A program made the translations under genes and the position numbers. A stretch of DNA of 64,000 nucleotides from an uncultured Bacilli bacterium (lineage in GTDB: Bacteria; Bacillota_I; Bacilli_A; RF39; UBA660). The number at the start of each line of letters is the position of its first letter. Positions within the stretch are counted from its first letter, which is position 1. The notes beneath the pieces were generated by a model. That model was not told where the DNA came from, made no database searches, and was given only the letters and a program-made list of their open reading frames with translations. Shown here piece by piece: positions 1-64,000 of this stretch. The DNA is taken from assembly GCA_947631295.1 (NCBI GenBank), contig CANRKU010000002.1, positions 10,274 to 74,273 of the forward strand, in the 5' to 3' direction.

Positions 1-19154: not shown

Positions 19155-19441
19155 ATTAATTCCCTCTCTCTATTAAAAATTTAATTGAAAAAATTAGATA
19201 TAATTTTTCAAAAGTTATATAACTATTGATTTAAATTTATTGTGTTGATTATACCATAAATTGAATTAAAAAACAATTTTACAACAAACTAAGGAGTAAA
19301 AATTTTTTATAGTGTACATCAATTATAATACTACAAAATAATAACAGTGAAACATACAATCGTTTCCTTGTTTTGTTTATAAAATAGTGATAAAATATAG
19401 TATTGAAATTCATTGAATATTGTAATAGTAAGGAGGTAATT

Positions 19442-21400
19442 ATGTTTAATTTAGTATCCAAATATCAGGCATCTGGAGATCAACCACAGGCTATTGATAA
19501 ATTAGTAGATGGTATTCAAAATGGAACGAAACATCAAGTTTTATTAGGAGCAACTGGAACTGGTAAAACATTTACGATTGCGAATGTAATTCAAAAAGTA
19601 AATAAGCCAACTTTAGTGCTAGCGCATAATAAGACACTAGCTGGGCAACTTTATAGTGAATTAAAAGAATTATTTCCTAATAATCATGTCTGTTATTTCG
19701 TTAGTTATTACGATTATTATCAACCGGAAGCATATGTTCCATCTACCGATACATATATTGAAAAAGATTCGTCTATTAATGATGAAATAGATGAACTGCG
19801 TCACTATGCTACAAGTTCCTTATTATCCTATGATGATGTTATTGTTGTAGCAAGTGTTAGTTGTATCTATGGTATTGGAGAAGTAGAAGAATATAAAAAT
19901 AAAATGTTAAGTCTAGGAGTAGGAGATTCTGTAGAACGAAATACCATTATGACTAAATTAGTTGAAATGATGTATGAAAGAAATGATTTTGATTTTAAAC
20001 GTGGAACTTTTCGAGTAAAAGGGGATGTTTTAGAAATTATTCCAACCAATCAAAATACCAAAGGATATCGCATTGAATTCTTTGGAGATGAAATTGATCG
20101 TATTAGTGAAATTGATACATTAACAGGAACAGTCCTACAAAATAAAAAAACAGTTAGTATTTTTCCAGCCAGTCACTTTGTTACCAGTGATGAAAAATTA
20201 ATAGAAGCCATTAAAAGAATTAAATTAGAACTGATAGATAGAATTCAATATTTTAAAGATAATAATAAACTATTAGCTGCTGAGAGAATAGAACAAAGAA
20301 CAAACTATGATTTAGAAATGCTAACAGAAACAGGTTTCTGTCGTGGTATTGAAAATTATTCTAGACATATGGCTTTACGTGGAGAAGGGGAAACACCTAC
20401 TACATTAATGGATTTCTTTCCTAAAGATTTTTTATTAGTTGTGGATGAATCACATGTTACATTACCACAAGTTAGAGGAATGTATAATGGAGATAGAGCA
20501 CGTAAAATGAATTTAGTAGATTATGGATTTAGACTTCCTAGTGCTTTAGATAATAGACCACTTAAGTTTGATGAATTCGAGAGTAAAATCAATCAAGCAA
20601 TTTATGTATCAGCAACACCTGGTGATTATGAGCTTGAAAAGACCAATCATACTTATATTGAACAGATTATTCGTCCAACAGGATTATTAGATCCAACCAT
20701 AGAAGTGAGACCAAGTGAAGGACAAATAGATGATTTAATTGGTGAAATTAAAGACCGAATTGAAAAAAATGAAAGAACTTTGATTACAACCCTTACAATT
20801 CGTATGGCAGAAGAATTAACCAACTATTTAAAAGACATTGATATTAAAGTCGCTTATTTGCATAGTGAGATTAAAACTTTAGAAAGAATGAAAATCATTC
20901 GAGATTTACGTTTAGGAAAATATGATTGTATTGTGGGAATTAATTTACTACGTGAAGGTTTAGATATTCCGGAAGTTAGTTTAATTGCGATACTAGATGC
21001 TGATAAAGAAGGATTTTTACGAAGCGAAAGAAGTTTAATTCAAACCATTGGACGTTGTGCTAGAAATGCTAGTGGACACTGTATTATGTATGCTGATAAA
21101 ATAACAGAAAGTATGGAACATGCTATTAATGAGACTATGCGTCGTCGTAGTGTTCAGGAAAAATACAATGAAGAACATGGTATCATTCCACAAACCATTC
21201 ATAAAGAAATCAGAGATTTAATTAGTAATGTAGAAGAAGAAAAAGATAATAAAAAACCAAAGAAACAAGATAAGAAAGAATTATTAAAAATGATAGAAGA
21301 AATTGAGGAAGAAATGAAAAAAGCAGCTAAAGATTTAGATTTTGAAAGAGCTATGGAATTAAGGGATGCTTTATTTGAATTAAAAGCAGAAATAGAATGA
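19442..21400 (+). CDS. uvrB: excinuclease ABC subunit B
   Basis: AAGGAGGT RBS then ATG 19442; the track start 19403 is too early. Walker A GATGTGKT, the helicase motif DESH, and the C-terminal UVR coiled-coil segment ([29 protein letters not shown]). Confidence 0.95.
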
Positions 21401-22263
21401 AAAAGTTTAAAAAAATTTATATTGAAATTACGAATATCTGCAATTTATCCTGTTCTTTCTGTAGCCAAGATCATCGAATGAAAGAAAATATTACGCTAGA
21501 AAAAATGGAAAAAATTCTTCAAAAAATTAATCCTTATACAGATTATCTTTATCTTCATGTAAAAGGAGAACCTCTTCTTCATCCACAATTAAAAGAAATT
21601 TTAGATTTATGTAGTAAATATCATAAACAAGTCAATATTACGACCAATGGTACCTTGGTAAAAGATAGATGTGAGATATTAAAACATCCAGCAATCAGAC
21701 AAATTAATATTTCTTTGCATAGTGAAAATGAAAAACAAAATTATTTAGAAGAAATCTTTGAAACAGTGGATATCTTAAAACAGAAAATTATTGTTTATCG
21801 TTTTTGGACTATGGATGATAATAAATTAAATCAAAAATCCACTGAAATTGTGAATAAAATAATTGCATATTATCAGTTATCCCCAGAATTTGTGGATAAA
21901 GTAAAAAAAGAAAATCATATTAAAATGAGAGAAAATTTATATATCGATAAGAAAAATGAATTTATTTGGCCAAGCTTAGCAAATGATTATGTTTCTGATA
22001 GGGGATACTGTTATGCTTTAAAAGACCAATTAGCTATTTTAGTAGATGGTACCATTGTACCCTGTTGCTTAGATAGTAATGGAATCATTATTTTAGGAAA
22101 TATTTATGAACAATCACTAGAGGAAATTATAAATAGTAGTCGATTTCAAAAAATTAAAGAGGGATTTGAGAATAGAAAAATGGTGGAAGATTTGTGTAAA
22201 CACTGTAGTTTTAAAGATATACTTACTAAAAATTTCCAATCCAGAACGAGAAAAAATAATTGA
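21397..22263 (+). CDS. radical SAM domain protein with C-terminal SPASM/twitch-like Cys cluster
   Basis: CNLSCSFC (CxxxCxxC) at residues 15-22 and a GEPLL motif; C-terminal CCLDSNG..C..CKHCSF cysteines. The ATGA overlap with the uvrB stop suggests translational coupling. Substrate unknown. Confidence 0.65.
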
Positions 22264-22328
22264 CAACAATCGATTTCTATAATAGAATAAATCTCCTAGT
22301 TAATCATTAGGAGACAGGGGATTTGAAA

Positions 22329-22628
22329 ATGGGAATTCATAAAAAAGTATATATTGGTCATGTTGAAACTATTAATCCAGATGCCAGTGAATTGATTTCT
22401 CCAGTAGAGTCAAAAGTAGTAGCATTAAAGTTAATAGGATTTGATCATGTTAAGAAAATACCTCAATATAAGCCATTGAGAAAATATAAGGAATATTATA
22501 AAATAATGAGGGTAGAAGAAAGACCTTTGGTTAGTAGTTTAGGCAGCTTTGTAGGAGATAAACAAATTGATTATGCTTTACGAAAAACGGGAAAAGAAGA
22601 AGTAAAAAAATTAAAGAAAAGTGCTTAA
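22329..22628 (+). CDS. hypothetical small basic protein
   Basis: ORF downstream of the rSAM gene (the track starts at TTG 22323; ATG 22329 is likelier). No Cys and no recognisable domain. An upstream hairpin (22292-22313) overlaps its RBS. Confidence 0.4.
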   Translation: MGIHKKVYIGHVETINPDASELISPVESKVVALKLIGFDHVKKIPQYKPLRKYKEYYKIMRVEERPLVSSLGSFVGDKQIDYALRKTGKEEVKKLKKSA

Positions 22629-22726
22629 ATAATCTATCTAATGGATGGATTATTTTTAAAAATACTTTTCAAACAAATGTTTTACTGATATAATAATGTT
22701 GTTTTTAAAGTAATTTTAAAAAAAAG

Positions 22727-22735
22727 TGGTATAAT
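22727..22735 (+). promoter_or_regulatory. candidate extended -10 promoter element upstream of uvrA
   Basis: TGgTATAAT, 23 nt upstream of the uvrA start; no good -35 hexamer. Confidence 0.3.
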
Positions 22736-22758
22736 AACAGACAGAAAAGGTGATGTAT

Positions 22759-25566
22759 ATGGATAAAATTATTATTAAAGGTGCTAGAGAAAATAATTTA
22801 AAGAATGTAGATCTAGAACTTCCTAAAAATAAATTAATTGTAATGACAGGAGTATCAGGAAGTGGAAAATCATCACTTGCTTTTGATACAATTTATGCGG
22901 AAGGTCAAAGAAGATATGTTGAAAGTTTATCAGCTTATGCTAGACAATTTTTAGGAGGTACTGAAAAACCAGATGTAGATTCTATTGAAGGGTTATCTCC
23001 TTCTATTAGTATTGATCAAAAAACAACTTCTAAAAATCCACGTTCAACTGTTGGAACCGTTACGGAAATTTATGATTATTTAAGACTATTATTTGCTCGT
23101 ATTGGTATTCCTTATTGTCCGAATCATCATGTACCTATTTCATCCCAAAGTATCGATGAAATTGTGGATAAAATTATAGAAAATGAAGAAGGAACCAAAT
23201 TAATTATCATGGCACCTGTTGTTCATGGTGAGAAAGGAACACATAAAGATTTATTAGAAGATTTAAGAAAAGAAGGATATGTCAGAGTTCGTATTAATGG
23301 AGAAACTTTTGATTTAAGTGAAGAAATTAAGCTTGAAAAAAATAAAAAAGATAATATTGATGTCATTATTGATCGAATTGTTTTAAAAGAGGGTATTAGA
23401 AGCCGTTTAACAGAATCTGTTGAACAAGCAATTAAACTTTCTAAAGGAAAAGTCATTATTGACTATGTTGGAAACAAAGAAATAGTTTATTCTGAAAATT
23501 TTGCCTGTCCTTACTGTGATTTTTCTTTGCCAGAATTAGAACCTAGAATGTTTAGTTTTAATGCTCCATTCTGTAGTTGTCCAGACTGTAAAGGATTAGG
23601 TGTCAAATTAAAAATGGATCCTGATCTAGTAGTACCAGATGGTAGAAAAAGCTTGAGTGGAGGCGCAATTAAAACATTAACAGATGACCCTGAAGCACTT
23701 GACTATAAAAGATTAGAATGTTTATGTAATCATTATAAAATTGATATGAATAAACCTTTTGAAAAATTAACGAAAAAAGAACAGAACTATATTTTATATG
23801 GTAGCGATGAAATTATTCACTTTCAATACCAATCTAAAAGTGGTAATCTTTATAATCAAAAGGATTATTATGAAGGAATTATTAATAATCTAGAACGAAG
23901 ATATATGGAGACAAGCAGTACTTGGATTCGTGAATGGTTAGAAAATTATATGTTGGAGACAGTTTGTGAGACTTGTCATGGTGCTAGACTTCAAGATAAT
24001 GTATTATCTGTTTTAGTAGGAAAGAAAAATATTTATGAAGTAACTTGTATGAGTATTAAAGATTTGATTCCTTTTTTTGAAAATTTAAAATTAACCAAAT
24101 CTCAACAAGAAATTTCCACTTTACTAATCAAAGAAATTTTGGCACGATTAAATTTCTTAAAAAATGTTGGACTAGAATATCTAACACTTAGCCGTTCTGC
24201 AGGAACATTGTCTGGTGGTGAGGCTCAAAGAATTAGACTTGCTACTCAAATTGGTTCAAAGTTAACAGGTGTTTTATATGTTTTAGATGAACCAAGTATT
24301 GGATTACATCAAAAAGATAATGCTAAATTAATTGACTCCCTTTTAGAGATGAGAGATTTAGGAAATACTTTAATTGTGGTTGAACATGATACAGATACTA
24401 TGTTAGCTAGTGATTATTTGGTAGATGTAGGACCTGGAGCTGGTGATCATGGTGGGGAAATTATCGCTTGTGGAACACCTGAAGAAGTCATGAAAAACGA
24501 AAAAAGTATTACAGGCCGATATTTAAGTGGGAAAGAATGTATTGAAATCCCAAAAAATAGAAGAAAAGGTACAAAAAAATATATTGAAATCAAAGGAGCT
24601 CAAGAAAATAACTTAAAAAATATTGATGTTAAGTTTCCACTTGGCACATTTACTTGTGTAACAGGGGTATCTGGTAGTGGAAAAAGTAGTCTAGTAAATC
24701 AAATATTATGTAATGCTGCTTATAGTACCATTTATAAATCAAAAGTAAAACCTGGTAAACATAAAAAAATTACAGGATTAGACCAACTTGATAAAGTAGT
24801 AGAAATCTCTCAAAATCCTATTGGTAGAACCCCTCGTAGTAATCCAGCAACTTATACAGGAGTTTTTGATGAAATTAGAGATTTATTTACCACAACCAAA
24901 GAAGCAAAAATGTACGGTTTTGGAAAAGATAGATTTTCATTTAATGTAAAAGGTGGTAGATGTGAAGCTTGTCGTGGAGATGGAGTCAAAAAAATAGAAA
25001 TGCATTTTTTACCAGATGTTTATATTCCTTGTGAAGTATGTCATGGAACTAGGTATAATAGTGAAACATTAAGAATAAAATATAAAGACAAAAATATTGC
25101 GGAAGTATTAGATATGCGTGTTAGTGAAGCATTAGAATTCTTCGAAAATGTTCCTAAAATCAAATCAAAACTGCAAGTATTAGAAGATGTAGGAATTGGT
25201 TACATTAAATTAGGACAAAGTGCTACTACGCTATCCGGTGGAGAAGCAGGAAGAGTAAAACTTGCCAAAGAACTTCAAAAGAAACCAACTGGTAAAACGC
25301 TTTACATTATGGATGAACCAACAACGGGACTTCATTCAGCAGATATTAAGAGATTACTTGCAATTATTCAAAAAATAGTAGATAATAAAGATACGGTAGT
25401 TGTGATTGAACACAACCTTGATGTTATAAAATGTGCTGATTATATTATTGACCTTGGACCAACTGGTGGCGATGGAGGAGGACAAGTAATAGCAACAGGT
25501 ACTCCAGAAGAAATAGCTAAAGTCAAAGAATCAGCAACAGGGGAATTTTTAAAGAAAATACTGTAA
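22759..25566 (+). CDS. uvrA: excinuclease ABC subunit A
   Basis: AAAAGGTG RBS then ATG 22759. Two ABC modules (GVSGSGKSS x2, LSGGE x2) and zinc-finger Cys clusters (CPYCDF..CPDC; [14 protein letters not shown]). Confidence 0.95.
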
Positions 25567-25592
25567 CTAAAGTAATAAAAACAGGTGATTAA

Positions 25593-26009
25593 ATGAATAA
25601 AACATTAAAAGTTCATATTGATAATATCTTGGATTGGAGTTTACATTTTATTAGTTATGCTATGATATTAGTATTTGTTGCAACCTTTTTTGATAGCTTC
25701 CAGATTGATGATGCCCATCTGTATACCTATGGAATCATAGCAACCTTTATCATTTTTATTCTAAACAAGACCATAAAACCTTTAATATTTTGGCTAACAG
25801 TTCCTTTAACAGGAATTACTCTAGGATTATTTTATCCATTTATAAATGTAATTATTTTAAAGTTAACAGAATGGATACTAGGATCACATTTTGAGATACA
25901 TGGAATTTTAACAGTTTTTTTTATCGCTATCTTAATATCACTAATGAATATATTTATTGATAATATCATTATCACACCAATTATGAGGAGGATTAAGAAA
26001 AATGGATAG
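25593..26009 (+). CDS. DUF360 / phage-holin-4_2-like membrane protein (YvlD-like)
   Basis: 138 aa, 4 TM. The segment KPLIFWLTVPLTGITLGLFYPFINVIILKL..GFEIHG matches the DUF360 pattern from memory. Confidence 0.5.
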   Translation: MNKTLKVHIDNILDWSLHFISYAMILVFVATFFDSFQIDDAHLYTYGIIATFIIFILNKTIKPLIFWLTVPLTGITLGLFYPFINVIILKLTEWILGSHFEIHGILTVFFIAILISLMNIFIDNIIITPIMRRIKKNG

Positions 26010-26814
26010 AGTTGCACTAGATTTAGGTTTTATACAAATATATTGGTATTCCATTTTTATATTTTTAGGAATATTGTTTGGTAGCTTTGTGATTTTAAGA
26101 GAAACAAAGAGGCAAAAAATTAATGAGGATTTTATCATCAATTTAATCTTTTATGGAATTATCTTTGGCCTTATTGGTGCTAGACTCTACTATGTTTTAT
26201 TTAACCTCGATTATTACTTAAAATATCCAATAGAAATACTGGAAGTATGGAATGGTGGTTTAGCTATTCATGGAGGCATTTTATTTGGATTATTAACAAT
26301 TATTTTTTATACAAAAAAATATCATGCTAAAACTTTAAAAGTATTAGACATCTTAGTAGTAGGCCTTATTTTAGGACAAGCTATTGGTAGATGGGGTAAT
26401 TTTTTCAATGGTGAAGCCTATGGTGCTGTTACCACATTAGAAAATCTACAAAAATTAGGGGTTCCACAATTTTTAATTCAAGGAATGTATATTAATGGTG
26501 CTTATCACCAACCTGCTTTTTTATATGAATCCATTTGGGACTTTTCTGGATTTATAGCCTTATTAATAGTTAGAAGATACAAATATTTAAAAACTGGTCA
26601 ATTAACAGGCGTATATTTAGTTTGGTATTCTGTAGGTAGATTTTTTATTGAAGGCATGCGTACAGATAGTCTAATGTTAGGTAGTATCAAAATGGCACAA
26701 TTAGTATCAATAATACTGATAATAATAGGAATATTAATGATACTTTTCTGTAAGAAAGGAACTAGGTTTGATAATCTATACAAGGATAAAGAAAAAAAAG
26801 AAATATTATTCTAA
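26002..26814 (+). CDS. lgt: prolipoprotein diacylglyceryl transferase
   Basis: Signature segments GLIGARLYYV, WNGGLAIHGGILFG and GQAIGRWGNFFNGEAYG. Confidence 0.9.
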   Translation: MDRVALDLGFIQIYWYSIFIFLGILFGSFVILRETKRQKINEDFIINLIFYGIIFGLIGARLYYVLFNLDYYLKYPIEILEVWNGGLAIHGGILFGLLTIIFYTKKYHAKTLKVLDILVVGLILGQAIGRWGNFFNGEAYGAVTTLENLQKLGVPQFLIQGMYINGAYHQPAFLYESIWDFSGFIALLIVRRYKYLKTGQLTGVYLVWYSVGRFFIEGMRTDSLMLGSIKMAQLVSIILIIIGILMILFCKKGTRFDNLYKDKEKKEILF

Positions 26815-26836
26815 GTAAAATAAAAGAGGTGATATT

Positions 26837-28537
26837 ATGGATCAATATCGAAAAATCTTAAGAGTAAAATATCAAAATAAAATATTTGATATTTTTGTAG
26901 ATGAAGAACATAAAAAGCATTTTTTAGAAGTTAGGATTGAAAATAATCAAGAACATTATTATTACCCAAATTTGAAAGATTATGTTGCATTAAACAATAT
27001 TTATAATATATCTGATAATATTCTTTATGAAAAAAAATATTCATTTCCCAAAAAAATATTAGTAACTGGAACTCTAGGAGTTATATTAGCGTTAAGTATT
27101 AAGCCAATAGAAAAAATATATACACTAGAAAAACAGAGTAATGTAACTCAATCCATAGAATTTGAACAAAGTAATTATAATTACAATTATGAAATTAAAA
27201 ATGACATGATAATAATTTATCATGCAGATGCCTTAGAAATTTTTGGATACAACAAAGTATCTTTTAACGAAGTAGAAAAGACTTTAGAAAAAAATAATGC
27301 TATCCCCAAAAAATATAAAGAATATATTCTTGAATTTATTCAAACTTTAAAAGAGCGTCTGCCAAAACTAGATTTGACAGTTTTTAACGAAAATTTAAAA
27401 GACTTAGAAATAGAAGTAGTTGAAAATGATGCATGGAGCCACGAAAATAGTGATGGTTTCTATGTTCCTTTATCCAATACCATCACTGTAAAAGAAAATT
27501 ATGCGGACGAACAAGTTGAAAAATTAGTCATGTTTCATGAATTAGTTCATACCATAAATAATGCTTATTTAACTTGTAAGGATAAGGAAACATCAACAGA
27601 ATACAAAATTGAAGTAAGCTATGATACAACGAATAATTATGGAAGGTCTTTTACAGAAGGTATGACCACTATCGTAACCGATTACTTATTATCTCCTAAT
27701 TGGGAAAATTATTTTGAAATGGATTCCCATTTGTATACTAGATATAGTCCATATGCGAATTTAGAATATCAATTTTTAATGCTAGATGAAAATTATACAG
27801 TGTATAATTTTTTAAATGGAAATGTTAAACTATTGGAGCCTCACTTGAAAAATTTAGGGTTAGAAGATATGGTAGATATCTTAGACACAAGCATGAATAC
27901 AAGTGAAAAAGATATTCAAGACCGAACTAGTTTGGAAAATCTGGAAAAAAATATTATCAACCAACGAATAGTTAAGATGATAGAAGAAGGACAATCTGAT
28001 TTAGAAATTTATCAACATCTTTGCCATTTGCCACTATATTTTAACCCAAAATATGAAACCTATACAGAAATATTGAATCAAAATAAAAATGACTGGACAT
28101 TTAGGATTGAAAATCCAACAGTAACTGAACAAGAAATTTTGGTAGATATAAATGAAATTGCTCAAAAACAAACAATTACAACGAAAAATAAAGAAATAAA
28201 AATTTATGATGAAAATAAAGTGATTTTAGAGACATCATCTGTTAATAATATACTAATTTATTCTTTGAAAAACGACACCGAAGAAAAGTACTATTTCGGT
28301 TACATTGACTATAGAAATGACACGATGTTTAATATTCTTACTAGTGAAGTAATCAACAAAGAAGATATCAAAAATAGTATACAATTGGAATCTTTAGTAA
28401 GCAATTTTGGCATAGTTAATATAAATATTAATACTAGTTTCCTAGAAACCGAATATTTGAAAAAAATAGTAAGAGAAAACGATCATATGAAACCAGAAAT
28501 AAGAGAAATAAATAGTAATAATCATAGTATAAAGTAA
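26837..28537 (+). CDS. membrane-anchored hypothetical protein with HExxH motif
   Basis: AAGAGGTG RBS. A single TM near residue 75 (ILVTGTLGVILALSI); FHELVHTINNAYL motif. No family assigned. Confidence 0.4.
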   Translation: MDQYRKILRVKYQNKIFDIFVDEEHKKHFLEVRIENNQEHYYYPNLKDYVALNNIYNISDNILYEKKYSFPKKILVTGTLGVILALSIKPIEKIYTLEKQSNVTQSIEFEQSNYNYNYEIKNDMIIIYHADALEIFGYNKVSFNEVEKTLEKNNAIPKKYKEYILEFIQTLKERLPKLDLTVFNENLKDLEIEVVENDAWSHENSDGFYVPLSNTITVKENYADEQVEKLVMFHELVHTINNAYLTCKDKETSTEYKIEVSYDTTNNYGRSFTEGMTTIVTDYLLSPNWENYFEMDSHLYTRYSPYANLEYQFLMLDENYTVYNFLNGNVKLLEPHLKNLGLEDMVDILDTSMNTSEKDIQDRTSLENLEKNIINQRIVKMIEEGQSDLEIYQHLCHLPLYFNPKYETYTEILNQNKNDWTFRIENPTVTEQEILVDINEIAQKQTITTKNKEIKIYDENKVILETSSVNNILIYSLKNDTEEKYYFGYIDYRNDTMFNILTSEVINKEDIKNSIQLESLVSNFGIVNININTSFLETEYLKKIVRENDHMKPEIREINSNNHSIK

Positions 28538-28550
28538 AGAGTGTGATTAT

Positions 28551-29498
28551 GTGAAAAAGAAAATAGTAATATTTGGTGGCGGAACAGGCCTATCACATGT
28601 ACTTCGTGAACTAAAAAATTTTCCAGTGGATATTACAGCAGTAATTGTAGTATCAGACAGTGGCAGCTCTACTGGGAGACTAAGAAAAGAATTTTTAATT
28701 CCAGGAGTAGGAGACATCAGAAAGGTCCTAAGTAGTTTATCAGAATTACCTGAAGATATAAAAAATATTATGGAATATCGCTTTGAAACATACAGCGATT
28801 TAAATGGCCACCCTTTAGGAAATTTAGTATTAACAGCAATGTTAAATAAGACAAAAAACTTGAAAACAAGTATTAACCATTTAAGTAAGCTTTTAGATGT
28901 CCGTCATAAAGTCTTACCCCTATCAGAAGATTATTTGACCTTAATGGGAGAAACAATAGAAGGTAAAATAATAGAAGGTGAGGATAATCTAACGCGTGCT
29001 AATGAAAAATATAAAAGAATATTTTACAAGGAAAAACCACATGTTGATAAAGAAATTTTAACCGCAATCAAAGAAGCAGATTTAGTCATATTATCAATGG
29101 GAAGTTTGTATACTAGTATTCTTCCACATTTATTATGCACAAAAATAACAAAAGAAATAAAACATACAAAAGCAAAAGTTATGTATTTGTGTAATACAAT
29201 GACACAACCAGGAGAAACAGACAATTTTAGAGTAAGTGATCATTTAAAAATACTAGAAAAATATTTAGGCAAAAATAGGATTAATGTAGTGGTCGCTAAT
29301 AATATGACGATCAAACCTAAGACATTCCAAAAATATAAGAGCGATGAACAAAAAGATTTTGTTTTAATCGATTATAAAAATATAAAAAACATGGGAATTG
29401 AATTAATAGAAGATGATTTATTAATCATAGGAAATGATACAGTAAAGTCCAATAGTTTGAAATTATGTTCTATTATTTTTTCTTATTTAATGAGGTGA
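28551..29498 (+). CDS. yvcK: YvcK/gluconeogenesis factor (UPF0052, CofD-like)
   Basis: GTG start. IVIFGGGTGLSHVLRELK..VIVVSDSGSSTGRLR..PGVGDIRK is the canonical YvcK N-terminus. Sits upstream of whiA, as in Bacillus. Confidence 0.85.
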   Translation: MKKKIVIFGGGTGLSHVLRELKNFPVDITAVIVVSDSGSSTGRLRKEFLIPGVGDIRKVLSSLSELPEDIKNIMEYRFETYSDLNGHPLGNLVLTAMLNKTKNLKTSINHLSKLLDVRHKVLPLSEDYLTLMGETIEGKIIEGEDNLTRANEKYKRIFYKEKPHVDKEILTAIKEADLVILSMGSLYTSILPHLLCTKITKEIKHTKAKVMYLCNTMTQPGETDNFRVSDHLKILEKYLGKNRINVVVANNMTIKPKTFQKYKSDEQKDFVLIDYKNIKNMGIELIEDDLLIIGNDTVKSNSLKLCSIIFSYLMR

Positions 29499-29502
29499 AT
29501 TT

Positions 29503-30444
29503 ATGTCTTTTACAACAACAATTAAAGAAGAAATTTCTCGAATAAAAAACACTCGCTCAGAAAGTATAGCAGAATTATCAGGATTTTTAAGAAATAATGG
29601 AACCTGTACGGATAATACGATAGATTTATTAACAGAAAATGCTACTGTTGCCAAAAGAATTTATCAATTAATAAAAGATATTTATGATGTAAACTGCGAA
29701 ATTGAAAGTCGTAAAAATATGAATTTTAGCAAGAATAATCTATATCTTATTATGATTAATGATAAAGTAGATTTTATTTTAAAAGATTTATCAATTATTT
29801 CAGAAAATGGAATTTTTTTAGATACGCCTAATGATTATATTTTGGGTTCTGAAGATGAAAAAAGAGCATATCTAAGAGGGGCTTTTTTATCAAAAGGAAG
29901 TATTAATGATCCGAAGACTGCACGATACCATTTAGAATTTCTAATTGAAGAAAAACAAGAAGCAAATTTAATATCCAATTTATTAAATGAATTTGAACTA
30001 AATAGTAAAGTATTATCCAGATCGAAAGGCTATATGGTTTATATTAAAGAAGCAGAGAAGATAGGGGATTTTCTAAGAATTATTAATGCGAATCAAGCAA
30101 TTTTATATTATGAAGATATCCGAATTTATAGAGATCATAAAAATATGACAAATCGTCTGAATAATTGTGAACAAGCCAATATCGATAAAATTGTTGAAAC
30201 AGCTACTAAACAAATTGAAGATATTGAGTATTTAAAAGAAAATTTAGCATTAGAATTACTAGATGATAAGACCAAAGAAGCAATTGAGTACCGTTTAAAA
30301 TACCCGGAAGCTTCTTTATTAGAATTAAGTGAAATTATTAGTTATGAAACTGGGAAACCAATTACGAAATCTGGTTTAAATCACCGTTTTCGTAAAATAA
30401 GGGAATTAGCTAGTAGAATGAAAAGCAATTTAAACATCAAATAA
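29503..30444 (+). CDS. whiA: DNA-binding sporulation/cell-division regulator WhiA
   Basis: 313 aa. N-terminal FTTTIKEEISRI..ELSGFLRNNG (degenerate LAGLIDADG-like) and a C-terminal HTH (KSGLNHRFRKIRELA). Conserved yvcK-whiA linkage. Confidence 0.85.
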   Translation: MSFTTTIKEEISRIKNTRSESIAELSGFLRNNGTCTDNTIDLLTENATVAKRIYQLIKDIYDVNCEIESRKNMNFSKNNLYLIMINDKVDFILKDLSIISENGIFLDTPNDYILGSEDEKRAYLRGAFLSKGSINDPKTARYHLEFLIEEKQEANLISNLLNEFELNSKVLSRSKGYMVYIKEAEKIGDFLRIINANQAILYYEDIRIYRDHKNMTNRLNNCEQANIDKIVETATKQIEDIEYLKENLALELLDDKTKEAIEYRLKYPEASLLELSEIISYETGKPITKSGLNHRFRKIRELASRMKSNLNIK

Positions 30445-30455
30445 GAGGAGTAGTT

Positions 30456-30920
30456 ATGATAAAATTAAGAACATTAAACTTAAAATTAATTGATTATAAA
30501 AATAAAGAACATTTGAGATATTTAAAATATTTAATGAAATCAAAAGATATGGGATATCTTTGGGATTTATCTAATGGGAATTTATCAGTGAATCAAAATG
30601 AACATAGATATATTGTTGAAAATCAATTTGATGAAAAAATAGGATACTTAAATATATCTTCTAAGACAGAAGCATATCATGGTGATACAGTTCGTTTGTA
30701 TTACGCAATTGATGAAAGTTACAGAGGACAATCGTTGGGTAAAAAATTAGTTGAAGAAGTAATGAATTGGTTATTTGAACAAAGAAATATAGATTGTGTT
30801 GTAGCACAAGTGGATCATAACAACAATTATAGCAAAAATGTATTAAATAAAGCAGGTATGGTAGAGGTTCAGCAAGACGATGAATATAGTATTTTTATGA
30901 AAACTAGTAGAAAGATGTAA
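30456..30920 (+). CDS. GNAT family N-acetyltransferase
   Basis: 154 aa; acetyl-CoA motif-A-like RGQSLGKKLVEEVMNWLFE. Confidence 0.55.
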   Translation: MIKLRTLNLKLIDYKNKEHLRYLKYLMKSKDMGYLWDLSNGNLSVNQNEHRYIVENQFDEKIGYLNISSKTEAYHGDTVRLYYAIDESYRGQSLGKKLVEEVMNWLFEQRNIDCVVAQVDHNNNYSKNVLNKAGMVEVQQDDEYSIFMKTSRKM

Positions 30921-31001
30921 ACATGAAAATAAAAGCAAATTGATAATAAAAACATATATGTAAAAAACGAAATATTAAAAAAGTTAAACAAGAAAAGAAA
31001 A

Positions 31002-31040
31002 AGAAACTAATTATTTTTGACTATTTAGTTTCTTTTTCTA
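31002..31040. terminator. bidirectional rho-independent terminator (GNAT gene / clpP)
   Basis: 9-bp stem agaaactaa / ttagtttct, flanked by A-rich sequence on the 5' side and T-rich sequence on the 3' side. The 3' arm overlaps the last clpP codons. Confidence 0.5.
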
Positions 31041-31614
31041 TAATTTTATCCACTAATCCATATTCCAATGCTTCTTTACTATCCATAAAGTTATCCCTTT
31101 CAGTATCTTTTTGAATAGTATCAATTTTTTGGTTTGTATTTTTAGCTAATATTTGATTTAATTTATCTCTTAATTTTAAAATATGTTCTGCAGCAATTTT
31201 AATTTCTGTAGCTTGACCTTGAGCACCACCTAGTGGTTGATGTATCATAACCTCAGAATTAGGAAGAATGTATCTTTTTCCTTTTTCACCAGAAGATAGT
31301 AGAAATGCAGCCATACTAGCAGCCATTCCTAAGCAAATTGTAGATACATCACTTTTTAAAAAATTCATCGTATCATAGATAGCCATACCAGCTGTAACAG
31401 AACCACCAGGGGAATTAATATAAAGACTAATATCATCATGATTCAAAGAATCAAGATATAAAAGTTGTGCTACCACACTATTAGCGAGTACATCATCGAT
31501 TTCTCCACTGAGTAAAATAATTCTATTTTTTAAAAGCCTTGAAAAAATATCATAGCTTCTTTCACCACTTGCTTCTTTATCTACAACCATTGGCACTAAA
31601 CTCATAATTATCAC
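31021..31614 (-). CDS. clpP: ATP-dependent Clp protease proteolytic subunit
   Basis: Catalytic Ser (GMAASMAAF) and His (MIHQP); [22 protein letters not shown]-terminal region. GGTGAT RBS upstream on the minus strand. No CtsR heptad repeat (GGTCAAA) was seen upstream. Confidence 0.92.
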
Positions 31615-31672
31615 CTATAATTATAATAGTGTAAATCAAATCATTTTATACATTTATTAGTTAGACAAAATG

Positions 31673-31681
31673 TGCTATAAT
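31673..31681 (+). promoter_or_regulatory. extended -10 promoter element (TGcTATAAT) for ORF 31711
   Basis: TG at 31673-31674 and TATAAT at 31676-31681, 29 nt upstream of the start codon. Weak -35 (TTTATT). Confidence 0.35.
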
Positions 31682-31710
31682 AAAAATATACAAATAAAGT
31701 AGGTGTTTTT

Positions 31711-32592
31711 ATGTTAGAAGAAGTAAAAGAAGGTCTTATTGCAGAGATAAATCAAAAAATGCAGCAACCAAAACAACTAGAAGCAGAAATTAAAAAATTA
31801 TTTCAAGAAAGCAATCAAAAATATGATGAAAAGAAAAGTCAGTTATTAAATCTATCAAAACAGATAAAAGATTTAAATAATCATCTGCTTACCAAATTAA
31901 CAAGTGGAAAACAGATAAATACATTAATGACTCAATTTGATCAAACATTAGAAGAAATGCTAGATGAACAAAATAGGATGAATAGCCAAATAGAAAATTT
32001 ATATCATCAAATATATGATTTATCACATAATAGTATTCTATATGAGCAAGAAATGAAGCATATTACAGAAGCTAGTACTTTAGAAGAATTAGGATTAACC
32101 ATGGTTTCTGCTCAAAAATACATTAAAAGTGATGATAAAAAAGTCATCAGAGCAATTTTTAAAGATATCAAAGAAAAACCAGAGTTTACAACTAGTAGTG
32201 AAATTGAAAAAGCCTTAAATATGTTATACCAAACGAATGCTTCTCCTTTTGTAAAAGCTATGCAGAATTTAAGTTTAGATGATTTAATCTTAGAATTAAT
32301 GGATATTGGCATCATAATAGATAGTGATAAAGTACAGCTTTTAAAAAATTTAATAGAATATGCCAAAGCACCAAATAGTAATACGATACCGATTCCTTCT
32401 ATGCAAGAAAGAACCGATCGATTAGATAATAATTTTTATAATATGGTAGAACAAGATTTTGCCAATATGCAACGTTTTAATAATTATCCACCAATCGCTA
32501 TTTCTAGAATAGTTACAAATGCCATTTTAACATCTATAGCAAAAGCCAAAAAAATAGCGAATAGAGAAGCAGAGAAATCGGAATCAAAATAA
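31711..32592 (+). CDS. hypothetical coiled-coil protein
   Basis: AGGTG RBS. 293 aa, Q/E/K-rich heptad-like N-terminal half. No family. Confidence 0.4.
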   Translation: MLEEVKEGLIAEINQKMQQPKQLEAEIKKLFQESNQKYDEKKSQLLNLSKQIKDLNNHLLTKLTSGKQINTLMTQFDQTLEEMLDEQNRMNSQIENLYHQIYDLSHNSILYEQEMKHITEASTLEELGLTMVSAQKYIKSDDKKVIRAIFKDIKEKPEFTTSSEIEKALNMLYQTNASPFVKAMQNLSLDDLILELMDIGIIIDSDKVQLLKNLIEYAKAPNSNTIPIPSMQERTDRLDNNFYNMVEQDFANMQRFNNYPPIAISRIVTNAILTSIAKAKKIANREAEKSESK

Positions 32593-32621
32593 TAATAATC
32601 GAAAAGAAAAAAGGGGACTTT

Positions 32622-34271
32622 ATGAGCAAACTAATAATAACGATTAATGGTAGTCAAAAAGAAATAGATTACGGTACTACGCTAGAAACAATTTCAAAAG
32701 ATTACCAACAAGATTTTAAATATGATATTATTATCGCAAAAGTAGATGGAATTTATAAAGAATTAATTGATACTATAACTAAAAACAGTGAAATAGAATT
32801 TCTAGATTTAACACATCGTAGTGCTAATTCTATTTATGTAAATGGATTGATTTACTTAATGATTTATGCTTTTCAGCAAGTATTTGGGAAACAGGCAAAT
32901 TTAAAAGTGTGCCATTCCCTAGATAAAGGTTTATATATTGAGCCTACTATTCCAATAAAAAAAGAAGATCTTGATGTATTAGAAAATAAAATGAGAGAAT
33001 TAGTAAATAGTAATCTTCCTATTCAAAAAGTTACTGTTTCTAGATTAGAAGCAATGGAATATTTTAAAAATATTGGCGATTTTATCAAGGCAGATATTAT
33101 GAAATATGTAACATCTACCCATCTTACTTTATACAAATTAGGTAATATGTACAATTATTTTTATAGTCTAATGCCCATTTCTACCAAAAGTTTATCTCAT
33201 TTTGAATTAACTTATTTAAATGAAAAAGGTTTTGTATTAAGATTCCCTACTATTTATATGAAAGACGGTATTAAACCTTATGAGCATAGGGAAAATGTAT
33301 TTCATTTATTTCAAGAAACACGTGCCTGGGCTAAAAAATTAAATCTTGAAAATGTGACTGATTTAAATAAAAGGGTATCTGGCAGTAACATTGAAGAATT
33401 AATCCAGTTAGATGAGGTTATGAAAAATTATGGACTAATGGAACTTGCAAAGAAAATTATTTCTAATCAAAATGTAAAAGTAGTTTTATTAGCAGGTCCT
33501 TCTTCAACAGGAAAAACCACGACTACCAATAAGTTAATGCTAAGCTTAAAGAGTTTAGGGAAAAATCCTAAAATGCTATCGATGGATGATTTTTTTGTTG
33601 ATCGATGTGATACTCCATTAGATGAGGAAGGAAATCCTGATTTTGAACGATTAGAAGCAGTAGATTTGAAATTATTTGAAGAAACGATTGAAAAATTGTT
33701 AACAGGGCAAGAGGTAATTCTCCCTACCTTTAATTTTGTTTTAGGAGAAAAAGAATATAAACAAAAGATGCAAATAAGTTCTGATGATATTTTATTAATT
33801 GAAGGAATTCATGCTCTAAATCCAAAAGTATTAGAGCATATTCCAAAAGAAAAAAAATGTACTATTTATCTATCTGCTTTAACTGAATTAAATATTGATA
33901 ATCATGTTAGAGTATCTACAACAGATAATAGGCTATTAAGAAGAATTGTAAGAGATAATAGAACTCGTGGTAATAATGTTGAGGAGACCTTAAAAAGTTG
34001 GGCTAAAGTAAGAGAGGGAGAAGAAAATTATATTTTTCCTTATCAAGATGAAGCAGACTATACCTTTAATACAGCGATGATTTATGAATTAGGAGTATTA
34101 AAAACTTTTGTAGAACCACTTCTTTATTCAGTAGAACCGACATCCCCTTATTATAATGAAGCAATTCGTTTAATTAATTTTTTAAGATTATTTTTACCAA
34201 TTCCATCGGAGAGTATTCCTAGTGATTCTATTTTAAGAGAATTTATTGGGGGTGGATGTTTTCGAATATAA
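32622..34271 (+). CDS. uridine kinase family protein with N-terminal TGS/ThrRS-like domain
   Basis: P-loop VVLLAGPSSTGKTTTTNKL followed by a uridine-kinase-like core (DDFF, IEGIHAL). The N-terminal ~60 aa resemble a TGS domain (MSKLIITINGSQKEIDYGTTLETI). Confidence 0.6.
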   Translation: MSKLIITINGSQKEIDYGTTLETISKDYQQDFKYDIIIAKVDGIYKELIDTITKNSEIEFLDLTHRSANSIYVNGLIYLMIYAFQQVFGKQANLKVCHSLDKGLYIEPTIPIKKEDLDVLENKMRELVNSNLPIQKVTVSRLEAMEYFKNIGDFIKADIMKYVTSTHLTLYKLGNMYNYFYSLMPISTKSLSHFELTYLNEKGFVLRFPTIYMKDGIKPYEHRENVFHLFQETRAWAKKLNLENVTDLNKRVSGSNIEELIQLDEVMKNYGLMELAKKIISNQNVKVVLLAGPSSTGKTTTTNKLMLSLKSLGKNPKMLSMDDFFVDRCDTPLDEEGNPDFERLEAVDLKLFEETIEKLLTGQEVILPTFNFVLGEKEYKQKMQISSDDILLIEGIHALNPKVLEHIPKEKKCTIYLSALTELNIDNHVRVSTTDNRLLRRIVRDNRTRGNNVEETLKSWAKVREGEENYIFPYQDEADYTFNTAMIYELGVLKTFVEPLLYSVEPTSPYYNEAIRLINFLRLFLPIPSESIPSDSILREFIGGGCFRI

Positions 34272-34297
34272 AAAGAAAGGTACTTTGGTATCTTTCT

Positions 34298-35023
34298 TTA
34301 ATTTGGGTAATATTCTTGAGCAAGAGAAACTACATTAGAAGTAATAATATAAGATTTATCCATGATGTCATTACTTAGGCTTGTTTTTACATCTTCATAT
34401 AAATTAGGATTGTTAATATCCCCCATCATAATATAACGATTATTATTCATTTGATTTTTAATATATTTGCTACATTCATTGATATTCGCATGTTGAATAG
34501 ATACTGAATAAAAATCTAAGTCTAAATCCCAAAAATAAGGCTCTGTATTCATAATAACCGCACCAATCTTCGCCTTATTTTCCTTTGCTTTCATATCTAA
34601 AACAATTTCTTTACAAGAGCTTTTGATATAGATATTATCATTAGGATATTGATTAATTAAGTTGAAAATGGTTTGTATAAAATTAGAATTATTCTCTCCA
34701 TGACTATTTAAATTTAATACTAACATTTTAGAAGTTGTTTCAAAAAGTTTTAAAACATCTTCTAATGTAATAATCCAATGTTTTTTTACTTTGCTTCCTA
34801 AATTAAATTTTTGTAGTTCTGTATAAGTTAAATTGGATATTTTATAATTGGGATGATTATCAATAGCATCTGTTTGATAGACGATGATTTTACCATCTTT
34901 TGTCATGTTCAAATTCATTTCAACACCAGCAATATAATCAGTGTGAATGGCTAATAATAAAGAGTCATAAGTATCAACTGGTGTATTTTTAGAACTTGGT
35001 CCATTTCTAGCTATTAAATTCAT
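34298..35023 (-). CDS. glycerophosphodiester phosphodiesterase (GDPD)-like protein, probably catalytically degenerate
   Basis: 241 aa. The N-terminus aligns by eye with UgpQ-type GDPDs, but HRG is replaced by ARNG and the catalytic HD by YQTD. Confidence 0.45.
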   Translation of the reverse strand: MNLIARNGPSSKNTPVDTYDSLLLAIHTDYIAGVEMNLNMTKDGKIIVYQTDAIDNHPNYKISNLTYTELQKFNLGSKVKKHWIITLEDVLKLFETTSKMLVLNLNSHGENNSNFIQTIFNLINQYPNDNIYIKSSCKEIVLDMKAKENKAKIGAVIMNTEPYFWDLDLDFYSVSIQHANINECSKYIKNQMNNNRYIMMGDINNPNLYEDVKTSLSNDIMDKSYIITSNVVSLAQEYYPN

Positions 35024-35106
35024 GATTCACCTCTTATTCTTATTTTATGTGTAAAAATAAAATATATGATAAGTGACAAGTTTTGTATAGTGAATAAAGG
35101 AATATA

Positions 35107-35135
35107 TTGAATCACTTTGGATAAGATTATATAAT
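35107..35135 (+). promoter_or_regulatory. sigma-A-type promoter of gap (TTGAAT - 17 bp - TATAAT)
   Basis: TTGAAT at 35107-35112, a 17-bp spacer, TATAAT at 35130-35135. Confidence 0.55.
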
Positions 35136-35152
35136 GAAAATAGAAAGGATAG

Positions 35153-36169
35153 ATGATAATGAAAGTAGCAATTAATGGCTTTGGTAGAATTGGCAGACTT
35201 GCCTTTAGGCAAATGTTTCATAAAGATGGAATTGATATAGTAGCAATTAATGATTTAACTTCTCCTGAGATGTTAGCTTATTTATTAAAATATGATTCTG
35301 CTCAAAAAAAGTATGAATTAGCAGATACTATTCAATATACAGAGAATTCTATTATCGTTGATCAAGAGGAAATTAAAATTTATAAAGAACCAGATCCTAA
35401 AAATTTACCATGGAAAGAATTAGGAGTAGATGTAGTTTTAGAGTGTACAGGCTTTTTTACAACTAAAGAAAAAGCGAATGCTCATATTGAAGCTGGTAGC
35501 AAAAAAGTGCTTATTTCAGCACCTGCCGGGGATGATGTAAAAACAATTGTATATGGAGTGAATGAAGATATTTTAACCAGTGAAGATAATATTATATCAG
35601 CTGCTTCCTGTACTACCAATTGTCTTGCACCAATGGCAAAAGCTTTAAATGATTATGGTAAGATAGAATCCGGTATTATGACAACCATTCATGCCTATAC
35701 AGGAGATCAAATGCTATTAGATGGTCCGCATCGTAAAGGAAATTTAAGAAGAGCAAGAGCAGCTGCCGTAAATATTGTACCTAATTCAACAGGGGCAGCT
35801 AAGGCTATTGGGTTAGTTATTCCTGAACTTGATAAAAAATTGATTGGTAGTGCTGAAAGAGTACCAGTAACTGATGGATCTTTAACTATTTTAGATGCTG
35901 TTATCGAAAAAAATGTAACAAAAGAGGAAATAAATAGTTATATGAAAAGTAAAACGAGTGAATCCTATGGTTATACAGAAGAAGATATTGTTTCCAGCGA
36001 TATTATAGGAGATACACATGGCTCTGTATTTGATGCAACACAAACCAAAGCAATCCCACTATCAAATGGAAAATCATTAGTGCAAGTAGTAGCATGGTAT
36101 GATAATGAAAATTCCTATACTTCACAAATGGTTAGAGTAGCAAAATACTTAATGAAATTTATAAAGTAA
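35153..36169 (+). CDS. gap: type I glyceraldehyde-3-phosphate dehydrogenase
   Basis: [11 protein letters not shown]-binding motif and the active site [12 protein letters not shown]. The start may instead be ATG 35159 ([13 protein letters not shown]). Confidence 0.93.
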
Positions 36170-36313
36170 AGAATATTTTCTATTTTTAAACTTTTCATAA
36201 AGGAATGAATAATTATCAATTGATGGAATTTATAGAAGAAAAATAAACAAGAATAAATATAACAAACAAAAAAGAAATCAGCATAGCTTTTTTCTTTTTT
36301 TCTATTAGAATTG

Positions 36314-36322
36314 TGTTATAAT
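36314..36322 (+). promoter_or_regulatory. candidate internal extended -10 promoter (TGtTATAAT) upstream of pgk
   Basis: TG at 36314-36315 and TATAAT at 36317-36322, 20 nt before the pgk start. Weak -35. Confidence 0.35.
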
Positions 36323-36342
36323 GGAAATAGGAGAATGATAAA

Positions 36343-37527
36343 ATGAAAAAAACAATAACTGATTTTGATTTAAAAGGAAAAAAAGTAATCATTCGCGTGG
36401 ATTTTAATGTGCCAATGAAAGAAGGGAAAATTTTAGATGATAATAGAGTGAGAGAAAGCCTACCTACTATTCAGTATGCACTCTCTCATGGAGCTAAAGT
36501 AATCTTACTTTCACATTTAGGAAGAATTAAAACAGAAAGTGATCTAAAAGGGAATTCCTTAGAGATAGTAGCTATTGATTTGGAAAAATTATTAGGAAAA
36601 AAAGTAACCTTCCTACATACCAATATAGGAACAGAAGTAGAAGAAAAAGTTAATCATTTAAAAGAAGGAGAAATCCTTTTGCTAGAAAATACACGCTACG
36701 CAGACTTAGATGGCAAAAAAGAAAGTTCAAATGATTTAGAATTAGGAAAATATTGGGCTTCTTTAGGTGATATTTTCATAAATGATGCTTTTGGAACAAT
36801 TCATAGAAGTCATGCATCTAATGTTGGTATTGCTTCTCATCTTCCAAATGGTATAGGCTTTTTAGTAGAAAAAGAATTAAAAGCGCTTTCTAGTTTAAAT
36901 AAACCAGAAAGTCCTTATATTGTGATCCTAGGAGGAAAAAAAGTATCAGATAAATTAGGGGTGATTAAAAATTTAGTAACGAAAGCAGATAAAATCATTA
37001 TTGGCGGAGCAATGGCATTTACTTTCTTAAAGGCTAAAAACTTAGAAATAGGTAAGTCCTTAGTAGAAGATGATTTTATTCCTTTTTGTAAAGAAATATT
37101 AGCAAATTACTCTCATAAAATAATATTACCAATAGATGTCATAGTATCTGAAAAAATAGAAGAAAATAGTAATTCAATAAATCGTTTAGTAAGTGATATT
37201 CAAGAAAATGAAATTGGATTAGATTTAGGACCAGAAACAATAGAACTTATTAAACAAAATCTAGCAGAAGCCAAAACAGTAGTATGGAATGGCCCATTAG
37301 GCTATTATGAAATAGAAAAATATCAGCTATCTACCAAAGAAATTTTAAAATATTTAACAGAGAAAAAAATTTATACCATCCTAGGCGGTGGAGATATTGT
37401 GGCAGCAAGTTCTAAACTAGGATATCAAGATAAAATTTCTCATGCCTCAACTGGAGGAGGAGCTACTCTAGAATATTTGGAAGGAAAACAATTACCAGGC
37501 TTAGAGGTAATAGAAAATAAAAATTAG
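36343..37527 (+). CDS. pgk: phosphoglycerate kinase
   Basis: AGGAGA RBS. Canonical RVDFNVP, LLENTRY, SHLGR and GGGA motifs. Confidence 0.95.
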   Translation: MKKTITDFDLKGKKVIIRVDFNVPMKEGKILDDNRVRESLPTIQYALSHGAKVILLSHLGRIKTESDLKGNSLEIVAIDLEKLLGKKVTFLHTNIGTEVEEKVNHLKEGEILLLENTRYADLDGKKESSNDLELGKYWASLGDIFINDAFGTIHRSHASNVGIASHLPNGIGFLVEKELKALSSLNKPESPYIVILGGKKVSDKLGVIKNLVTKADKIIIGGAMAFTFLKAKNLEIGKSLVEDDFIPFCKEILANYSHKIILPIDVIVSEKIEENSNSINRLVSDIQENEIGLDLGPETIELIKQNLAEAKTVVWNGPLGYYEIEKYQLSTKEILKYLTEKKIYTILGGGDIVAASSKLGYQDKISHASTGGGATLEYLEGKQLPGLEVIENKN

Positions 37528-37535
37528 GAGTAATC

Positions 37536-38561
37536 ATGAAAAATCTAAAAAAAAATAGCATTATTCTATTATTAATCACAATTATCGTTTTGATTTGTTT
37601 CTTAAAAGATGATTTTCCAAATATTATAAATAATTTAAGAAATGCGAATCCTATCTGGCTGATGCTAGCATTGGCATGTTTCTTTATAGCATTAGGATTT
37701 GAAGCTAAAGCATATCAGGAAATTATTCGTGGATATGAATATGATTATACATTTAAAAAGTCATATAGAATGCTTTTAATCACAAAATTTTTTAATGGAA
37801 TTACTCCCTTTTCTTCGGGGGGACAACCAATGCAAATATACATATTAAATAAAGATGGAATTCGTCTGACAAAAGCTACCAATATTATTATTCAAAATTT
37901 TATTATCTATCAAGCAGCATTAGTAGTTTTTGGAATTTTTGCGATTTTAATAAATCATTATTTAAGTATTTTTACAGAAATCACTCTATTAAAACAATTG
38001 GTAACATTGGGGTTCTTTATGAATACTCTAGTAATGGTAGGATTAGTTATTGTTAGTTTTAGTAGTAAATTCAATCATTTTTTAATTCAAAAAGGAATTT
38101 CTATATTGAATAAATTAAAAATAATTAAAAATAAAGAAGAGAAACAAGAAAAATGGCGTGAAAAAGTAGACGATTTTCATAAAGGAGCAGAATATCTAAA
38201 AAGGAACAAACCACTATGCATTAAAGCTTTTCTTTATAATGTCATTTACTTAGCATTAACTTATGTTATGCCCTATTTTGTGATACTAGCATTAACTAAA
38301 ACAATACCACCTGAAGTAACACCATTAAAAACAATATGTGCATCTGCTTATGTATTAATTATGGGATCCTTTGTTCCAATACCTGGAGCAAGTGGCGGTA
38401 TTGAATTTGGATATTTCAAGTTTTTTGGTAATTTCATAAAAGGAACTTTATTAAGAGCATCATTATTAATTTGGAGAACAATATCCTATTATTTACCAAT
38501 GGTAATAGGAGGAATTTTATTTAATATCAATATAAAAAGAGGCGATCAAGAATGCGAATAG
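37536..38561 (+). CDS. flippase-like membrane protein (UPF0104 / LPG-synthase-TM family)
   Basis: 8 predicted TM segments. The GITPFSSGGQPMQIYIL motif is typical of the family. Its stop overlaps the GT4 start. Confidence 0.55.
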   Translation: MKNLKKNSIILLLITIIVLICFLKDDFPNIINNLRNANPIWLMLALACFFIALGFEAKAYQEIIRGYEYDYTFKKSYRMLLITKFFNGITPFSSGGQPMQIYILNKDGIRLTKATNIIIQNFIIYQAALVVFGIFAILINHYLSIFTEITLLKQLVTLGFFMNTLVMVGLVIVSFSSKFNHFLIQKGISILNKLKIIKNKEEKQEKWREKVDDFHKGAEYLKRNKPLCIKAFLYNVIYLALTYVMPYFVILALTKTIPPEVTPLKTICASAYVLIMGSFVPIPGASGGIEFGYFKFFGNFIKGTLLRASLLIWRTISYYLPMVIGGILFNINIKRGDQECE

Positions 38562-39802
38562 GAATCTTTACAGAAACCTATACTCCTTACATTAGCGGTC
38601 TAGTAACTAGTGAAGTTATGTTGAAAAAAGGTTTAGAAAAATTGGGACATGAGGTATATGTAGTAACAGCTAATTTAGAAAATTTTCGTTATGAATATAA
38701 TGAAAAAGAACATATTTTAAAGATTCCAGGAATTCCAACTGGAATTTACGATTCAAGACTAACAGCAGTCTATCCTATAAAAGCTGTTAATAAAATAAAA
38801 AGTTGGAACTTAGATATTATTCATTCCCAAACTGAATTTGCGATTGGGACATTTGCGAGACTATTAGCTTATCAATTAGATATTCCTTTAGTCCATACCT
38901 ATCATACCATGTATGAAGATTACACTCATTATATTACGAAAGGATATTTCAATAAATCTAGTAAAAAAATAGTAGAATACTTAACCCTTTTCTATTGTGA
39001 TAAAACAGCTAGTGAATTAATTGTTCCTACTAAAAAAGCTTATGATTTATTTAAAGAAAAATATCAAGTTGATAGAAACATTCATATTATTCCAACAGGA
39101 ATCGAATTAGAAAGATTTTACTTAGAAAATATTAATCTACAGAAATTAGCGCAATTAAGAAAACAAGAAAAATTAACCAAAGAGGATTTTGTAGCAATTT
39201 TTATAGGAAGATTAGCCCAAGAAAAAAATGTAGTATTCTTATTAGATGTGATGAAAGAATTAGTACCTAAATATGCTAATTTAAAATTATTAATAGTAGG
39301 AGATGGGCCAGATTCTGATGAGTATAAAAAACTAATTAAAAAATATAAAATAGAAAATAATGTAATTATGACAGGAAAAGTAGAATGGGAAAAAGTTCCT
39401 TATTACTATCATTTATCAGATGTATTTTTAACAGCTTCCCATACAGAAACACAAGGTTTAACAGTAATAGAAGCTATGGCATCTGAAGTAGTACCAATAT
39501 GTATTAATGATGAAAGTTTTCAAAATACAGTAGTTGATGGACTAAATGGTCGAATATTTAATGATAAAAGGGAATGTGTAGAAATCATAAAAGAATTATA
39601 TGAAGATAGAAATAAAGTCAAACAATTAGCAAATCAAGCAAGAATTAATTCTAATCGCTTTAGTGCCAAATATTTTGCAGAATCGGTACTTGACGTATAT
39701 AAATATGCAATAGAACATAAAAAAAATCGTTTAGGTTTAATAGGAAAATTTGTAGATAAAATGAAAGGTAGCAAAGATGAAATGGATAATAAGCAATCAT
39801 AA
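38552..39802 (+). CDS. GT4 family glycosyltransferase, diacylglycerol glucosyltransferase (glycolipid synthase)-like
   Basis: MRIGIFTETYTPYISGLVTSEVMLKKGLEKLGHEVYVVT N-terminus, as in GT4 lipid glycosyltransferases. C-terminal E-x7-E region (EAMASEVVPICINDESF). Confidence 0.55.
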   Translation: MRIGIFTETYTPYISGLVTSEVMLKKGLEKLGHEVYVVTANLENFRYEYNEKEHILKIPGIPTGIYDSRLTAVYPIKAVNKIKSWNLDIIHSQTEFAIGTFARLLAYQLDIPLVHTYHTMYEDYTHYITKGYFNKSSKKIVEYLTLFYCDKTASELIVPTKKAYDLFKEKYQVDRNIHIIPTGIELERFYLENINLQKLAQLRKQEKLTKEDFVAIFIGRLAQEKNVVFLLDVMKELVPKYANLKLLIVGDGPDSDEYKKLIKKYKIENNVIMTGKVEWEKVPYYYHLSDVFLTASHTETQGLTVIEAMASEVVPICINDESFQNTVVDGLNGRIFNDKRECVEIIKELYEDRNKVKQLANQARINSNRFSAKYFAESVLDVYKYAIEHKKNRLGLIGKFVDKMKGSKDEMDNKQS

Positions 39803-40451
39803 GGATCATTTATTAGGGAGTACTTACCAAGAAGAAATTGCTAGATTAGCGAATCCTAATATTAACATTATTATTTGTCCAAATGATGAAGAATTATCAT
39901 CATTTTCGTTAAAAAGAAAAAATTATTTTCTGGGGAGTCAAGATATTAATTATAAATTTTCAATGAATGAATTAAAAAACATGTCTATTGAATATGCAAT
40001 TATTGGGCATTCTGATAGAAGAAAAAAATATCATGAAACAAGTCAAGAAATTCATGAAAAAATAAAGAAATTGATAGATATTGGTATCTGTCCAATTCTT
40101 TGCATCGGTGAAGAACAAGAGGTTGACTTTGAAAAAAAGAATTTAGGTGATGAACTAGAGTCATGCTTAAAAAACATAAAAATTAATCGATTGATTGTTG
40201 CCTATGAACCTGTATGGGCAATAGGAAGTGGAAAAATTCCAACCAAAGAACGATTAATAGAAATAGCAGAATATGTGAAAGAAAAAACAAAAAAAATAAC
40301 AGGGATAACCCCAATTTTAGTATATGGTGGTAGTGTAAATGAAAATACCATTACATTATTAGAAGAAATAAAGTCTCTGGATGGCTATTTAATAGGAAGC
40401 GCTAGTATTGATATTAGCAAATTAAAGAAATTAATAGAGGTGATAAAATGA
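39777..40451 (+). CDS. tpiA: triosephosphate isomerase (short, divergent N-terminus)
   Basis: Catalytic His in IIGHSDRR, catalytic Glu in AYEPVWAIGSG, phosphate-binding YGGSV. Only 224 aa; it overlaps the GT4 gene by 26 nt, and the N-terminal NWKMN motif is degenerate (SNHKDH). Confidence 0.8.
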   Translation: MKWIISNHKDHLLGSTYQEEIARLANPNINIIICPNDEELSSFSLKRKNYFLGSQDINYKFSMNELKNMSIEYAIIGHSDRRKKYHETSQEIHEKIKKLIDIGICPILCIGEEQEVDFEKKNLGDELESCLKNIKINRLIVAYEPVWAIGSGKIPTKERLIEIAEYVKEKTKKITGITPILVYGGSVNENTITLLEEIKSLDGYLIGSASIDISKLKKLIEVIK

Positions 40452-40612
40452 TATTAAATGTTTTTGATAATATATGGACAAGCCTAACAGAATGGTCAAA
40501 TGAATGCTATAAATTTATTATGAATCACTTTGATGAACCTTTCTTTTGGATTATTTTAGCTATTATTTTAATAGCTATTACATTTTGGGCAATATCCGAT
40601 TTAGCTAATAAA
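40448..40612 (+). CDS. possible small membrane protein (~54 aa)
   Basis: Not in the ORF track (below 60 aa). ATG overlaps the tpiA stop (ATGA). Encodes a hydrophobic helix FFWIILAIILIAITFWAI. Speculative. Confidence 0.25.
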
Positions 40613-40620
40613 TAACATAA

Positions 40621-40686
40621 TTCGACATATGTTGACATATCTTGTCAAGTTTCGCTGTATCAATTTGTAGGATATTATTGTATAAT
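40621..40686 (+). promoter_or_regulatory. spo0A promoter region with 0A-box-like sites and extended -10
   Basis: TTCGACA at 40621-40627, the reverse complement of the 0A box TGTCGAA. Inverted repeat TTGACA-tatct-TGTCAA at 40632-40648. Extended -10 TGTATAAT at 40679-40686. GAAAGGAG RBS before ATG 40718. Confidence 0.45.
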
Positions 40687-40717
40687 AATACTTGCGTGGA
40701 GTACGAAAGGAGATAAT

Positions 40718-41491
40718 ATGAAAAAAATCAAAGTACTTATGATCGATGATAACATCGAGTTAATAAGCATGATTAGGGAGTACTTTAATAATCACGCTAG
40801 TATTGAAGTAGTTTTAGAAGCAAGTGATGGAGAAGAAGGAATTAGATTAGCAAAAAATCATCAATCAGATTACGATGTAATAGTCTTAGATTTAATTATG
40901 CCTAAAAAGGATGGATTATCTGTTTTAGAAGAATTAAGAAAAGAAAACATTGATAAGAAGATTATTGTATTAACATCATATAATGCTCAAGATATGATTA
41001 GAAAGGTATCAGAATTAGGTGTAAATTACTTTATTCTAAAACCATTTGAATTAACAGATTTGGAAAAAAGAATAGAAGAATGTGGAGAAGAAAAAGATTA
41101 TTCAAATGCATCCATTGATATCTATCATAATAATCTACAAATTTCTATTACGAAAATTTTACATGAATTAGGAATTCCATCTCATATTAAAGGATATCAG
41201 TATATTCGGGAGGGTATTTCGATTTTATATGAAAAACCAGAAGTAATTGGTGGAATTACCAAAGAACTATATCCTGATATTGCTAGTAAATTTGATACTA
41301 CTGTATCTCGTGTTGAAAGAGCGATTCGTCATGCAATAGAAGTAAGCTGGAATCGCGGAGACTGGGATTTGATGGAAGAAATTTTTGGTCACAGTGTAGA
41401 TATTGATAAAGCAAAACCGACTAATTCAGAATTTATCGTAACAGTTGCTGATAAATTAAGATTAGAGTTCCAAAAGAATTATACAAAATAA
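40718..41491 (+). CDS. spo0A: stage 0 sporulation protein A (response regulator)
   Basis: Receiver domain (MIDDN, phospho-acceptor [10 protein letters not shown]). The Spo0A-specific C-terminal DNA-binding domain: [24 protein letters not shown]...[30 protein letters not shown]...KPTNSEFI. Confidence 0.92.
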
Positions 41492-41493
41492 TA

Positions 41494-41540
41494 AACATGG
41501 CATGGTAAAACATTTCCCAAATGCCATGTTTATTTTTTTA
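41494..41540 (+). terminator. rho-independent terminator of spo0A
   Basis: 10-bp stem aacatggcat / atgccatgtt followed by tattttttta, starting 3 nt after the spo0A stop. Confidence 0.75.
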
Positions 41541-41568
41541 AAGAAACATATGAAAAAAATTTCATTTA

Positions 41569-41597
41569 TTGACTTTTCAAAGAAAAAACAATATAAT
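41569..41597 (+). promoter_or_regulatory. sigma-A-type promoter (TTGACT - 17 bp - TATAAT)
   Basis: TTGACT at 41569-41574, a 17-bp spacer, TATAAT at 41592-41597; upstream of the ATPase gene. Confidence 0.6.
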
Positions 41598-41630
41598 TAA
41601 ATTATAAAATATGCGTGGGAGATACGATTT

Positions 41631-42905
41631 ATGGAACGAAAAATTTATAATGATTTACTAAAATGGAAAAAAGATGTTAGCAGAAAACCTTTATTAGTTT
41701 ATGGAAGCAAACAAATTGGGAAAACTTATACGATTGTTGAATTTGGAGAAAAAGAATATAAGACAGTTGCTTATATTAATAGTGATAATAATCAAGAATT
41801 ATTATCTATTTTAGAAAAAGAAAGAACGATAGATAAAATCATAGCAAAATTATCTCTTTTAGTAGGGGAAAATATTTTAAAAAATGATACATTAATTATT
41901 TTTGACAATGTTGTAAATGAAAGTATTGTGAAAGCTATTAAGAAATTTGGTAAAGAAGAAAATGAATACCATATTATTATGATTACTTCCTTAAAAGAAA
42001 AACTAACAGTTTTTAAAGGAGAAGAACTACAATATAAAAATATGTTTCCTATGGATTTTGAAGAATATTTAAGAGCAATTGGAAATATAGAATTAATTGA
42101 TTTTATTAAGAATTCTTATCGAACTAATAAAAGTATGCCATTTCATAACATAGCAATGGATTATTATGAAGAATATTTAATGACTGGTGGTCTTCCTGAA
42201 AGTATTGTTGCTAGTATCAATAAAGAAAGTGATTTAAAGATAAAAATCATTCATGAGAAACAATTAGATACTTATAAAAAAGAATTTCTAAATTTAGATA
42301 CCCTAATTGATATTATTCGTTGTAATGATGTAGTGAACATTCTACCTTATCAATTGTTAAAACCAAATAGAAAATTTCAATATGGCTTAATGAGAACTGG
42401 TGGAAGAAGTAAAGATTATGAAAAAGCTATTGATTTTTTATCCAATAACAACATTGTTTACAAATGTTATAAAATTAGTGAAGCAAATCCCCCACTTAGT
42501 AGATGCAAAGATTCTGAAAGCTTTAAATTATATTTAAATGATACTGGAATTTTATTTATGATGATGCACATATCTAAACTAAAGTTATTTAGCGATGATA
42601 ATTTAAAATATATTTTATACGAAAATAATTTAGCTAATACCATATTTTCTTGTGGTTATAACCTATACTATTATCAATCCGAAGGAAAAGCAGAAATACC
42701 TTTTATAGTTCAAACTAGAGCAGGTAAAATTATTCCTATTGAAATTGTAAATAAAAATTTATCTAAAGCCAAATCTTTATCATTATTTATGAGTAAATTT
42801 AATATTTCTGAAGCTATTCGTTTTACGGAAGATAATTTTAGTATAAAAAAAGGAGTGAAATATATTCCTATTTATGCTGCATTTTGTTTAAAAGAAAATT
42901 TATAA
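41631..42905 (+). CDS. AAA-superfamily ATPase with DUF4143-type C-terminal domain
   Basis: The N-terminus MERKIYNDLLKWKKDVSRKPLLVYGSKQIGKT (Walker A GSKQIGKT) and overall length fit the AAA_14/DUF4143 family; from memory. Confidence 0.6.
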   Translation: MERKIYNDLLKWKKDVSRKPLLVYGSKQIGKTYTIVEFGEKEYKTVAYINSDNNQELLSILEKERTIDKIIAKLSLLVGENILKNDTLIIFDNVVNESIVKAIKKFGKEENEYHIIMITSLKEKLTVFKGEELQYKNMFPMDFEEYLRAIGNIELIDFIKNSYRTNKSMPFHNIAMDYYEEYLMTGGLPESIVASINKESDLKIKIIHEKQLDTYKKEFLNLDTLIDIIRCNDVVNILPYQLLKPNRKFQYGLMRTGGRSKDYEKAIDFLSNNNIVYKCYKISEANPPLSRCKDSESFKLYLNDTGILFMMMHISKLKLFSDDNLKYILYENNLANTIFSCGYNLYYYQSEGKAEIPFIVQTRAGKIIPIEIVNKNLSKAKSLSLFMSKFNISEAIRFTEDNFSIKKGVKYIPIYAAFCLKENL

Positions 42906-42921
42906 AAGAAAAGGAGAAAGT

Positions 42922-44421
42922 ATGAAACCTATTATTTTATGTATTTTGGATGGATTTGGCCTAAGAGAAGAGATAAAAGGAAATGCAGTAAAATTAGCAA
43001 AAAAGCCTAATTTTGAATTTTTATGGAATCATTATCCACATTCTACTCTAAATGCTAGTGGAAAAGAAGTTGGATTACCAGAAGGACAAATGGGTAATAG
43101 TGAAGTAGGGCATATGAATATAGGTGCTGGAAGATTAGTATATCAGCCGCAAGAATTAATTAATGTAAGTATTGAAAATAAAGAAATTTTTCAGAATCAA
43201 GAAATCTTAAAAGTAATGAATCATGCTAAACAAAATCACTCTAAACTGCATATTATGGGATTAATTAGTGACGGAGGTGTACATTCACATATTAATCACT
43301 TAATGGCAATTCTAGAAATGTGCAAACAAAATCAAATAGAAAAACTATATCTACACCTTTTTGCCGATGGAAGAGATGTAGATCCGTGCAGCTGCTATCG
43401 ATATATAGAACAGGTAGAAAAAAAATTAAAAGAAATAAATGTTGGAAAGATAGCAACCCTTGGTGGAAGATATTATGGAATGGATCGAGACAATAATTAT
43501 GATCGATTACAAAAAGCATATGATGCAATGGTAAATAATATAGGTCCGAAACACCATTCTATCGAAGAATTTATAAAAGAAAGTTATGAGCAAAATATCA
43601 CAGATGAATTTTTAATTCCTACTATCTTTGAAGAAGAAGGAAAAATTGAAGAAAATGATGGAATCATTGTATATAATTACCGCAAAGATCGCTTAAGAGA
43701 AATATTAACAGCTCTTACAAATCCTAGTTTTCAGGATATGAAAGTAAAAAAATTTCAAAATTTAAAAGTAGTAACGATGTTACCAGTGGTAGAATCAGTA
43801 ATTGCTTCTCATGCCTTTGATGATCCGAAATTAACAAATATCTTAGGAGAATATGTAGCCAAAAAAGGATTAAAGCAATTGCGAATTGCTGAAACTGAGA
43901 AATATGCACATGTTACATTCTTTTTTGATGGTGGTAAAGAAGTAGATTACCCAAATGAAAAAAAGATATTAATTCCCTCGCCTAAAGTAGCCACTTATGA
44001 TTTAAAACCAGAAATGAGTATTGTAGAAGTTACAGATACTTTATTAAAAGAATTAACAGAAAATGAATATGATCTGGTTATTTTAAATTTTGCAAACTGT
44101 GATATGGTAGGACATACAGGTAATTTAGAGGCAGCTATCAAAGCAGTAGAAAAAGTGGATGAAAGCTTAGGTAAAATATATCATAAAGTAGAAGAGTTAA
44201 ATGGATTATTAATCGTAACTGCCGATCATGGAAATTGTGAATTAATGATAGATGAAAATAATCATATCATTACCTCACATACTACGAATAAAGTACCATT
44301 TATTATTTGTAACAACAATTATCAAGTAAGTGATGGCAAACTAGGGGATATCGCACCTACTATTTTGAAAATTTTACAATTGGAAATTCCAAAAGAAATG
44401 TCAGGAAAAATATTAATATAG
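42922..44421 (+). CDS. gpmI: 2,3-bisphosphoglycerate-independent phosphoglycerate mutase
   Basis: ILCILDGFGLRE N-terminus, catalytic-Ser region NSEVGHMNIGAGR, C-terminal ADHGN. Confidence 0.93.
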   Translation: MKPIILCILDGFGLREEIKGNAVKLAKKPNFEFLWNHYPHSTLNASGKEVGLPEGQMGNSEVGHMNIGAGRLVYQPQELINVSIENKEIFQNQEILKVMNHAKQNHSKLHIMGLISDGGVHSHINHLMAILEMCKQNQIEKLYLHLFADGRDVDPCSCYRYIEQVEKKLKEINVGKIATLGGRYYGMDRDNNYDRLQKAYDAMVNNIGPKHHSIEEFIKESYEQNITDEFLIPTIFEEEGKIEENDGIIVYNYRKDRLREILTALTNPSFQDMKVKKFQNLKVVTMLPVVESVIASHAFDDPKLTNILGEYVAKKGLKQLRIAETEKYAHVTFFFDGGKEVDYPNEKKILIPSPKVATYDLKPEMSIVEVTDTLLKELTENEYDLVILNFANCDMVGHTGNLEAAIKAVEKVDESLGKIYHKVEELNGLLIVTADHGNCELMIDENNHIITSHTTNKVPFIICNNNYQVSDGKLGDIAPTILKILQLEIPKEMSGKILI

Positions 44422-44437
44422 GATAGGATGTGTGTTT

Positions 44438-47400
44438 ATGAAAAAGAAAAAATCAAAGAAAAAGAAGATAAAAAAAATATCACAAACAACTCATAAAAAA
44501 ATAACACCAGCATTTGATCAAACTGAACAAGAAGAAAAAACCAGTAAAACAATAACAGAAACGCACAATCAAGATATAGTAGAAGAAAAGAAAAAAAAGA
44601 AAAAGAAGATTATTTTTCTATTACTTTTATTCCTATTAGTATTTTGCATATTTAGTATTAGTATCACATATGGAAATAGTATTTATGATGCTATTGAAGA
44701 ACAAGTAATAGAAGTATTAAATCTCAAAAAACCATCTGCTCCAGAAATAACTGGTGGTAGTGGAGAATGGGCTAAAGAAAGATTAATTAAAGTATCTAAA
44801 GATGCAACTACCAAAAATGGCTTAGATTATTACGAATATTGTATTAGTAATAGTAAAAATCTAAAAAATTGTAATTGGAAAAAAACGACAACTAAAAATA
44901 CTAAAGTAATGGAAACAGGAATTCATTATGTTGTTTTTAGAGGAGTAGATAAAGAAGGAAGAAAGGGATATCACTCTAATATAGAAATAGTATATATCGA
45001 CAATAATAATCCTATTATAGAAAATATTACTGTTGATAAGATTACAACGACAAGTATTGATATTAAAGTCAGTGCAAGAGACGAACATAGTGGTATTTAT
45101 AATTATTTTTATAGTTTAGATGGAATAAACTATGAAAAGGGAAATCCAAATTATACGTATCAAAATTTAGAAAAAGAAAAGGAATATACAATTTATGTTA
45201 AAGTAGACGACAAGGTTGGAAATACTACTTTTTTAAGTATGCAAGTAAAGACATTGCCAGAAGATGATAAAAATTCAACCCATGAATCAACAACCAGTCC
45301 AAATCCAACAACCAGTCCAAATCCAACGACTAGCCCAAATCCAACAACCAGTCCAAGTCCAACGACTAGCCCAAGTCCAACGACCAGTCCAAGTCCAACA
45401 ACTAGTCCAAATCCAACGACCAGTCCAAGTCCAACAACTAGTCCAAATCCAACAACCAGTCCAAGTCCAACGACTAGTCCAGATCCAACAACCAGTCCAA
45501 GCCCAACAACCAGTCCAAGCCCAACAACTAGCCCAAGTCCAACAACCAGTCCAAGTCCAACGACTAGCCCAAGTCCAACAACCAGTCCAGATCCAACGAC
45601 TAGCCCAGATCCAACGACTAGCCCAGATCCAGGAAAAGATGATGAGAAAGAGGAAGAAGATACTGAAATTCCAAAGATTAACTTAGATCAAGTACCATTA
45701 GAATTTCCATATGGAAGTAATTATGCTTTGCCAAGTTACTATCACTTTGGACCTAGTGGTGGTGAAGTACAATGTACTGTAGAAGGCGAAATATATACCG
45801 ATACTTCTACTTTAAAAGCAGGAACCCATGTTATTGAATGTATTGCTAAAGGAAATAATGGAATTAATGTTGGAGTATCCAAGAAAGTAAAAGTAACAGT
45901 GGAAGAAGGAATAGATGAAGCTTGGGATGGATGGATACGCTTAAATTTATATTATCCAGAAGATTCTACTAACTGGCAATGGAGAATAGGAAAAGAAGGC
46001 GAAATTCGTGACGGATATGATAATACTGGATGGCAAGACTATACAGGACCAATTTTAGTAAAACTAGAAGATGTTGATGATGTTTATATTCGATATGATT
46101 TAAATGGTGAAACTGTAATTATAGCCCCTAATGGTAAGACAGTAGTAGATATAGAACCTAATAAATATAGTTTGTTATCTGATGAAACAACAAAAGTAAC
46201 AATTATATATGATAAAGACGCAGAAGTAAAAGAATATAAGATAGGCTCTGGCGATTGGCAAGAATATACTAAACCATTTGTAGTAGGTAAAAATACATTA
46301 ATAGAAGCTAGAGTAAGCAAAAAAATAGATGTATATGATAGCGATGGTAATAGACTATATACAAAAACAGTAAGTGAGAGTGATAGCGTATTTATAGGAG
46401 AAATAGTAGAACATGGTAGTAGTAAAGGAACTATCAATGGTGGATCAGGATCTTTTGAATCGGAAACAGTTCCAAATGGAAATACTGTTACCAGACCTAG
46501 CTATGACGCAAGACCATCAGAATATTTATCAGGACCCAATATTAATATTAGTGCAGAACAGATTTCTGAAAATATAGCAGTAAATATTACTACGGAATAT
46601 GATGCAAGAGAAATTTACTACAAGATTGGAAATGGTTCTTATCAATTGTACACAGGAAGCTTTACTGTTACCAATAATACAACGATTAGTAGTTATTATA
46701 TTAGAGAAAGTGATGGTAGAATAAGTAGTACAAGCTATAGATATATTAATAATATATATAGAGGAGAAAAACCATATGTCAGAATTAATGCTATACCAGA
46801 TAATTACCTAACAGAGTCCTTAGATAGTGTAGAAGTAACAATTAGTGGAAGCAACTATGATCAATTAGAATATAGTCTAGATGGACATATTTATTATAAA
46901 TATATAAATCCAATTATCATCACAGATAGTACTACTGTATATGCAAAAGGAATAAATCAATATGGTGTTACCATAGAAAAATTATTAATTACTACTAAAA
47001 CACCAGCGATAAAAAAAGATAATTTAGATATTAGTATCTTATGTAATCCAGATAATTCAAAGGATTTGATAAATCATACTACAGTTACGATTATTTATGA
47101 CAATAGAGCTACTAAAAAATACTATAAATTAGGAAAAGATTCTGAATATCAAGAATATACTGGACCATTTGAAGTATATGAAAATACAACTGTATATGCT
47201 TATGCTATAGGAAAAAATTTAGAAGGAGAAACAAAACGAGGAATAGATTTTTTGACAACAGGAATTATGGAACCAATTATAAAAGTAACTCCTACTACAG
47301 CATCTAATACAGTAATGGTTAATATCGAATTTGATAAAAACGCAAATACAAAATATTATCAAATAAATGGTGGAGAAAGACTTTATTATACAGGACCATT

Positions 47401-50400
47401 TGAGATATATGAAAATAGTGAGATTTATGCCTATAATAGTAATGCTTTAAATTATGAAAAAGATAGTACTTATATGATTGATAATATTGTAGGTCTGCCT
47501 AATTATTTAATTATTGATAAAGGGAAATATTATATTATTAAATTAAATTATCCATCTATATCTAATATTGAAGATAGAGAATATAAATACGGCAAAAATG
47601 GTGTATGGAAAACTTATGATGAAAAGGGAATTTTATTAATTAAGTCAGAATATCAACAAGAATATATGACTGGAAAATATGATGGTATTGAAGTAGAAGA
47701 TAAAAATGGCAATAAAGTAATATTTACAGATCATTATTATGTAACTGATACTCCATTTGAAAAAATTATGGAAGACATTTATATGAGATGGAGTAATACT
47801 AAATTAAAGGCCCCAGAGATAGTAATAAATGAAGAAAACTACACAAAAGAAGTAGAAGTCGGAATTTTATATTCTAATCTATTAACCAAAAAATTATATA
47901 AAATTGTTAATGCAAATGGTTTAGATACAGGCTGGTTAGAATATACTGGACCATTTAAGGTAAATGAAAATAATACTGTAGTTTATGCCAAGGGAACTAC
48001 TCAAAGTGAGATTACTACTGAAACTTCATACCGAATTATCACCAATATTGATTCAATTAATCCTGAAATTACAGTACAGGGAGATTTTGAGACTCCAAAA
48101 CGTGAAGTAATTGTTACAGTCTCAGCAACCGATAATATGATGCTGAGAGAAGTTAAATGGGAAAAAGGGGATCAAAGCAAAGAATATTTTCTTAGAAATG
48201 GTAATAGTATAAAAAATCAAGGTACCTTTACTGTAACGGAAAATGGAAAATATACAATTTATGCAGTTGACCAAGCTGGAAATGAAAGTGTACAAGTTAT
48301 TGAAATTACCAATATTGATAAAGATGCACCGCATATTATCATTCATGTTTTAACAGAAAAGCTAGGAACTAAGGCAGAAATTAGTATTGATTACGGAGAT
48401 AGTGACATTAAGGAATTTAAAATTGGAGAAAATGGAACGTATCAACCATATACAGAAAATATTACATTAAGCTCATATGATGTATACCCATTGAAAAATG
48501 AAAACGGAAGTATCACACTATATGCAAAAGGAACAGATATTGCAGGAAATACAGCAGAAGTTAGTGAGGTTATTTACATATTAGACTTTGATTTTCCACA
48601 TAGCCCTATTATTTACCCAAGCAATGGTTATCCAGAATTAACAGAAAATGGAATGATACTAGGAACAGAGAGCTACATAGTATTTGATAATACCAGAGAT
48701 GATATTATGAATTATTATAAGATTGATAATGGAAACTGGACTTTATATACCAATCCAATTACCATTGTTAGTGGAAAAATAGAAGCTAAAAGCGTAAAAA
48801 TTGGTAGTGGTTTAACAGTAACTAGTACAGCAGAGGTAAGTATACCAAGTGATGCAGTAGCAGAAAATACATATGATAAAAATATGGAAACATTCGAAAC
48901 CATTCCTAAAAATACCAAAAAGAAATTTACTTTAGACAATAATTTAGAAAATAGAAAAATAAGATTTTACTTGAATAATGAGCCAAATATAAATTCCTAT
49001 ATTAAAGTCTATGCAAAAAATAATACAGAATTAGTAACGATACCTTTAACTGAAATAGTAACATTGCTTGATATACCAACTGATGGGTATATTGTAGAAA
49101 TATATTCTGGAGATAGTAACTTAGAAATAAAAGAAATTAATTTAAGAGATAGTAATCAAGATAGAAAAGTAAAGAATCCTATCATCACAGTTAATGATAA
49201 TAGTTGGACAACAGAAAAAGAAATAAGTATTATTTATCCAGAAGGATATACCAATCAGTATAGTACTGATAGTGGTGAGACATGGCAAACATATACGGAT
49301 TCATTTAAAGTATCAAAATTTACAACTATTATAGCTAGAGCATTAGAAGAAGAAAAAGTTGTATCTGCAAGTAGTATGCAAATTACTAAAATAGACACTG
49401 AATCTCTAAATATAAAATTAGATTTACCTAATATTATTCAAGTAGGGTATAGTATTGAATTACCAACTTCTTATTATTTGGGACCTTCCGGTGGAAAGAC
49501 AGAATGTATAGCTAATGACCAAGTTATTACGAATACCAATGAATTAGGTATAGGAGAATATCAAATTACATGTACTATAACAAGCAACATTGGACCTACC
49601 AAAAGTATAACTAAATCATTAAAAGTCATAGAGGTTCCTGATTATGGAGAAGAAAGTATTTTAAAAGCTTTATCTAGAGATGACATTGTTACTGGAAAAT
49701 ATAATTTAAAAATAGTAGATCAAAATTATCCAGTACATGTATACGTATATGATGGTAATCAACATTGGACAAGTGAAGATAATACGATATTTGGGGATGC
49801 ACAAGATGTGGCAACGGCGAATACTAATGCCCAGAATATGGTAATTGTGAAAGTAAATGGAGATTTGGAAATTGATGAAGGAGTAACAGTAAAACCATAT
49901 TCCACTGAATACGGAGGACCGAAAGGATTTACACTATATGTAACAGGAAAATTAACGAATAAAGGAACAATCGATAATTCCCATGGAGCAAAAGCACCAG
50001 GAGAGAATGTATACTTATGGAAAAATGCTGATGGAAGTTATGAAATGGTACCAGCAACAGGAGGCTCAGGAGCTAATCCCGGAGGAAGTATTGGAGCCGG
50101 AAATAACGGAGGATCAGGATCTAACCGTCAAACTGGAGGTGGAGGTTCAGGAGCTATTTCTGGTAAAGGCTCAGGAAGTGCAGGAACCAGCTATTCAGGA
50201 GGAACCGGTGGTGGTGGAAATGGCGGAACTGCCGGTACAGCGAATGGAGGAGCAGGAGGAATAGGATATGCACCAACCTACCCAGGTGGAGGCGGAGCCG
50301 GAAATCCAGGCGGGGCCGGAGCATCAAGCTCATCAAAAGGAAGTAATGGAACCGGAGGATTATTAGTAATTTATGCCAATGAATATGAAAATACAGGAAA

Positions 50401-52297
50401 TATAACTGCAAATGGATCCAATGGTGGAAGCCAACGAGTTGCAGGAGGATCTTCTGGTGGAGGAAGTATCAATATCTTTACCAATCAACCTACTGGAATT
50501 AATCAATTAGGAATTATTACGAGTACAAAATATCAAGAGATTAAAGGAAAAACATCTAATATAGGGGGAGCAAGATTATTATCTGGAACAAGTGCTGGAG
50601 GAGCAGGAGGAAATGGAACACTAAATATTGGAGAAATTAGAAATGGCCAGTATTATGATTTAACAGAAATAATTGAACAGGATAAAGTAACCTATAAAGA
50701 TAGTGTAACTTTAAAAGGAGATAGTATTTTATCTATACTAAGTAATCCAGAATTGAAACCAGGATATTGGTACTTAAGTATAACTGGATTAGAAGAAAAT
50801 ATTGAATATCCAACTCATGTATATGTATATGATGGTAATCAACATTGGACAAGTGAAGATAATACGATATTTGGAGATGCACAAGATGTAGCAACAGCAA
50901 ATACCAATGCCCAAAATATGGTAATTGTAAAAGTAAATGGAGATTTGGAAATTGATGAAGGAGTAACAGTAAAACCATATTCCACTGAATACGGAGGACC
51001 GAAAGGATTTACACTATATGTAACAGGAAAATTAACGAATAAAGGAACAATCGATAATTCCCATGGAGCAAAAGCACCAGGAGAGAATGTATACTTATGG
51101 AAAAATGCTGATGGAAGTTATGAAATGGTACCAGCAACAGGAGGCTCAGGAGCTAATCCCGGAGGAAGTATTGGAGCCGGAAATAACGGAGGATCAGGAT
51201 CTAACCGTCAAACTGGAGGTGGAGGTTCAGGAGCTATTTCTGGTAAAGGCTCAGGAAGTGCAGGAACCAGCTATTCAGGAGGAACCGGTGGTGGTGGAAA
51301 TGGCGGAACTGCCGGTACAGCGAATGGAGGAGCAGGAGGAATAGGATATGCACCAACCTACCCAGGTGGAGGCGGAGCCGGAAATCCAGGCGGGGCCGGA
51401 GCATCAAGCTCATCAAAAGGAAGTAATGGAACCGGAGGATTATTAGTAATTTATGCCAATGAATATGAAAATACAGGAAATATAACTGCAAATGGATCCA
51501 ATGGTGGAAGTCAATGGGTTGCAGGAGGATCTTCTGGTGGAGGAAGCATTAATATCTTTACCTACGAATCTGTTAATAGTCAGGGTAGTGTTAAAGCAAA
51601 TGGTGGTTCAAGATTAAAAAGTGGAACAGATGCTGGAGGAGCAGGAGGAAATGGAACCATTACATTTAGACAAATTGAACTTCATTCTCAAGTCGATAAT
51701 AACCAAAATAATCTTTCAAATTCTATGAATTCTGTACCTAAAATCACAATTTCTGATTATAATTGGTCTAGTAAGAAGATAGTAAATATTACTTATCCTC
51801 AAGAACAATATATCAATGAATATAGTTTGGATTTAGGCACTACTTGGCTTCTATATAGTGATTCCATTACTGTATCAGAAGCAACAACAATTTTTGCAAG
51901 AAGCTTAAAAGATGGTAAAATAGTATCAAGCAGTAGTTTTCAAATCACCAAGATTGATTCTACCGAACCTACTATTGAACTTGATATTCCAGATAAAATA
52001 TTAAAAGGTAGCGATTATCAATTACCTACTAATTATTGGGTAGATAATACAAAATCTGGCGGAAGCGCTGTATGCAAAATCAATGATAGTGTAATCAATA
52101 ACACTAGTAGCTTAGATATTGGTAGCTATGAAATTATTTGCACAGTTACTACAGGAGTAGGTAAAGATAAAATTATTACCAAAAGTATAGAAATATATCA
52201 GGAAGAAGATATTCTTCCTCCTGATAATTCTACAAATATTCAAGGAAATCCATCTCAAACGGAAAATAATGCGAGTGAATTAAGCGGAGGTGACTAA
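44438..52297 (+). CDS. giant (2619-aa) N-terminally membrane-anchored surface protein with TSP-repeat stalk, multiple Ig-like (CHB_HEX_C-like) domains and duplicated Gly-rich module
   Basis: The track starts at GTG 44432; the likely start is ATG 44438 (AGGATG RBS). Lys-rich N-terminus then a signal-anchor helix IIFLLLLFLLVFCIFSISI. 19 TTSP(N/S/D)P repeats. About ten ~80-aa repeats of the pattern YYK(I/L)G.G..Q.YTGPF.V. Two near-identical Gly-rich modules. No LPXTG. Confidence 0.8.
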   Translation: MKKKKSKKKKIKKISQTTHKKITPAFDQTEQEEKTSKTITETHNQDIVEEKKKKKKKIIFLLLLFLLVFCIFSISITYGNSIYDAIEEQVIEVLNLKKPSAPEITGGSGEWAKERLIKVSKDATTKNGLDYYEYCISNSKNLKNCNWKKTTTKNTKVMETGIHYVVFRGVDKEGRKGYHSNIEIVYIDNNNPIIENITVDKITTTSIDIKVSARDEHSGIYNYFYSLDGINYEKGNPNYTYQNLEKEKEYTIYVKVDDKVGNTTFLSMQVKTLPEDDKNSTHESTTSPNPTTSPNPTTSPNPTTSPSPTTSPSPTTSPSPTTSPNPTTSPSPTTSPNPTTSPSPTTSPDPTTSPSPTTSPSPTTSPSPTTSPSPTTSPSPTTSPDPTTSPDPTTSPDPGKDDEKEEEDTEIPKINLDQVPLEFPYGSNYALPSYYHFGPSGGEVQCTVEGEIYTDTSTLKAGTHVIECIAKGNNGINVGVSKKVKVTVEEGIDEAWDGWIRLNLYYPEDSTNWQWRIGKEGEIRDGYDNTGWQDYTGPILVKLEDVDDVYIRYDLNGETVIIAPNGKTVVDIEPNKYSLLSDETTKVTIIYDKDAEVKEYKIGSGDWQEYTKPFVVGKNTLIEARVSKKIDVYDSDGNRLYTKTVSESDSVFIGEIVEHGSSKGTINGGSGSFESETVPNGNTVTRPSYDARPSEYLSGPNINISAEQISENIAVNITTEYDAREIYYKIGNGSYQLYTGSFTVTNNTTISSYYIRESDGRISSTSYRYINNIYRGEKPYVRINAIPDNYLTESLDSVEVTISGSNYDQLEYSLDGHIYYKYINPIIITDSTTVYAKGINQYGVTIEKLLITTKTPAIKKDNLDISILCNPDNSKDLINHTTVTIIYDNRATKKYYKLGKDSEYQEYTGPFEVYENTTVYAYAIGKNLEGETKRGIDFLTTGIMEPIIKVTPTTASNTVMVNIEFDKNANTKYYQINGGERLYYTGPFEIYENSEIYAYNSNALNYEKDSTYMIDNIVGLPNYLIIDKGKYYIIKLNYPSISNIEDREYKYGKNGVWKTYDEKGILLIKSEYQQEYMTGKYDGIEVEDKNGNKVIFTDHYYVTDTPFEKIMEDIYMRWSNTKLKAPEIVINEENYTKEVEVGILYSNLLTKKLYKIVNANGLDTGWLEYTGPFKVNENNTVVYAKGTTQSEITTETSYRIITNIDSINPEITVQGDFETPKREVIVTVSATDNMMLREVKWEKGDQSKEYFLRNGNSIKNQGTFTVTENGKYTIYAVDQAGNESVQVIEITNIDKDAPHIIIHVLTEKLGTKAEISIDYGDSDIKEFKIGENGTYQPYTENITLSSYDVYPLKNENGSITLYAKGTDIAGNTAEVSEVIYILDFDFPHSPIIYPSNGYPELTENGMILGTESYIVFDNTRDDIMNYYKIDNGNWTLYTNPITIVSGKIEAKSVKIGSGLTVTSTAEVSIPSDAVAENTYDKNMETFETIPKNTKKKFTLDNNLENRKIRFYLNNEPNINSYIKVYAKNNTELVTIPLTEIVTLLDIPTDGYIVEIYSGDSNLEIKEINLRDSNQDRKVKNPIITVNDNSWTTEKEISIIYPEGYTNQYSTDSGETWQTYTDSFKVSKFTTIIARALEEEKVVSASSMQITKIDTESLNIKLDLPNIIQVGYSIELPTSYYLGPSGGKTECIANDQVITNTNELGIGEYQITCTITSNIGPTKSITKSLKVIEVPDYGEESILKALSRDDIVTGKYNLKIVDQNYPVHVYVYDGNQHWTSEDNTIFGDAQDVATANTNAQNMVIVKVNGDLEIDEGVTVKPYSTEYGGPKGFTLYVTGKLTNKGTIDNSHGAKAPGENVYLWKNADGSYEMVPATGGSGANPGGSIGAGNNGGSGSNRQTGGGGSGAISGKGSGSAGTSYSGGTGGGGNGGTAGTANGGAGGIGYAPTYPGGGGAGNPGGAGASSSSKGSNGTGGLLVIYANEYENTGNITANGSNGGSQRVAGGSSGGGSINIFTNQPTGINQLGIITSTKYQEIKGKTSNIGGARLLSGTSAGGAGGNGTLNIGEIRNGQYYDLTEIIEQDKVTYKDSVTLKGDSILSILSNPELKPGYWYLSITGLEENIEYPTHVYVYDGNQHWTSEDNTIFGDAQDVATANTNAQNMVIVKVNGDLEIDEGVTVKPYSTEYGGPKGFTLYVTGKLTNKGTIDNSHGAKAPGENVYLWKNADGSYEMVPATGGSGANPGGSIGAGNNGGSGSNRQTGGGGSGAISGKGSGSAGTSYSGGTGGGGNGGTAGTANGGAGGIGYAPTYPGGGGAGNPGGAGASSSSKGSNGTGGLLVIYANEYENTGNITANGSNGGSQWVAGGSSGGGSINIFTYESVNSQGSVKANGGSRLKSGTDAGGAGGNGTITFRQIELHSQVDNNQNNLSNSMNSVPKITISDYNWSSKKIVNITYPQEQYINEYSLDLGTTWLLYSDSITVSEATTIFARSLKDGKIVSSSSFQITKIDSTEPTIELDIPDKILKGSDYQLPTNYWVDNTKSGGSAVCKINDSVINNTSSLDIGSYEIICTVTTGVGKDKIITKSIEIYQEEDILPPDNSTNIQGNPSQTENNASELSGGD
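45290..45631 (+). repeat. 19 tandem 18-bp repeats encoding TTSP(N/S/D)P
   Basis: Read directly in the DNA (acaaccagtccaaatcca and variants). It also produces a spurious alternative-frame ORF (45264..45686). Confidence 0.9.
49728..50483 (+). repeat. copy 1 of near-identical 756-bp intragenic tandem duplication (period 1080 bp)
   Basis: 49741-50483 matches 50821-51563 with only a handful of mismatches in the first ~130 bp, then apparently identical sequence for ~600 bp. Confidence 0.9.
50808..51563 (+). repeat. copy 2 of near-identical 756-bp intragenic tandem duplication
   Basis: See copy 1. Both copies are in frame (1080 = 360 codons) and encode HVYVYDGNQHW...GGSGANPGG...GGLLVIYANEYENTGNITANGSNGG. 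Confidence 0.9.
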
Positions 52298-52299
52298 AA

Positions 52300-52704
52300 A
52301 TGGATAAAAAAATAAAAGTGTGGTTTCAAAAATATAAATTACCAAGTATAATGATTGGATGCCTTATGTTAATTGGAATCATTACTGTTATTGGAATTAG
52401 TGTAGCAAAGCCTAGTGATGGTGATTTTCCTAATCAAGTAGTTGAAGGGCTATCTTTTGAAAATGCTAATTTAAAAACAGAAGATGGTATTACAACTTTT
52501 ACAGCGGAAATAGTAAATGAAAGTGGAAATATTATAACCTTAAAAACAATTAATATTAACATTAAAAATGCATCTGATGAAATAATTACACTAATTGGCT
52601 ATGTAGGCGAACAATTAGAAACAAATGAGTCCAAATTAATAACAGCTAGTATTGATAAAGAAATAACGGATGCATCTCAAGTAGAGTATACAATTAATCA
52701 TTAA
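52300..52704 (+). CDS. small membrane-anchored hypothetical protein
   Basis: Starts 3 nt after the giant gene stop. N-terminal TM IMIGCLMLIGIITVIGISV. 134 aa. Confidence 0.45.
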   Translation: MDKKIKVWFQKYKLPSIMIGCLMLIGIITVIGISVAKPSDGDFPNQVVEGLSFENANLKTEDGITTFTAEIVNESGNIITLKTININIKNASDEIITLIGYVGEQLETNESKLITASIDKEITDASQVEYTINH

Positions 52705-52824
52705 TGATATGATATTTGCTAGCAAGATATGAATTTTTAAAATCATAATAAATAAACTATATAGAGACTAAAGTTTGAATGAACCACTTGGAGTAGACAT
52801 TCAAAAAAGGTCTATTATAAGATA

Positions 52825-52853
52825 GAAAACTAAATTTTGGTTTTCTTTTTTTT
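52825..52853 (+). terminator. rho-independent terminator
   Basis: Stem gaaaac / gttttc with a 9-nt loop, followed by tttttttt. Confidence 0.5.
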
Positions 52854-52886
52854 ACACAAATTTCTATAAAAATTATTAAAAAAATA

Positions 52887-52916
52887 CTTGCTTTTTTGAT
52901 AAAACCTATGCTATAC
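52887..52916 (+). promoter_or_regulatory. S10 operon promoter (TTGCTT - 18 bp - TGcTATACT)
   Basis: TTGCTT at 52887-52892, TG at 52908-52909, TATACT at 52911-52916, followed by a ~130-nt leader before rpsJ. Confidence 0.5.
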
Positions 52917-53048
52917 TTTTAACTGTGTGGCTGCTTAGATGTGTGAGGTTGCTGATACGCCAGGATAAGTTGTTAAAATTTATTTAGGTAATTCAGGTTT
53001 TTACACGGAGCAAGTCTATACTAGATATAGGCGAAGGGAGGATTCGAA

Positions 53049-53366
53049 ATGTCAAAAGAAAAAGTTCGCATAAGATTAAAAGCATATGATCATAGAATTC
53101 TAGACAATGCTGCAAAGAAAATAGTAGAAACAGTTAAAAGATCTGGAGGAGAAATCAGTGGACCAGTACCACTTCCAACAGAAATTGAGAAATTCACTAT
53201 TTTAAGAGCTGTTCATAAATATAAAGACAGCCGTGAACAATTTGAAATGCGTACGCATAAAAGACTTATTGATGTCAAGAACCCAAGCAAGGAAACTATT
53301 GATGCATTAGCACATTTAGATTTACCAAGCGGTGTTGATATTCAAATCAAAGTAGAACAAAATTAA
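53049..53366 (+). CDS. rpsJ: 30S ribosomal protein S10
   Basis: The central portion, [44 protein letters not shown], is canonical S10. Confidence 0.95.
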
Positions 53367-53382
53367 TTAGGAGGAAACAAAA

Positions 53383-54177
53383 ATGAAAGGAATCTTAGGG
53401 AAAAAGATAGGAATGACTCAAGTTTTCACTCAAAGTGGAAAATTAATTCCTGTTACAGTCATTGAAATCGAACCAAATGTTGTTACTCAAATCAAAACAA
53501 CAGAAAAAGATGGATATGATGCAATCCAATTAGGATGCGAAACAGTAAGACCAAAAGTAAGTAATAAAGCTAAAGTTGGTCATACAAACAAAGCAAATAC
53601 AGAACCTAAGCGCTTCTTAAGAGAAATCAGGGGAGTAAACGTAAACGATTATACATTAGGTCAAGTAATCGATGCTAGTATCTTTACAAAAGGAGAAATC
53701 GTTGATGTAAGTGGTGTTAGTAAAGGTAAAGGTTTCCAAGGTGTAATCAAACGTTATAACCAATCTCGTGGACCTATGGGACACGGTTCTCAATATCATA
53801 GAGGTGTTGGTTCATTAGGTACAATGTTACCAATGCACGTATTAAAAGGAAAAAAATTACCAGGTCATATGGGTAATGTTGCATGTACAATTCAAAATCT
53901 TGAAGTTGTAGATGTTGATTTAGAAAATAACGTTATCTTAGTAAAAGGTAATGTACCAGGTCCTAAAAAATCTTTAGTTATGATTAAAACATCAGTTAAA
54001 AAAGGTGAAAAAGTAAATGATACAGAAGAATTAATTTCTTATGTAGAAGTTGAAGCACCTGTTGATACTGTAGAAGAAAATACTGAAGTTGAAGTTAACG
54101 AAGAAGTTAATGATTCAGAACCAGAAACAGTAGAAACAGAAGTAACTGAAGAAAATCAAGAAGAAGTAAACGAATAA
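53383..54177 (+). CDS. rplC: 50S ribosomal protein L3 (with ~50-aa acidic C-terminal extension)
   Basis: [16 protein letters not shown]...; the tail [50 protein letters not shown] lies beyond the usual L3 end. Confidence 0.93.
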
Positions 54178-54228
54178 TCACTGCATATAAATAAAAATTT
54201 AAAATTGTAGTGAAAGGAGGAATTAAAG

Positions 54229-54825
54229 ATGGAAAAACTAAAGGACGTTAAATTAAATAAAGAATTACTTAGTATAGAACCAAATGAAAAAGTTTTATAT
54301 GATGCTATCATTTTACAAAGAGCATCTTTAAGACAAGGAACTCACTCAACAAAAAATCGTAGTGAAGTTAGCGGTGGTGGAAGAAAACCATGGCGTCAAA
54401 AAGGAACAGGACATGCTCGTCAAGGATCTATCCGTGCAGTACAATGGGTAGGTGGAGGAAGATATGGTACTCCAGTTCCAAGAGATTACTCAAAGAAACA
54501 AAATCGTAAAGAAAGAAGATTAGCTTTACAAACAGCATTCTTAAGTATTTATAACAACAAACAATTAGTAGTAGTGGATTCTTTAAGTTTAGCTACACCA
54601 AAAACAAAAGAAATGATTACTATGCTAAATACATTAGAATTAGCTGATAAGAAAGTATTAATCGTAGTAAATGAATTAGACGAAAATCTAATCCTTGCAT
54701 CTCGTAACTTAAGAAATATAGCATTATTAGAACCAACAGAATTAAATGTACTTGATTTAAGTTATGCAGATTATGTATTAACTACAAAAGAAGGATTAGC
54801 AAGTATTGAGGAGGTGCTTAAATAA
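54229..54825 (+). CDS. rplD: 50S ribosomal protein L4
   Basis: GGGRKPWRQKGTGHARQGS motif. Confidence 0.93.
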   Translation: MEKLKDVKLNKELLSIEPNEKVLYDAIILQRASLRQGTHSTKNRSEVSGGGRKPWRQKGTGHARQGSIRAVQWVGGGRYGTPVPRDYSKKQNRKERRLALQTAFLSIYNNKQLVVVDSLSLATPKTKEMITMLNTLELADKKVLIVVNELDENLILASRNLRNIALLEPTELNVLDLSYADYVLTTKEGLASIEEVLK

Positions 54826-55109
54826 TGGATACAAAGTATTTAGAAATAATAAAAGCGCCAGTAGTTACTGAAAAATCAGCAACTTTAGGACAAGAAAGAG
54901 GACAATATGTTTTCAAAGTTGATCCTAGAGCTAATAAAATAGAAATTAAACAAGCAATTGAAAAAATATTTAATGTAAAAGTACAAGAAATTCGTACTTT
55001 AAACGTTAAACCAAAGAAAAGAAGAGTTGGACGTTACGCTGGACTTACAAATCGCACTAAGAAAGCTATTGTAACACTAGCTGAAGGTCAAACAATTGAA
55101 CTTAATTAA
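54825..55109 (+). CDS. rplW: 50S ribosomal protein L23
   Basis: [33 protein letters not shown] pattern. Confidence 0.92.
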
Positions 55110-55123
55110 AAGGAGGGTTACTC

Positions 55124-55954
55124 ATGTCAGTAAGAAACTATAAGCCTAATACTCCAGGTCAAAGAAAAAAGAGTACTTTAGTAAATACCGAAATTACGAA
55201 AACTACTCCTGAAAAAAGCCTAGTAGTAAGCTTAAAGAAAAACGGTGGTCGTAACAATCAAGGAAGAATTACCGTAAGACATCAAGGTGGCGGAGCAAAA
55301 AGAAAATATCGTATAATTGACTTTAAAAGAAATAAATTCGATATTCCAGGTAAAGTTGCTAGTATTGAATACGATCCAAATAGAACTGCAAATATTGCAT
55401 TAATTAATTATAACGATGGTGAAAAGAGATATATCATCGCTCCAAAAAAACTTAGTGTAGGAGATGTTATTGTATCTGGTGAAAACGTAGATATCAAAAT
55501 AGGAAATGCACTTCCTATTATGAATATCCCAGTTGGTACTATGATTCATAATATCGAACTTCGTCCAGGAAAAGGTGGAGAATTAGCACGTAGCGCAGGA
55601 GCAAGTGCTCAAATCCTTGGACGTGAAGGAAACTATGTAATGGTTAGACTTTCAAGTGGTGAACAAAGATTAATTTTAGGAACTTGTTATGCTACTATTG
55701 GTGAAGTTGGAAACGAAGATCAAAATCTAGTAAGATTAGGAAAAGCTGGACGTACTCGTCATTTAGGAATTCGTCCAACCGTTCGTGGATCTGTTATGAA
55801 CCCTAATGATCACCCACATGGTGGTGGTGAAGGACGTGCACCAATCGGTCGTAAAGGACCTGTTACTCCTTGGGGTAAACCAGCACTTGGATATAAGACA
55901 AGAAAGAAAAAAGCGTCTGATAAATTTATCGTACGTCGTCGTAATAGTAAGTAA
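55124..55954 (+). CDS. rplB: 50S ribosomal protein L2
   Basis: [14 protein letters not shown] and WGKPA motifs. Confidence 0.95.
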
Positions 55955-55968
55955 GGGAGGAGATTATT

Positions 55969-56238
55969 ATGGCAAGAAGTTCAAAGAAAAAACCTTATGT
56001 ATTTGAAAGATTACTAGCTAAGGTTGAAAAATTAAACGAAACTGGAAAAAAAGAAGTCATTAAAACATGGTCACGCCGTTCAACAATCTACCCTGCATTT
56101 ATTGGACATACATTTGCAGTACATAATGGAAAAGAATTTATTCCAGTATATGTTACTGAAGATATGGTAGGACACAAACTTGGAGAATTTTCACAAACTC
56201 GTAAGTTTGGTGGACATGGCGACAATAAGAAGAAATAG
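55969..56238 (+). CDS. rpsS: 30S ribosomal protein S19
   Basis: [35 protein letters not shown]. Confidence 0.95.
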
Positions 56239-56257
56239 TGACTAGGAGGAGAAAAAT

Positions 56258-56590
56258 ATGGAAGCAAGAGCAATCGCAAAGACTCTTAGAGTATCACCTA
56301 TTAAAGCTCGTTTAGTAGTAGATTTAATTCGTGGAAAAAATGTAAATATTGCATTAGATATTTTAAACAATATGAATAAAAAGCCTGCTCGTCTTACAAA
56401 AAAAGTTCTTGAATCTGCTATTGCTAACGCTGTTAACAATAACGGTGCTAAACAAGAAGAGTTATTTGTAAAAGAAGCAAGAGTAGATGCTGGTCCAGTG
56501 ATGAAAAGACATATGTTTGACTCACGTAGTCACATTGGACATAACGATAAAAGAACAAGTCACATCGTAATCGTTGTGGCAACTAAGTAA
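56258..56590 (+). CDS. rplV: 50S ribosomal protein L22
   Basis: [27 protein letters not shown]. Confidence 0.93.
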
Positions 56591-56610
56591 GCAAAGGAGG
56601 GTCAAGAAAA

Positions 56611-57264
56611 ATGGGACAAAAGGTAAATCCTAATGGACTAAGACTTGGAATTAATAAAGATTGGGACTCAAAATGGTATGCAAATAAAAAAGACTTTTCT
56701 AAATACTTAATGAATGATGTTAAAATTCGTGAATATTTTGAAAAAGGTCAAAAAACAAATGGTATCAGCAAAGTTCAAATCGAAAGAAATTCTAAAAGAA
56801 CAGAAGTAATTGTTCATACATCTAAACCTGGTGTAATCATCGGACGTGGTGGAGAACAAATCGAAGCTATGAAAAAAGATTTATCTAAGTTAGTAAACGA
56901 AGATATTCAAATTTCTATTGTAGATATTAAAAAACCTGATTTAAGTGCACAAATCGTTGCAGATTCTATTGCATCTCAAATCGAAAATCGTGCATCTTTC
57001 AGAATGGCTCAAAAAAGAGCAATCCGTAATGCTATGAAGGCAGGAGCTCAAGGTATTAAAACATTAGTATCTGGACGTTTAGGTGGAGCAGATATGGCTC
57101 GTAGCGAAGGATATACAGAAGGAACAATTCCTCTACATACTTTAAGAGCAGATGTTGATTATGCAGTTAGTGAAGCAGATACAACATTTGGTAAAATTGG
57201 AGTTAAAGTATGGATTTATAAAGGAGAAATCCTTCCTTCTAAAAAGACTAAAGGAGGTAATTAA
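56611..57264 (+). CDS. rpsC: 30S ribosomal protein S3
   Basis: [14 protein letters not shown] and the KH-domain segment GVIIGRGG. Confidence 0.95.
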
Positions 57265-57266
57265 TT

Positions 57267-57698
57267 ATGTTAATCCCATCAAGAACAAAATATCGTCGTG
57301 TTCATAGATTACCTTACGAAGGTCATGCAAAAGGAAACAAAACCTTAGATAAAGGTGAATATGGACTTATGGCTAAAGAAGGTGCTTGGATTACATCAAA
57401 TCAAATCGAAGCAGCTCGTGTAGCTATGACACGTTATATGAAGCGTGGTGGAAAGGTATGGATTAATATTTTCCCACATATGCCTATCACAAAGAAACCT
57501 ATTGGTACTCGTCAAGGAAAAGGTAAAGGTAACGTTGAAGCTTGGGTAGCAGTAGTAAAAGAAGGAAAAATTATGTTTGAAATTGCTGGTGTAGATGAAG
57601 CAACTGCTCGTGAGGCATTAAGACTTGCTTCTCATAAACTACCAATTCAAACAAAATTTGTAAAAAAGGAAAATGGTGGTGAGATAAATGAAGGTTAA
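57267..57698 (+). CDS. rplP: 50S ribosomal protein L16
   Basis: [14 protein letters not shown]...RQGKGKG. Confidence 0.95.
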
Positions 57699-57891
57699 AG
57701 AAATTAGAGAACTAACCACTGAACAAATCGTTGCTAAAATTAAAGAAAGCAAAGAAGAATTATTCAACCTACGTTTTCAACAAGCAACTGGAAATTTAGA
57801 AAAACCTTCAAGAATTAGAGAGTTAAGACACGATGTAGCAAGATGTAAAACGGTACTTCGTGAGCGTGAATTAGCTGGGGAGGTTAAATAA
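57688..57891 (+). CDS. rpmC: 50S ribosomal protein L29
   Basis: [31 protein letters not shown]. Confidence 0.92.
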
Positions 57892-57893
57892 AG

Positions 57894-58151
57894 ATGGAAA
57901 AAGTAAAAAAAGAATTGGTTGGTACAGTAGTTAGTGCTTGTAACAACAAAACAATTACTGTTAAAGTAGAAACTTATAAAAAACATCCAAAATATGGAAA
58001 AAGAGTTAGATCATCAAAGAAATATGCAGTTCATGATGAAACAAACAAAGCAAAAGTAGGAGATACTGTTAGAATTGTTGAATGCAAACCAATTTCTAAA
58101 ACAAAACACTTCTATTTAGCTGAAATCGTAAAAGAAGCAGTTATTCTATAA
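57894..58151 (+). CDS. rpsQ: 30S ribosomal protein S17
   Basis: [22 protein letters not shown]...YAVHDE. Confidence 0.92.
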
Positions 58152-58177
58152 CTCTTAGGTGAAGGAGGAAATAATTT

Positions 58178-58546
58178 ATGTTACAACAAGAAAGCCGTTT
58201 AAAAGTTGCTGATAACTCAGGTGCAAAAGAATTACTAGTAATTCGTGTACTTGGTGGAAGCAAAGTAAAAACTGGTAATATCGGTGACATAGTTGTTGGT
58301 ACCATCAAAGATGCCACACCTAATGGAACGGTAAAAAAAGGAAAAGTTGTGAAAGCAGTTATCGTAAGAAGTAAACAAGGACTTCGTCGCGATGATGGAA
58401 GTTACATTAAATTTGAAGACAACGCTTGCGTAATTATAAGAGATGATAAGAGTCCAGTTGGAACTCGTATCTTCGGACCAGTAGCACGTGAATTACGTGA
58501 CAAAGATTTCATGAAAATAGTATCTTTAGCTAAAGAAGTGCTATAA
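58178..58546 (+). CDS. rplN: 50S ribosomal protein L14
   Basis: [24 protein letters not shown]. Confidence 0.95.
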
Positions 58547-58557
58547 AGGAGGATATT

Positions 58558-58869
58558 ATGAAACTTAAAGTTGGAGACAAAGTAGTCGTAATAGCCGGAT
58601 CTAGTAAAGGAAAAGAAGGAAAGATTATTAAAACCTTAAGAAATGAAAATAAAGTCATCGTAGAAGGTGTTAATATCGTTAAAAAACATAGAAAAGGAAA
58701 TGGCCAAGAAACTGGTGGAATCCTTGAAGTAGAAGCACCAATTCATGCTTCCAACGTAATGTTAATCGACCCTAAGACAAAAAAAAGAACTAGAATCGGT
58801 TACACTATTGATGAAAAATCAAATAAAAAAATTAGAATTTCAAAAAAATCAAGTGAAAAGATTGATTAA
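58558..58869 (+). CDS. rplX: 50S ribosomal protein L24
   Basis: [23 protein letters not shown] (KOW motif). Confidence 0.93.
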
Positions 58870-58887
58870 TTGGAAGGAGGGTAATAT

Positions 58888-64000: not shown

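Follow-up and report, generated by a model that had tools for sequence, protein, structure and literature searches.

A twitch-type radical-SAM gene in the uvrB transcription unit of an uncultured Bacilli lineage, with a possible link to DNA repair

The window, a stretch of 64,000 nucleotides from an uncultured Bacilli bacterium, carries a radical-SAM gene and a small open reading frame (ORF) between its uvrB and uvrA genes. The genes and features of this region are as follows:

19442–21400, plus strand: uvrB, 652 aa; NCBIfam UvrB 1079 bits (cut-off 743), Pfam domains also found
21397–22263, plus strand: twitch-type radical-SAM gene, 288 aa; start overlaps the uvrB stop (ATGA)
22260–22288, plus strand: promoter-like site TTGACA-17-TAGAAT for the small ORF; 11 of 12 matches, best site within 19100–22900
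22292–22314, plus strand: conserved hairpin TCTCCTA/TAGGAGA, at or near the 5' end of the small-ORF transcript, from folding and conservation
22329–22628, plus strand: small basic orphan ORF, 99 aa, pI 9.7, no Cys; alternative TTG start at 22323
22627–22655, plus strand: terminator-like hairpin, 13-bp stem with a U-rich tract after it; −11.4 kcal/mol, z-score −5.4, 0 of 200 shuffles as stable
22686–22735, plus strand: two extended −10-like elements (TGnTATAAT) 5' of uvrA, TGATATAAT at 22686–22694 and TGGTATAAT at 22727–22735
22759–25566, plus strand: uvrA, 935 aa from the ATG at 22759; NCBIfam UvrA 1544 bits (cut-off 1147)

The uvrB gene begins at an ATG at 19442, with AAGGAGG 7 nt upstream, and its TGA stop codon occupies 21398–21400. 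The first-pass annotation had placed a 288-aa radical-SAM protein, with a CNLSCSFC motif and a C-terminal Cys cluster, between uvrB and uvrA and had coupled its start to the uvrB stop; the overlap and all of the described elements were found in the sequence. It had also given uvrA an extended −10 element of its own, and two are in fact present: that at 22686–22694 was listed with its TG by the promoter scan, and that at 22727–22735 was read from the sequence. Because a terminator-like hairpin and these promoter-like elements lie between the small ORF and uvrA, uvrA in this genome probably has a transcript of its own. The consensus scan missed the terminator-like hairpin since its stem is AT-rich.

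Pfam assigned residues 9–132 of the radical-SAM protein to Radical_SAM and residues 205–270 to SPASM, with PF04055 (Radical SAM superfamily) scoring 59 bits against a cut-off of 29.5. The CNLSCSFC motif supplies C15, C19 and C22 (CX3CX2C), which are invariant in all homologues and are predicted to bind the SAM-cleaving [4Fe-4S] cluster. The SAM-binding motifs KGEPL and NITTNG are present, and the protein shows a partial TIM-barrel core with GGE-like and ribose motifs. Residues invariant across 22–74 homologues include all catalytic motifs, and the ORF is intact.

The C-terminal region contains C205, C223, C224, C267 and C270. The SPASM element CX9-15GX4C is present and invariant (C205-x12-G218-x4-C223); the SPASM CX2CX5CX3C block and final Cys are absent, only C267-x2-C270 being found and no later Cys occurring in any homologue. 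A profile search of the PDB returned BtrN with an E-value of 4.5e-15. In the HMMER alignment to the BtrN twitch domain, a Cys, the Cys of the PC pair and the first Cys of the CxxC match C205, C223 and C267, respectively; the aligned BtrN residues we take to be its cluster ligands, following the published BtrN structure. The alignment stops one residue short of the partner of C270, which was assigned from the CxxC spacing. C205, C223, C267 and C270 are accordingly listed as predicted auxiliary-cluster ligands, and C224 as an additional invariant Cys. Solved twitch enzymes are the nearest fold for the AF2 model (pLDDT 81.6), and the top structural matches, BtrN, BlsE, DesII, SpeY and AbmM, have sugars, cyclitols or sugar nucleotides as substrates. 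No RRE/PqqD domain was matched by Pfam, and the Cys motif, beginning at residue 15, leaves no N-terminal room for one. Judged by its motifs, the protein is a BtrN-like twitch enzyme with one predicted auxiliary cluster and no peptide-recognition domain. Of the two classes previously offered for the Cys cluster, twitch holds, with four BtrN-type ligand Cys and one extra, and full SPASM does not.

The protein belongs to an unnamed, uncharacterised family of approximately 780 clusters at 50% identity. Every named host is an anaerobe; the family occurs in Clostridium botulinum, C. sporogenes and many gut taxa. Each of the 150 best-scoring representatives is a single-domain protein of 245–346 aa, so that domain fusions gave no functional clue. 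None of the curated NCBIfam models, including MoaA, W-cofactor maturase, anSME, NirJ/Ahb, PqqE and viperin, scored above its cut-off; the best score was 69.5 bits against a cut-off of 380, and matches span mainly the N-terminal core. This bears out the earlier expectation that the protein would not fall into a well-characterised housekeeping family. Across NCBIfam, PADLOC and PHROGs, only generic radical-SAM similarity was found for the enzyme and no match for the small ORF. A literature search on radical SAM with uvrA/B/C, nucleotide excision repair (NER), twitch/BtrN, TSCPD and anaerobic DNA repair returned nothing on this family.

Comparison with known systems narrows the assignment. BtrN (2-deoxy-scyllo-inosamine dehydrogenase, butirosin; PDB 4M7S/4M7T) is the prototype twitch radical-SAM enzyme, yet identity to it is 23%, the invariant C224 corresponds to a Phe in BtrN, and the gene is a chromosomal lone gene or a member of a repair operon, with no aminoglycoside cluster at any locus. 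Orthology with BtrN as a DOIA dehydrogenase is not supported, given this identity and the absence of aminoglycoside biosynthesis genes from all 68 context classes described below. Full SPASM enzymes such as anSME likewise carry, C-terminal to a radical-SAM core, an Fe-S domain matched by Pfam SPASM, and anSME too lacks an RRE. Two-electron oxidation with an auxiliary cluster as acceptor is established for anSME and BtrN. By analogy, the chemistry of the present enzyme is probably the same as that of anSME: O2-independent two-electron oxidation with the auxiliary cluster as electron acceptor. In a further reading, the enzyme's target would be a protein of the repair machinery, for example UvrB or UvrC, modified as sulfatases are by anSME. 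We regard this as very improbable: BtrN is clearly a better match than anSME, and no modification of this sort is known for Uvr proteins.

The small ORF has 65 homologous clusters, whose members begin at the ATG at 22329 and not at the TTG at 22323; the ORF described earlier as 100 aa long and free of Cys is therefore real and Cys-free, with a length of 99 aa. Its product has a predicted fold (pLDDT 88.9), is conserved over its full length and shows no visible leader/core pattern. A promoter-like site before it and a terminator-like hairpin after it were missing from the first-pass annotation. The −35 hexamer of the promoter overlaps the radical-SAM stop codon, and across 10 species TTGACA and the −10 hexamer show little or no variation.

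The hairpin with a 7-bp stem previously noted before the small ORF is also real, ending one base later (22314 rather than 22313). Its folding z-score is −2.4, and 2 of 200 shuffles fold as well. Pairing holds in 90% of cells across 10 related species, compared with 48–59% in slid controls, and four pairs are changed on both sides. The ribosome-binding site had been placed inside this hairpin: an AGGAGA does sit there, 15 nt from the conserved ATG, but a second purine-rich stretch, GGGGA at 22317–22321, appears better placed for that role. An Rfam search of the interval identified no riboswitch or leader RNA.

These data bear on the proposal that the enzyme is a peptide (RiPP-like) maturase whose substrate is the 99-aa ORF or some peptide originating from it. 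Within the uvrB-linked clade, the small ORF is limited to one part (L001–L012, 29–67% identity, with a distant member at L013 identified by clustering); the remaining members of the clade and roughly 120 further loci lack it, and four relatives have another gene between it and the enzyme gene. No other conserved small ORF that could serve as a precursor peptide was found beside the radical-SAM gene. Together with the lack of an RRE domain, the position of the CX3CX2C motif, the folded, Cys-free and fully conserved product, and the ORF's own conserved promoter and its terminator, this largely refutes the RiPP reading. The small ORF is a genuine orphan gene, confined to this lineage, with a predicted fold and a promoter of its own, and it is neither the substrate nor an obligate partner of the radical-SAM enzyme.

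Conservation of the locus was assessed in a context survey of 151 loci, which resolved into 68 context classes. The uvrB-linked class comprises 32 loci (27 genome and 5 metagenome loci), joined by uvrB directly upstream or by a common downstream neighbour. Where uvrB and the radical-SAM gene are adjacent, the gap between them is usually −4 to +2, and at a locus without uvrA (L017) the radical-SAM gene still adjoins uvrB. The order uvrB/radical SAM/uvrA is repeated in three independent assemblies. The GC content of the gene, 25–30%, is like that of its flanks, consistent with a native base composition, and no integrase was seen among the ORFs adjoining it in the window. An artefact, a pseudogene or a recent mobile insertion is refuted by the intact ORF with its invariant catalytic motifs, by the shared gene order in three assemblies and 32 related loci, and by the matching GC content. 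In this lineage, the radical-SAM gene is a constant part of the uvrB transcription unit: the arrangement recurs in relatives, as a profile check had been proposed to establish, and its earlier description as "inserted" is misleading for an old and stable operon member.

Repair genes also adjoin the radical-SAM gene outside the uvrB-linked class. In a sister clade of 18 loci, its stop codon overlaps the start of uvrC by 4 or 17 nt. At one locus (L113), the gene is preceded by a UvrA-like fragment and followed by UvdE (PF03851, E 3e-103); at another (L118) the recG stop overlaps the radical-SAM start, and at a third (L126) recG ends approximately 6 nt upstream. A rough, post hoc Poisson estimate, in which NER or UvdE genes were taken to number about 4 in every 2500 and neighbour slots about 123, gave approximately 0.2 further matches expected against 2 observed (P about 0.02). 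These uvrC, uvdE and recG neighbours point to an oxygen-independent role in DNA damage, without amounting to proof, and lend some support to the earlier option of a DNA- or nucleotide-modifying enzyme.

The same survey supplies the evidence for a competing explanation, nearly as likely as a repair link: a housekeeping twitch oxidoreductase that shares uvrB, uvrC and recG transcripts in compact genomes and has no part in repair. Its substrate might be a sugar, nucleoside or nucleotide-sugar metabolite, or it might modify RNA or protein. In most context classes (Clostridium, Anaerocolumna, Ilyobacter, Tissierellales and others), the radical-SAM gene stands alone among unrelated neighbours. Outside the repair-linked clades, the sole recurring partners are a TIGR03905 TSCPD four-Cys protein and a MurG-like GT28, both in one gut clade; all else varies. 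Glycosyltransferases adjoin the gene in three context classes, MurG-like GT28 being present in 11 loci. The sugar, cyclitol and sugar-nucleotide substrates of the top structural matches also count for this explanation. Genes of nucleoside and RNA metabolism (YfiH-like, Ppnp, uridine kinase, YfbR-like HD protein, pseudouridine synthase) lie near it at some loci. The uvrB–uvrA interval in this lineage also carries an ABC transporter, a bPH-domain protein, a YfiH-like protein and other orphans; the interval tolerates passengers, because plainly unrelated cargo sits there too. Sharing of transcripts leaves unexplained, however, that the tightest start/stop overlaps involve uvrB, uvrC and recG, with uvdE at a further locus. 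Glycosyltransferases are common genes, and we estimate that three neighbouring classes are about what chance would give; moreover, a biosynthetic cluster around the radical-SAM gene was found at no locus.

Searches for damage-responsive regulation were negative. No exact Cheo box (GAAC-N4-GTTC) was found in the window, and one-mismatch sites were no commoner than chance; no Cheo/LexA box lies upstream of the radical-SAM gene in about 165 loci, or near or upstream of uvrB here. A recurrent GAAC-N4-GTTC at +601 to +694 inside the radical-SAM gene encodes the conserved DGTVVPC motif and was rejected as a LexA site. A nucleic-acid-binding charge signature was sought in the family and not found, the median pI of 7.3 being uninformative.

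Our favoured reading, held tentatively and at somewhat less than even confidence, is an oxidoreductase of the radical-SAM type whose substrates, in the absence of O2, are damaged DNA or nucleotides. In the proposed mechanism, the reduced SAM cluster would split SAM to give a 5'-deoxyadenosyl radical, which would abstract hydrogen from a substrate C–H beside a heteroatom; the auxiliary cluster would then accept the second electron, so that, as with BtrN and anSME, the substrate loses two electrons and no O2 is needed. The enzyme's substrate would be a damaged form of DNA or of a nucleotide, and the enzyme would work beside excision repair in strict anaerobes, in which repair that depends on O2 or light cannot operate. 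Strict anaerobes cannot employ AlkB-type dioxygenases and other repair enzymes that consume O2, and gut organisms cannot employ photolyases, which need light. Several observations count against this repair reading: the gene mostly stands alone elsewhere, no LexA box was found and the family is not basic; the uvrB–uvrA interval holds unrelated cargo, and the two large clades with a repair link are sisters among gut bacteria with reduced genomes, in which mixed operons are frequent; the nearest solved structures have sugars or cyclitols, not DNA, as substrates, and the neighbour estimate is post hoc.

A more specific and unlikely version of the repair reading makes this family the second kind of radical-SAM enzyme to repair DNA, spore photoproduct lyase being the first; it would reverse a lesion directly or process it by oxidation, with no need of O2 or light. 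Spore photoproduct lyase (SplB) is, to our knowledge, still alone among radical-SAM enzymes in having an established role in DNA repair; it repairs DNA without light or O2 and is the functional precedent for the proposed role, although neither sequence nor structure places the present protein in its family. Such an enzyme could remove N-alkyl groups in an AlkB-like manner, abstracting hydrogen and then passing an electron to the twitch cluster, or could open a sugar–base cyclo-lesion; it might act alone or pass its product to UvrABC or UvdE. A further repair-assigned family, TIGR03916 ("DNA modification/repair radical SAM protein", with a UDG-like partner), is likewise uncharacterised, about 400 aa long and assigned to repair by neighbourhood alone; it is a different family with a different partner and is absent among the best 25 of 64 NCBIfam matches.

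For lesions that are repaired elsewhere with O2 or light, this radical-SAM family is a concrete, testable candidate in strict anaerobes and gut organisms. It is a large unnamed family repeatedly coupled to uvrB, uvrC, recG and uvdE, and cultivable carriers exist, among them Clostridium sporogenes, C. manihotivorum CT4 and Anaerocolumna xylanovorans DSM 12503. Should the repair link be incidental, the family would remain a compact BtrN-like twitch enzyme worth assigning.

The order uvrB, radical-SAM gene, small ORF, uvrA proposed in the first-pass annotation was confirmed by ORF calling and by NCBIfam, which identified UvrB (1079 bits, cut-off 743) and, downstream of the small ORF, UvrA (1544 bits, cut-off 1147). 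Further downstream of uvrA, NCBIfam also confirmed Lgt. The ORF finder placed the uvrB start at TTG 19403; it is ATG 19442 that has a ribosome-binding motif before it. The start–stop overlap at 21397, on which the proposed translational coupling of the radical-SAM gene to uvrB rests, is present.

Features of the uvrB–uvrA region
19442 (ATG) to 21398-21400 (stop), + strand: uvrB, ATG preceded by AAGGAGG
21397-22263, + strand: radical-SAM ORF, 288 aa, ATG overlapping the uvrB stop as ATGA
22260-22288, + strand: promoter-like site TTGACA-17-TAGAAT, 11/12 matches, overlapping the radical-SAM stop codon
22292-22314, + strand: hairpin TCTCCTA/TAGGAGA, a few bases 3' of the -10 hexamer
22323 or 22329 to 22628, + strand: small ORF, between the radical-SAM gene and uvrA
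22627-22655, + strand: terminator-like hairpin after the small ORF, 13-bp stem with a U-rich tract behind it (z -5.4)

An identical radical-SAM protein in the same gene order was present in three independent assemblies of sequencing runs, and GC content was 25-30% throughout the region, excluding both a recent foreign insertion and the assembly artefact that the first-pass annotation had considered; the order is also kept in relatives. Elsewhere, the window, part of a small genome of 25-30% GC, contains three very long + strand ORFs (472-5565, 1697 aa; 9309-12755, 1148 aa; 44432-52297, 2621 aa) and, upstream of an apparent ribosomal-protein operon, an S10-Clostridia ribosomal-protein leader (52928-53034; Rfam 36.6 bits, gathering score 35.1).

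Pfam placed Radical_SAM at 9-132 and SPASM at 205-270 of the protein, which carries the SAM-cluster cysteines C15, C19 and C22 in CNLSCSFC and five further C-terminal cysteines. Alignments of 22 and 74 homologues demonstrated that the three SAM-cluster cysteines, KGEPL, NITTNG, C205-x12-G-x4-C223-C224 and C267-x2-C270 are invariant; both the CX2CX5CX3C block and the final Cys of the seven-Cys SPASM motif are missing. In a profile search of PDB sequences BtrN was the top match (E 4.5e-15): within its twitch domain a Cys, the Cys of a PC pair and the first Cys of a CxxC align with C205, C223 and C267, and a Phe occupies the position of C224. The alignment ends one residue short of the partner of C270, whose equivalence is inferred from the CxxC spacing. 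The missing SPASM block and the BtrN-type cysteines indicate that this is a twitch enzyme with one auxiliary cluster, closest to BtrN, rather than a full SPASM enzyme; of the SPASM-like assignment made at first, the C-terminal Cys cluster stands and the SPASM type does not.

The protein falls outside the BtrN and anSME families, and equally outside SPL, MoaA and every curated model. All curated NCBIfam models scored far below cut-off (best, a tungsten-cofactor maturase model, 69.5 bits against 380), mainly spanning the N-terminal core, so that membership of a characterised housekeeping family, the initial caveat, found no match there. PADLOC and PHROGs returned generic radical-SAM similarity only. 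The family is nevertheless large: a word-indexed search retrieved >7,800 homologous clusters at 90% identity, nearly all unnamed or merely "radical SAM/SPASM domain-containing protein", and an exhaustive HMM search over representatives clustered at 50% identity retrieved 780 at E <= 1e-30, the best-scoring 150 of which are single-domain proteins of 245-346 aa without domain fusions. Named hosts are anaerobes without exception, including Clostridium (botulinum, sporogenes, manihotivorum and others), Anaerocolumna, Alkaliphilus, Tissierella, Proteiniborus, Natranaerovirga, Ilyobacter/Fusobacteriaceae, Selenomonadales, Desulfobulbaceae, Chitinivibrionales and many uncultured gut Bacilli or Mycoplasmatota MAGs.

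To place the gene in its genomic context, 80 genome and 80 metagenome loci were fetched, their ORFs called and the neighbours clustered and annotated. Since retrieval by peptide patterns from the query over-represents close relatives, context classes were counted instead of loci; the 151 loci with a callable radical-SAM gene (rSAM) fell into 68 classes.

Context classes of the radical-SAM gene
Class a, 32 loci: uvrB, rSAM, (variable genes), uvrA
Class b, 18 loci: rSAM stop and uvrC start overlapping by 4 or 17 nt
Class c, 1 locus (L113): UvrA-like fragment, DoxX-like gene (opposite strand), rSAM, UvdE 353 nt downstream
Class d, 2 loci (L118, L126): rSAM start overlapped, or almost reached, by the recG stop
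Class e, 16 loci: rSAM directly preceded by a TSCPD four-Cys protein and usually followed by a MurG-like GT28
Remaining classes, various loci: rSAM alone, neighbours unrelated

The arrangement recurs across relatives. Class a, whose loci were linked through uvrB directly upstream or a common downstream neighbour, is monophyletic in the neighbour-joining tree. The uvrB–rSAM gap, where the two are adjacent, is usually -4 to +2; the simplest loci (L021-L023) carry only uvrB, rSAM and uvrA, and in L017, where the downstream uvrA is missing, the gene still adjoins uvrB. The coupling to uvrB is tight and long-standing. The uvrB–uvrA interval of class a also carries variable, clearly unrelated genes (an ABC transporter of 595 aa, a bacterial PH-domain protein, a YfiH/Cu-oxidase_4-like protein and several orphans), indicating that passengers are tolerated at this site; rSAM is its sole constant. 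Such cargo occurs in L003/L004, L008-L010/L012, L014-L016 and L018/L020/L024/L030; the orphans include c16 (153-159 aa) and c59 (221 aa), and the stop of the YfiH/Cu-oxidase_4-like gene overlaps the rSAM start.

Class b, labelled Mycoplasmatota or Bacilli, is the sister group of class a; its UvrC combines GIY-YIG, UvrC RNase H and HhH domains. The class c UvdE matches PF03851 at E 3e-103. With our rough figures of ~4 NER or UvdE genes per 2,500 and ~123 adjacent-gene slots outside the original class, ~0.2 further NER/UvdE neighbours were expected and 2 seen (uvrC, uvdE; Poisson P ~0.02), a post hoc estimate weakened by the relatedness of classes a and b. recG is a repair neighbour additional to these; in L096-L099 it lies instead 1.7 kb downstream.

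Several neighbours are recorded here in their own right. In L113 (5-3727, one metagenome contig), rSAM lies between the UvdE UV-damage endonuclease gene and a UvrA-like C-terminal fragment ~45% identical to true UvrA, possibly a paralogue; the DoxX-like gene on the opposite strand encodes a membrane protein. A conserved 234-aa protein (c9; L026 8539-9243 and homologues) follows uvrC in the uvrC-linked clade, with a faint Bud32-kinase-like match alone (25.7 bits). In one clade (L042, L048, L059, L060), rSAM is preceded at a distance of 24-36 nt by a desulfoferrodoxin-family (superoxide reductase-like) gene of ~122 aa, which also occurs near uvrB in L030 (2298-2675). The rSAM gene of L025, found by tblastn with no intact ORF called, and the uvrC of L036, broken into two frames, may be pseudogenes or MAG sequencing errors. 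L057 has uvrB on the opposite strand, 2.2 kb upstream. The TSCPD protein (81-89 aa; TIGR03905 family) stands directly upstream of rSAM in a human-gut clade (L129-L166, 16 loci) and in L110, with the two genes either touching or up to 13 nt apart. In other settings the TSCPD domain is familiar as a C-terminal part of class II ribonucleotide reductases; the protein might serve the enzyme as a redox partner.

The small ORF is a real gene, with 65 homologous clusters in near relatives only, the motifs KVYIGHVETIN, SKVVALKL, YKPLRKYGEYYK and TGKxEVKxLKK, and a start corresponding to ATG 22329. Only some members of class a carry it (L001-L012; the forms in L011 and L013 are distant), and c16 intervenes between it and rSAM in four relatives. 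Across ten species (window 22260-22328 and the matching stretch upstream of the homologues in L001-L012) the two hexamers before it, TTGACA-17-TA(A/G)AAT, are invariant or nearly so. The hairpin that follows is kept as a 9-bp stem, TCTCCTAAT/ATTAGGAGA, with 90% of cells paired against 48-59% in slid controls, both sides changed in four pairs, and TCCC/GGGGGA variants in L001 and L007. This stem would form the transcript 5' end or sit close to it, and may either stabilise the mRNA or mask the ribosome-binding site. The ribosome-binding site first described as embedded in this hairpin holds in part: the 3' arm is SD-like (AGGAGA) and is itself the SD at correct spacing in L001 and L007, but most species have 15-16 nt between it and the conserved ATG, and there another run of purines has the better position. 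A start–stop pair (ATG TGA) comes after AGGAGA in L003 and L004, just ahead of the real ATG. The extended -10 described for uvrA was found as two TGnTATAAT elements, which, together with the 13-bp hairpin after the small ORF, make separate transcription units likely in this genome: uvrB–rSAM, the small ORF (perhaps with some read-through into it as well) and uvrA. A RiPP system, with the enzyme as maturase and the small ORF as substrate or partner, is essentially excluded, as the protein begins directly with the radical-SAM core, leaving no space for an RRE domain, and the small ORF has its own promoter and its restricted distribution.

The favoured of the initial options is a DNA- or nucleotide-modifying enzyme. 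Because three different excision-repair genes (uvrB, uvrC, uvdE) and recG recur as the tightest-coupled neighbours, we consider it close to an even chance that the enzyme handles damaged DNA or nucleotides beside excision repair in anaerobes. SAM would be cleaved to a 5'-deoxyadenosyl radical, which would take hydrogen from the substrate, and the auxiliary cluster would accept an electron, giving an O2-independent oxidation similar to that of BtrN and anSME. Against a repair role stand the family's median pI of 7.3, which is not basic, the unrelated cargo of the uvrB–uvrA interval, the sugar and cyclitol substrates of the nearest solved enzymes, and the lack of a Cheo box. The main rival, a housekeeping enzyme without repair link carried in mixed operons of compact genomes, is a serious if somewhat less than even prospect: the gene stands alone in many contexts, its structural relatives act on sugars, SOS boxes are lacking, and neighbours include glycosyltransferase and nucleoside-metabolism genes. 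Among the neighbours in the remaining classes are MatE, permeases, an ArsC-family protein, RsgA, a pseudouridine synthase, Ppnp and uridine kinase. Neither uvrB in the window nor rSAM in any locus has a Cheo box (GAAC-N4-GTTC) upstream. Numerous internal matches at +601 to +694 of rSAM were rejected as coding sequence of DGTVVPC. A maturase modifying a Uvr protein is a remote possibility.

Literature searches turned up neither this family nor any report of radical-SAM genes within uvr operons. In the most far-reaching reading, which is unlikely, the family would be a second class of radical-SAM DNA-repair enzyme; what is new is that a large and distinct twitch family, so far without a name, shows a recurrent, previously unreported association with DNA-repair genes.

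Follow-up and report, generated by a model that had tools for sequence, protein, structure and literature searches.

We consider it likely that the central glycolytic genes in a stretch of 64,000 nucleotides from an uncultured Bacilli bacterium (CANRKU010000002.1:10274-74273, hereafter the window) form a lineage-fixed variant of the gap operon that has received three insertions, is vertically inherited and carries spo0A as a self-contained unit. The starting point would be an ancestral Bacilli gap-pgk-tpi-gpmI operon in its ancestral backbone, and the insertions would have become fixed in a single lineage of gut Bacilli that are uncultured and have reduced genomes (RF39/RFN20 group). Between pgk and tpi, a flippase-like/GT4 glycolipid gene pair with translational coupling would have entered; spo0A would have come to lie between tpi and gpmI, accompanied in the window's subclade by a small membrane-protein gene; and gpmI would have gained, immediately upstream, a COG1373 ATPase gene that brings a strong promoter of its own. 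This direction, insertion into an operon rather than assembly around spo0A, is suggested by analogy with B. subtilis/Listeria-type synteny.

In B. subtilis and Listeria-type genomes, the neighbourhood of the gap operon comprises uvrBA, lgt, yvcK, whiA and clpP. The same genes form the backbone around the cluster in the window, and by this analogy we regard the surroundings as ancestral Bacilli synteny. As in the B. subtilis cggR-gapA-pgk-tpiA-pgm-eno operon, gap, pgk, tpi and gpmI follow one another in the same order on the same strand. Unlike that operon, the window has neither cggR, a 549-aa PRK-domain protein being encoded before gap, nor eno, and the lipid pair, spo0A and the ATPase gene divide its cluster into about four units. 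The gene calls of the first-pass annotation all hold in identity and coordinates (Table 1). The interleaving of glycolysis genes with the lipid pair, spo0A and the ATPase gene that it described is equally real and recurs across relatives: five non-glycolytic genes lie among gap, pgk, tpi and gpmI, which are therefore not contiguous. The likely transcription units are gap, pgk-flippase-GT4-tpi(-small ORF), spo0A and ATPase-gpmI, with boundaries placed by sequence signals and comparative spacing.

Table 1. Features of the glycolytic cluster, in positions counted from the first letter of the window.
Feature	Position	Strand	Evidence or remark
gap promoter, TTGAAT-17-TATAAT	35107..35135	+	hexamer scan
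gap, type I GAPDH	35153..36169	+	TIGR01534, 419 bits vs cutoff 367
pgk promoter, extended -10 TGtTATAAT	36314..36322	+	
pgk, phosphoglycerate kinase	36343..37527	+	Pfam PGK, 472 bits
MprF-type (PplT, UPF0104) flippase-like membrane protein gene	37536..38561	+	PF03706, TIGR00374
Mgs-like GT4 glycosyltransferase	38552..39802	+	NF049988, 289 bits
tpi, 224 aa	39777..40451	+	Pfam TIM, 147 bits
small membrane-protein gene, 55 aa	40448..40615	+	ORF intact in relatives
perfect Spo0A box TTCGACA (reverse of TGTCGAA) upstream of spo0A	40621..40627	+	
spo0A promoter region	40632..40686	+	inverted repeat and conserved -10
spo0A, receiver and Spo0A_C domains	40718..41491	+	TIGR02875
spo0A intrinsic terminator	41492..41540	+	hairpin and T8
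ATPase-gpmI unit promoter, TTGACT-17-TATAAT	41569..41597	+	11/12 matches
AAA_14/DUF4143 ATPase gene	41631..42905	+	COG1373; PADLOC candidate PDC-S01 match
gpmI, cofactor-independent phosphoglycerate mutase	42922..44421	+	TIGR01307, 686 bits vs cutoff 331
giant ORF, about 2619 aa	44438..52297	+	ATG at 44438

We collected 80 species-level MAG loci through their Spo0A proteins (68-93% identical) and searched the window proteins against them by tblastn. This synteny comparison, which the first-pass annotation had proposed, found the gene order of the window in most of these MAGs, which come from uncultured gut Bacilli (RF39/RFN20 group). The shared order fits a fixed lineage feature, an outcome named there as counting against the reading proposed; the separate transcripts envisaged together with it are suggested by the conserved signals described below. 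Of 75 loci, 57 had tpi upstream of spo0A at a distance of at most 1 kb, and 14 had no recognisable tpi there. The ATPase gene was found downstream of spo0A in 46 of 63 loci and was absent from 17, and gpmI lay at most 1 kb from the ATPase gene in 32 of 40. The layout has sub-lineage variants; one locus (L067) has gpmI directly after spo0A without the ATPase gene and so presents a simpler state. Gaps of more than 400 nt were concentrated between gap and pgk (19/38 loci), tpi and spo0A (8/63) and spo0A and the ATPase gene (20/48). The kb-scale inserts examined at these three junctions held unrelated cargo, and unrelated insertions in relatives were confined to unit boundaries. Identity of the ATPase to the window copy tracked Spo0A identity (Spearman rho 0.90, n=47), as did that of the flippase-like protein and the GT4 (rho 0.90 each). 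The identity of gpmI did not track the cluster (rho 0.40), so part of the cluster has been exchanged.

The exact Spo0A protein occurs on five contigs, one of which, the independent Logan contig L001, was read out: its proteins are identical to those of the window from spo0A to the giant ORF, across the junction at 41.5 kb. Relatives such as L002 and L003 cross the 40.6 kb junction in the same order, and the composition shows no break at either junction, 40.6 or 41.5 kb. Published work describes RF39 and two RFN20 families as encoding spo0A and as predicted spore-formers (PMC10868615), and the genus CAG-877, to which locus L072 corresponds, has been placed in RF39 (PMC8035907).

At the start of the cluster, gap probably begins at the ATG at 35159. 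Its own promoter, noted in the first-pass annotation, was found again; the -35 and -10 are kept in near relatives, and so is a GTGACAA box further upstream. The extended -10 proposed as a possible pgk promoter gained similar support, with TGnTATAAT or TGnTATACT upstream of pgk in most relatives. A clear gap terminator often precedes this conserved -10 in relatives; the window has a weak, A/T-flanked hairpin (about 36268-36300) before it. Promoter-like hexamers are not enriched in the AT-rich window (69 observed versus 76 expected); what makes the promoters credible is their conservation in relatives, and not the hexamer scan. In agreement with the first-pass annotation, no eno was found in the window by tblastn (with an E. 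coli Eno sequence as query), by PROSITE PS00164 in six frames or by ORF accounting, in which every ORF of 380-500 aa was identified as something other than enolase. None of the 80 loci had eno at a distance of up to 10 kb either. The genes upstream of gap are a GDPD-like gene, which lies on the minus strand, and that for the PRK-domain protein; a search for cggR found no SorC or Sugar-bind domain in these upstream genes. Throughout the lineage, eno and cggR are outside the cluster.

The flippase-like gene starts 8 nt past pgk (median spacing across loci 11 nt), with a ribosome-binding site that overlaps the pgk stop. Its product belongs to the LPG_synthase_TM family, and a flippase-like role is predicted from scores above the curated cutoffs (TIGR00374, 112 versus 43 bits; PF03706, 137 versus 33 bits). 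The GT4 gene overlaps it by 10 nt, an overlap invariant in 55 loci. The best NCBIfam match of the GT4 over the full model length is the alpha-monoglucosyl-DAG synthase NF049988, at a score below the equivalog cutoff of 400, and we therefore describe it as Mgs-like only. The GlcN-PG models gave scores far under their cutoffs (84 versus 480; 62 versus 320). The overlap of tpi with the GT4 gene, already noted in the first reading, measures 26 nt in the window, and overlap or abutment (-35 to +1 nt) was seen in all 54 loci compared. By its sequence, tpi appears short and fast-evolving with intact catalytic residues: it exceeds the Pfam TIM cutoff of 20 bits and has 7rgc as best PDB match (E 4e-31), stays under NCBIfam equivalog cutoffs (for example TIGR00419, 82 versus 131), and has catalytic Asn, Lys, His and Glu that are invariant in 61-63 orthologues.

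Lipid modules of a glycosyltransferase and an MprF-type flippase are known, among them C. difficile HexSDF, the P. aeruginosa GlcN-PG synthase/flippase and PplT-domain proteins (PMC10128005, PMC12713373, bioRxiv 10.1101/2022.03.11.483950). The pair in the window resembles them in that the gene for a stand-alone PplT/LPG_synthase_TM protein overlaps a lipid-type GT4 gene. It differs in having no deacetylase partner, in a GT4 that is closest to the Acholeplasma-type monoglucosyl-DAG synthase, below the equivalog cutoff, and in its position between pgk and tpi, with translational coupling to tpi.

The regulator itself is a canonical Spo0A like that of Bacillus and Clostridium (TIGR02875, 281 bits versus cutoff 200; PF00072 and PF08769). 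Its receiver aligns with Spo0A receiver structures and has the DD, D (VLDLIMP) and K (ILKPF) residues. Aligned with the B. subtilis Spo0A-DNA complex 1LQ1, the C-terminal domain reached 160 bits; the recognition helix is near-identical, and a stretch of 13 residues is conserved in this alignment. The unit is insulated as the first-pass annotation had proposed, with a 0A box, its own promoter and a strong terminator all present. The box is the only perfect copy in 64 kb, and a perfect box in the same orientation was found in 60 of 78 relatives versus 0.3% of background 160-nt windows. It lies about 55 nt upstream of the conserved -10. The promoter comprises an inverted repeat, TTGACA-tatc-TTGTCAA (40632-40648), and the -10 TATAAT (40681-40686); a -10-like hexamer stands 20-65 nt upstream of the spo0A ATG in 74 of 78 loci. 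Inspection by eye recognised no sigma-H-type promoter at spo0A. The terminator consists of a 41-nt hairpin (41492-41532, dG -15.2 kcal/mol) followed by T8, and of 77 loci, at least 47 have a hairpin with T-run 3' of spo0A. These signals suggest that spo0A is probably an autonomous, autoregulated unit. As in Bacillus and Clostridium, where spo0A (spoIVB-spo0A) is autoregulated via 0A boxes, a TGTCGAA box stands upstream of the gene's own promoter, and the unit appears monocistronic with a terminator; unlike there, it sits between tpi and gpmI and not beside spoIVB/recN. Apart from spo0A, no sporulation gene was found in the 64-kb window. Binding to 0A boxes and control of sporulation by this Spo0A are predicted from the box at its own gene and from the prediction for the lineage.

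Between tpi and spo0A, the start of the small ORF overlaps the tpi stop (ATGA), an arrangement of start-stop coupling. ORFs of 51-57 aa in which an NH(Y/F)DxPxxW motif precedes a transmembrane helix are intact in 26 relatives, all with Spo0A at least 81% identical, and were seen only next to spo0A; L032 is the sole locus in this identity range that has no such ORF. In the window's clade (Spo0A at least 81% identical), 5 nt separate the end of the small ORF from the 0A box, and no canonical terminator was found between this ORF and spo0A. In most relatives at a greater distance, a compact hairpin with T-run stands directly after tpi. Judged by these signals, read-through into spo0A may be possible in the window's own clade only.

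Downstream of spo0A, the ATPase consists of AAA_14 fused to DUF4143 (PD-(D/E)XK superfamily). By eye, a promoter of the form TTGACx-~17-TATAAT or TATACT precedes it in virtually every one of the 49 loci with the gene. The first-pass annotation had gpmI driven from this promoter, and the conservation across the lineage of both the promoter and an ATPase-gpmI spacing of about 17 nt (16 nt in the window, with an AAGGAG ribosome-binding site; median in the loci 17 nt) speaks for it. Like COG1373 proteins and the PADLOC PDC-S01 family, with which it shares the domain architecture, the ATPase matches the PDC-S01 HMM over its full length (366 bits, residues 1-422). Conservation extends to Walker A, the Asp of Walker B and several acidic residues in the C-terminal part, but the window copy has Pro where the canonical Asp would usually come after the first acidic residue, which makes nuclease activity uncertain. 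In contrast to a gene on a mobile island, it looks like a housekeeping gene passed on vertically and supplies the gpmI promoter, and its context is not island-like: its position is fixed, its promoter conserved and its divergence parallel to that of neighbouring genes. The giant surface protein gene does start 16 nt after gpmI, as first noted, and its product has an N-terminus rich in Lys and a single transmembrane anchor. Such an ORF follows gpmI in just one of the 80 MAG loci (L007) and in the same-strain assembly L001; the conserved cluster does not include it.

A rearrangement hotspot or an assembly chimera, both raised in the first-pass annotation, would make the order in the window private, recent or artefactual. 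Inserts of kb scale that differ among the loci examined do occur in relatives at the three junctions named above, and gpmI looks exchanged in place, but a hotspot is contradicted by a core order common to most of the 80 species-level genomes from independent studies. A chimera is excluded by the independent L001 assembly, identical across 41.5 kb, together with the order that L002 and L003 share across 40.6 kb; with no break in composition at either point, this explanation is effectively refuted. The ATPase gene alone might be a mobile single-gene anti-phage defence element (PDC-S01) that stands upstream of gpmI and is unrelated to the cluster. The full-length HMM match would suit such an element, as would the membership of DUF4143 in the PD-(D/E)XK nuclease superfamily (PMC3424549), a second DUF4143 paralogue inside a variable insert in L006 and the loci from which the gene is absent. 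However, the gene has the same position, promoter and leader in virtually all loci where it is present, its identity follows that of Spo0A, and its conservation matches that of the housekeeping genes beside it (in L002, for example, 85% versus 81% for gpmI). The dependence of gpmI on its promoter and the Pro in place of the canonical Asp point the same way, and we find a mobile defence gene very improbable here.

The lineage-fixed operon variant must also be weighed against functional coupling, in which spo0A would be co-transcribed or co-regulated with the glycolytic genes, the dose of the regulator would follow glycolytic expression, and the Spo0A pathway would include the small protein and/or the ATPase as components specific to the lineage. 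The frequent tpi-spo0A adjacency and spo0A-ATPase linkage agree with it, and so do the small ORF's confinement to the neighbourhood of spo0A in one clade and its end just short of the 0A box, where a canonical terminator is missing. Against it stand the hairpin and T-run after tpi in most distant relatives, the conserved promoter and terminator of spo0A, and the tolerance of unrelated genes at the tpi/spo0A and spo0A/ATPase junctions in many relatives. The metabolic coupling suggested in the first-pass annotation also finds no footing in Spo0A itself, since no TGNCGAA box occurs at the gap, pgk or ATPase promoters and the window holds 5 such boxes versus 11 expected. Functional coupling is thus unlikely. 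It seems quite unlikely, too, that the small membrane protein and/or the COG1373 ATPase are lineage-specific partners of Spo0A and that read-through from pgk-tpi couples Spo0A dosage to glycolytic expression. If true, sporulation would thereby receive a minimal nutritional input, in a lineage for which the loss of much of the classical machinery of sporulation regulation has been reported.

We identified the genes of the interrupted glycolytic cluster by ORF calling and by Pfam and NCBIfam scans. The outcome agrees exactly with the gene list that the first-pass annotation had given for 35.1-44.4 kb, as well as with its distances of 16 nt between the ATPase gene and gpmI and of 16 nt between gpmI and the ATG of the giant ORF that follows. 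The gap in front of gpmI contains an AAGGAG site. Since the score of the GT4 glycosyltransferase falls under the cutoff of its best model, we call the protein 'Mgs-like' only. The product of the giant ORF has a lysine-rich N-terminus, and one transmembrane helix comes after it. It is one of three very large predicted surface proteins in the window, together with an M60-like peptidase (472-5565; 1697 aa, with fn3, F5/8-type-C and dockerin-like domains) and a BspA-type LRR protein (9309-12755; 1148 aa). Its own domain matches are weak only, and its GC content reaches 0.38-0.40 in parts, versus about 0.28 for the window.

Features of the cluster and its surroundings in the window
Feature	Position	Remarks
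Very large predicted surface protein	472-5565	
Very large predicted surface protein	9309-12755	
Radical-SAM/SPASM gene and ORF	21397-22628	288 aa, overlaps uvrB end; then 101 aa without assignment
PRK-domain protein	32622-34271	549 aa; PRK/uridine-kinase domain C-terminal
GDPD-like gene	34298-35023	opposite strand
GTGACAA box	~35070-35090	
gap promoter	35107-35135	TTGAAT-17-TATAAT (consensus scan)
gap	35153-36169	TIGR01534 above cutoff
Element before pgk	36314-36322	TGtTATAAT
pgk	36343-37527	Pfam PGK
MprF-type flippase-like protein	37536-38561	PF03706; TIGR00374 above cutoff
GT4 glycosyltransferase	38552-39802	best model alpha-monoglucosyl-DAG synthase, 289 bits vs cutoff 400
tpi	39777-40451	224 aa; 26-nt overlap with GT4
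Small ORF	40448-40615	55 aa; overlaps tpi stop (ATGA)
0A box	40621-40627	TTCGACA
-10 before spo0A	40681-40686	TATAAT
TGCGTGG, spo0A leader	40693-40699	
spo0A	40718-41491	TIGR02875, 281 bits vs 200
ATPase promoter	41569-41597	TTGACT-17-TATAAT (consensus scan)
TGCGTGG, ATPase leader	41612-41618	
AAA_14/DUF4143 ATPase	41631-42905	Pfam
gpmI	42922-44421	TIGR01307, 686 bits
Giant ORF (surface protein)	44438-52297	~2619 aa

Judged from its gene order, the cluster is a real variant of the central glycolytic operon, conserved within the lineage and specific to it. The exact Spo0A protein occurs on five public contigs; the one that was returned comes from an independent assembly of the same strain, and its proteins are identical to the window's, starting with Spo0A and reaching into the giant ORF. 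With one genome scanned per species, 143 relatives were obtained, the best 80 of which were retained (Spo0A 68-93% identical). All 80 are metagenome-assembled genomes of uncultured gut bacteria, labelled Bacilli, Tenericutes, 'Ca. Scybalousia', Clostridium sp. CAG:1193 or Mycoplasma sp. CAG:877. GTDB puts the genus CAG-877 in the order RF39 (PMC8035907), and for RF39 and two RFN20 families spo0A and a reduced sporulation gene set have been reported and spore formation has been predicted (PMC10868615). When the window proteins were used in tblastn searches, most of the 80 loci displayed a common order: PRK-domain protein, gap, pgk, flippase, GT4, tpi, (small ORF), spo0A, (ATPase), gpmI. In 57 of the 75 loci with sufficient flank, less than 1 kb separates spo0A from tpi on its upstream side; the ATPase gene lay downstream of spo0A in 46 of 63, and gpmI followed the ATPase gene within 1 kb in 32 of 40. 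Because the same order recurs in most of the 80 loci, a chimeric assembly and a private rearrangement are excluded, and the rearrangement hotspot suggested in the first-pass annotation is refuted. We found no description of spo0A embedded in a glycolytic cluster in open-access literature.

Some loci deviate. In a sub-lineage variant (L060, L066, L079), GT4 abuts spo0A and tpi is not recognisable. Neither tpi nor the lipid pair was found upstream of spo0A in eleven loci (L018, L040, L042-L047, L053, L056, L065); eight of these retain the spo0A-ATPase linkage, for L040 and L046 the downstream flank is too short to judge, and L044 keeps only pgk. As to the labels, 'Candidatus Scybalousia' is a homonym of a Bacteroidales genus from horse, and the chicken Bacilli genus is now Ca. 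Alloscybalousia, so this label carried no weight in placing the lineage.

The spacing of the genes suggests four transcription units, namely gap, pgk-flippase-GT4-tpi (with the small ORF), spo0A and ATPase-gpmI. The flippase and GT4 genes overlap in every locus (n=55), and GT4 and tpi overlap or abut in all (-35 to +1 nt, n=54). Median distances are 11 nt between pgk and the flippase gene and 17 nt between the ATPase gene and gpmI. Spacings above 400 nt were found between gap and pgk (19/38), tpi and spo0A (8/63) and spo0A and the ATPase gene (20/48). The kb-scale inserts examined at these three loose junctions are unrelated genes that differ per locus. Their cargo comprises surface proteins (cadherin-like, LPXTG/SpaA, GBS-Bsp-like), an ALK/LTK glycine-rich-domain protein, a second DUF4143 ATPase paralogue, a sigma-factor-like 567-aa protein with sigma-70 regions 2 and 4, an AAA_5/DUF7192 block and, between gap and pgk, an NrtR / AAA_28 / histidine-phosphatase / thymidine-kinase cassette on the opposite strand. 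Insert-bearing loci are L006 (6445-13700), L028 (10900-17130), L036 (2790-9850) and L025 (1560-5370). Since the inserts examined carry unrelated cargo at loose junctions, kb-scale insertions appear to be confined to the expected ends of transcription units. The first-pass annotation had set a fixed lineage order with separate transcripts against its own reading; the fixed order is what we found, and separate transcripts are suggested by conserved signals.

At spo0A several such signals are present. Upstream of the gene lies the only perfect 0A box (the Spo0A-binding motif; TTCGACA is the reverse of TGTCGAA) within 64 kb. Next come an inverted repeat (TTGACA-tatc-TTGTCAA) and a TATAAT hexamer. 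Directly after the stop codon, a 41-nt hairpin (dG -15.2 kcal/mol) precedes a T8 run. A simple terminator scan missed this hairpin because of its GC-poor stem, and a lenient finder gave false positives in AT-rich coding DNA; only compact hairpins directly after a stop codon were counted. Among the relatives, 60 of 78 loci have the TTCGACA box, in unchanged orientation, in the 160 nt before spo0A, versus 0.3% of background 160-nt windows from the same loci, and 74 of 78 have a -10-like hexamer. A hairpin with T-run followed spo0A in at least 47 of 77 loci under a strict test, and visual inspection added others whose hairpin runs into the stop codon. Conservation of the spo0A leader, TGCGTGGAGTACGAAAGGAG, is strong across the lineage. 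The promoter with 0A box and the strong terminator described in the first-pass annotation are present in the window and conserved in its relatives.

Bacillus Spo0A recognises a TGTCGAA box in front of its own gene, and its autoregulation via 0A boxes is textbook knowledge. Over 115 residues, the C-domain encoded in the window aligns to 1LQ1, the complex of B. subtilis Spo0A with DNA (160 bits), and the two recognition helices are nearly the same; the receiver domain retains an acidic pocket, a phospho-acceptor Asp and the conserved Lys. Both domains thus support the inference that this Spo0A recognises the box before its own gene. Taken at sequence level, spo0A shows the hallmarks of a working, autoregulated gene and not of a relic. 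A sigma-H promoter was considered and rejected: the window has a AGGATATT -35-like element, but it lacks a GAAT -10 and is not conserved.

Whether transcription could enter spo0A from tpi depends on the clade. More distant relatives carry a compact hairpin with T-run right after tpi and before spo0A. Relatives with Spo0A at least 81% identical, window included, have instead a conserved 51-57-aa membrane-protein gene between tpi and spo0A, its product bearing an NH(Y/F)DxPxxW motif ahead of a transmembrane helix, and no canonical tpi-spo0A terminator was found in them. Read-through is therefore unlikely in most of the lineage and possible in the window's genome and clade.

The first-pass annotation had also raised metabolic coupling. 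A GACA-N5-TGTC palindrome common to the gap and spo0A promoters, a CggR-like idea, gave 8 matches versus 11.6 expected; gap has conserved just its GTGACAA half, and at spo0A the palindrome is restricted to one clade. The 64 kb contain no more than two copies of TGCGTGG, one in the leader of spo0A and one in that of the ATPase gene. The latter copy is peculiar to the window, and since the ATPase leader in relatives reads TGTAAGGAGG, merely a Shine-Dalgarno region, TGCGTGG is not a shared element. The relaxed 0A box TGNCGAA was absent from the gap, pgk and ATPase promoters in a window scan (5 found in the window versus 11 expected). With no boxes at glycolytic promoters, and with shared motif and palindrome failing in relatives, we found no sequence evidence for Spo0A control of glycolytic genes or for a common gap-spo0A operator, and coupling is not supported.

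Promoter-like hexamers are not enriched in the AT-rich window (69 found versus 76 expected), so the weight of promoter evidence must rest on conservation. TGnTATAAT or TGnTATACT precedes pgk in most loci, frequently close behind an evident terminator of gap. A GTGACAA box some 25-30 nt before the gap -35 is conserved in relatives with Spo0A at least ~75% identical and forms a GACA-N5-TGTC palindrome in some; it could be an operator half-site of some regulator. The PRK-domain protein, whose N-terminal half has no family assignment, occupies the expected cggR position. Its gene lies directly (~40 nt) upstream of gap in most relatives; in the window's clade the GDPD-like gene separates them.

Of all promoter matches in the region, the best precedes the ATPase gene. 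By eye, TTGACx, ~17 nt and TATAAT or TATACT together with a conserved leader were found in essentially all loci holding the ATPase gene, even where an insert displaces it. The previously proposed expression of gpmI from this promoter is well supported by such conservation. In the ATPase, Walker A (GSKQIGKT) and the Walker B Asp are conserved; DUF4143 is a member of the PD-(D/E)XK superfamily (PMC3424549). A PDB sequence search returned no match. The whole length of the protein matches PDC-S01, a candidate defence family in PADLOC (366 bits). Across the relatives, however, the ATPase diverges from the window copy in step with Spo0A, and as closely so as flippase and GT4 do (Spearman rho 0.90 each). 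Given its fixed position and promoter as well, the ATPase gene behaves as a vertically inherited resident, not as mobile defence cargo.

gpmI identity departs from that of the cluster (rho 0.40 versus 0.70-0.90 for other genes, in the 80 relatives). It falls into classes of ~76-81%, 66-68%, 56-61% and 46% that cut across Spo0A identity; in one relative (L007), Spo0A is 91% and the ATPase 81% identical, yet gpmI only 61%. This suggests repeated replacement in place via recombination or horizontal transfer.

A glycosyltransferase with an MprF-type flippase is a known kind of lipid module, as in HexSDF of C. difficile (PMC10128005), GlcN-PG of P. aeruginosa (PMC12713373) and PplT-domain proteins (bioRxiv 10.1101/2022.03.11.483950). 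TPI is unusually short (219-245 aa across the lineage), scores under the NCBIfam equivalog cutoffs and is the fastest-evolving cluster protein (59% identity where Spo0A has 93%). Its catalytic residues (Asn, Lys, His, Glu) and YGG loop do not vary among 61-63 orthologues, and we therefore take it to be a working enzyme.

Enolase was not found in the window by tblastn with the E. coli enolase or by the PROSITE signature, and all enolase-sized ORFs there were identified as other proteins. Nor was it found within 10 kb either side of spo0A in any of the 80 loci (best 80 of 143). The missing eno noted in the first-pass annotation is thus also a lineage feature.

The cluster is flanked upstream by uvrB, uvrA, lgt, yvcK (CofD), whiA and clpP and downstream by the S10 ribosomal operon and secY. 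The uvrB-uvrA-lgt-yvcK-whiA-clpP neighbourhood hosts the cggR-gap-pgk-tpi-pgm-eno operon in B. subtilis and Listeria. The simplest history would start from an ancestral operon, gap-pgk-tpi-gpmI, that received three insertions, all later fixed: the flippase/GT4 pair, spo0A and the ATPase gene. In L067 (Clostridium sp. CAG:1193), gpmI directly follows spo0A and the ATPase gene is absent, which represents a simpler state. This history is drawn from close relatives; the Spo0A homologue search listed those at least 78% identical. The radical-SAM/SPASM gene and the 101-aa ORF, inserted between the usually adjacent uvrB and uvrA, could be a peptide-maturase pair.

The synteny pgk-flippase-GT4-tpi-spo0A-ATPase-gpmI provides a concrete conserved marker for an uncultured gut lineage that is related to Mollicutes and whose capacity for spore formation is disputed, and the predicted transcription units are testable against metatranscriptomic data. 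In this lineage a predicted pair for glycolipid synthesis and flipping is hard-wired to tpi, and a 'defence-candidate' ATPase family can, by the same reading, act as stably inherited promoter donor for a housekeeping gene. Current understanding is not overturned; rather, the cluster refines the view of operon evolution in Bacillota.

Follow-up and report, generated by a model that had tools for sequence, protein, structure and literature searches.

Near-identical cores in two adjacent modules of a giant gene from an uncultured Firmicute, probably homogenised by intragenic gene conversion

INTRODUCTION

Paralogous repeats can evolve in concert through gene conversion, with rRNA operons, tuf genes and repeat-containing surface antigens as familiar examples. 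Among bacterial surface proteins a close parallel is offered by the Periscope Proteins, variable-length repeat proteins that include Sgo_0707 (SHIRT), SasG, Rib and CdrA (Whelan et al. 2021, PMC8201768). High DNA identity between adjacent folded modules has been proposed to enable intragenic recombination in such proteins, leading to gain and loss of repeats, and long reads are needed for counting the repeats (PMC8201768).

The locus analysed here lies in a 64-kb stretch of DNA (the window) from a low-GC (27%) Firmicute. It resembles the Periscope Proteins in that a large bacterial protein, probably located at the surface, has adjacent modules of very high DNA identity, and that its relatives have between one and four of these. 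We call the modules B1 and B2. They are ~340 aa each and lie next to one another near the C-terminus of the giant protein.

RESULTS

The giant gene

Translation of the giant gene can begin at GTG 44432, giving 2621 aa, or at an alternative ATG, 44438, which is used by the gene calls on the same-strain contig L012. Whole-protein self-BLAST gave the diagonal only, and the self-comparison was therefore run with 100-aa fragments. The features are as follows.

44432..52297, + strand: giant gene, 2621 aa from GTG 44432, multi-domain, with the C-terminal order X-B1-B2-X′ (ORF list, translation and self-comparison)
44609..44674, + strand: aa 60-81, IIFLLLLFLLVFCIFSISITYG, preceded by a lysine-rich stretch; the single N-terminal hydrophobic segment (read from the translation)
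45288..45615, + strand: 18.2 tandem copies of an 18-nt unit, translated as a TTSP(S/N/D)P linker; the second repeat of the giant gene (TRF)
49106..49663, + strand: domain pair X, aa 1559-1744, before B1; 41-50% identical to X′ (fragment BLAST self-comparison)
49652..49735, + strand: head of B1, aa 1741-1768; ~31% identical to the head of B2
49736..50482, + strand: B1 core, aa 1769-2017; near-identical tract, copy 1
49850..50430, + strand: exact 581-nt repeat, copy 1
50483..50686, + strand: long tail of B1, aa 2018-2085, NQPTGINQLGIIT...NIGEIRNGQYYDLTEIIEQDK; includes the helix leading into the next module (H337-351 in the tandem AlphaFold model)
50720..50815, + strand: head of B2, aa 2097-2128
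50816..51562, + strand: B2 core, aa 2129-2377; near-identical tract, copy 2
50930..51510, + strand: exact 581-nt repeat, copy 2
51563..51679, + strand: short tail of B2, aa 2378-2416, YESVNSQGSVKANGG...GTITFRQIE; terminal-module tail type
51644..52216, + strand: domain pair X′, aa 2405-2595, after B2 (self-comparison)
52300..52704, + strand: 134-aa ORF, 3 nt past the stop of the giant gene, with one N-terminal hydrophobic segment

The protein has a number of features that may point to the cell surface: the single N-terminal hydrophobic segment, an OmpL47-type domain (aa 210-266, E 8.5e-27), CHB_HEX_C-like domains (the domain search giving a CHB_HEX_C match) and the Thr/Ser/Pro linker. A hydrophobic segment equivalent to aa 60-81 occurs in the giant homologues, and to judge from its sequence it is likely to be a membrane anchor. 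We infer that the giant protein is exposed at the cell surface. Two same-strain Logan contigs terminate within the 18-nt array, at 45364. The small ORF that follows the giant gene has no match in Pfam, NCBIfam or PHROG; when compared by position and length, ORFs of 133 aa (L003), 141 aa (L004) and 136 aa (L015 and L016) adjoin the giant genes of other lineages in the same place. No third B module came up when the 64 kb was scanned with an HMM in all six frames, so the window contains no other donor for conversion.

The near-identical tract

The two cores match in frame at 734 of 747 nt (98.26%; 13 differences in the codon alignment of 49736-50482 with 50816-51562). Their spacing is exactly 1080 nt, corresponding to 360 codons in the frame of ORF 44432..52297, just as the original prediction had it. 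A repeat search of the window paired 49727-50026 with 50807-51106 at 96%, while BLAST with a same-strain contig aligned 50807-51562 with copy 1 over 756 nt at 97.9%. Measured at the 1080-nt offset in 30-nt windows, the identity rises from ~25-35% to 83-100% between ~49730 and ~50490, and then drops again.

The differences are confined to the edges of the tract. Eight fall at its 5′ end (49744-49849) and five at its 3′ end (50431-50470), and between these lies a run of 581 nt that is exactly the same in both copies (49850-50430 and 50930-51510). The early substitutions followed by a long identical stretch, as first described for this locus, are therefore present. When 13 differences were placed uniformly by permutation, none of 1,000,000 placements gave a run of 581 nt or longer (P < 1e-6). 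At the protein level 248 of the 249 aa of the cores are identical (99.6%). The centre, with 149 synonymous sites, shows no synonymous divergence (dS 0), as against 0.48 at the 5′ edge and 0.31 at the 3′ edge, and in the edge segments dN is ~0 with dS values of 0.3-0.5. Thus the edges flanking the exact run (114 and 52 nt) encode the same protein sequence save for one R/W codon, and differ at synonymous sites. All 13 differences are transitions, and six of the eight at the 5′ edge have G in the first copy where the second has A; differences that are exclusively transitions and skewed between G and A are not expected under a simple nested-tract model. All 13 sit within 114 nt of unique sequence, the same span within which short reads can phase variants.

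The homogenised part makes up 69% of each 1080-nt unit, leaving ~330 nt per unit diverged. Outside the core the heads of B1 and B2 are 31% identical in protein sequence, and the tails 28% with an indel of 14 aa. A relationship can still be seen there, in keeping with the original prediction, since 50564-50638 is 77% identical to 51602-51676; the offset of this patch is 1038 rather than 1080 because of the 14-aa indel between the tails. Two pairs of identical ORFs in other frames had also been pointed out, and both exist (49983..50264 = 51063..51344 on the + strand, and 50154..50411 = 51234..51491 on the − strand). We read these as by-products of the GGN-rich coding frame.

Comparison with relatives

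Among 11 two-module proteins the median identity of the cores is 93% within a protein (range 60-100), compared with 60% between proteins (50-70), the latter being capped by construction as the large-library representatives were clustered at 50% identity. This difference points to concerted evolution by intragenic gene conversion. The tails of the same proteins behave in the opposite manner, with 31% identity inside one protein and 54% when first modules are compared across proteins. Tail 1 of the window is 43-74% identical to the first-module tails of other species, above its identity to tail 2. In particular, the tails of P0001, P0002 and P0005, all from other organisms, are 61-67% identical to tail 1, but merely 27-39% identical to tail 2. 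Second-module tails are only 33% identical between proteins, and are too diverged to show grouping by position. The cores group by genome, and the first-module tails by position across species.

The layout X-B1(long tail)-B2(short tail)-X′ is repeated in the orthologous giant genes of scaffolds L004 and L003. In L004 the cores of B1 and B2 are 100% identical over 722 nt, yet they are ~70% identical to the core of the window. In L003 the B1 core falls in a scaffold gap, and the ends that flank this gap match B2. The boundaries of identity are common to the window, L004 and L003. Exact intra-protein repeats of 146-361 aa are found in at least 10 cluster representatives.

Behaviour in short-read assemblies

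All the same-strain contigs that we found are 99.99-100% identical to the window, and none of them spans both copies as the window does. L012 is 100% identical over 18,063 nt; it runs through A-R-B into the beginning of the second R, and ends at 50984 (= 50929 + 55). The sequences of L005 and L011 go from the end of R into C, starting at 51456 (= 51511 − 55) and 51481 (= 51511 − 30), respectively. Thus the contig ends from three independent same-strain short-read assemblies lie exactly k (55 or 31) from SNPs that distinguish the copies, showing that the assemblers cannot cross the repeat; the earlier warning about short-read assembly was well founded. The four junction types A-R, R-B, B-R and R-C all recur in other samples, and this speaks against a spurious duplication created purely by assembly. 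The repeat is real, and two is the number of copies as assembled in the window.

A less drastic effect of assembly has to be considered, in which the two modules are real, but graph assembly from short reads has produced the perfectly identical centre or the count of two copies, if not both. In reality the locus could then have small differences between the cores, or one module, or three or more. The contig ends at k from the nearest distinguishing SNP are what such an effect would give, and in both L003 and L004 the repeat is interrupted by 100-N gaps. At the gap in L004 the contigs overlap by 54 nt, as is typical when a single edge of the graph has been traversed twice. Re-use of an edge by a de Bruijn-graph assembler could sharpen the match of the 581-nt centre into a perfect one, and L004 is probably such a case. 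Likewise, P0256 may represent P0255 after collapse in assembly. However, an assembler is unable to turn diverged sequences into identical ones, and variants at equal coverage would branch the graph rather than vanish. The full A-R-B-R path is found in the independent contig L012, and R-C in two others. Moreover, where assemblers have clearly separated the two copies, as in P0133, P0134, P0136 and P0137, the cores are again of high identity without being exact (74-96%). We regard this explanation as improbable, and it alters details rather than the conclusion that the cores evolve in concert.

Number of modules

Relatives have from one to four B modules. Within one cluster at ≥90% identity there are five members of 2413 aa, a form with two modules, and one of 2063 aa, shorter by exactly one period of 350 aa (L016 carries two modules and L015 one); this difference could be due to recombination or to assembly collapse. 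In P0124 the tail of the first module is the same as that of the second, and the head of the second the same as that of the third, both at 100%. Read from its sequence, this protein has the arrangement A-R-B-R-B-R-C that would be expected as a product of unequal crossing-over. By analogy with the range of one to four modules and with the 2413/2063-aa cluster, copy number may also vary between strains of the species in the window.

Structure and distribution of the B module

AlphaFold predicts the structure of the B module with high confidence (pLDDT 96), and that of the tandem modules with pLDDT 92 and pTM 0.77. The model has an adhesin-like part, predicted as a β-helix, and a glycine-rich stretch. 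The latter contains ~100 residues of which 44% are glycine, and is confidently modelled yet lacks regular secondary structure as assigned by DSSP. The B module has no match in Pfam even at E ≤ 10, none in NCBIfam or PHROG, and no significant sequence match in the PDB. Foldseek gave nothing significant against the PDB, the best matches being gp38 tips (E ≥ 0.65, TM-scores ~0.14). Against BFVD it gave only matches of low TM-score (~0.3), to glycine-rich and collagen-like viral proteins, and these we discount as driven by composition.

An exact look-up of the giant protein returned no record, and a search of 5.8 billion proteins gave no match above 62% identity over most of the B module, so the protein of the window is itself absent from those collections. 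A scan of genome contigs with the giant protein gave two irrelevant matches of low identity, and no orthologue. The family of the B module is large, with at least 839 cluster representatives. The module is found at the C-terminal end of prepilin-type proteins, and some relatives have a separate PF12810 domain after their B modules. Two of the prepilin-type relatives, P0036 and P0006, sit among housekeeping genes and not in pilus operons, so that the link to pili comes from the N-terminal motif only. The adhesin-like β-helix of the model, together with the C-terminal location on prepilin-type proteins, suggests an adhesive role for the B module.

DISCUSSION

We think it probable that B1 and B2 arose by an ancient duplication and that their cores have been homogenised by intragenic gene conversion, a case of concerted evolution. 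The recombination would have proceeded as follows. B1 and B2 would have been distinct for a long time, as suggested by heads and tails that retain ~30% identity and by the different types of the long tail 1 and short tail 2. Their cores would have been overwritten repeatedly by non-reciprocal homologous recombination between copies 1080 nt apart. The latest such event may have made the 581 nt exactly alike, and older or wider events may have left the flanking 114 and 52 nt, where the protein sequence is kept and the synonymous sites differ. Tracts would end where homology runs out, at the YP(V)H...SINIF boundaries that are common to the orthologues. The near-identical cores would in turn lend themselves to unequal crossing-over, which is probably how the relatives came to have one to four modules.

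The locus was originally ascribed to recent gene conversion or duplication, and the two halves of that statement have fared differently. Gene conversion is supported by the mosaic of identity, with a dS of 0 in the centre, 0.3-0.5 at the edges, and heads and tails at ~30%. Recent duplication of a single 1080-nt module followed by ordinary divergence, with no conversion, would account for the exact in-frame offset and the very high identity over 747 nt. Yet the heads, tails and linker, ~330 nt or one third of the unit, are anciently diverged, at ~30% identity with indels, and tails 1 and 2 are different subtypes that follow module position and are each also found in other species. Furthermore, X and X′ are 41-50% identical, the same two-type layout is present in orthologues whose cores differ by 30-40%, and uniform divergence is rejected by the clustering of the differences (P < 1e-6). 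We consider such a duplication very improbable, and reject it. Still less probable is the independent evolution of two cores kept identical by purifying selection alone, which we also reject, for although a dN of ~0 with a dS of 0.3-0.5 at the edges indicates strong selection on the protein sequence, such selection cannot erase synonymous differences, of which the centre has none at 149 sites, and with just 50-70% conservation between species the core is not tightly fixed in sequence.

What could be the function of homogenised cores? Concerted evolution of the cores by gene conversion leaves room for a proposal that we put forward tentatively, being doubtful of it as a whole. The B module might be an undescribed adhesin-tip domain, made of a β-helix and an ordered glycine-rich lattice of ~100 residues, possibly of the polyglycine-II type, which uncultured low-GC Firmicutes would display on prepilin-type, TasA/camelysin-like and giant anchored proteins. 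In the giant proteins selection and recombination would keep the ligand-binding cores identical, so creating a multivalent adhesin in which heads and tails serve as connectors. If this were true, the conserved boundaries of conversion would be functional and not incidental.

The mechanism itself is ordinary, a familiar kind of repeat evolution, and the uncharacterised B module is of moderate interest. The locus is a clean bacterial case of concerted evolution affecting part of a module, with boundaries conserved across species and relatives that resemble the products of unequal crossing-over. It fits the idea that near-identical DNA repeats allow surface proteins to alter their length and valency. 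In practical terms short reads cannot resolve the locus, assembly breakpoints within it are predictable to the base, and module counts taken from metagenome-assembled genomes are untrustworthy without long reads. As a by-product the analysis has revealed a large domain family, frequent in uncultured Firmicutes, that has a confident fold prediction and no curated model. Studies of its structure and binding would be worthwhile.

How does the locus compare with known systems? In contrast to the Periscope Proteins, the giant gene has two modules only, homogenisation extends over only 69% of the unit, and each head and tail is specific to its position. The unit differs too, for while theirs is a small rod-forming stalk domain, the B module has ~340 aa, predicted as β-helix and glycine-rich sequence, and is more like a binding domain, and its predicted structure resembles adhesin β-helices rather than stalk domains. 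We compared it with right-handed β-helix adhesin domains, namely the secretion domains of HMW1, FHA and EtpA, the autotransporters Ag43 and UpaB, the tapirins of Caldicellulosiruptor and the ComZ pilin. Unlike these, the B module has no Pfam or NCBIfam family match; fewer than half of its 345 residues superpose, and the stretch of ~100 residues with 44% glycine has no counterpart in their structures. A glycine-rich stretch is shared with receptor-binding domains such as the polyglycine-II adhesin tips of phage gp38 and PF12810 (Gly_rich), although the B module itself gives no PF12810 match. There is also a likeness to concerted evolution in general. The B cores are more alike within a genome than between genomes, and the identity is mosaic, with sharp boundaries and clustered differences. 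The locus differs from the general case in that the tract keeps its boundaries from one species to another, and these fall where sub-domains meet within a single module.

Setting and architecture of the giant gene

The repeat lies within a gene encoding a putative surface protein of 2621 aa. The surrounding genes run gap, pgk, an MprF-like gene, a glycosyltransferase gene, tpi, spo0A, a DUF4143 ATPase gene, gpmI, the giant gene and an ORF of 134 aa, followed by a leader and the S10/spc ribosomal operon. The gap-pgk-tpi-gpmI glycolytic cluster is typical apart from the MprF-like/glycosyltransferase pair; spo0A and the DUF4143 ATPase gene stand between tpi and gpmI. The host is a Firmicute, and the closest named relatives of the protein family come from MAGs labelled 'Bacilli bacterium' or 'Firmicutes bacterium'. 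The window is a chromosomal segment with a GC content of 24-33%, save for the glycine-codon-rich 50-52 kb bin at ~40%.

Features of the window:
9390-10251, 69/138-nt tandem array (12.4 and 6.2 copies, 76-81% matches) inside ORF 9309-12755
37536-39802, MprF-like (LPG_synthase_TM) gene and group-1 glycosyltransferase gene
44432-52297 (+), giant gene
45288-45615, TTSP(S/N/D)P linker, an 18-nt tandem array (18.2 copies, 84% matches) inside the giant gene
49652-50686 and 50720-51679, modules B1 and B2
52300-52704, ORF of 134 aa
52928-53034, S10 leader (Rfam RF03136)

The giant protein begins with a lysine-rich segment and a single hydrophobic segment (aa 60-81), and contains an OmpL47-type domain (E 8.5e-27) and many CHB_HEX_C-like Ig-type domains. 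In its C-terminal third two adjacent B modules of ~340 aa are bracketed by domain pairs X and X′, in the order X (aa 1559-1744), B1 (1741-2085), B2 (2097-2416) and X′ (2405-2595). The TTSP(S/N/D)P array is a second site at which the length of the gene could vary or be mis-assembled; Logan contigs L013 and L014, from the same strain, both stop inside it at 45364. The 1148-aa product of ORF 9309-12755, with its own array, resembles surface proteins of the leucine-rich-repeat type.

A small ORF (133-141 aa) directly follows the giant gene both in the window and in L003 (2844-3245), L004 (11203-11628) and L015 (7692-8102), sequences from three other lineages whose ORFs were equated with that of the window on position and length alone. 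The ORF of the window encodes a single hydrophobic segment, at the N-terminus, and matched no family; its product is a possible partner of the giant protein. About 7 kb downstream of its giant gene, L004 carries a gene for a T2SSE-family (type IV pilus/type II secretion) ATPase (18142-19704); the neighbourhood of the giant gene in the window showed none.

Extent of the repeat and anatomy of the module

When the sequence is compared with itself at a shift of exactly 1080 nt, 30-nt windows go from ~25-35% to 83-100% identity over ~49730-50490 and then drop again. Aligned in codon register, 49736-50482 and 50816-51562 differ at 13 of 747 nt and include an exact run of 581 nt (49850-50430 = 50930-51510), confirming the near-identical tandem repeat of 1080-bp period of the original prediction, whose figure of 756 bp matches the BLAST extent 50807-51562. 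A repeat search of the window returned the first 300 nt of the tract as a 96% repeat pair at 1080-nt spacing. The remainder of each unit, described earlier as diverged yet related, is indeed so: 50564-50638 aligns with 51602-51676 at 77% identity, the offset being 1038 and not 1080 because the tails differ by a 14-aa indel. The duplicated ORFs in other frames are likewise present in the ORF listing, and are regarded as by-products of the glycine-codon-rich frame.

Each B module is laid out as a head, a core and a tail. Between B1 and B2 the heads (~28-32 aa) are 31% identical with a 4-aa indel, the cores (249 aa) are identical at 248 of 249 positions, and the tails (~39-68 aa) are 28% identical and of different types, tail 1 being long (NQPTGINQLGIIT...NIGEIRNGQYYDLTEIIEQDK) and tail 2 short (YESVNSQGSVKANGG...GTITFRQIE). 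X and X′ share only 41-50% identity. Thus the general divergence of the duplicated region is old, and only the core is young.

Probable concerted evolution of the cores

The differences between the two core tracts are confined to the edges. The first 114 nt hold eight, all synonymous (dS 0.48, dN 0), and the last 54 nt hold five (dS 0.31, dN 0.04), while the central 579 nt, with 149 synonymous sites, hold none (dS and dN both 0). When 13 differences were placed uniformly, a run of at least 581 nt arose in 0 of 1e6 trials.

The tails of homologues P0001, P0002 and P0005, from other organisms, share 61-67% identity with tail 1 and only 27-39% with tail 2. Orthologous giant genes on metagenome scaffolds L004 (ERZ28616105) and L003 (ERZ28659049) have the layout of the window, X-B1(long tail)-B2(short tail)-X′. 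In L004 the B1 core equals the B2 core, but is only ~70% identical to that of the window; in L003 a scaffold gap covers the B1 core, and the sequence on either side of this gap matches B2. In all three the identity starts at YP(V)H and stops at SINIF. Among 11 two-module proteins, core identity has a median of 93% within a protein (60-100) and is 60% between proteins (50-70) for any module pairing, whereas tail identity has a median of 31% within a protein and, between proteins, is 54% for first modules and 25% for first against second. Cores therefore group by genome and first-module tails by position, which is the signature of concerted evolution.

Gene conversion between the B1 and B2 cores is thus the explanation we consider probable, and concerted evolution by this route is well established. 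Of the two origins first proposed, recent gene conversion or duplication, conversion is favored by the edge-confined differences and the core/tail grouping; a recent duplication of all 1080 nt could not leave cores grouped by genome and first-module tails by position, and is rejected. Selection alone cannot erase synonymous differences.

All 13 differences (49744-49849, 50431-50470, and these positions +1080) are transitions, 12 of them at third codon positions. At the 5′ edge copy 1 has G and copy 2 has A at six of the eight differences, leaving copy 1 with codons ending in G, which are out of keeping with a genome of 27% GC. The pattern may stem from nested conversion tracts or from an imported, diverged allele.

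Assembly and copy number

Exact matches to the gpmI, S10 and downstream-ORF proteins of the window occur in other assemblies. Three sequences of the same strain break at the repeat. L012 (ERZ27249196; window 32922-50984, 100% identical) ends 55 nt past the last of the 5′ SNPs that set copy 2 apart (50929); L005 (ERZ27249400; 51456-60605, 99.99% identical) starts 55 nt ahead of the first 3′ distinguishing SNP (51511); and Logan contig L011 starts at 51481, 30 nt ahead of 51511, as expected for an assembler k-mer of 31. Three independent assemblies therefore share the exact repeat and its bounding SNPs, and none crosses it. The sequenced populations do contain the repeat, and its junctions are real, so that the warning of an assembly error falls as regards the existence of the repeat. 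It holds for copy number: only the contig of the window crosses the repeat, and its count of two is the minimal graph path. Both orthologue scaffolds have 100-N gaps within the repeat. In L004, where 722 nt are 100% identical and the two sides of the gap overlap by 54 nt, one graph edge seems to have been used twice, and exact identity in such records is therefore to be read as 'very high'.

Module number does vary among relatives. Of 1.84 billion cluster representatives searched with HMMER, 839 matched at E <= 0.001, and their tandem copies were counted with the module HMM. Most proteins of ~550-600 aa have one module and most giant proteins two; P0123, P0124 and P0126 have three, and P0121 four. 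In P0124 the tails of modules 1 and 2 are 100% identical, as are the heads of modules 2 and 3; this is the A-R-B-R-B-R-C arrangement (R, repeat core; A, B and C, flanking sequences) that unequal crossing-over of homogenised cores should yield. The cluster of P0128 (at least 90% identity) has five members of 2413 aa and one of 2063 aa. At the DNA level L015 (P0256, one module) equals L016 (P0255, two modules) minus exactly 1050 nt, one period, with the deletion junction inside the repeat. The two come from different samples, contain no Ns and are otherwise 98-99.9% identical; the length difference reflects either genuine recombination or collapse during assembly, the two options set out in the original prediction.

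Predicted structure and occurrence of the B module

AlphaFold2 predicts B1 (52-sequence alignment) with pLDDT 95.9 and pTM 0.94, placing β-strands at both ends and a ~100-residue stretch (44% Gly) without regular DSSP secondary structure. In the B1-B2 tandem model (pLDDT 92.4, pTM 0.77) the tail-1 helix (residues 337-351) runs into module 2. In part, the predicted module appears to resemble the right-handed β-helix adhesins HMW1, EtpA, UpaB, Ag43, FHA and pertactin, and also ice-binding proteins, tapirins and the pilin ComZ. A Foldseek search against the PDB gave no significant match, phage gp38 tips heading the non-significant ones, and no model in Pfam, NCBIfam, PHROG or PDB sequence searches fits the module.

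Many single-module relatives have a prepilin-type N-terminal motif (MKKGFTLIELLAV; PF07963) followed by Big_2, and others have PF12389; the genes of two prepilin-type relatives sit among housekeeping genes, not pilus operons. Taken together, the predicted structure, its likenesses and the N-termini of the relatives suggest that the B module is probably surface-displayed and adhesive.

The module (P0001-P0234) is also found in giant proteins of up to 7394 aa. An extra glycine-rich domain follows the B modules in P0084, where it is a precomputed PF12810 match, and in P0132, P0133, P0137, P0142, P0162 and P0175, where it was recognized by eye from motifs of the type '...WGAQGG...GGYNGGG...GGGAT...'; the giant protein of the window has no further glycine-rich domain after its B modules.

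Comparison with Periscope Proteins

The main added value of the analysis is an uncharacterised module family and a base-precise demonstration of assembly breakage. The nearest known concept is that of Periscope Proteins, in which intragenic recombination and change of repeat number are proposed to be made possible by high DNA identity of adjacent domains, and for which long reads are needed to count repeats (PMC8201768). Unlike those proteins, that of the window has only two units, and these are homogenised in the core alone, the heads and tails staying position-specific. Moreover, the repeated unit has the look of a binding module, not of a stalk domain.
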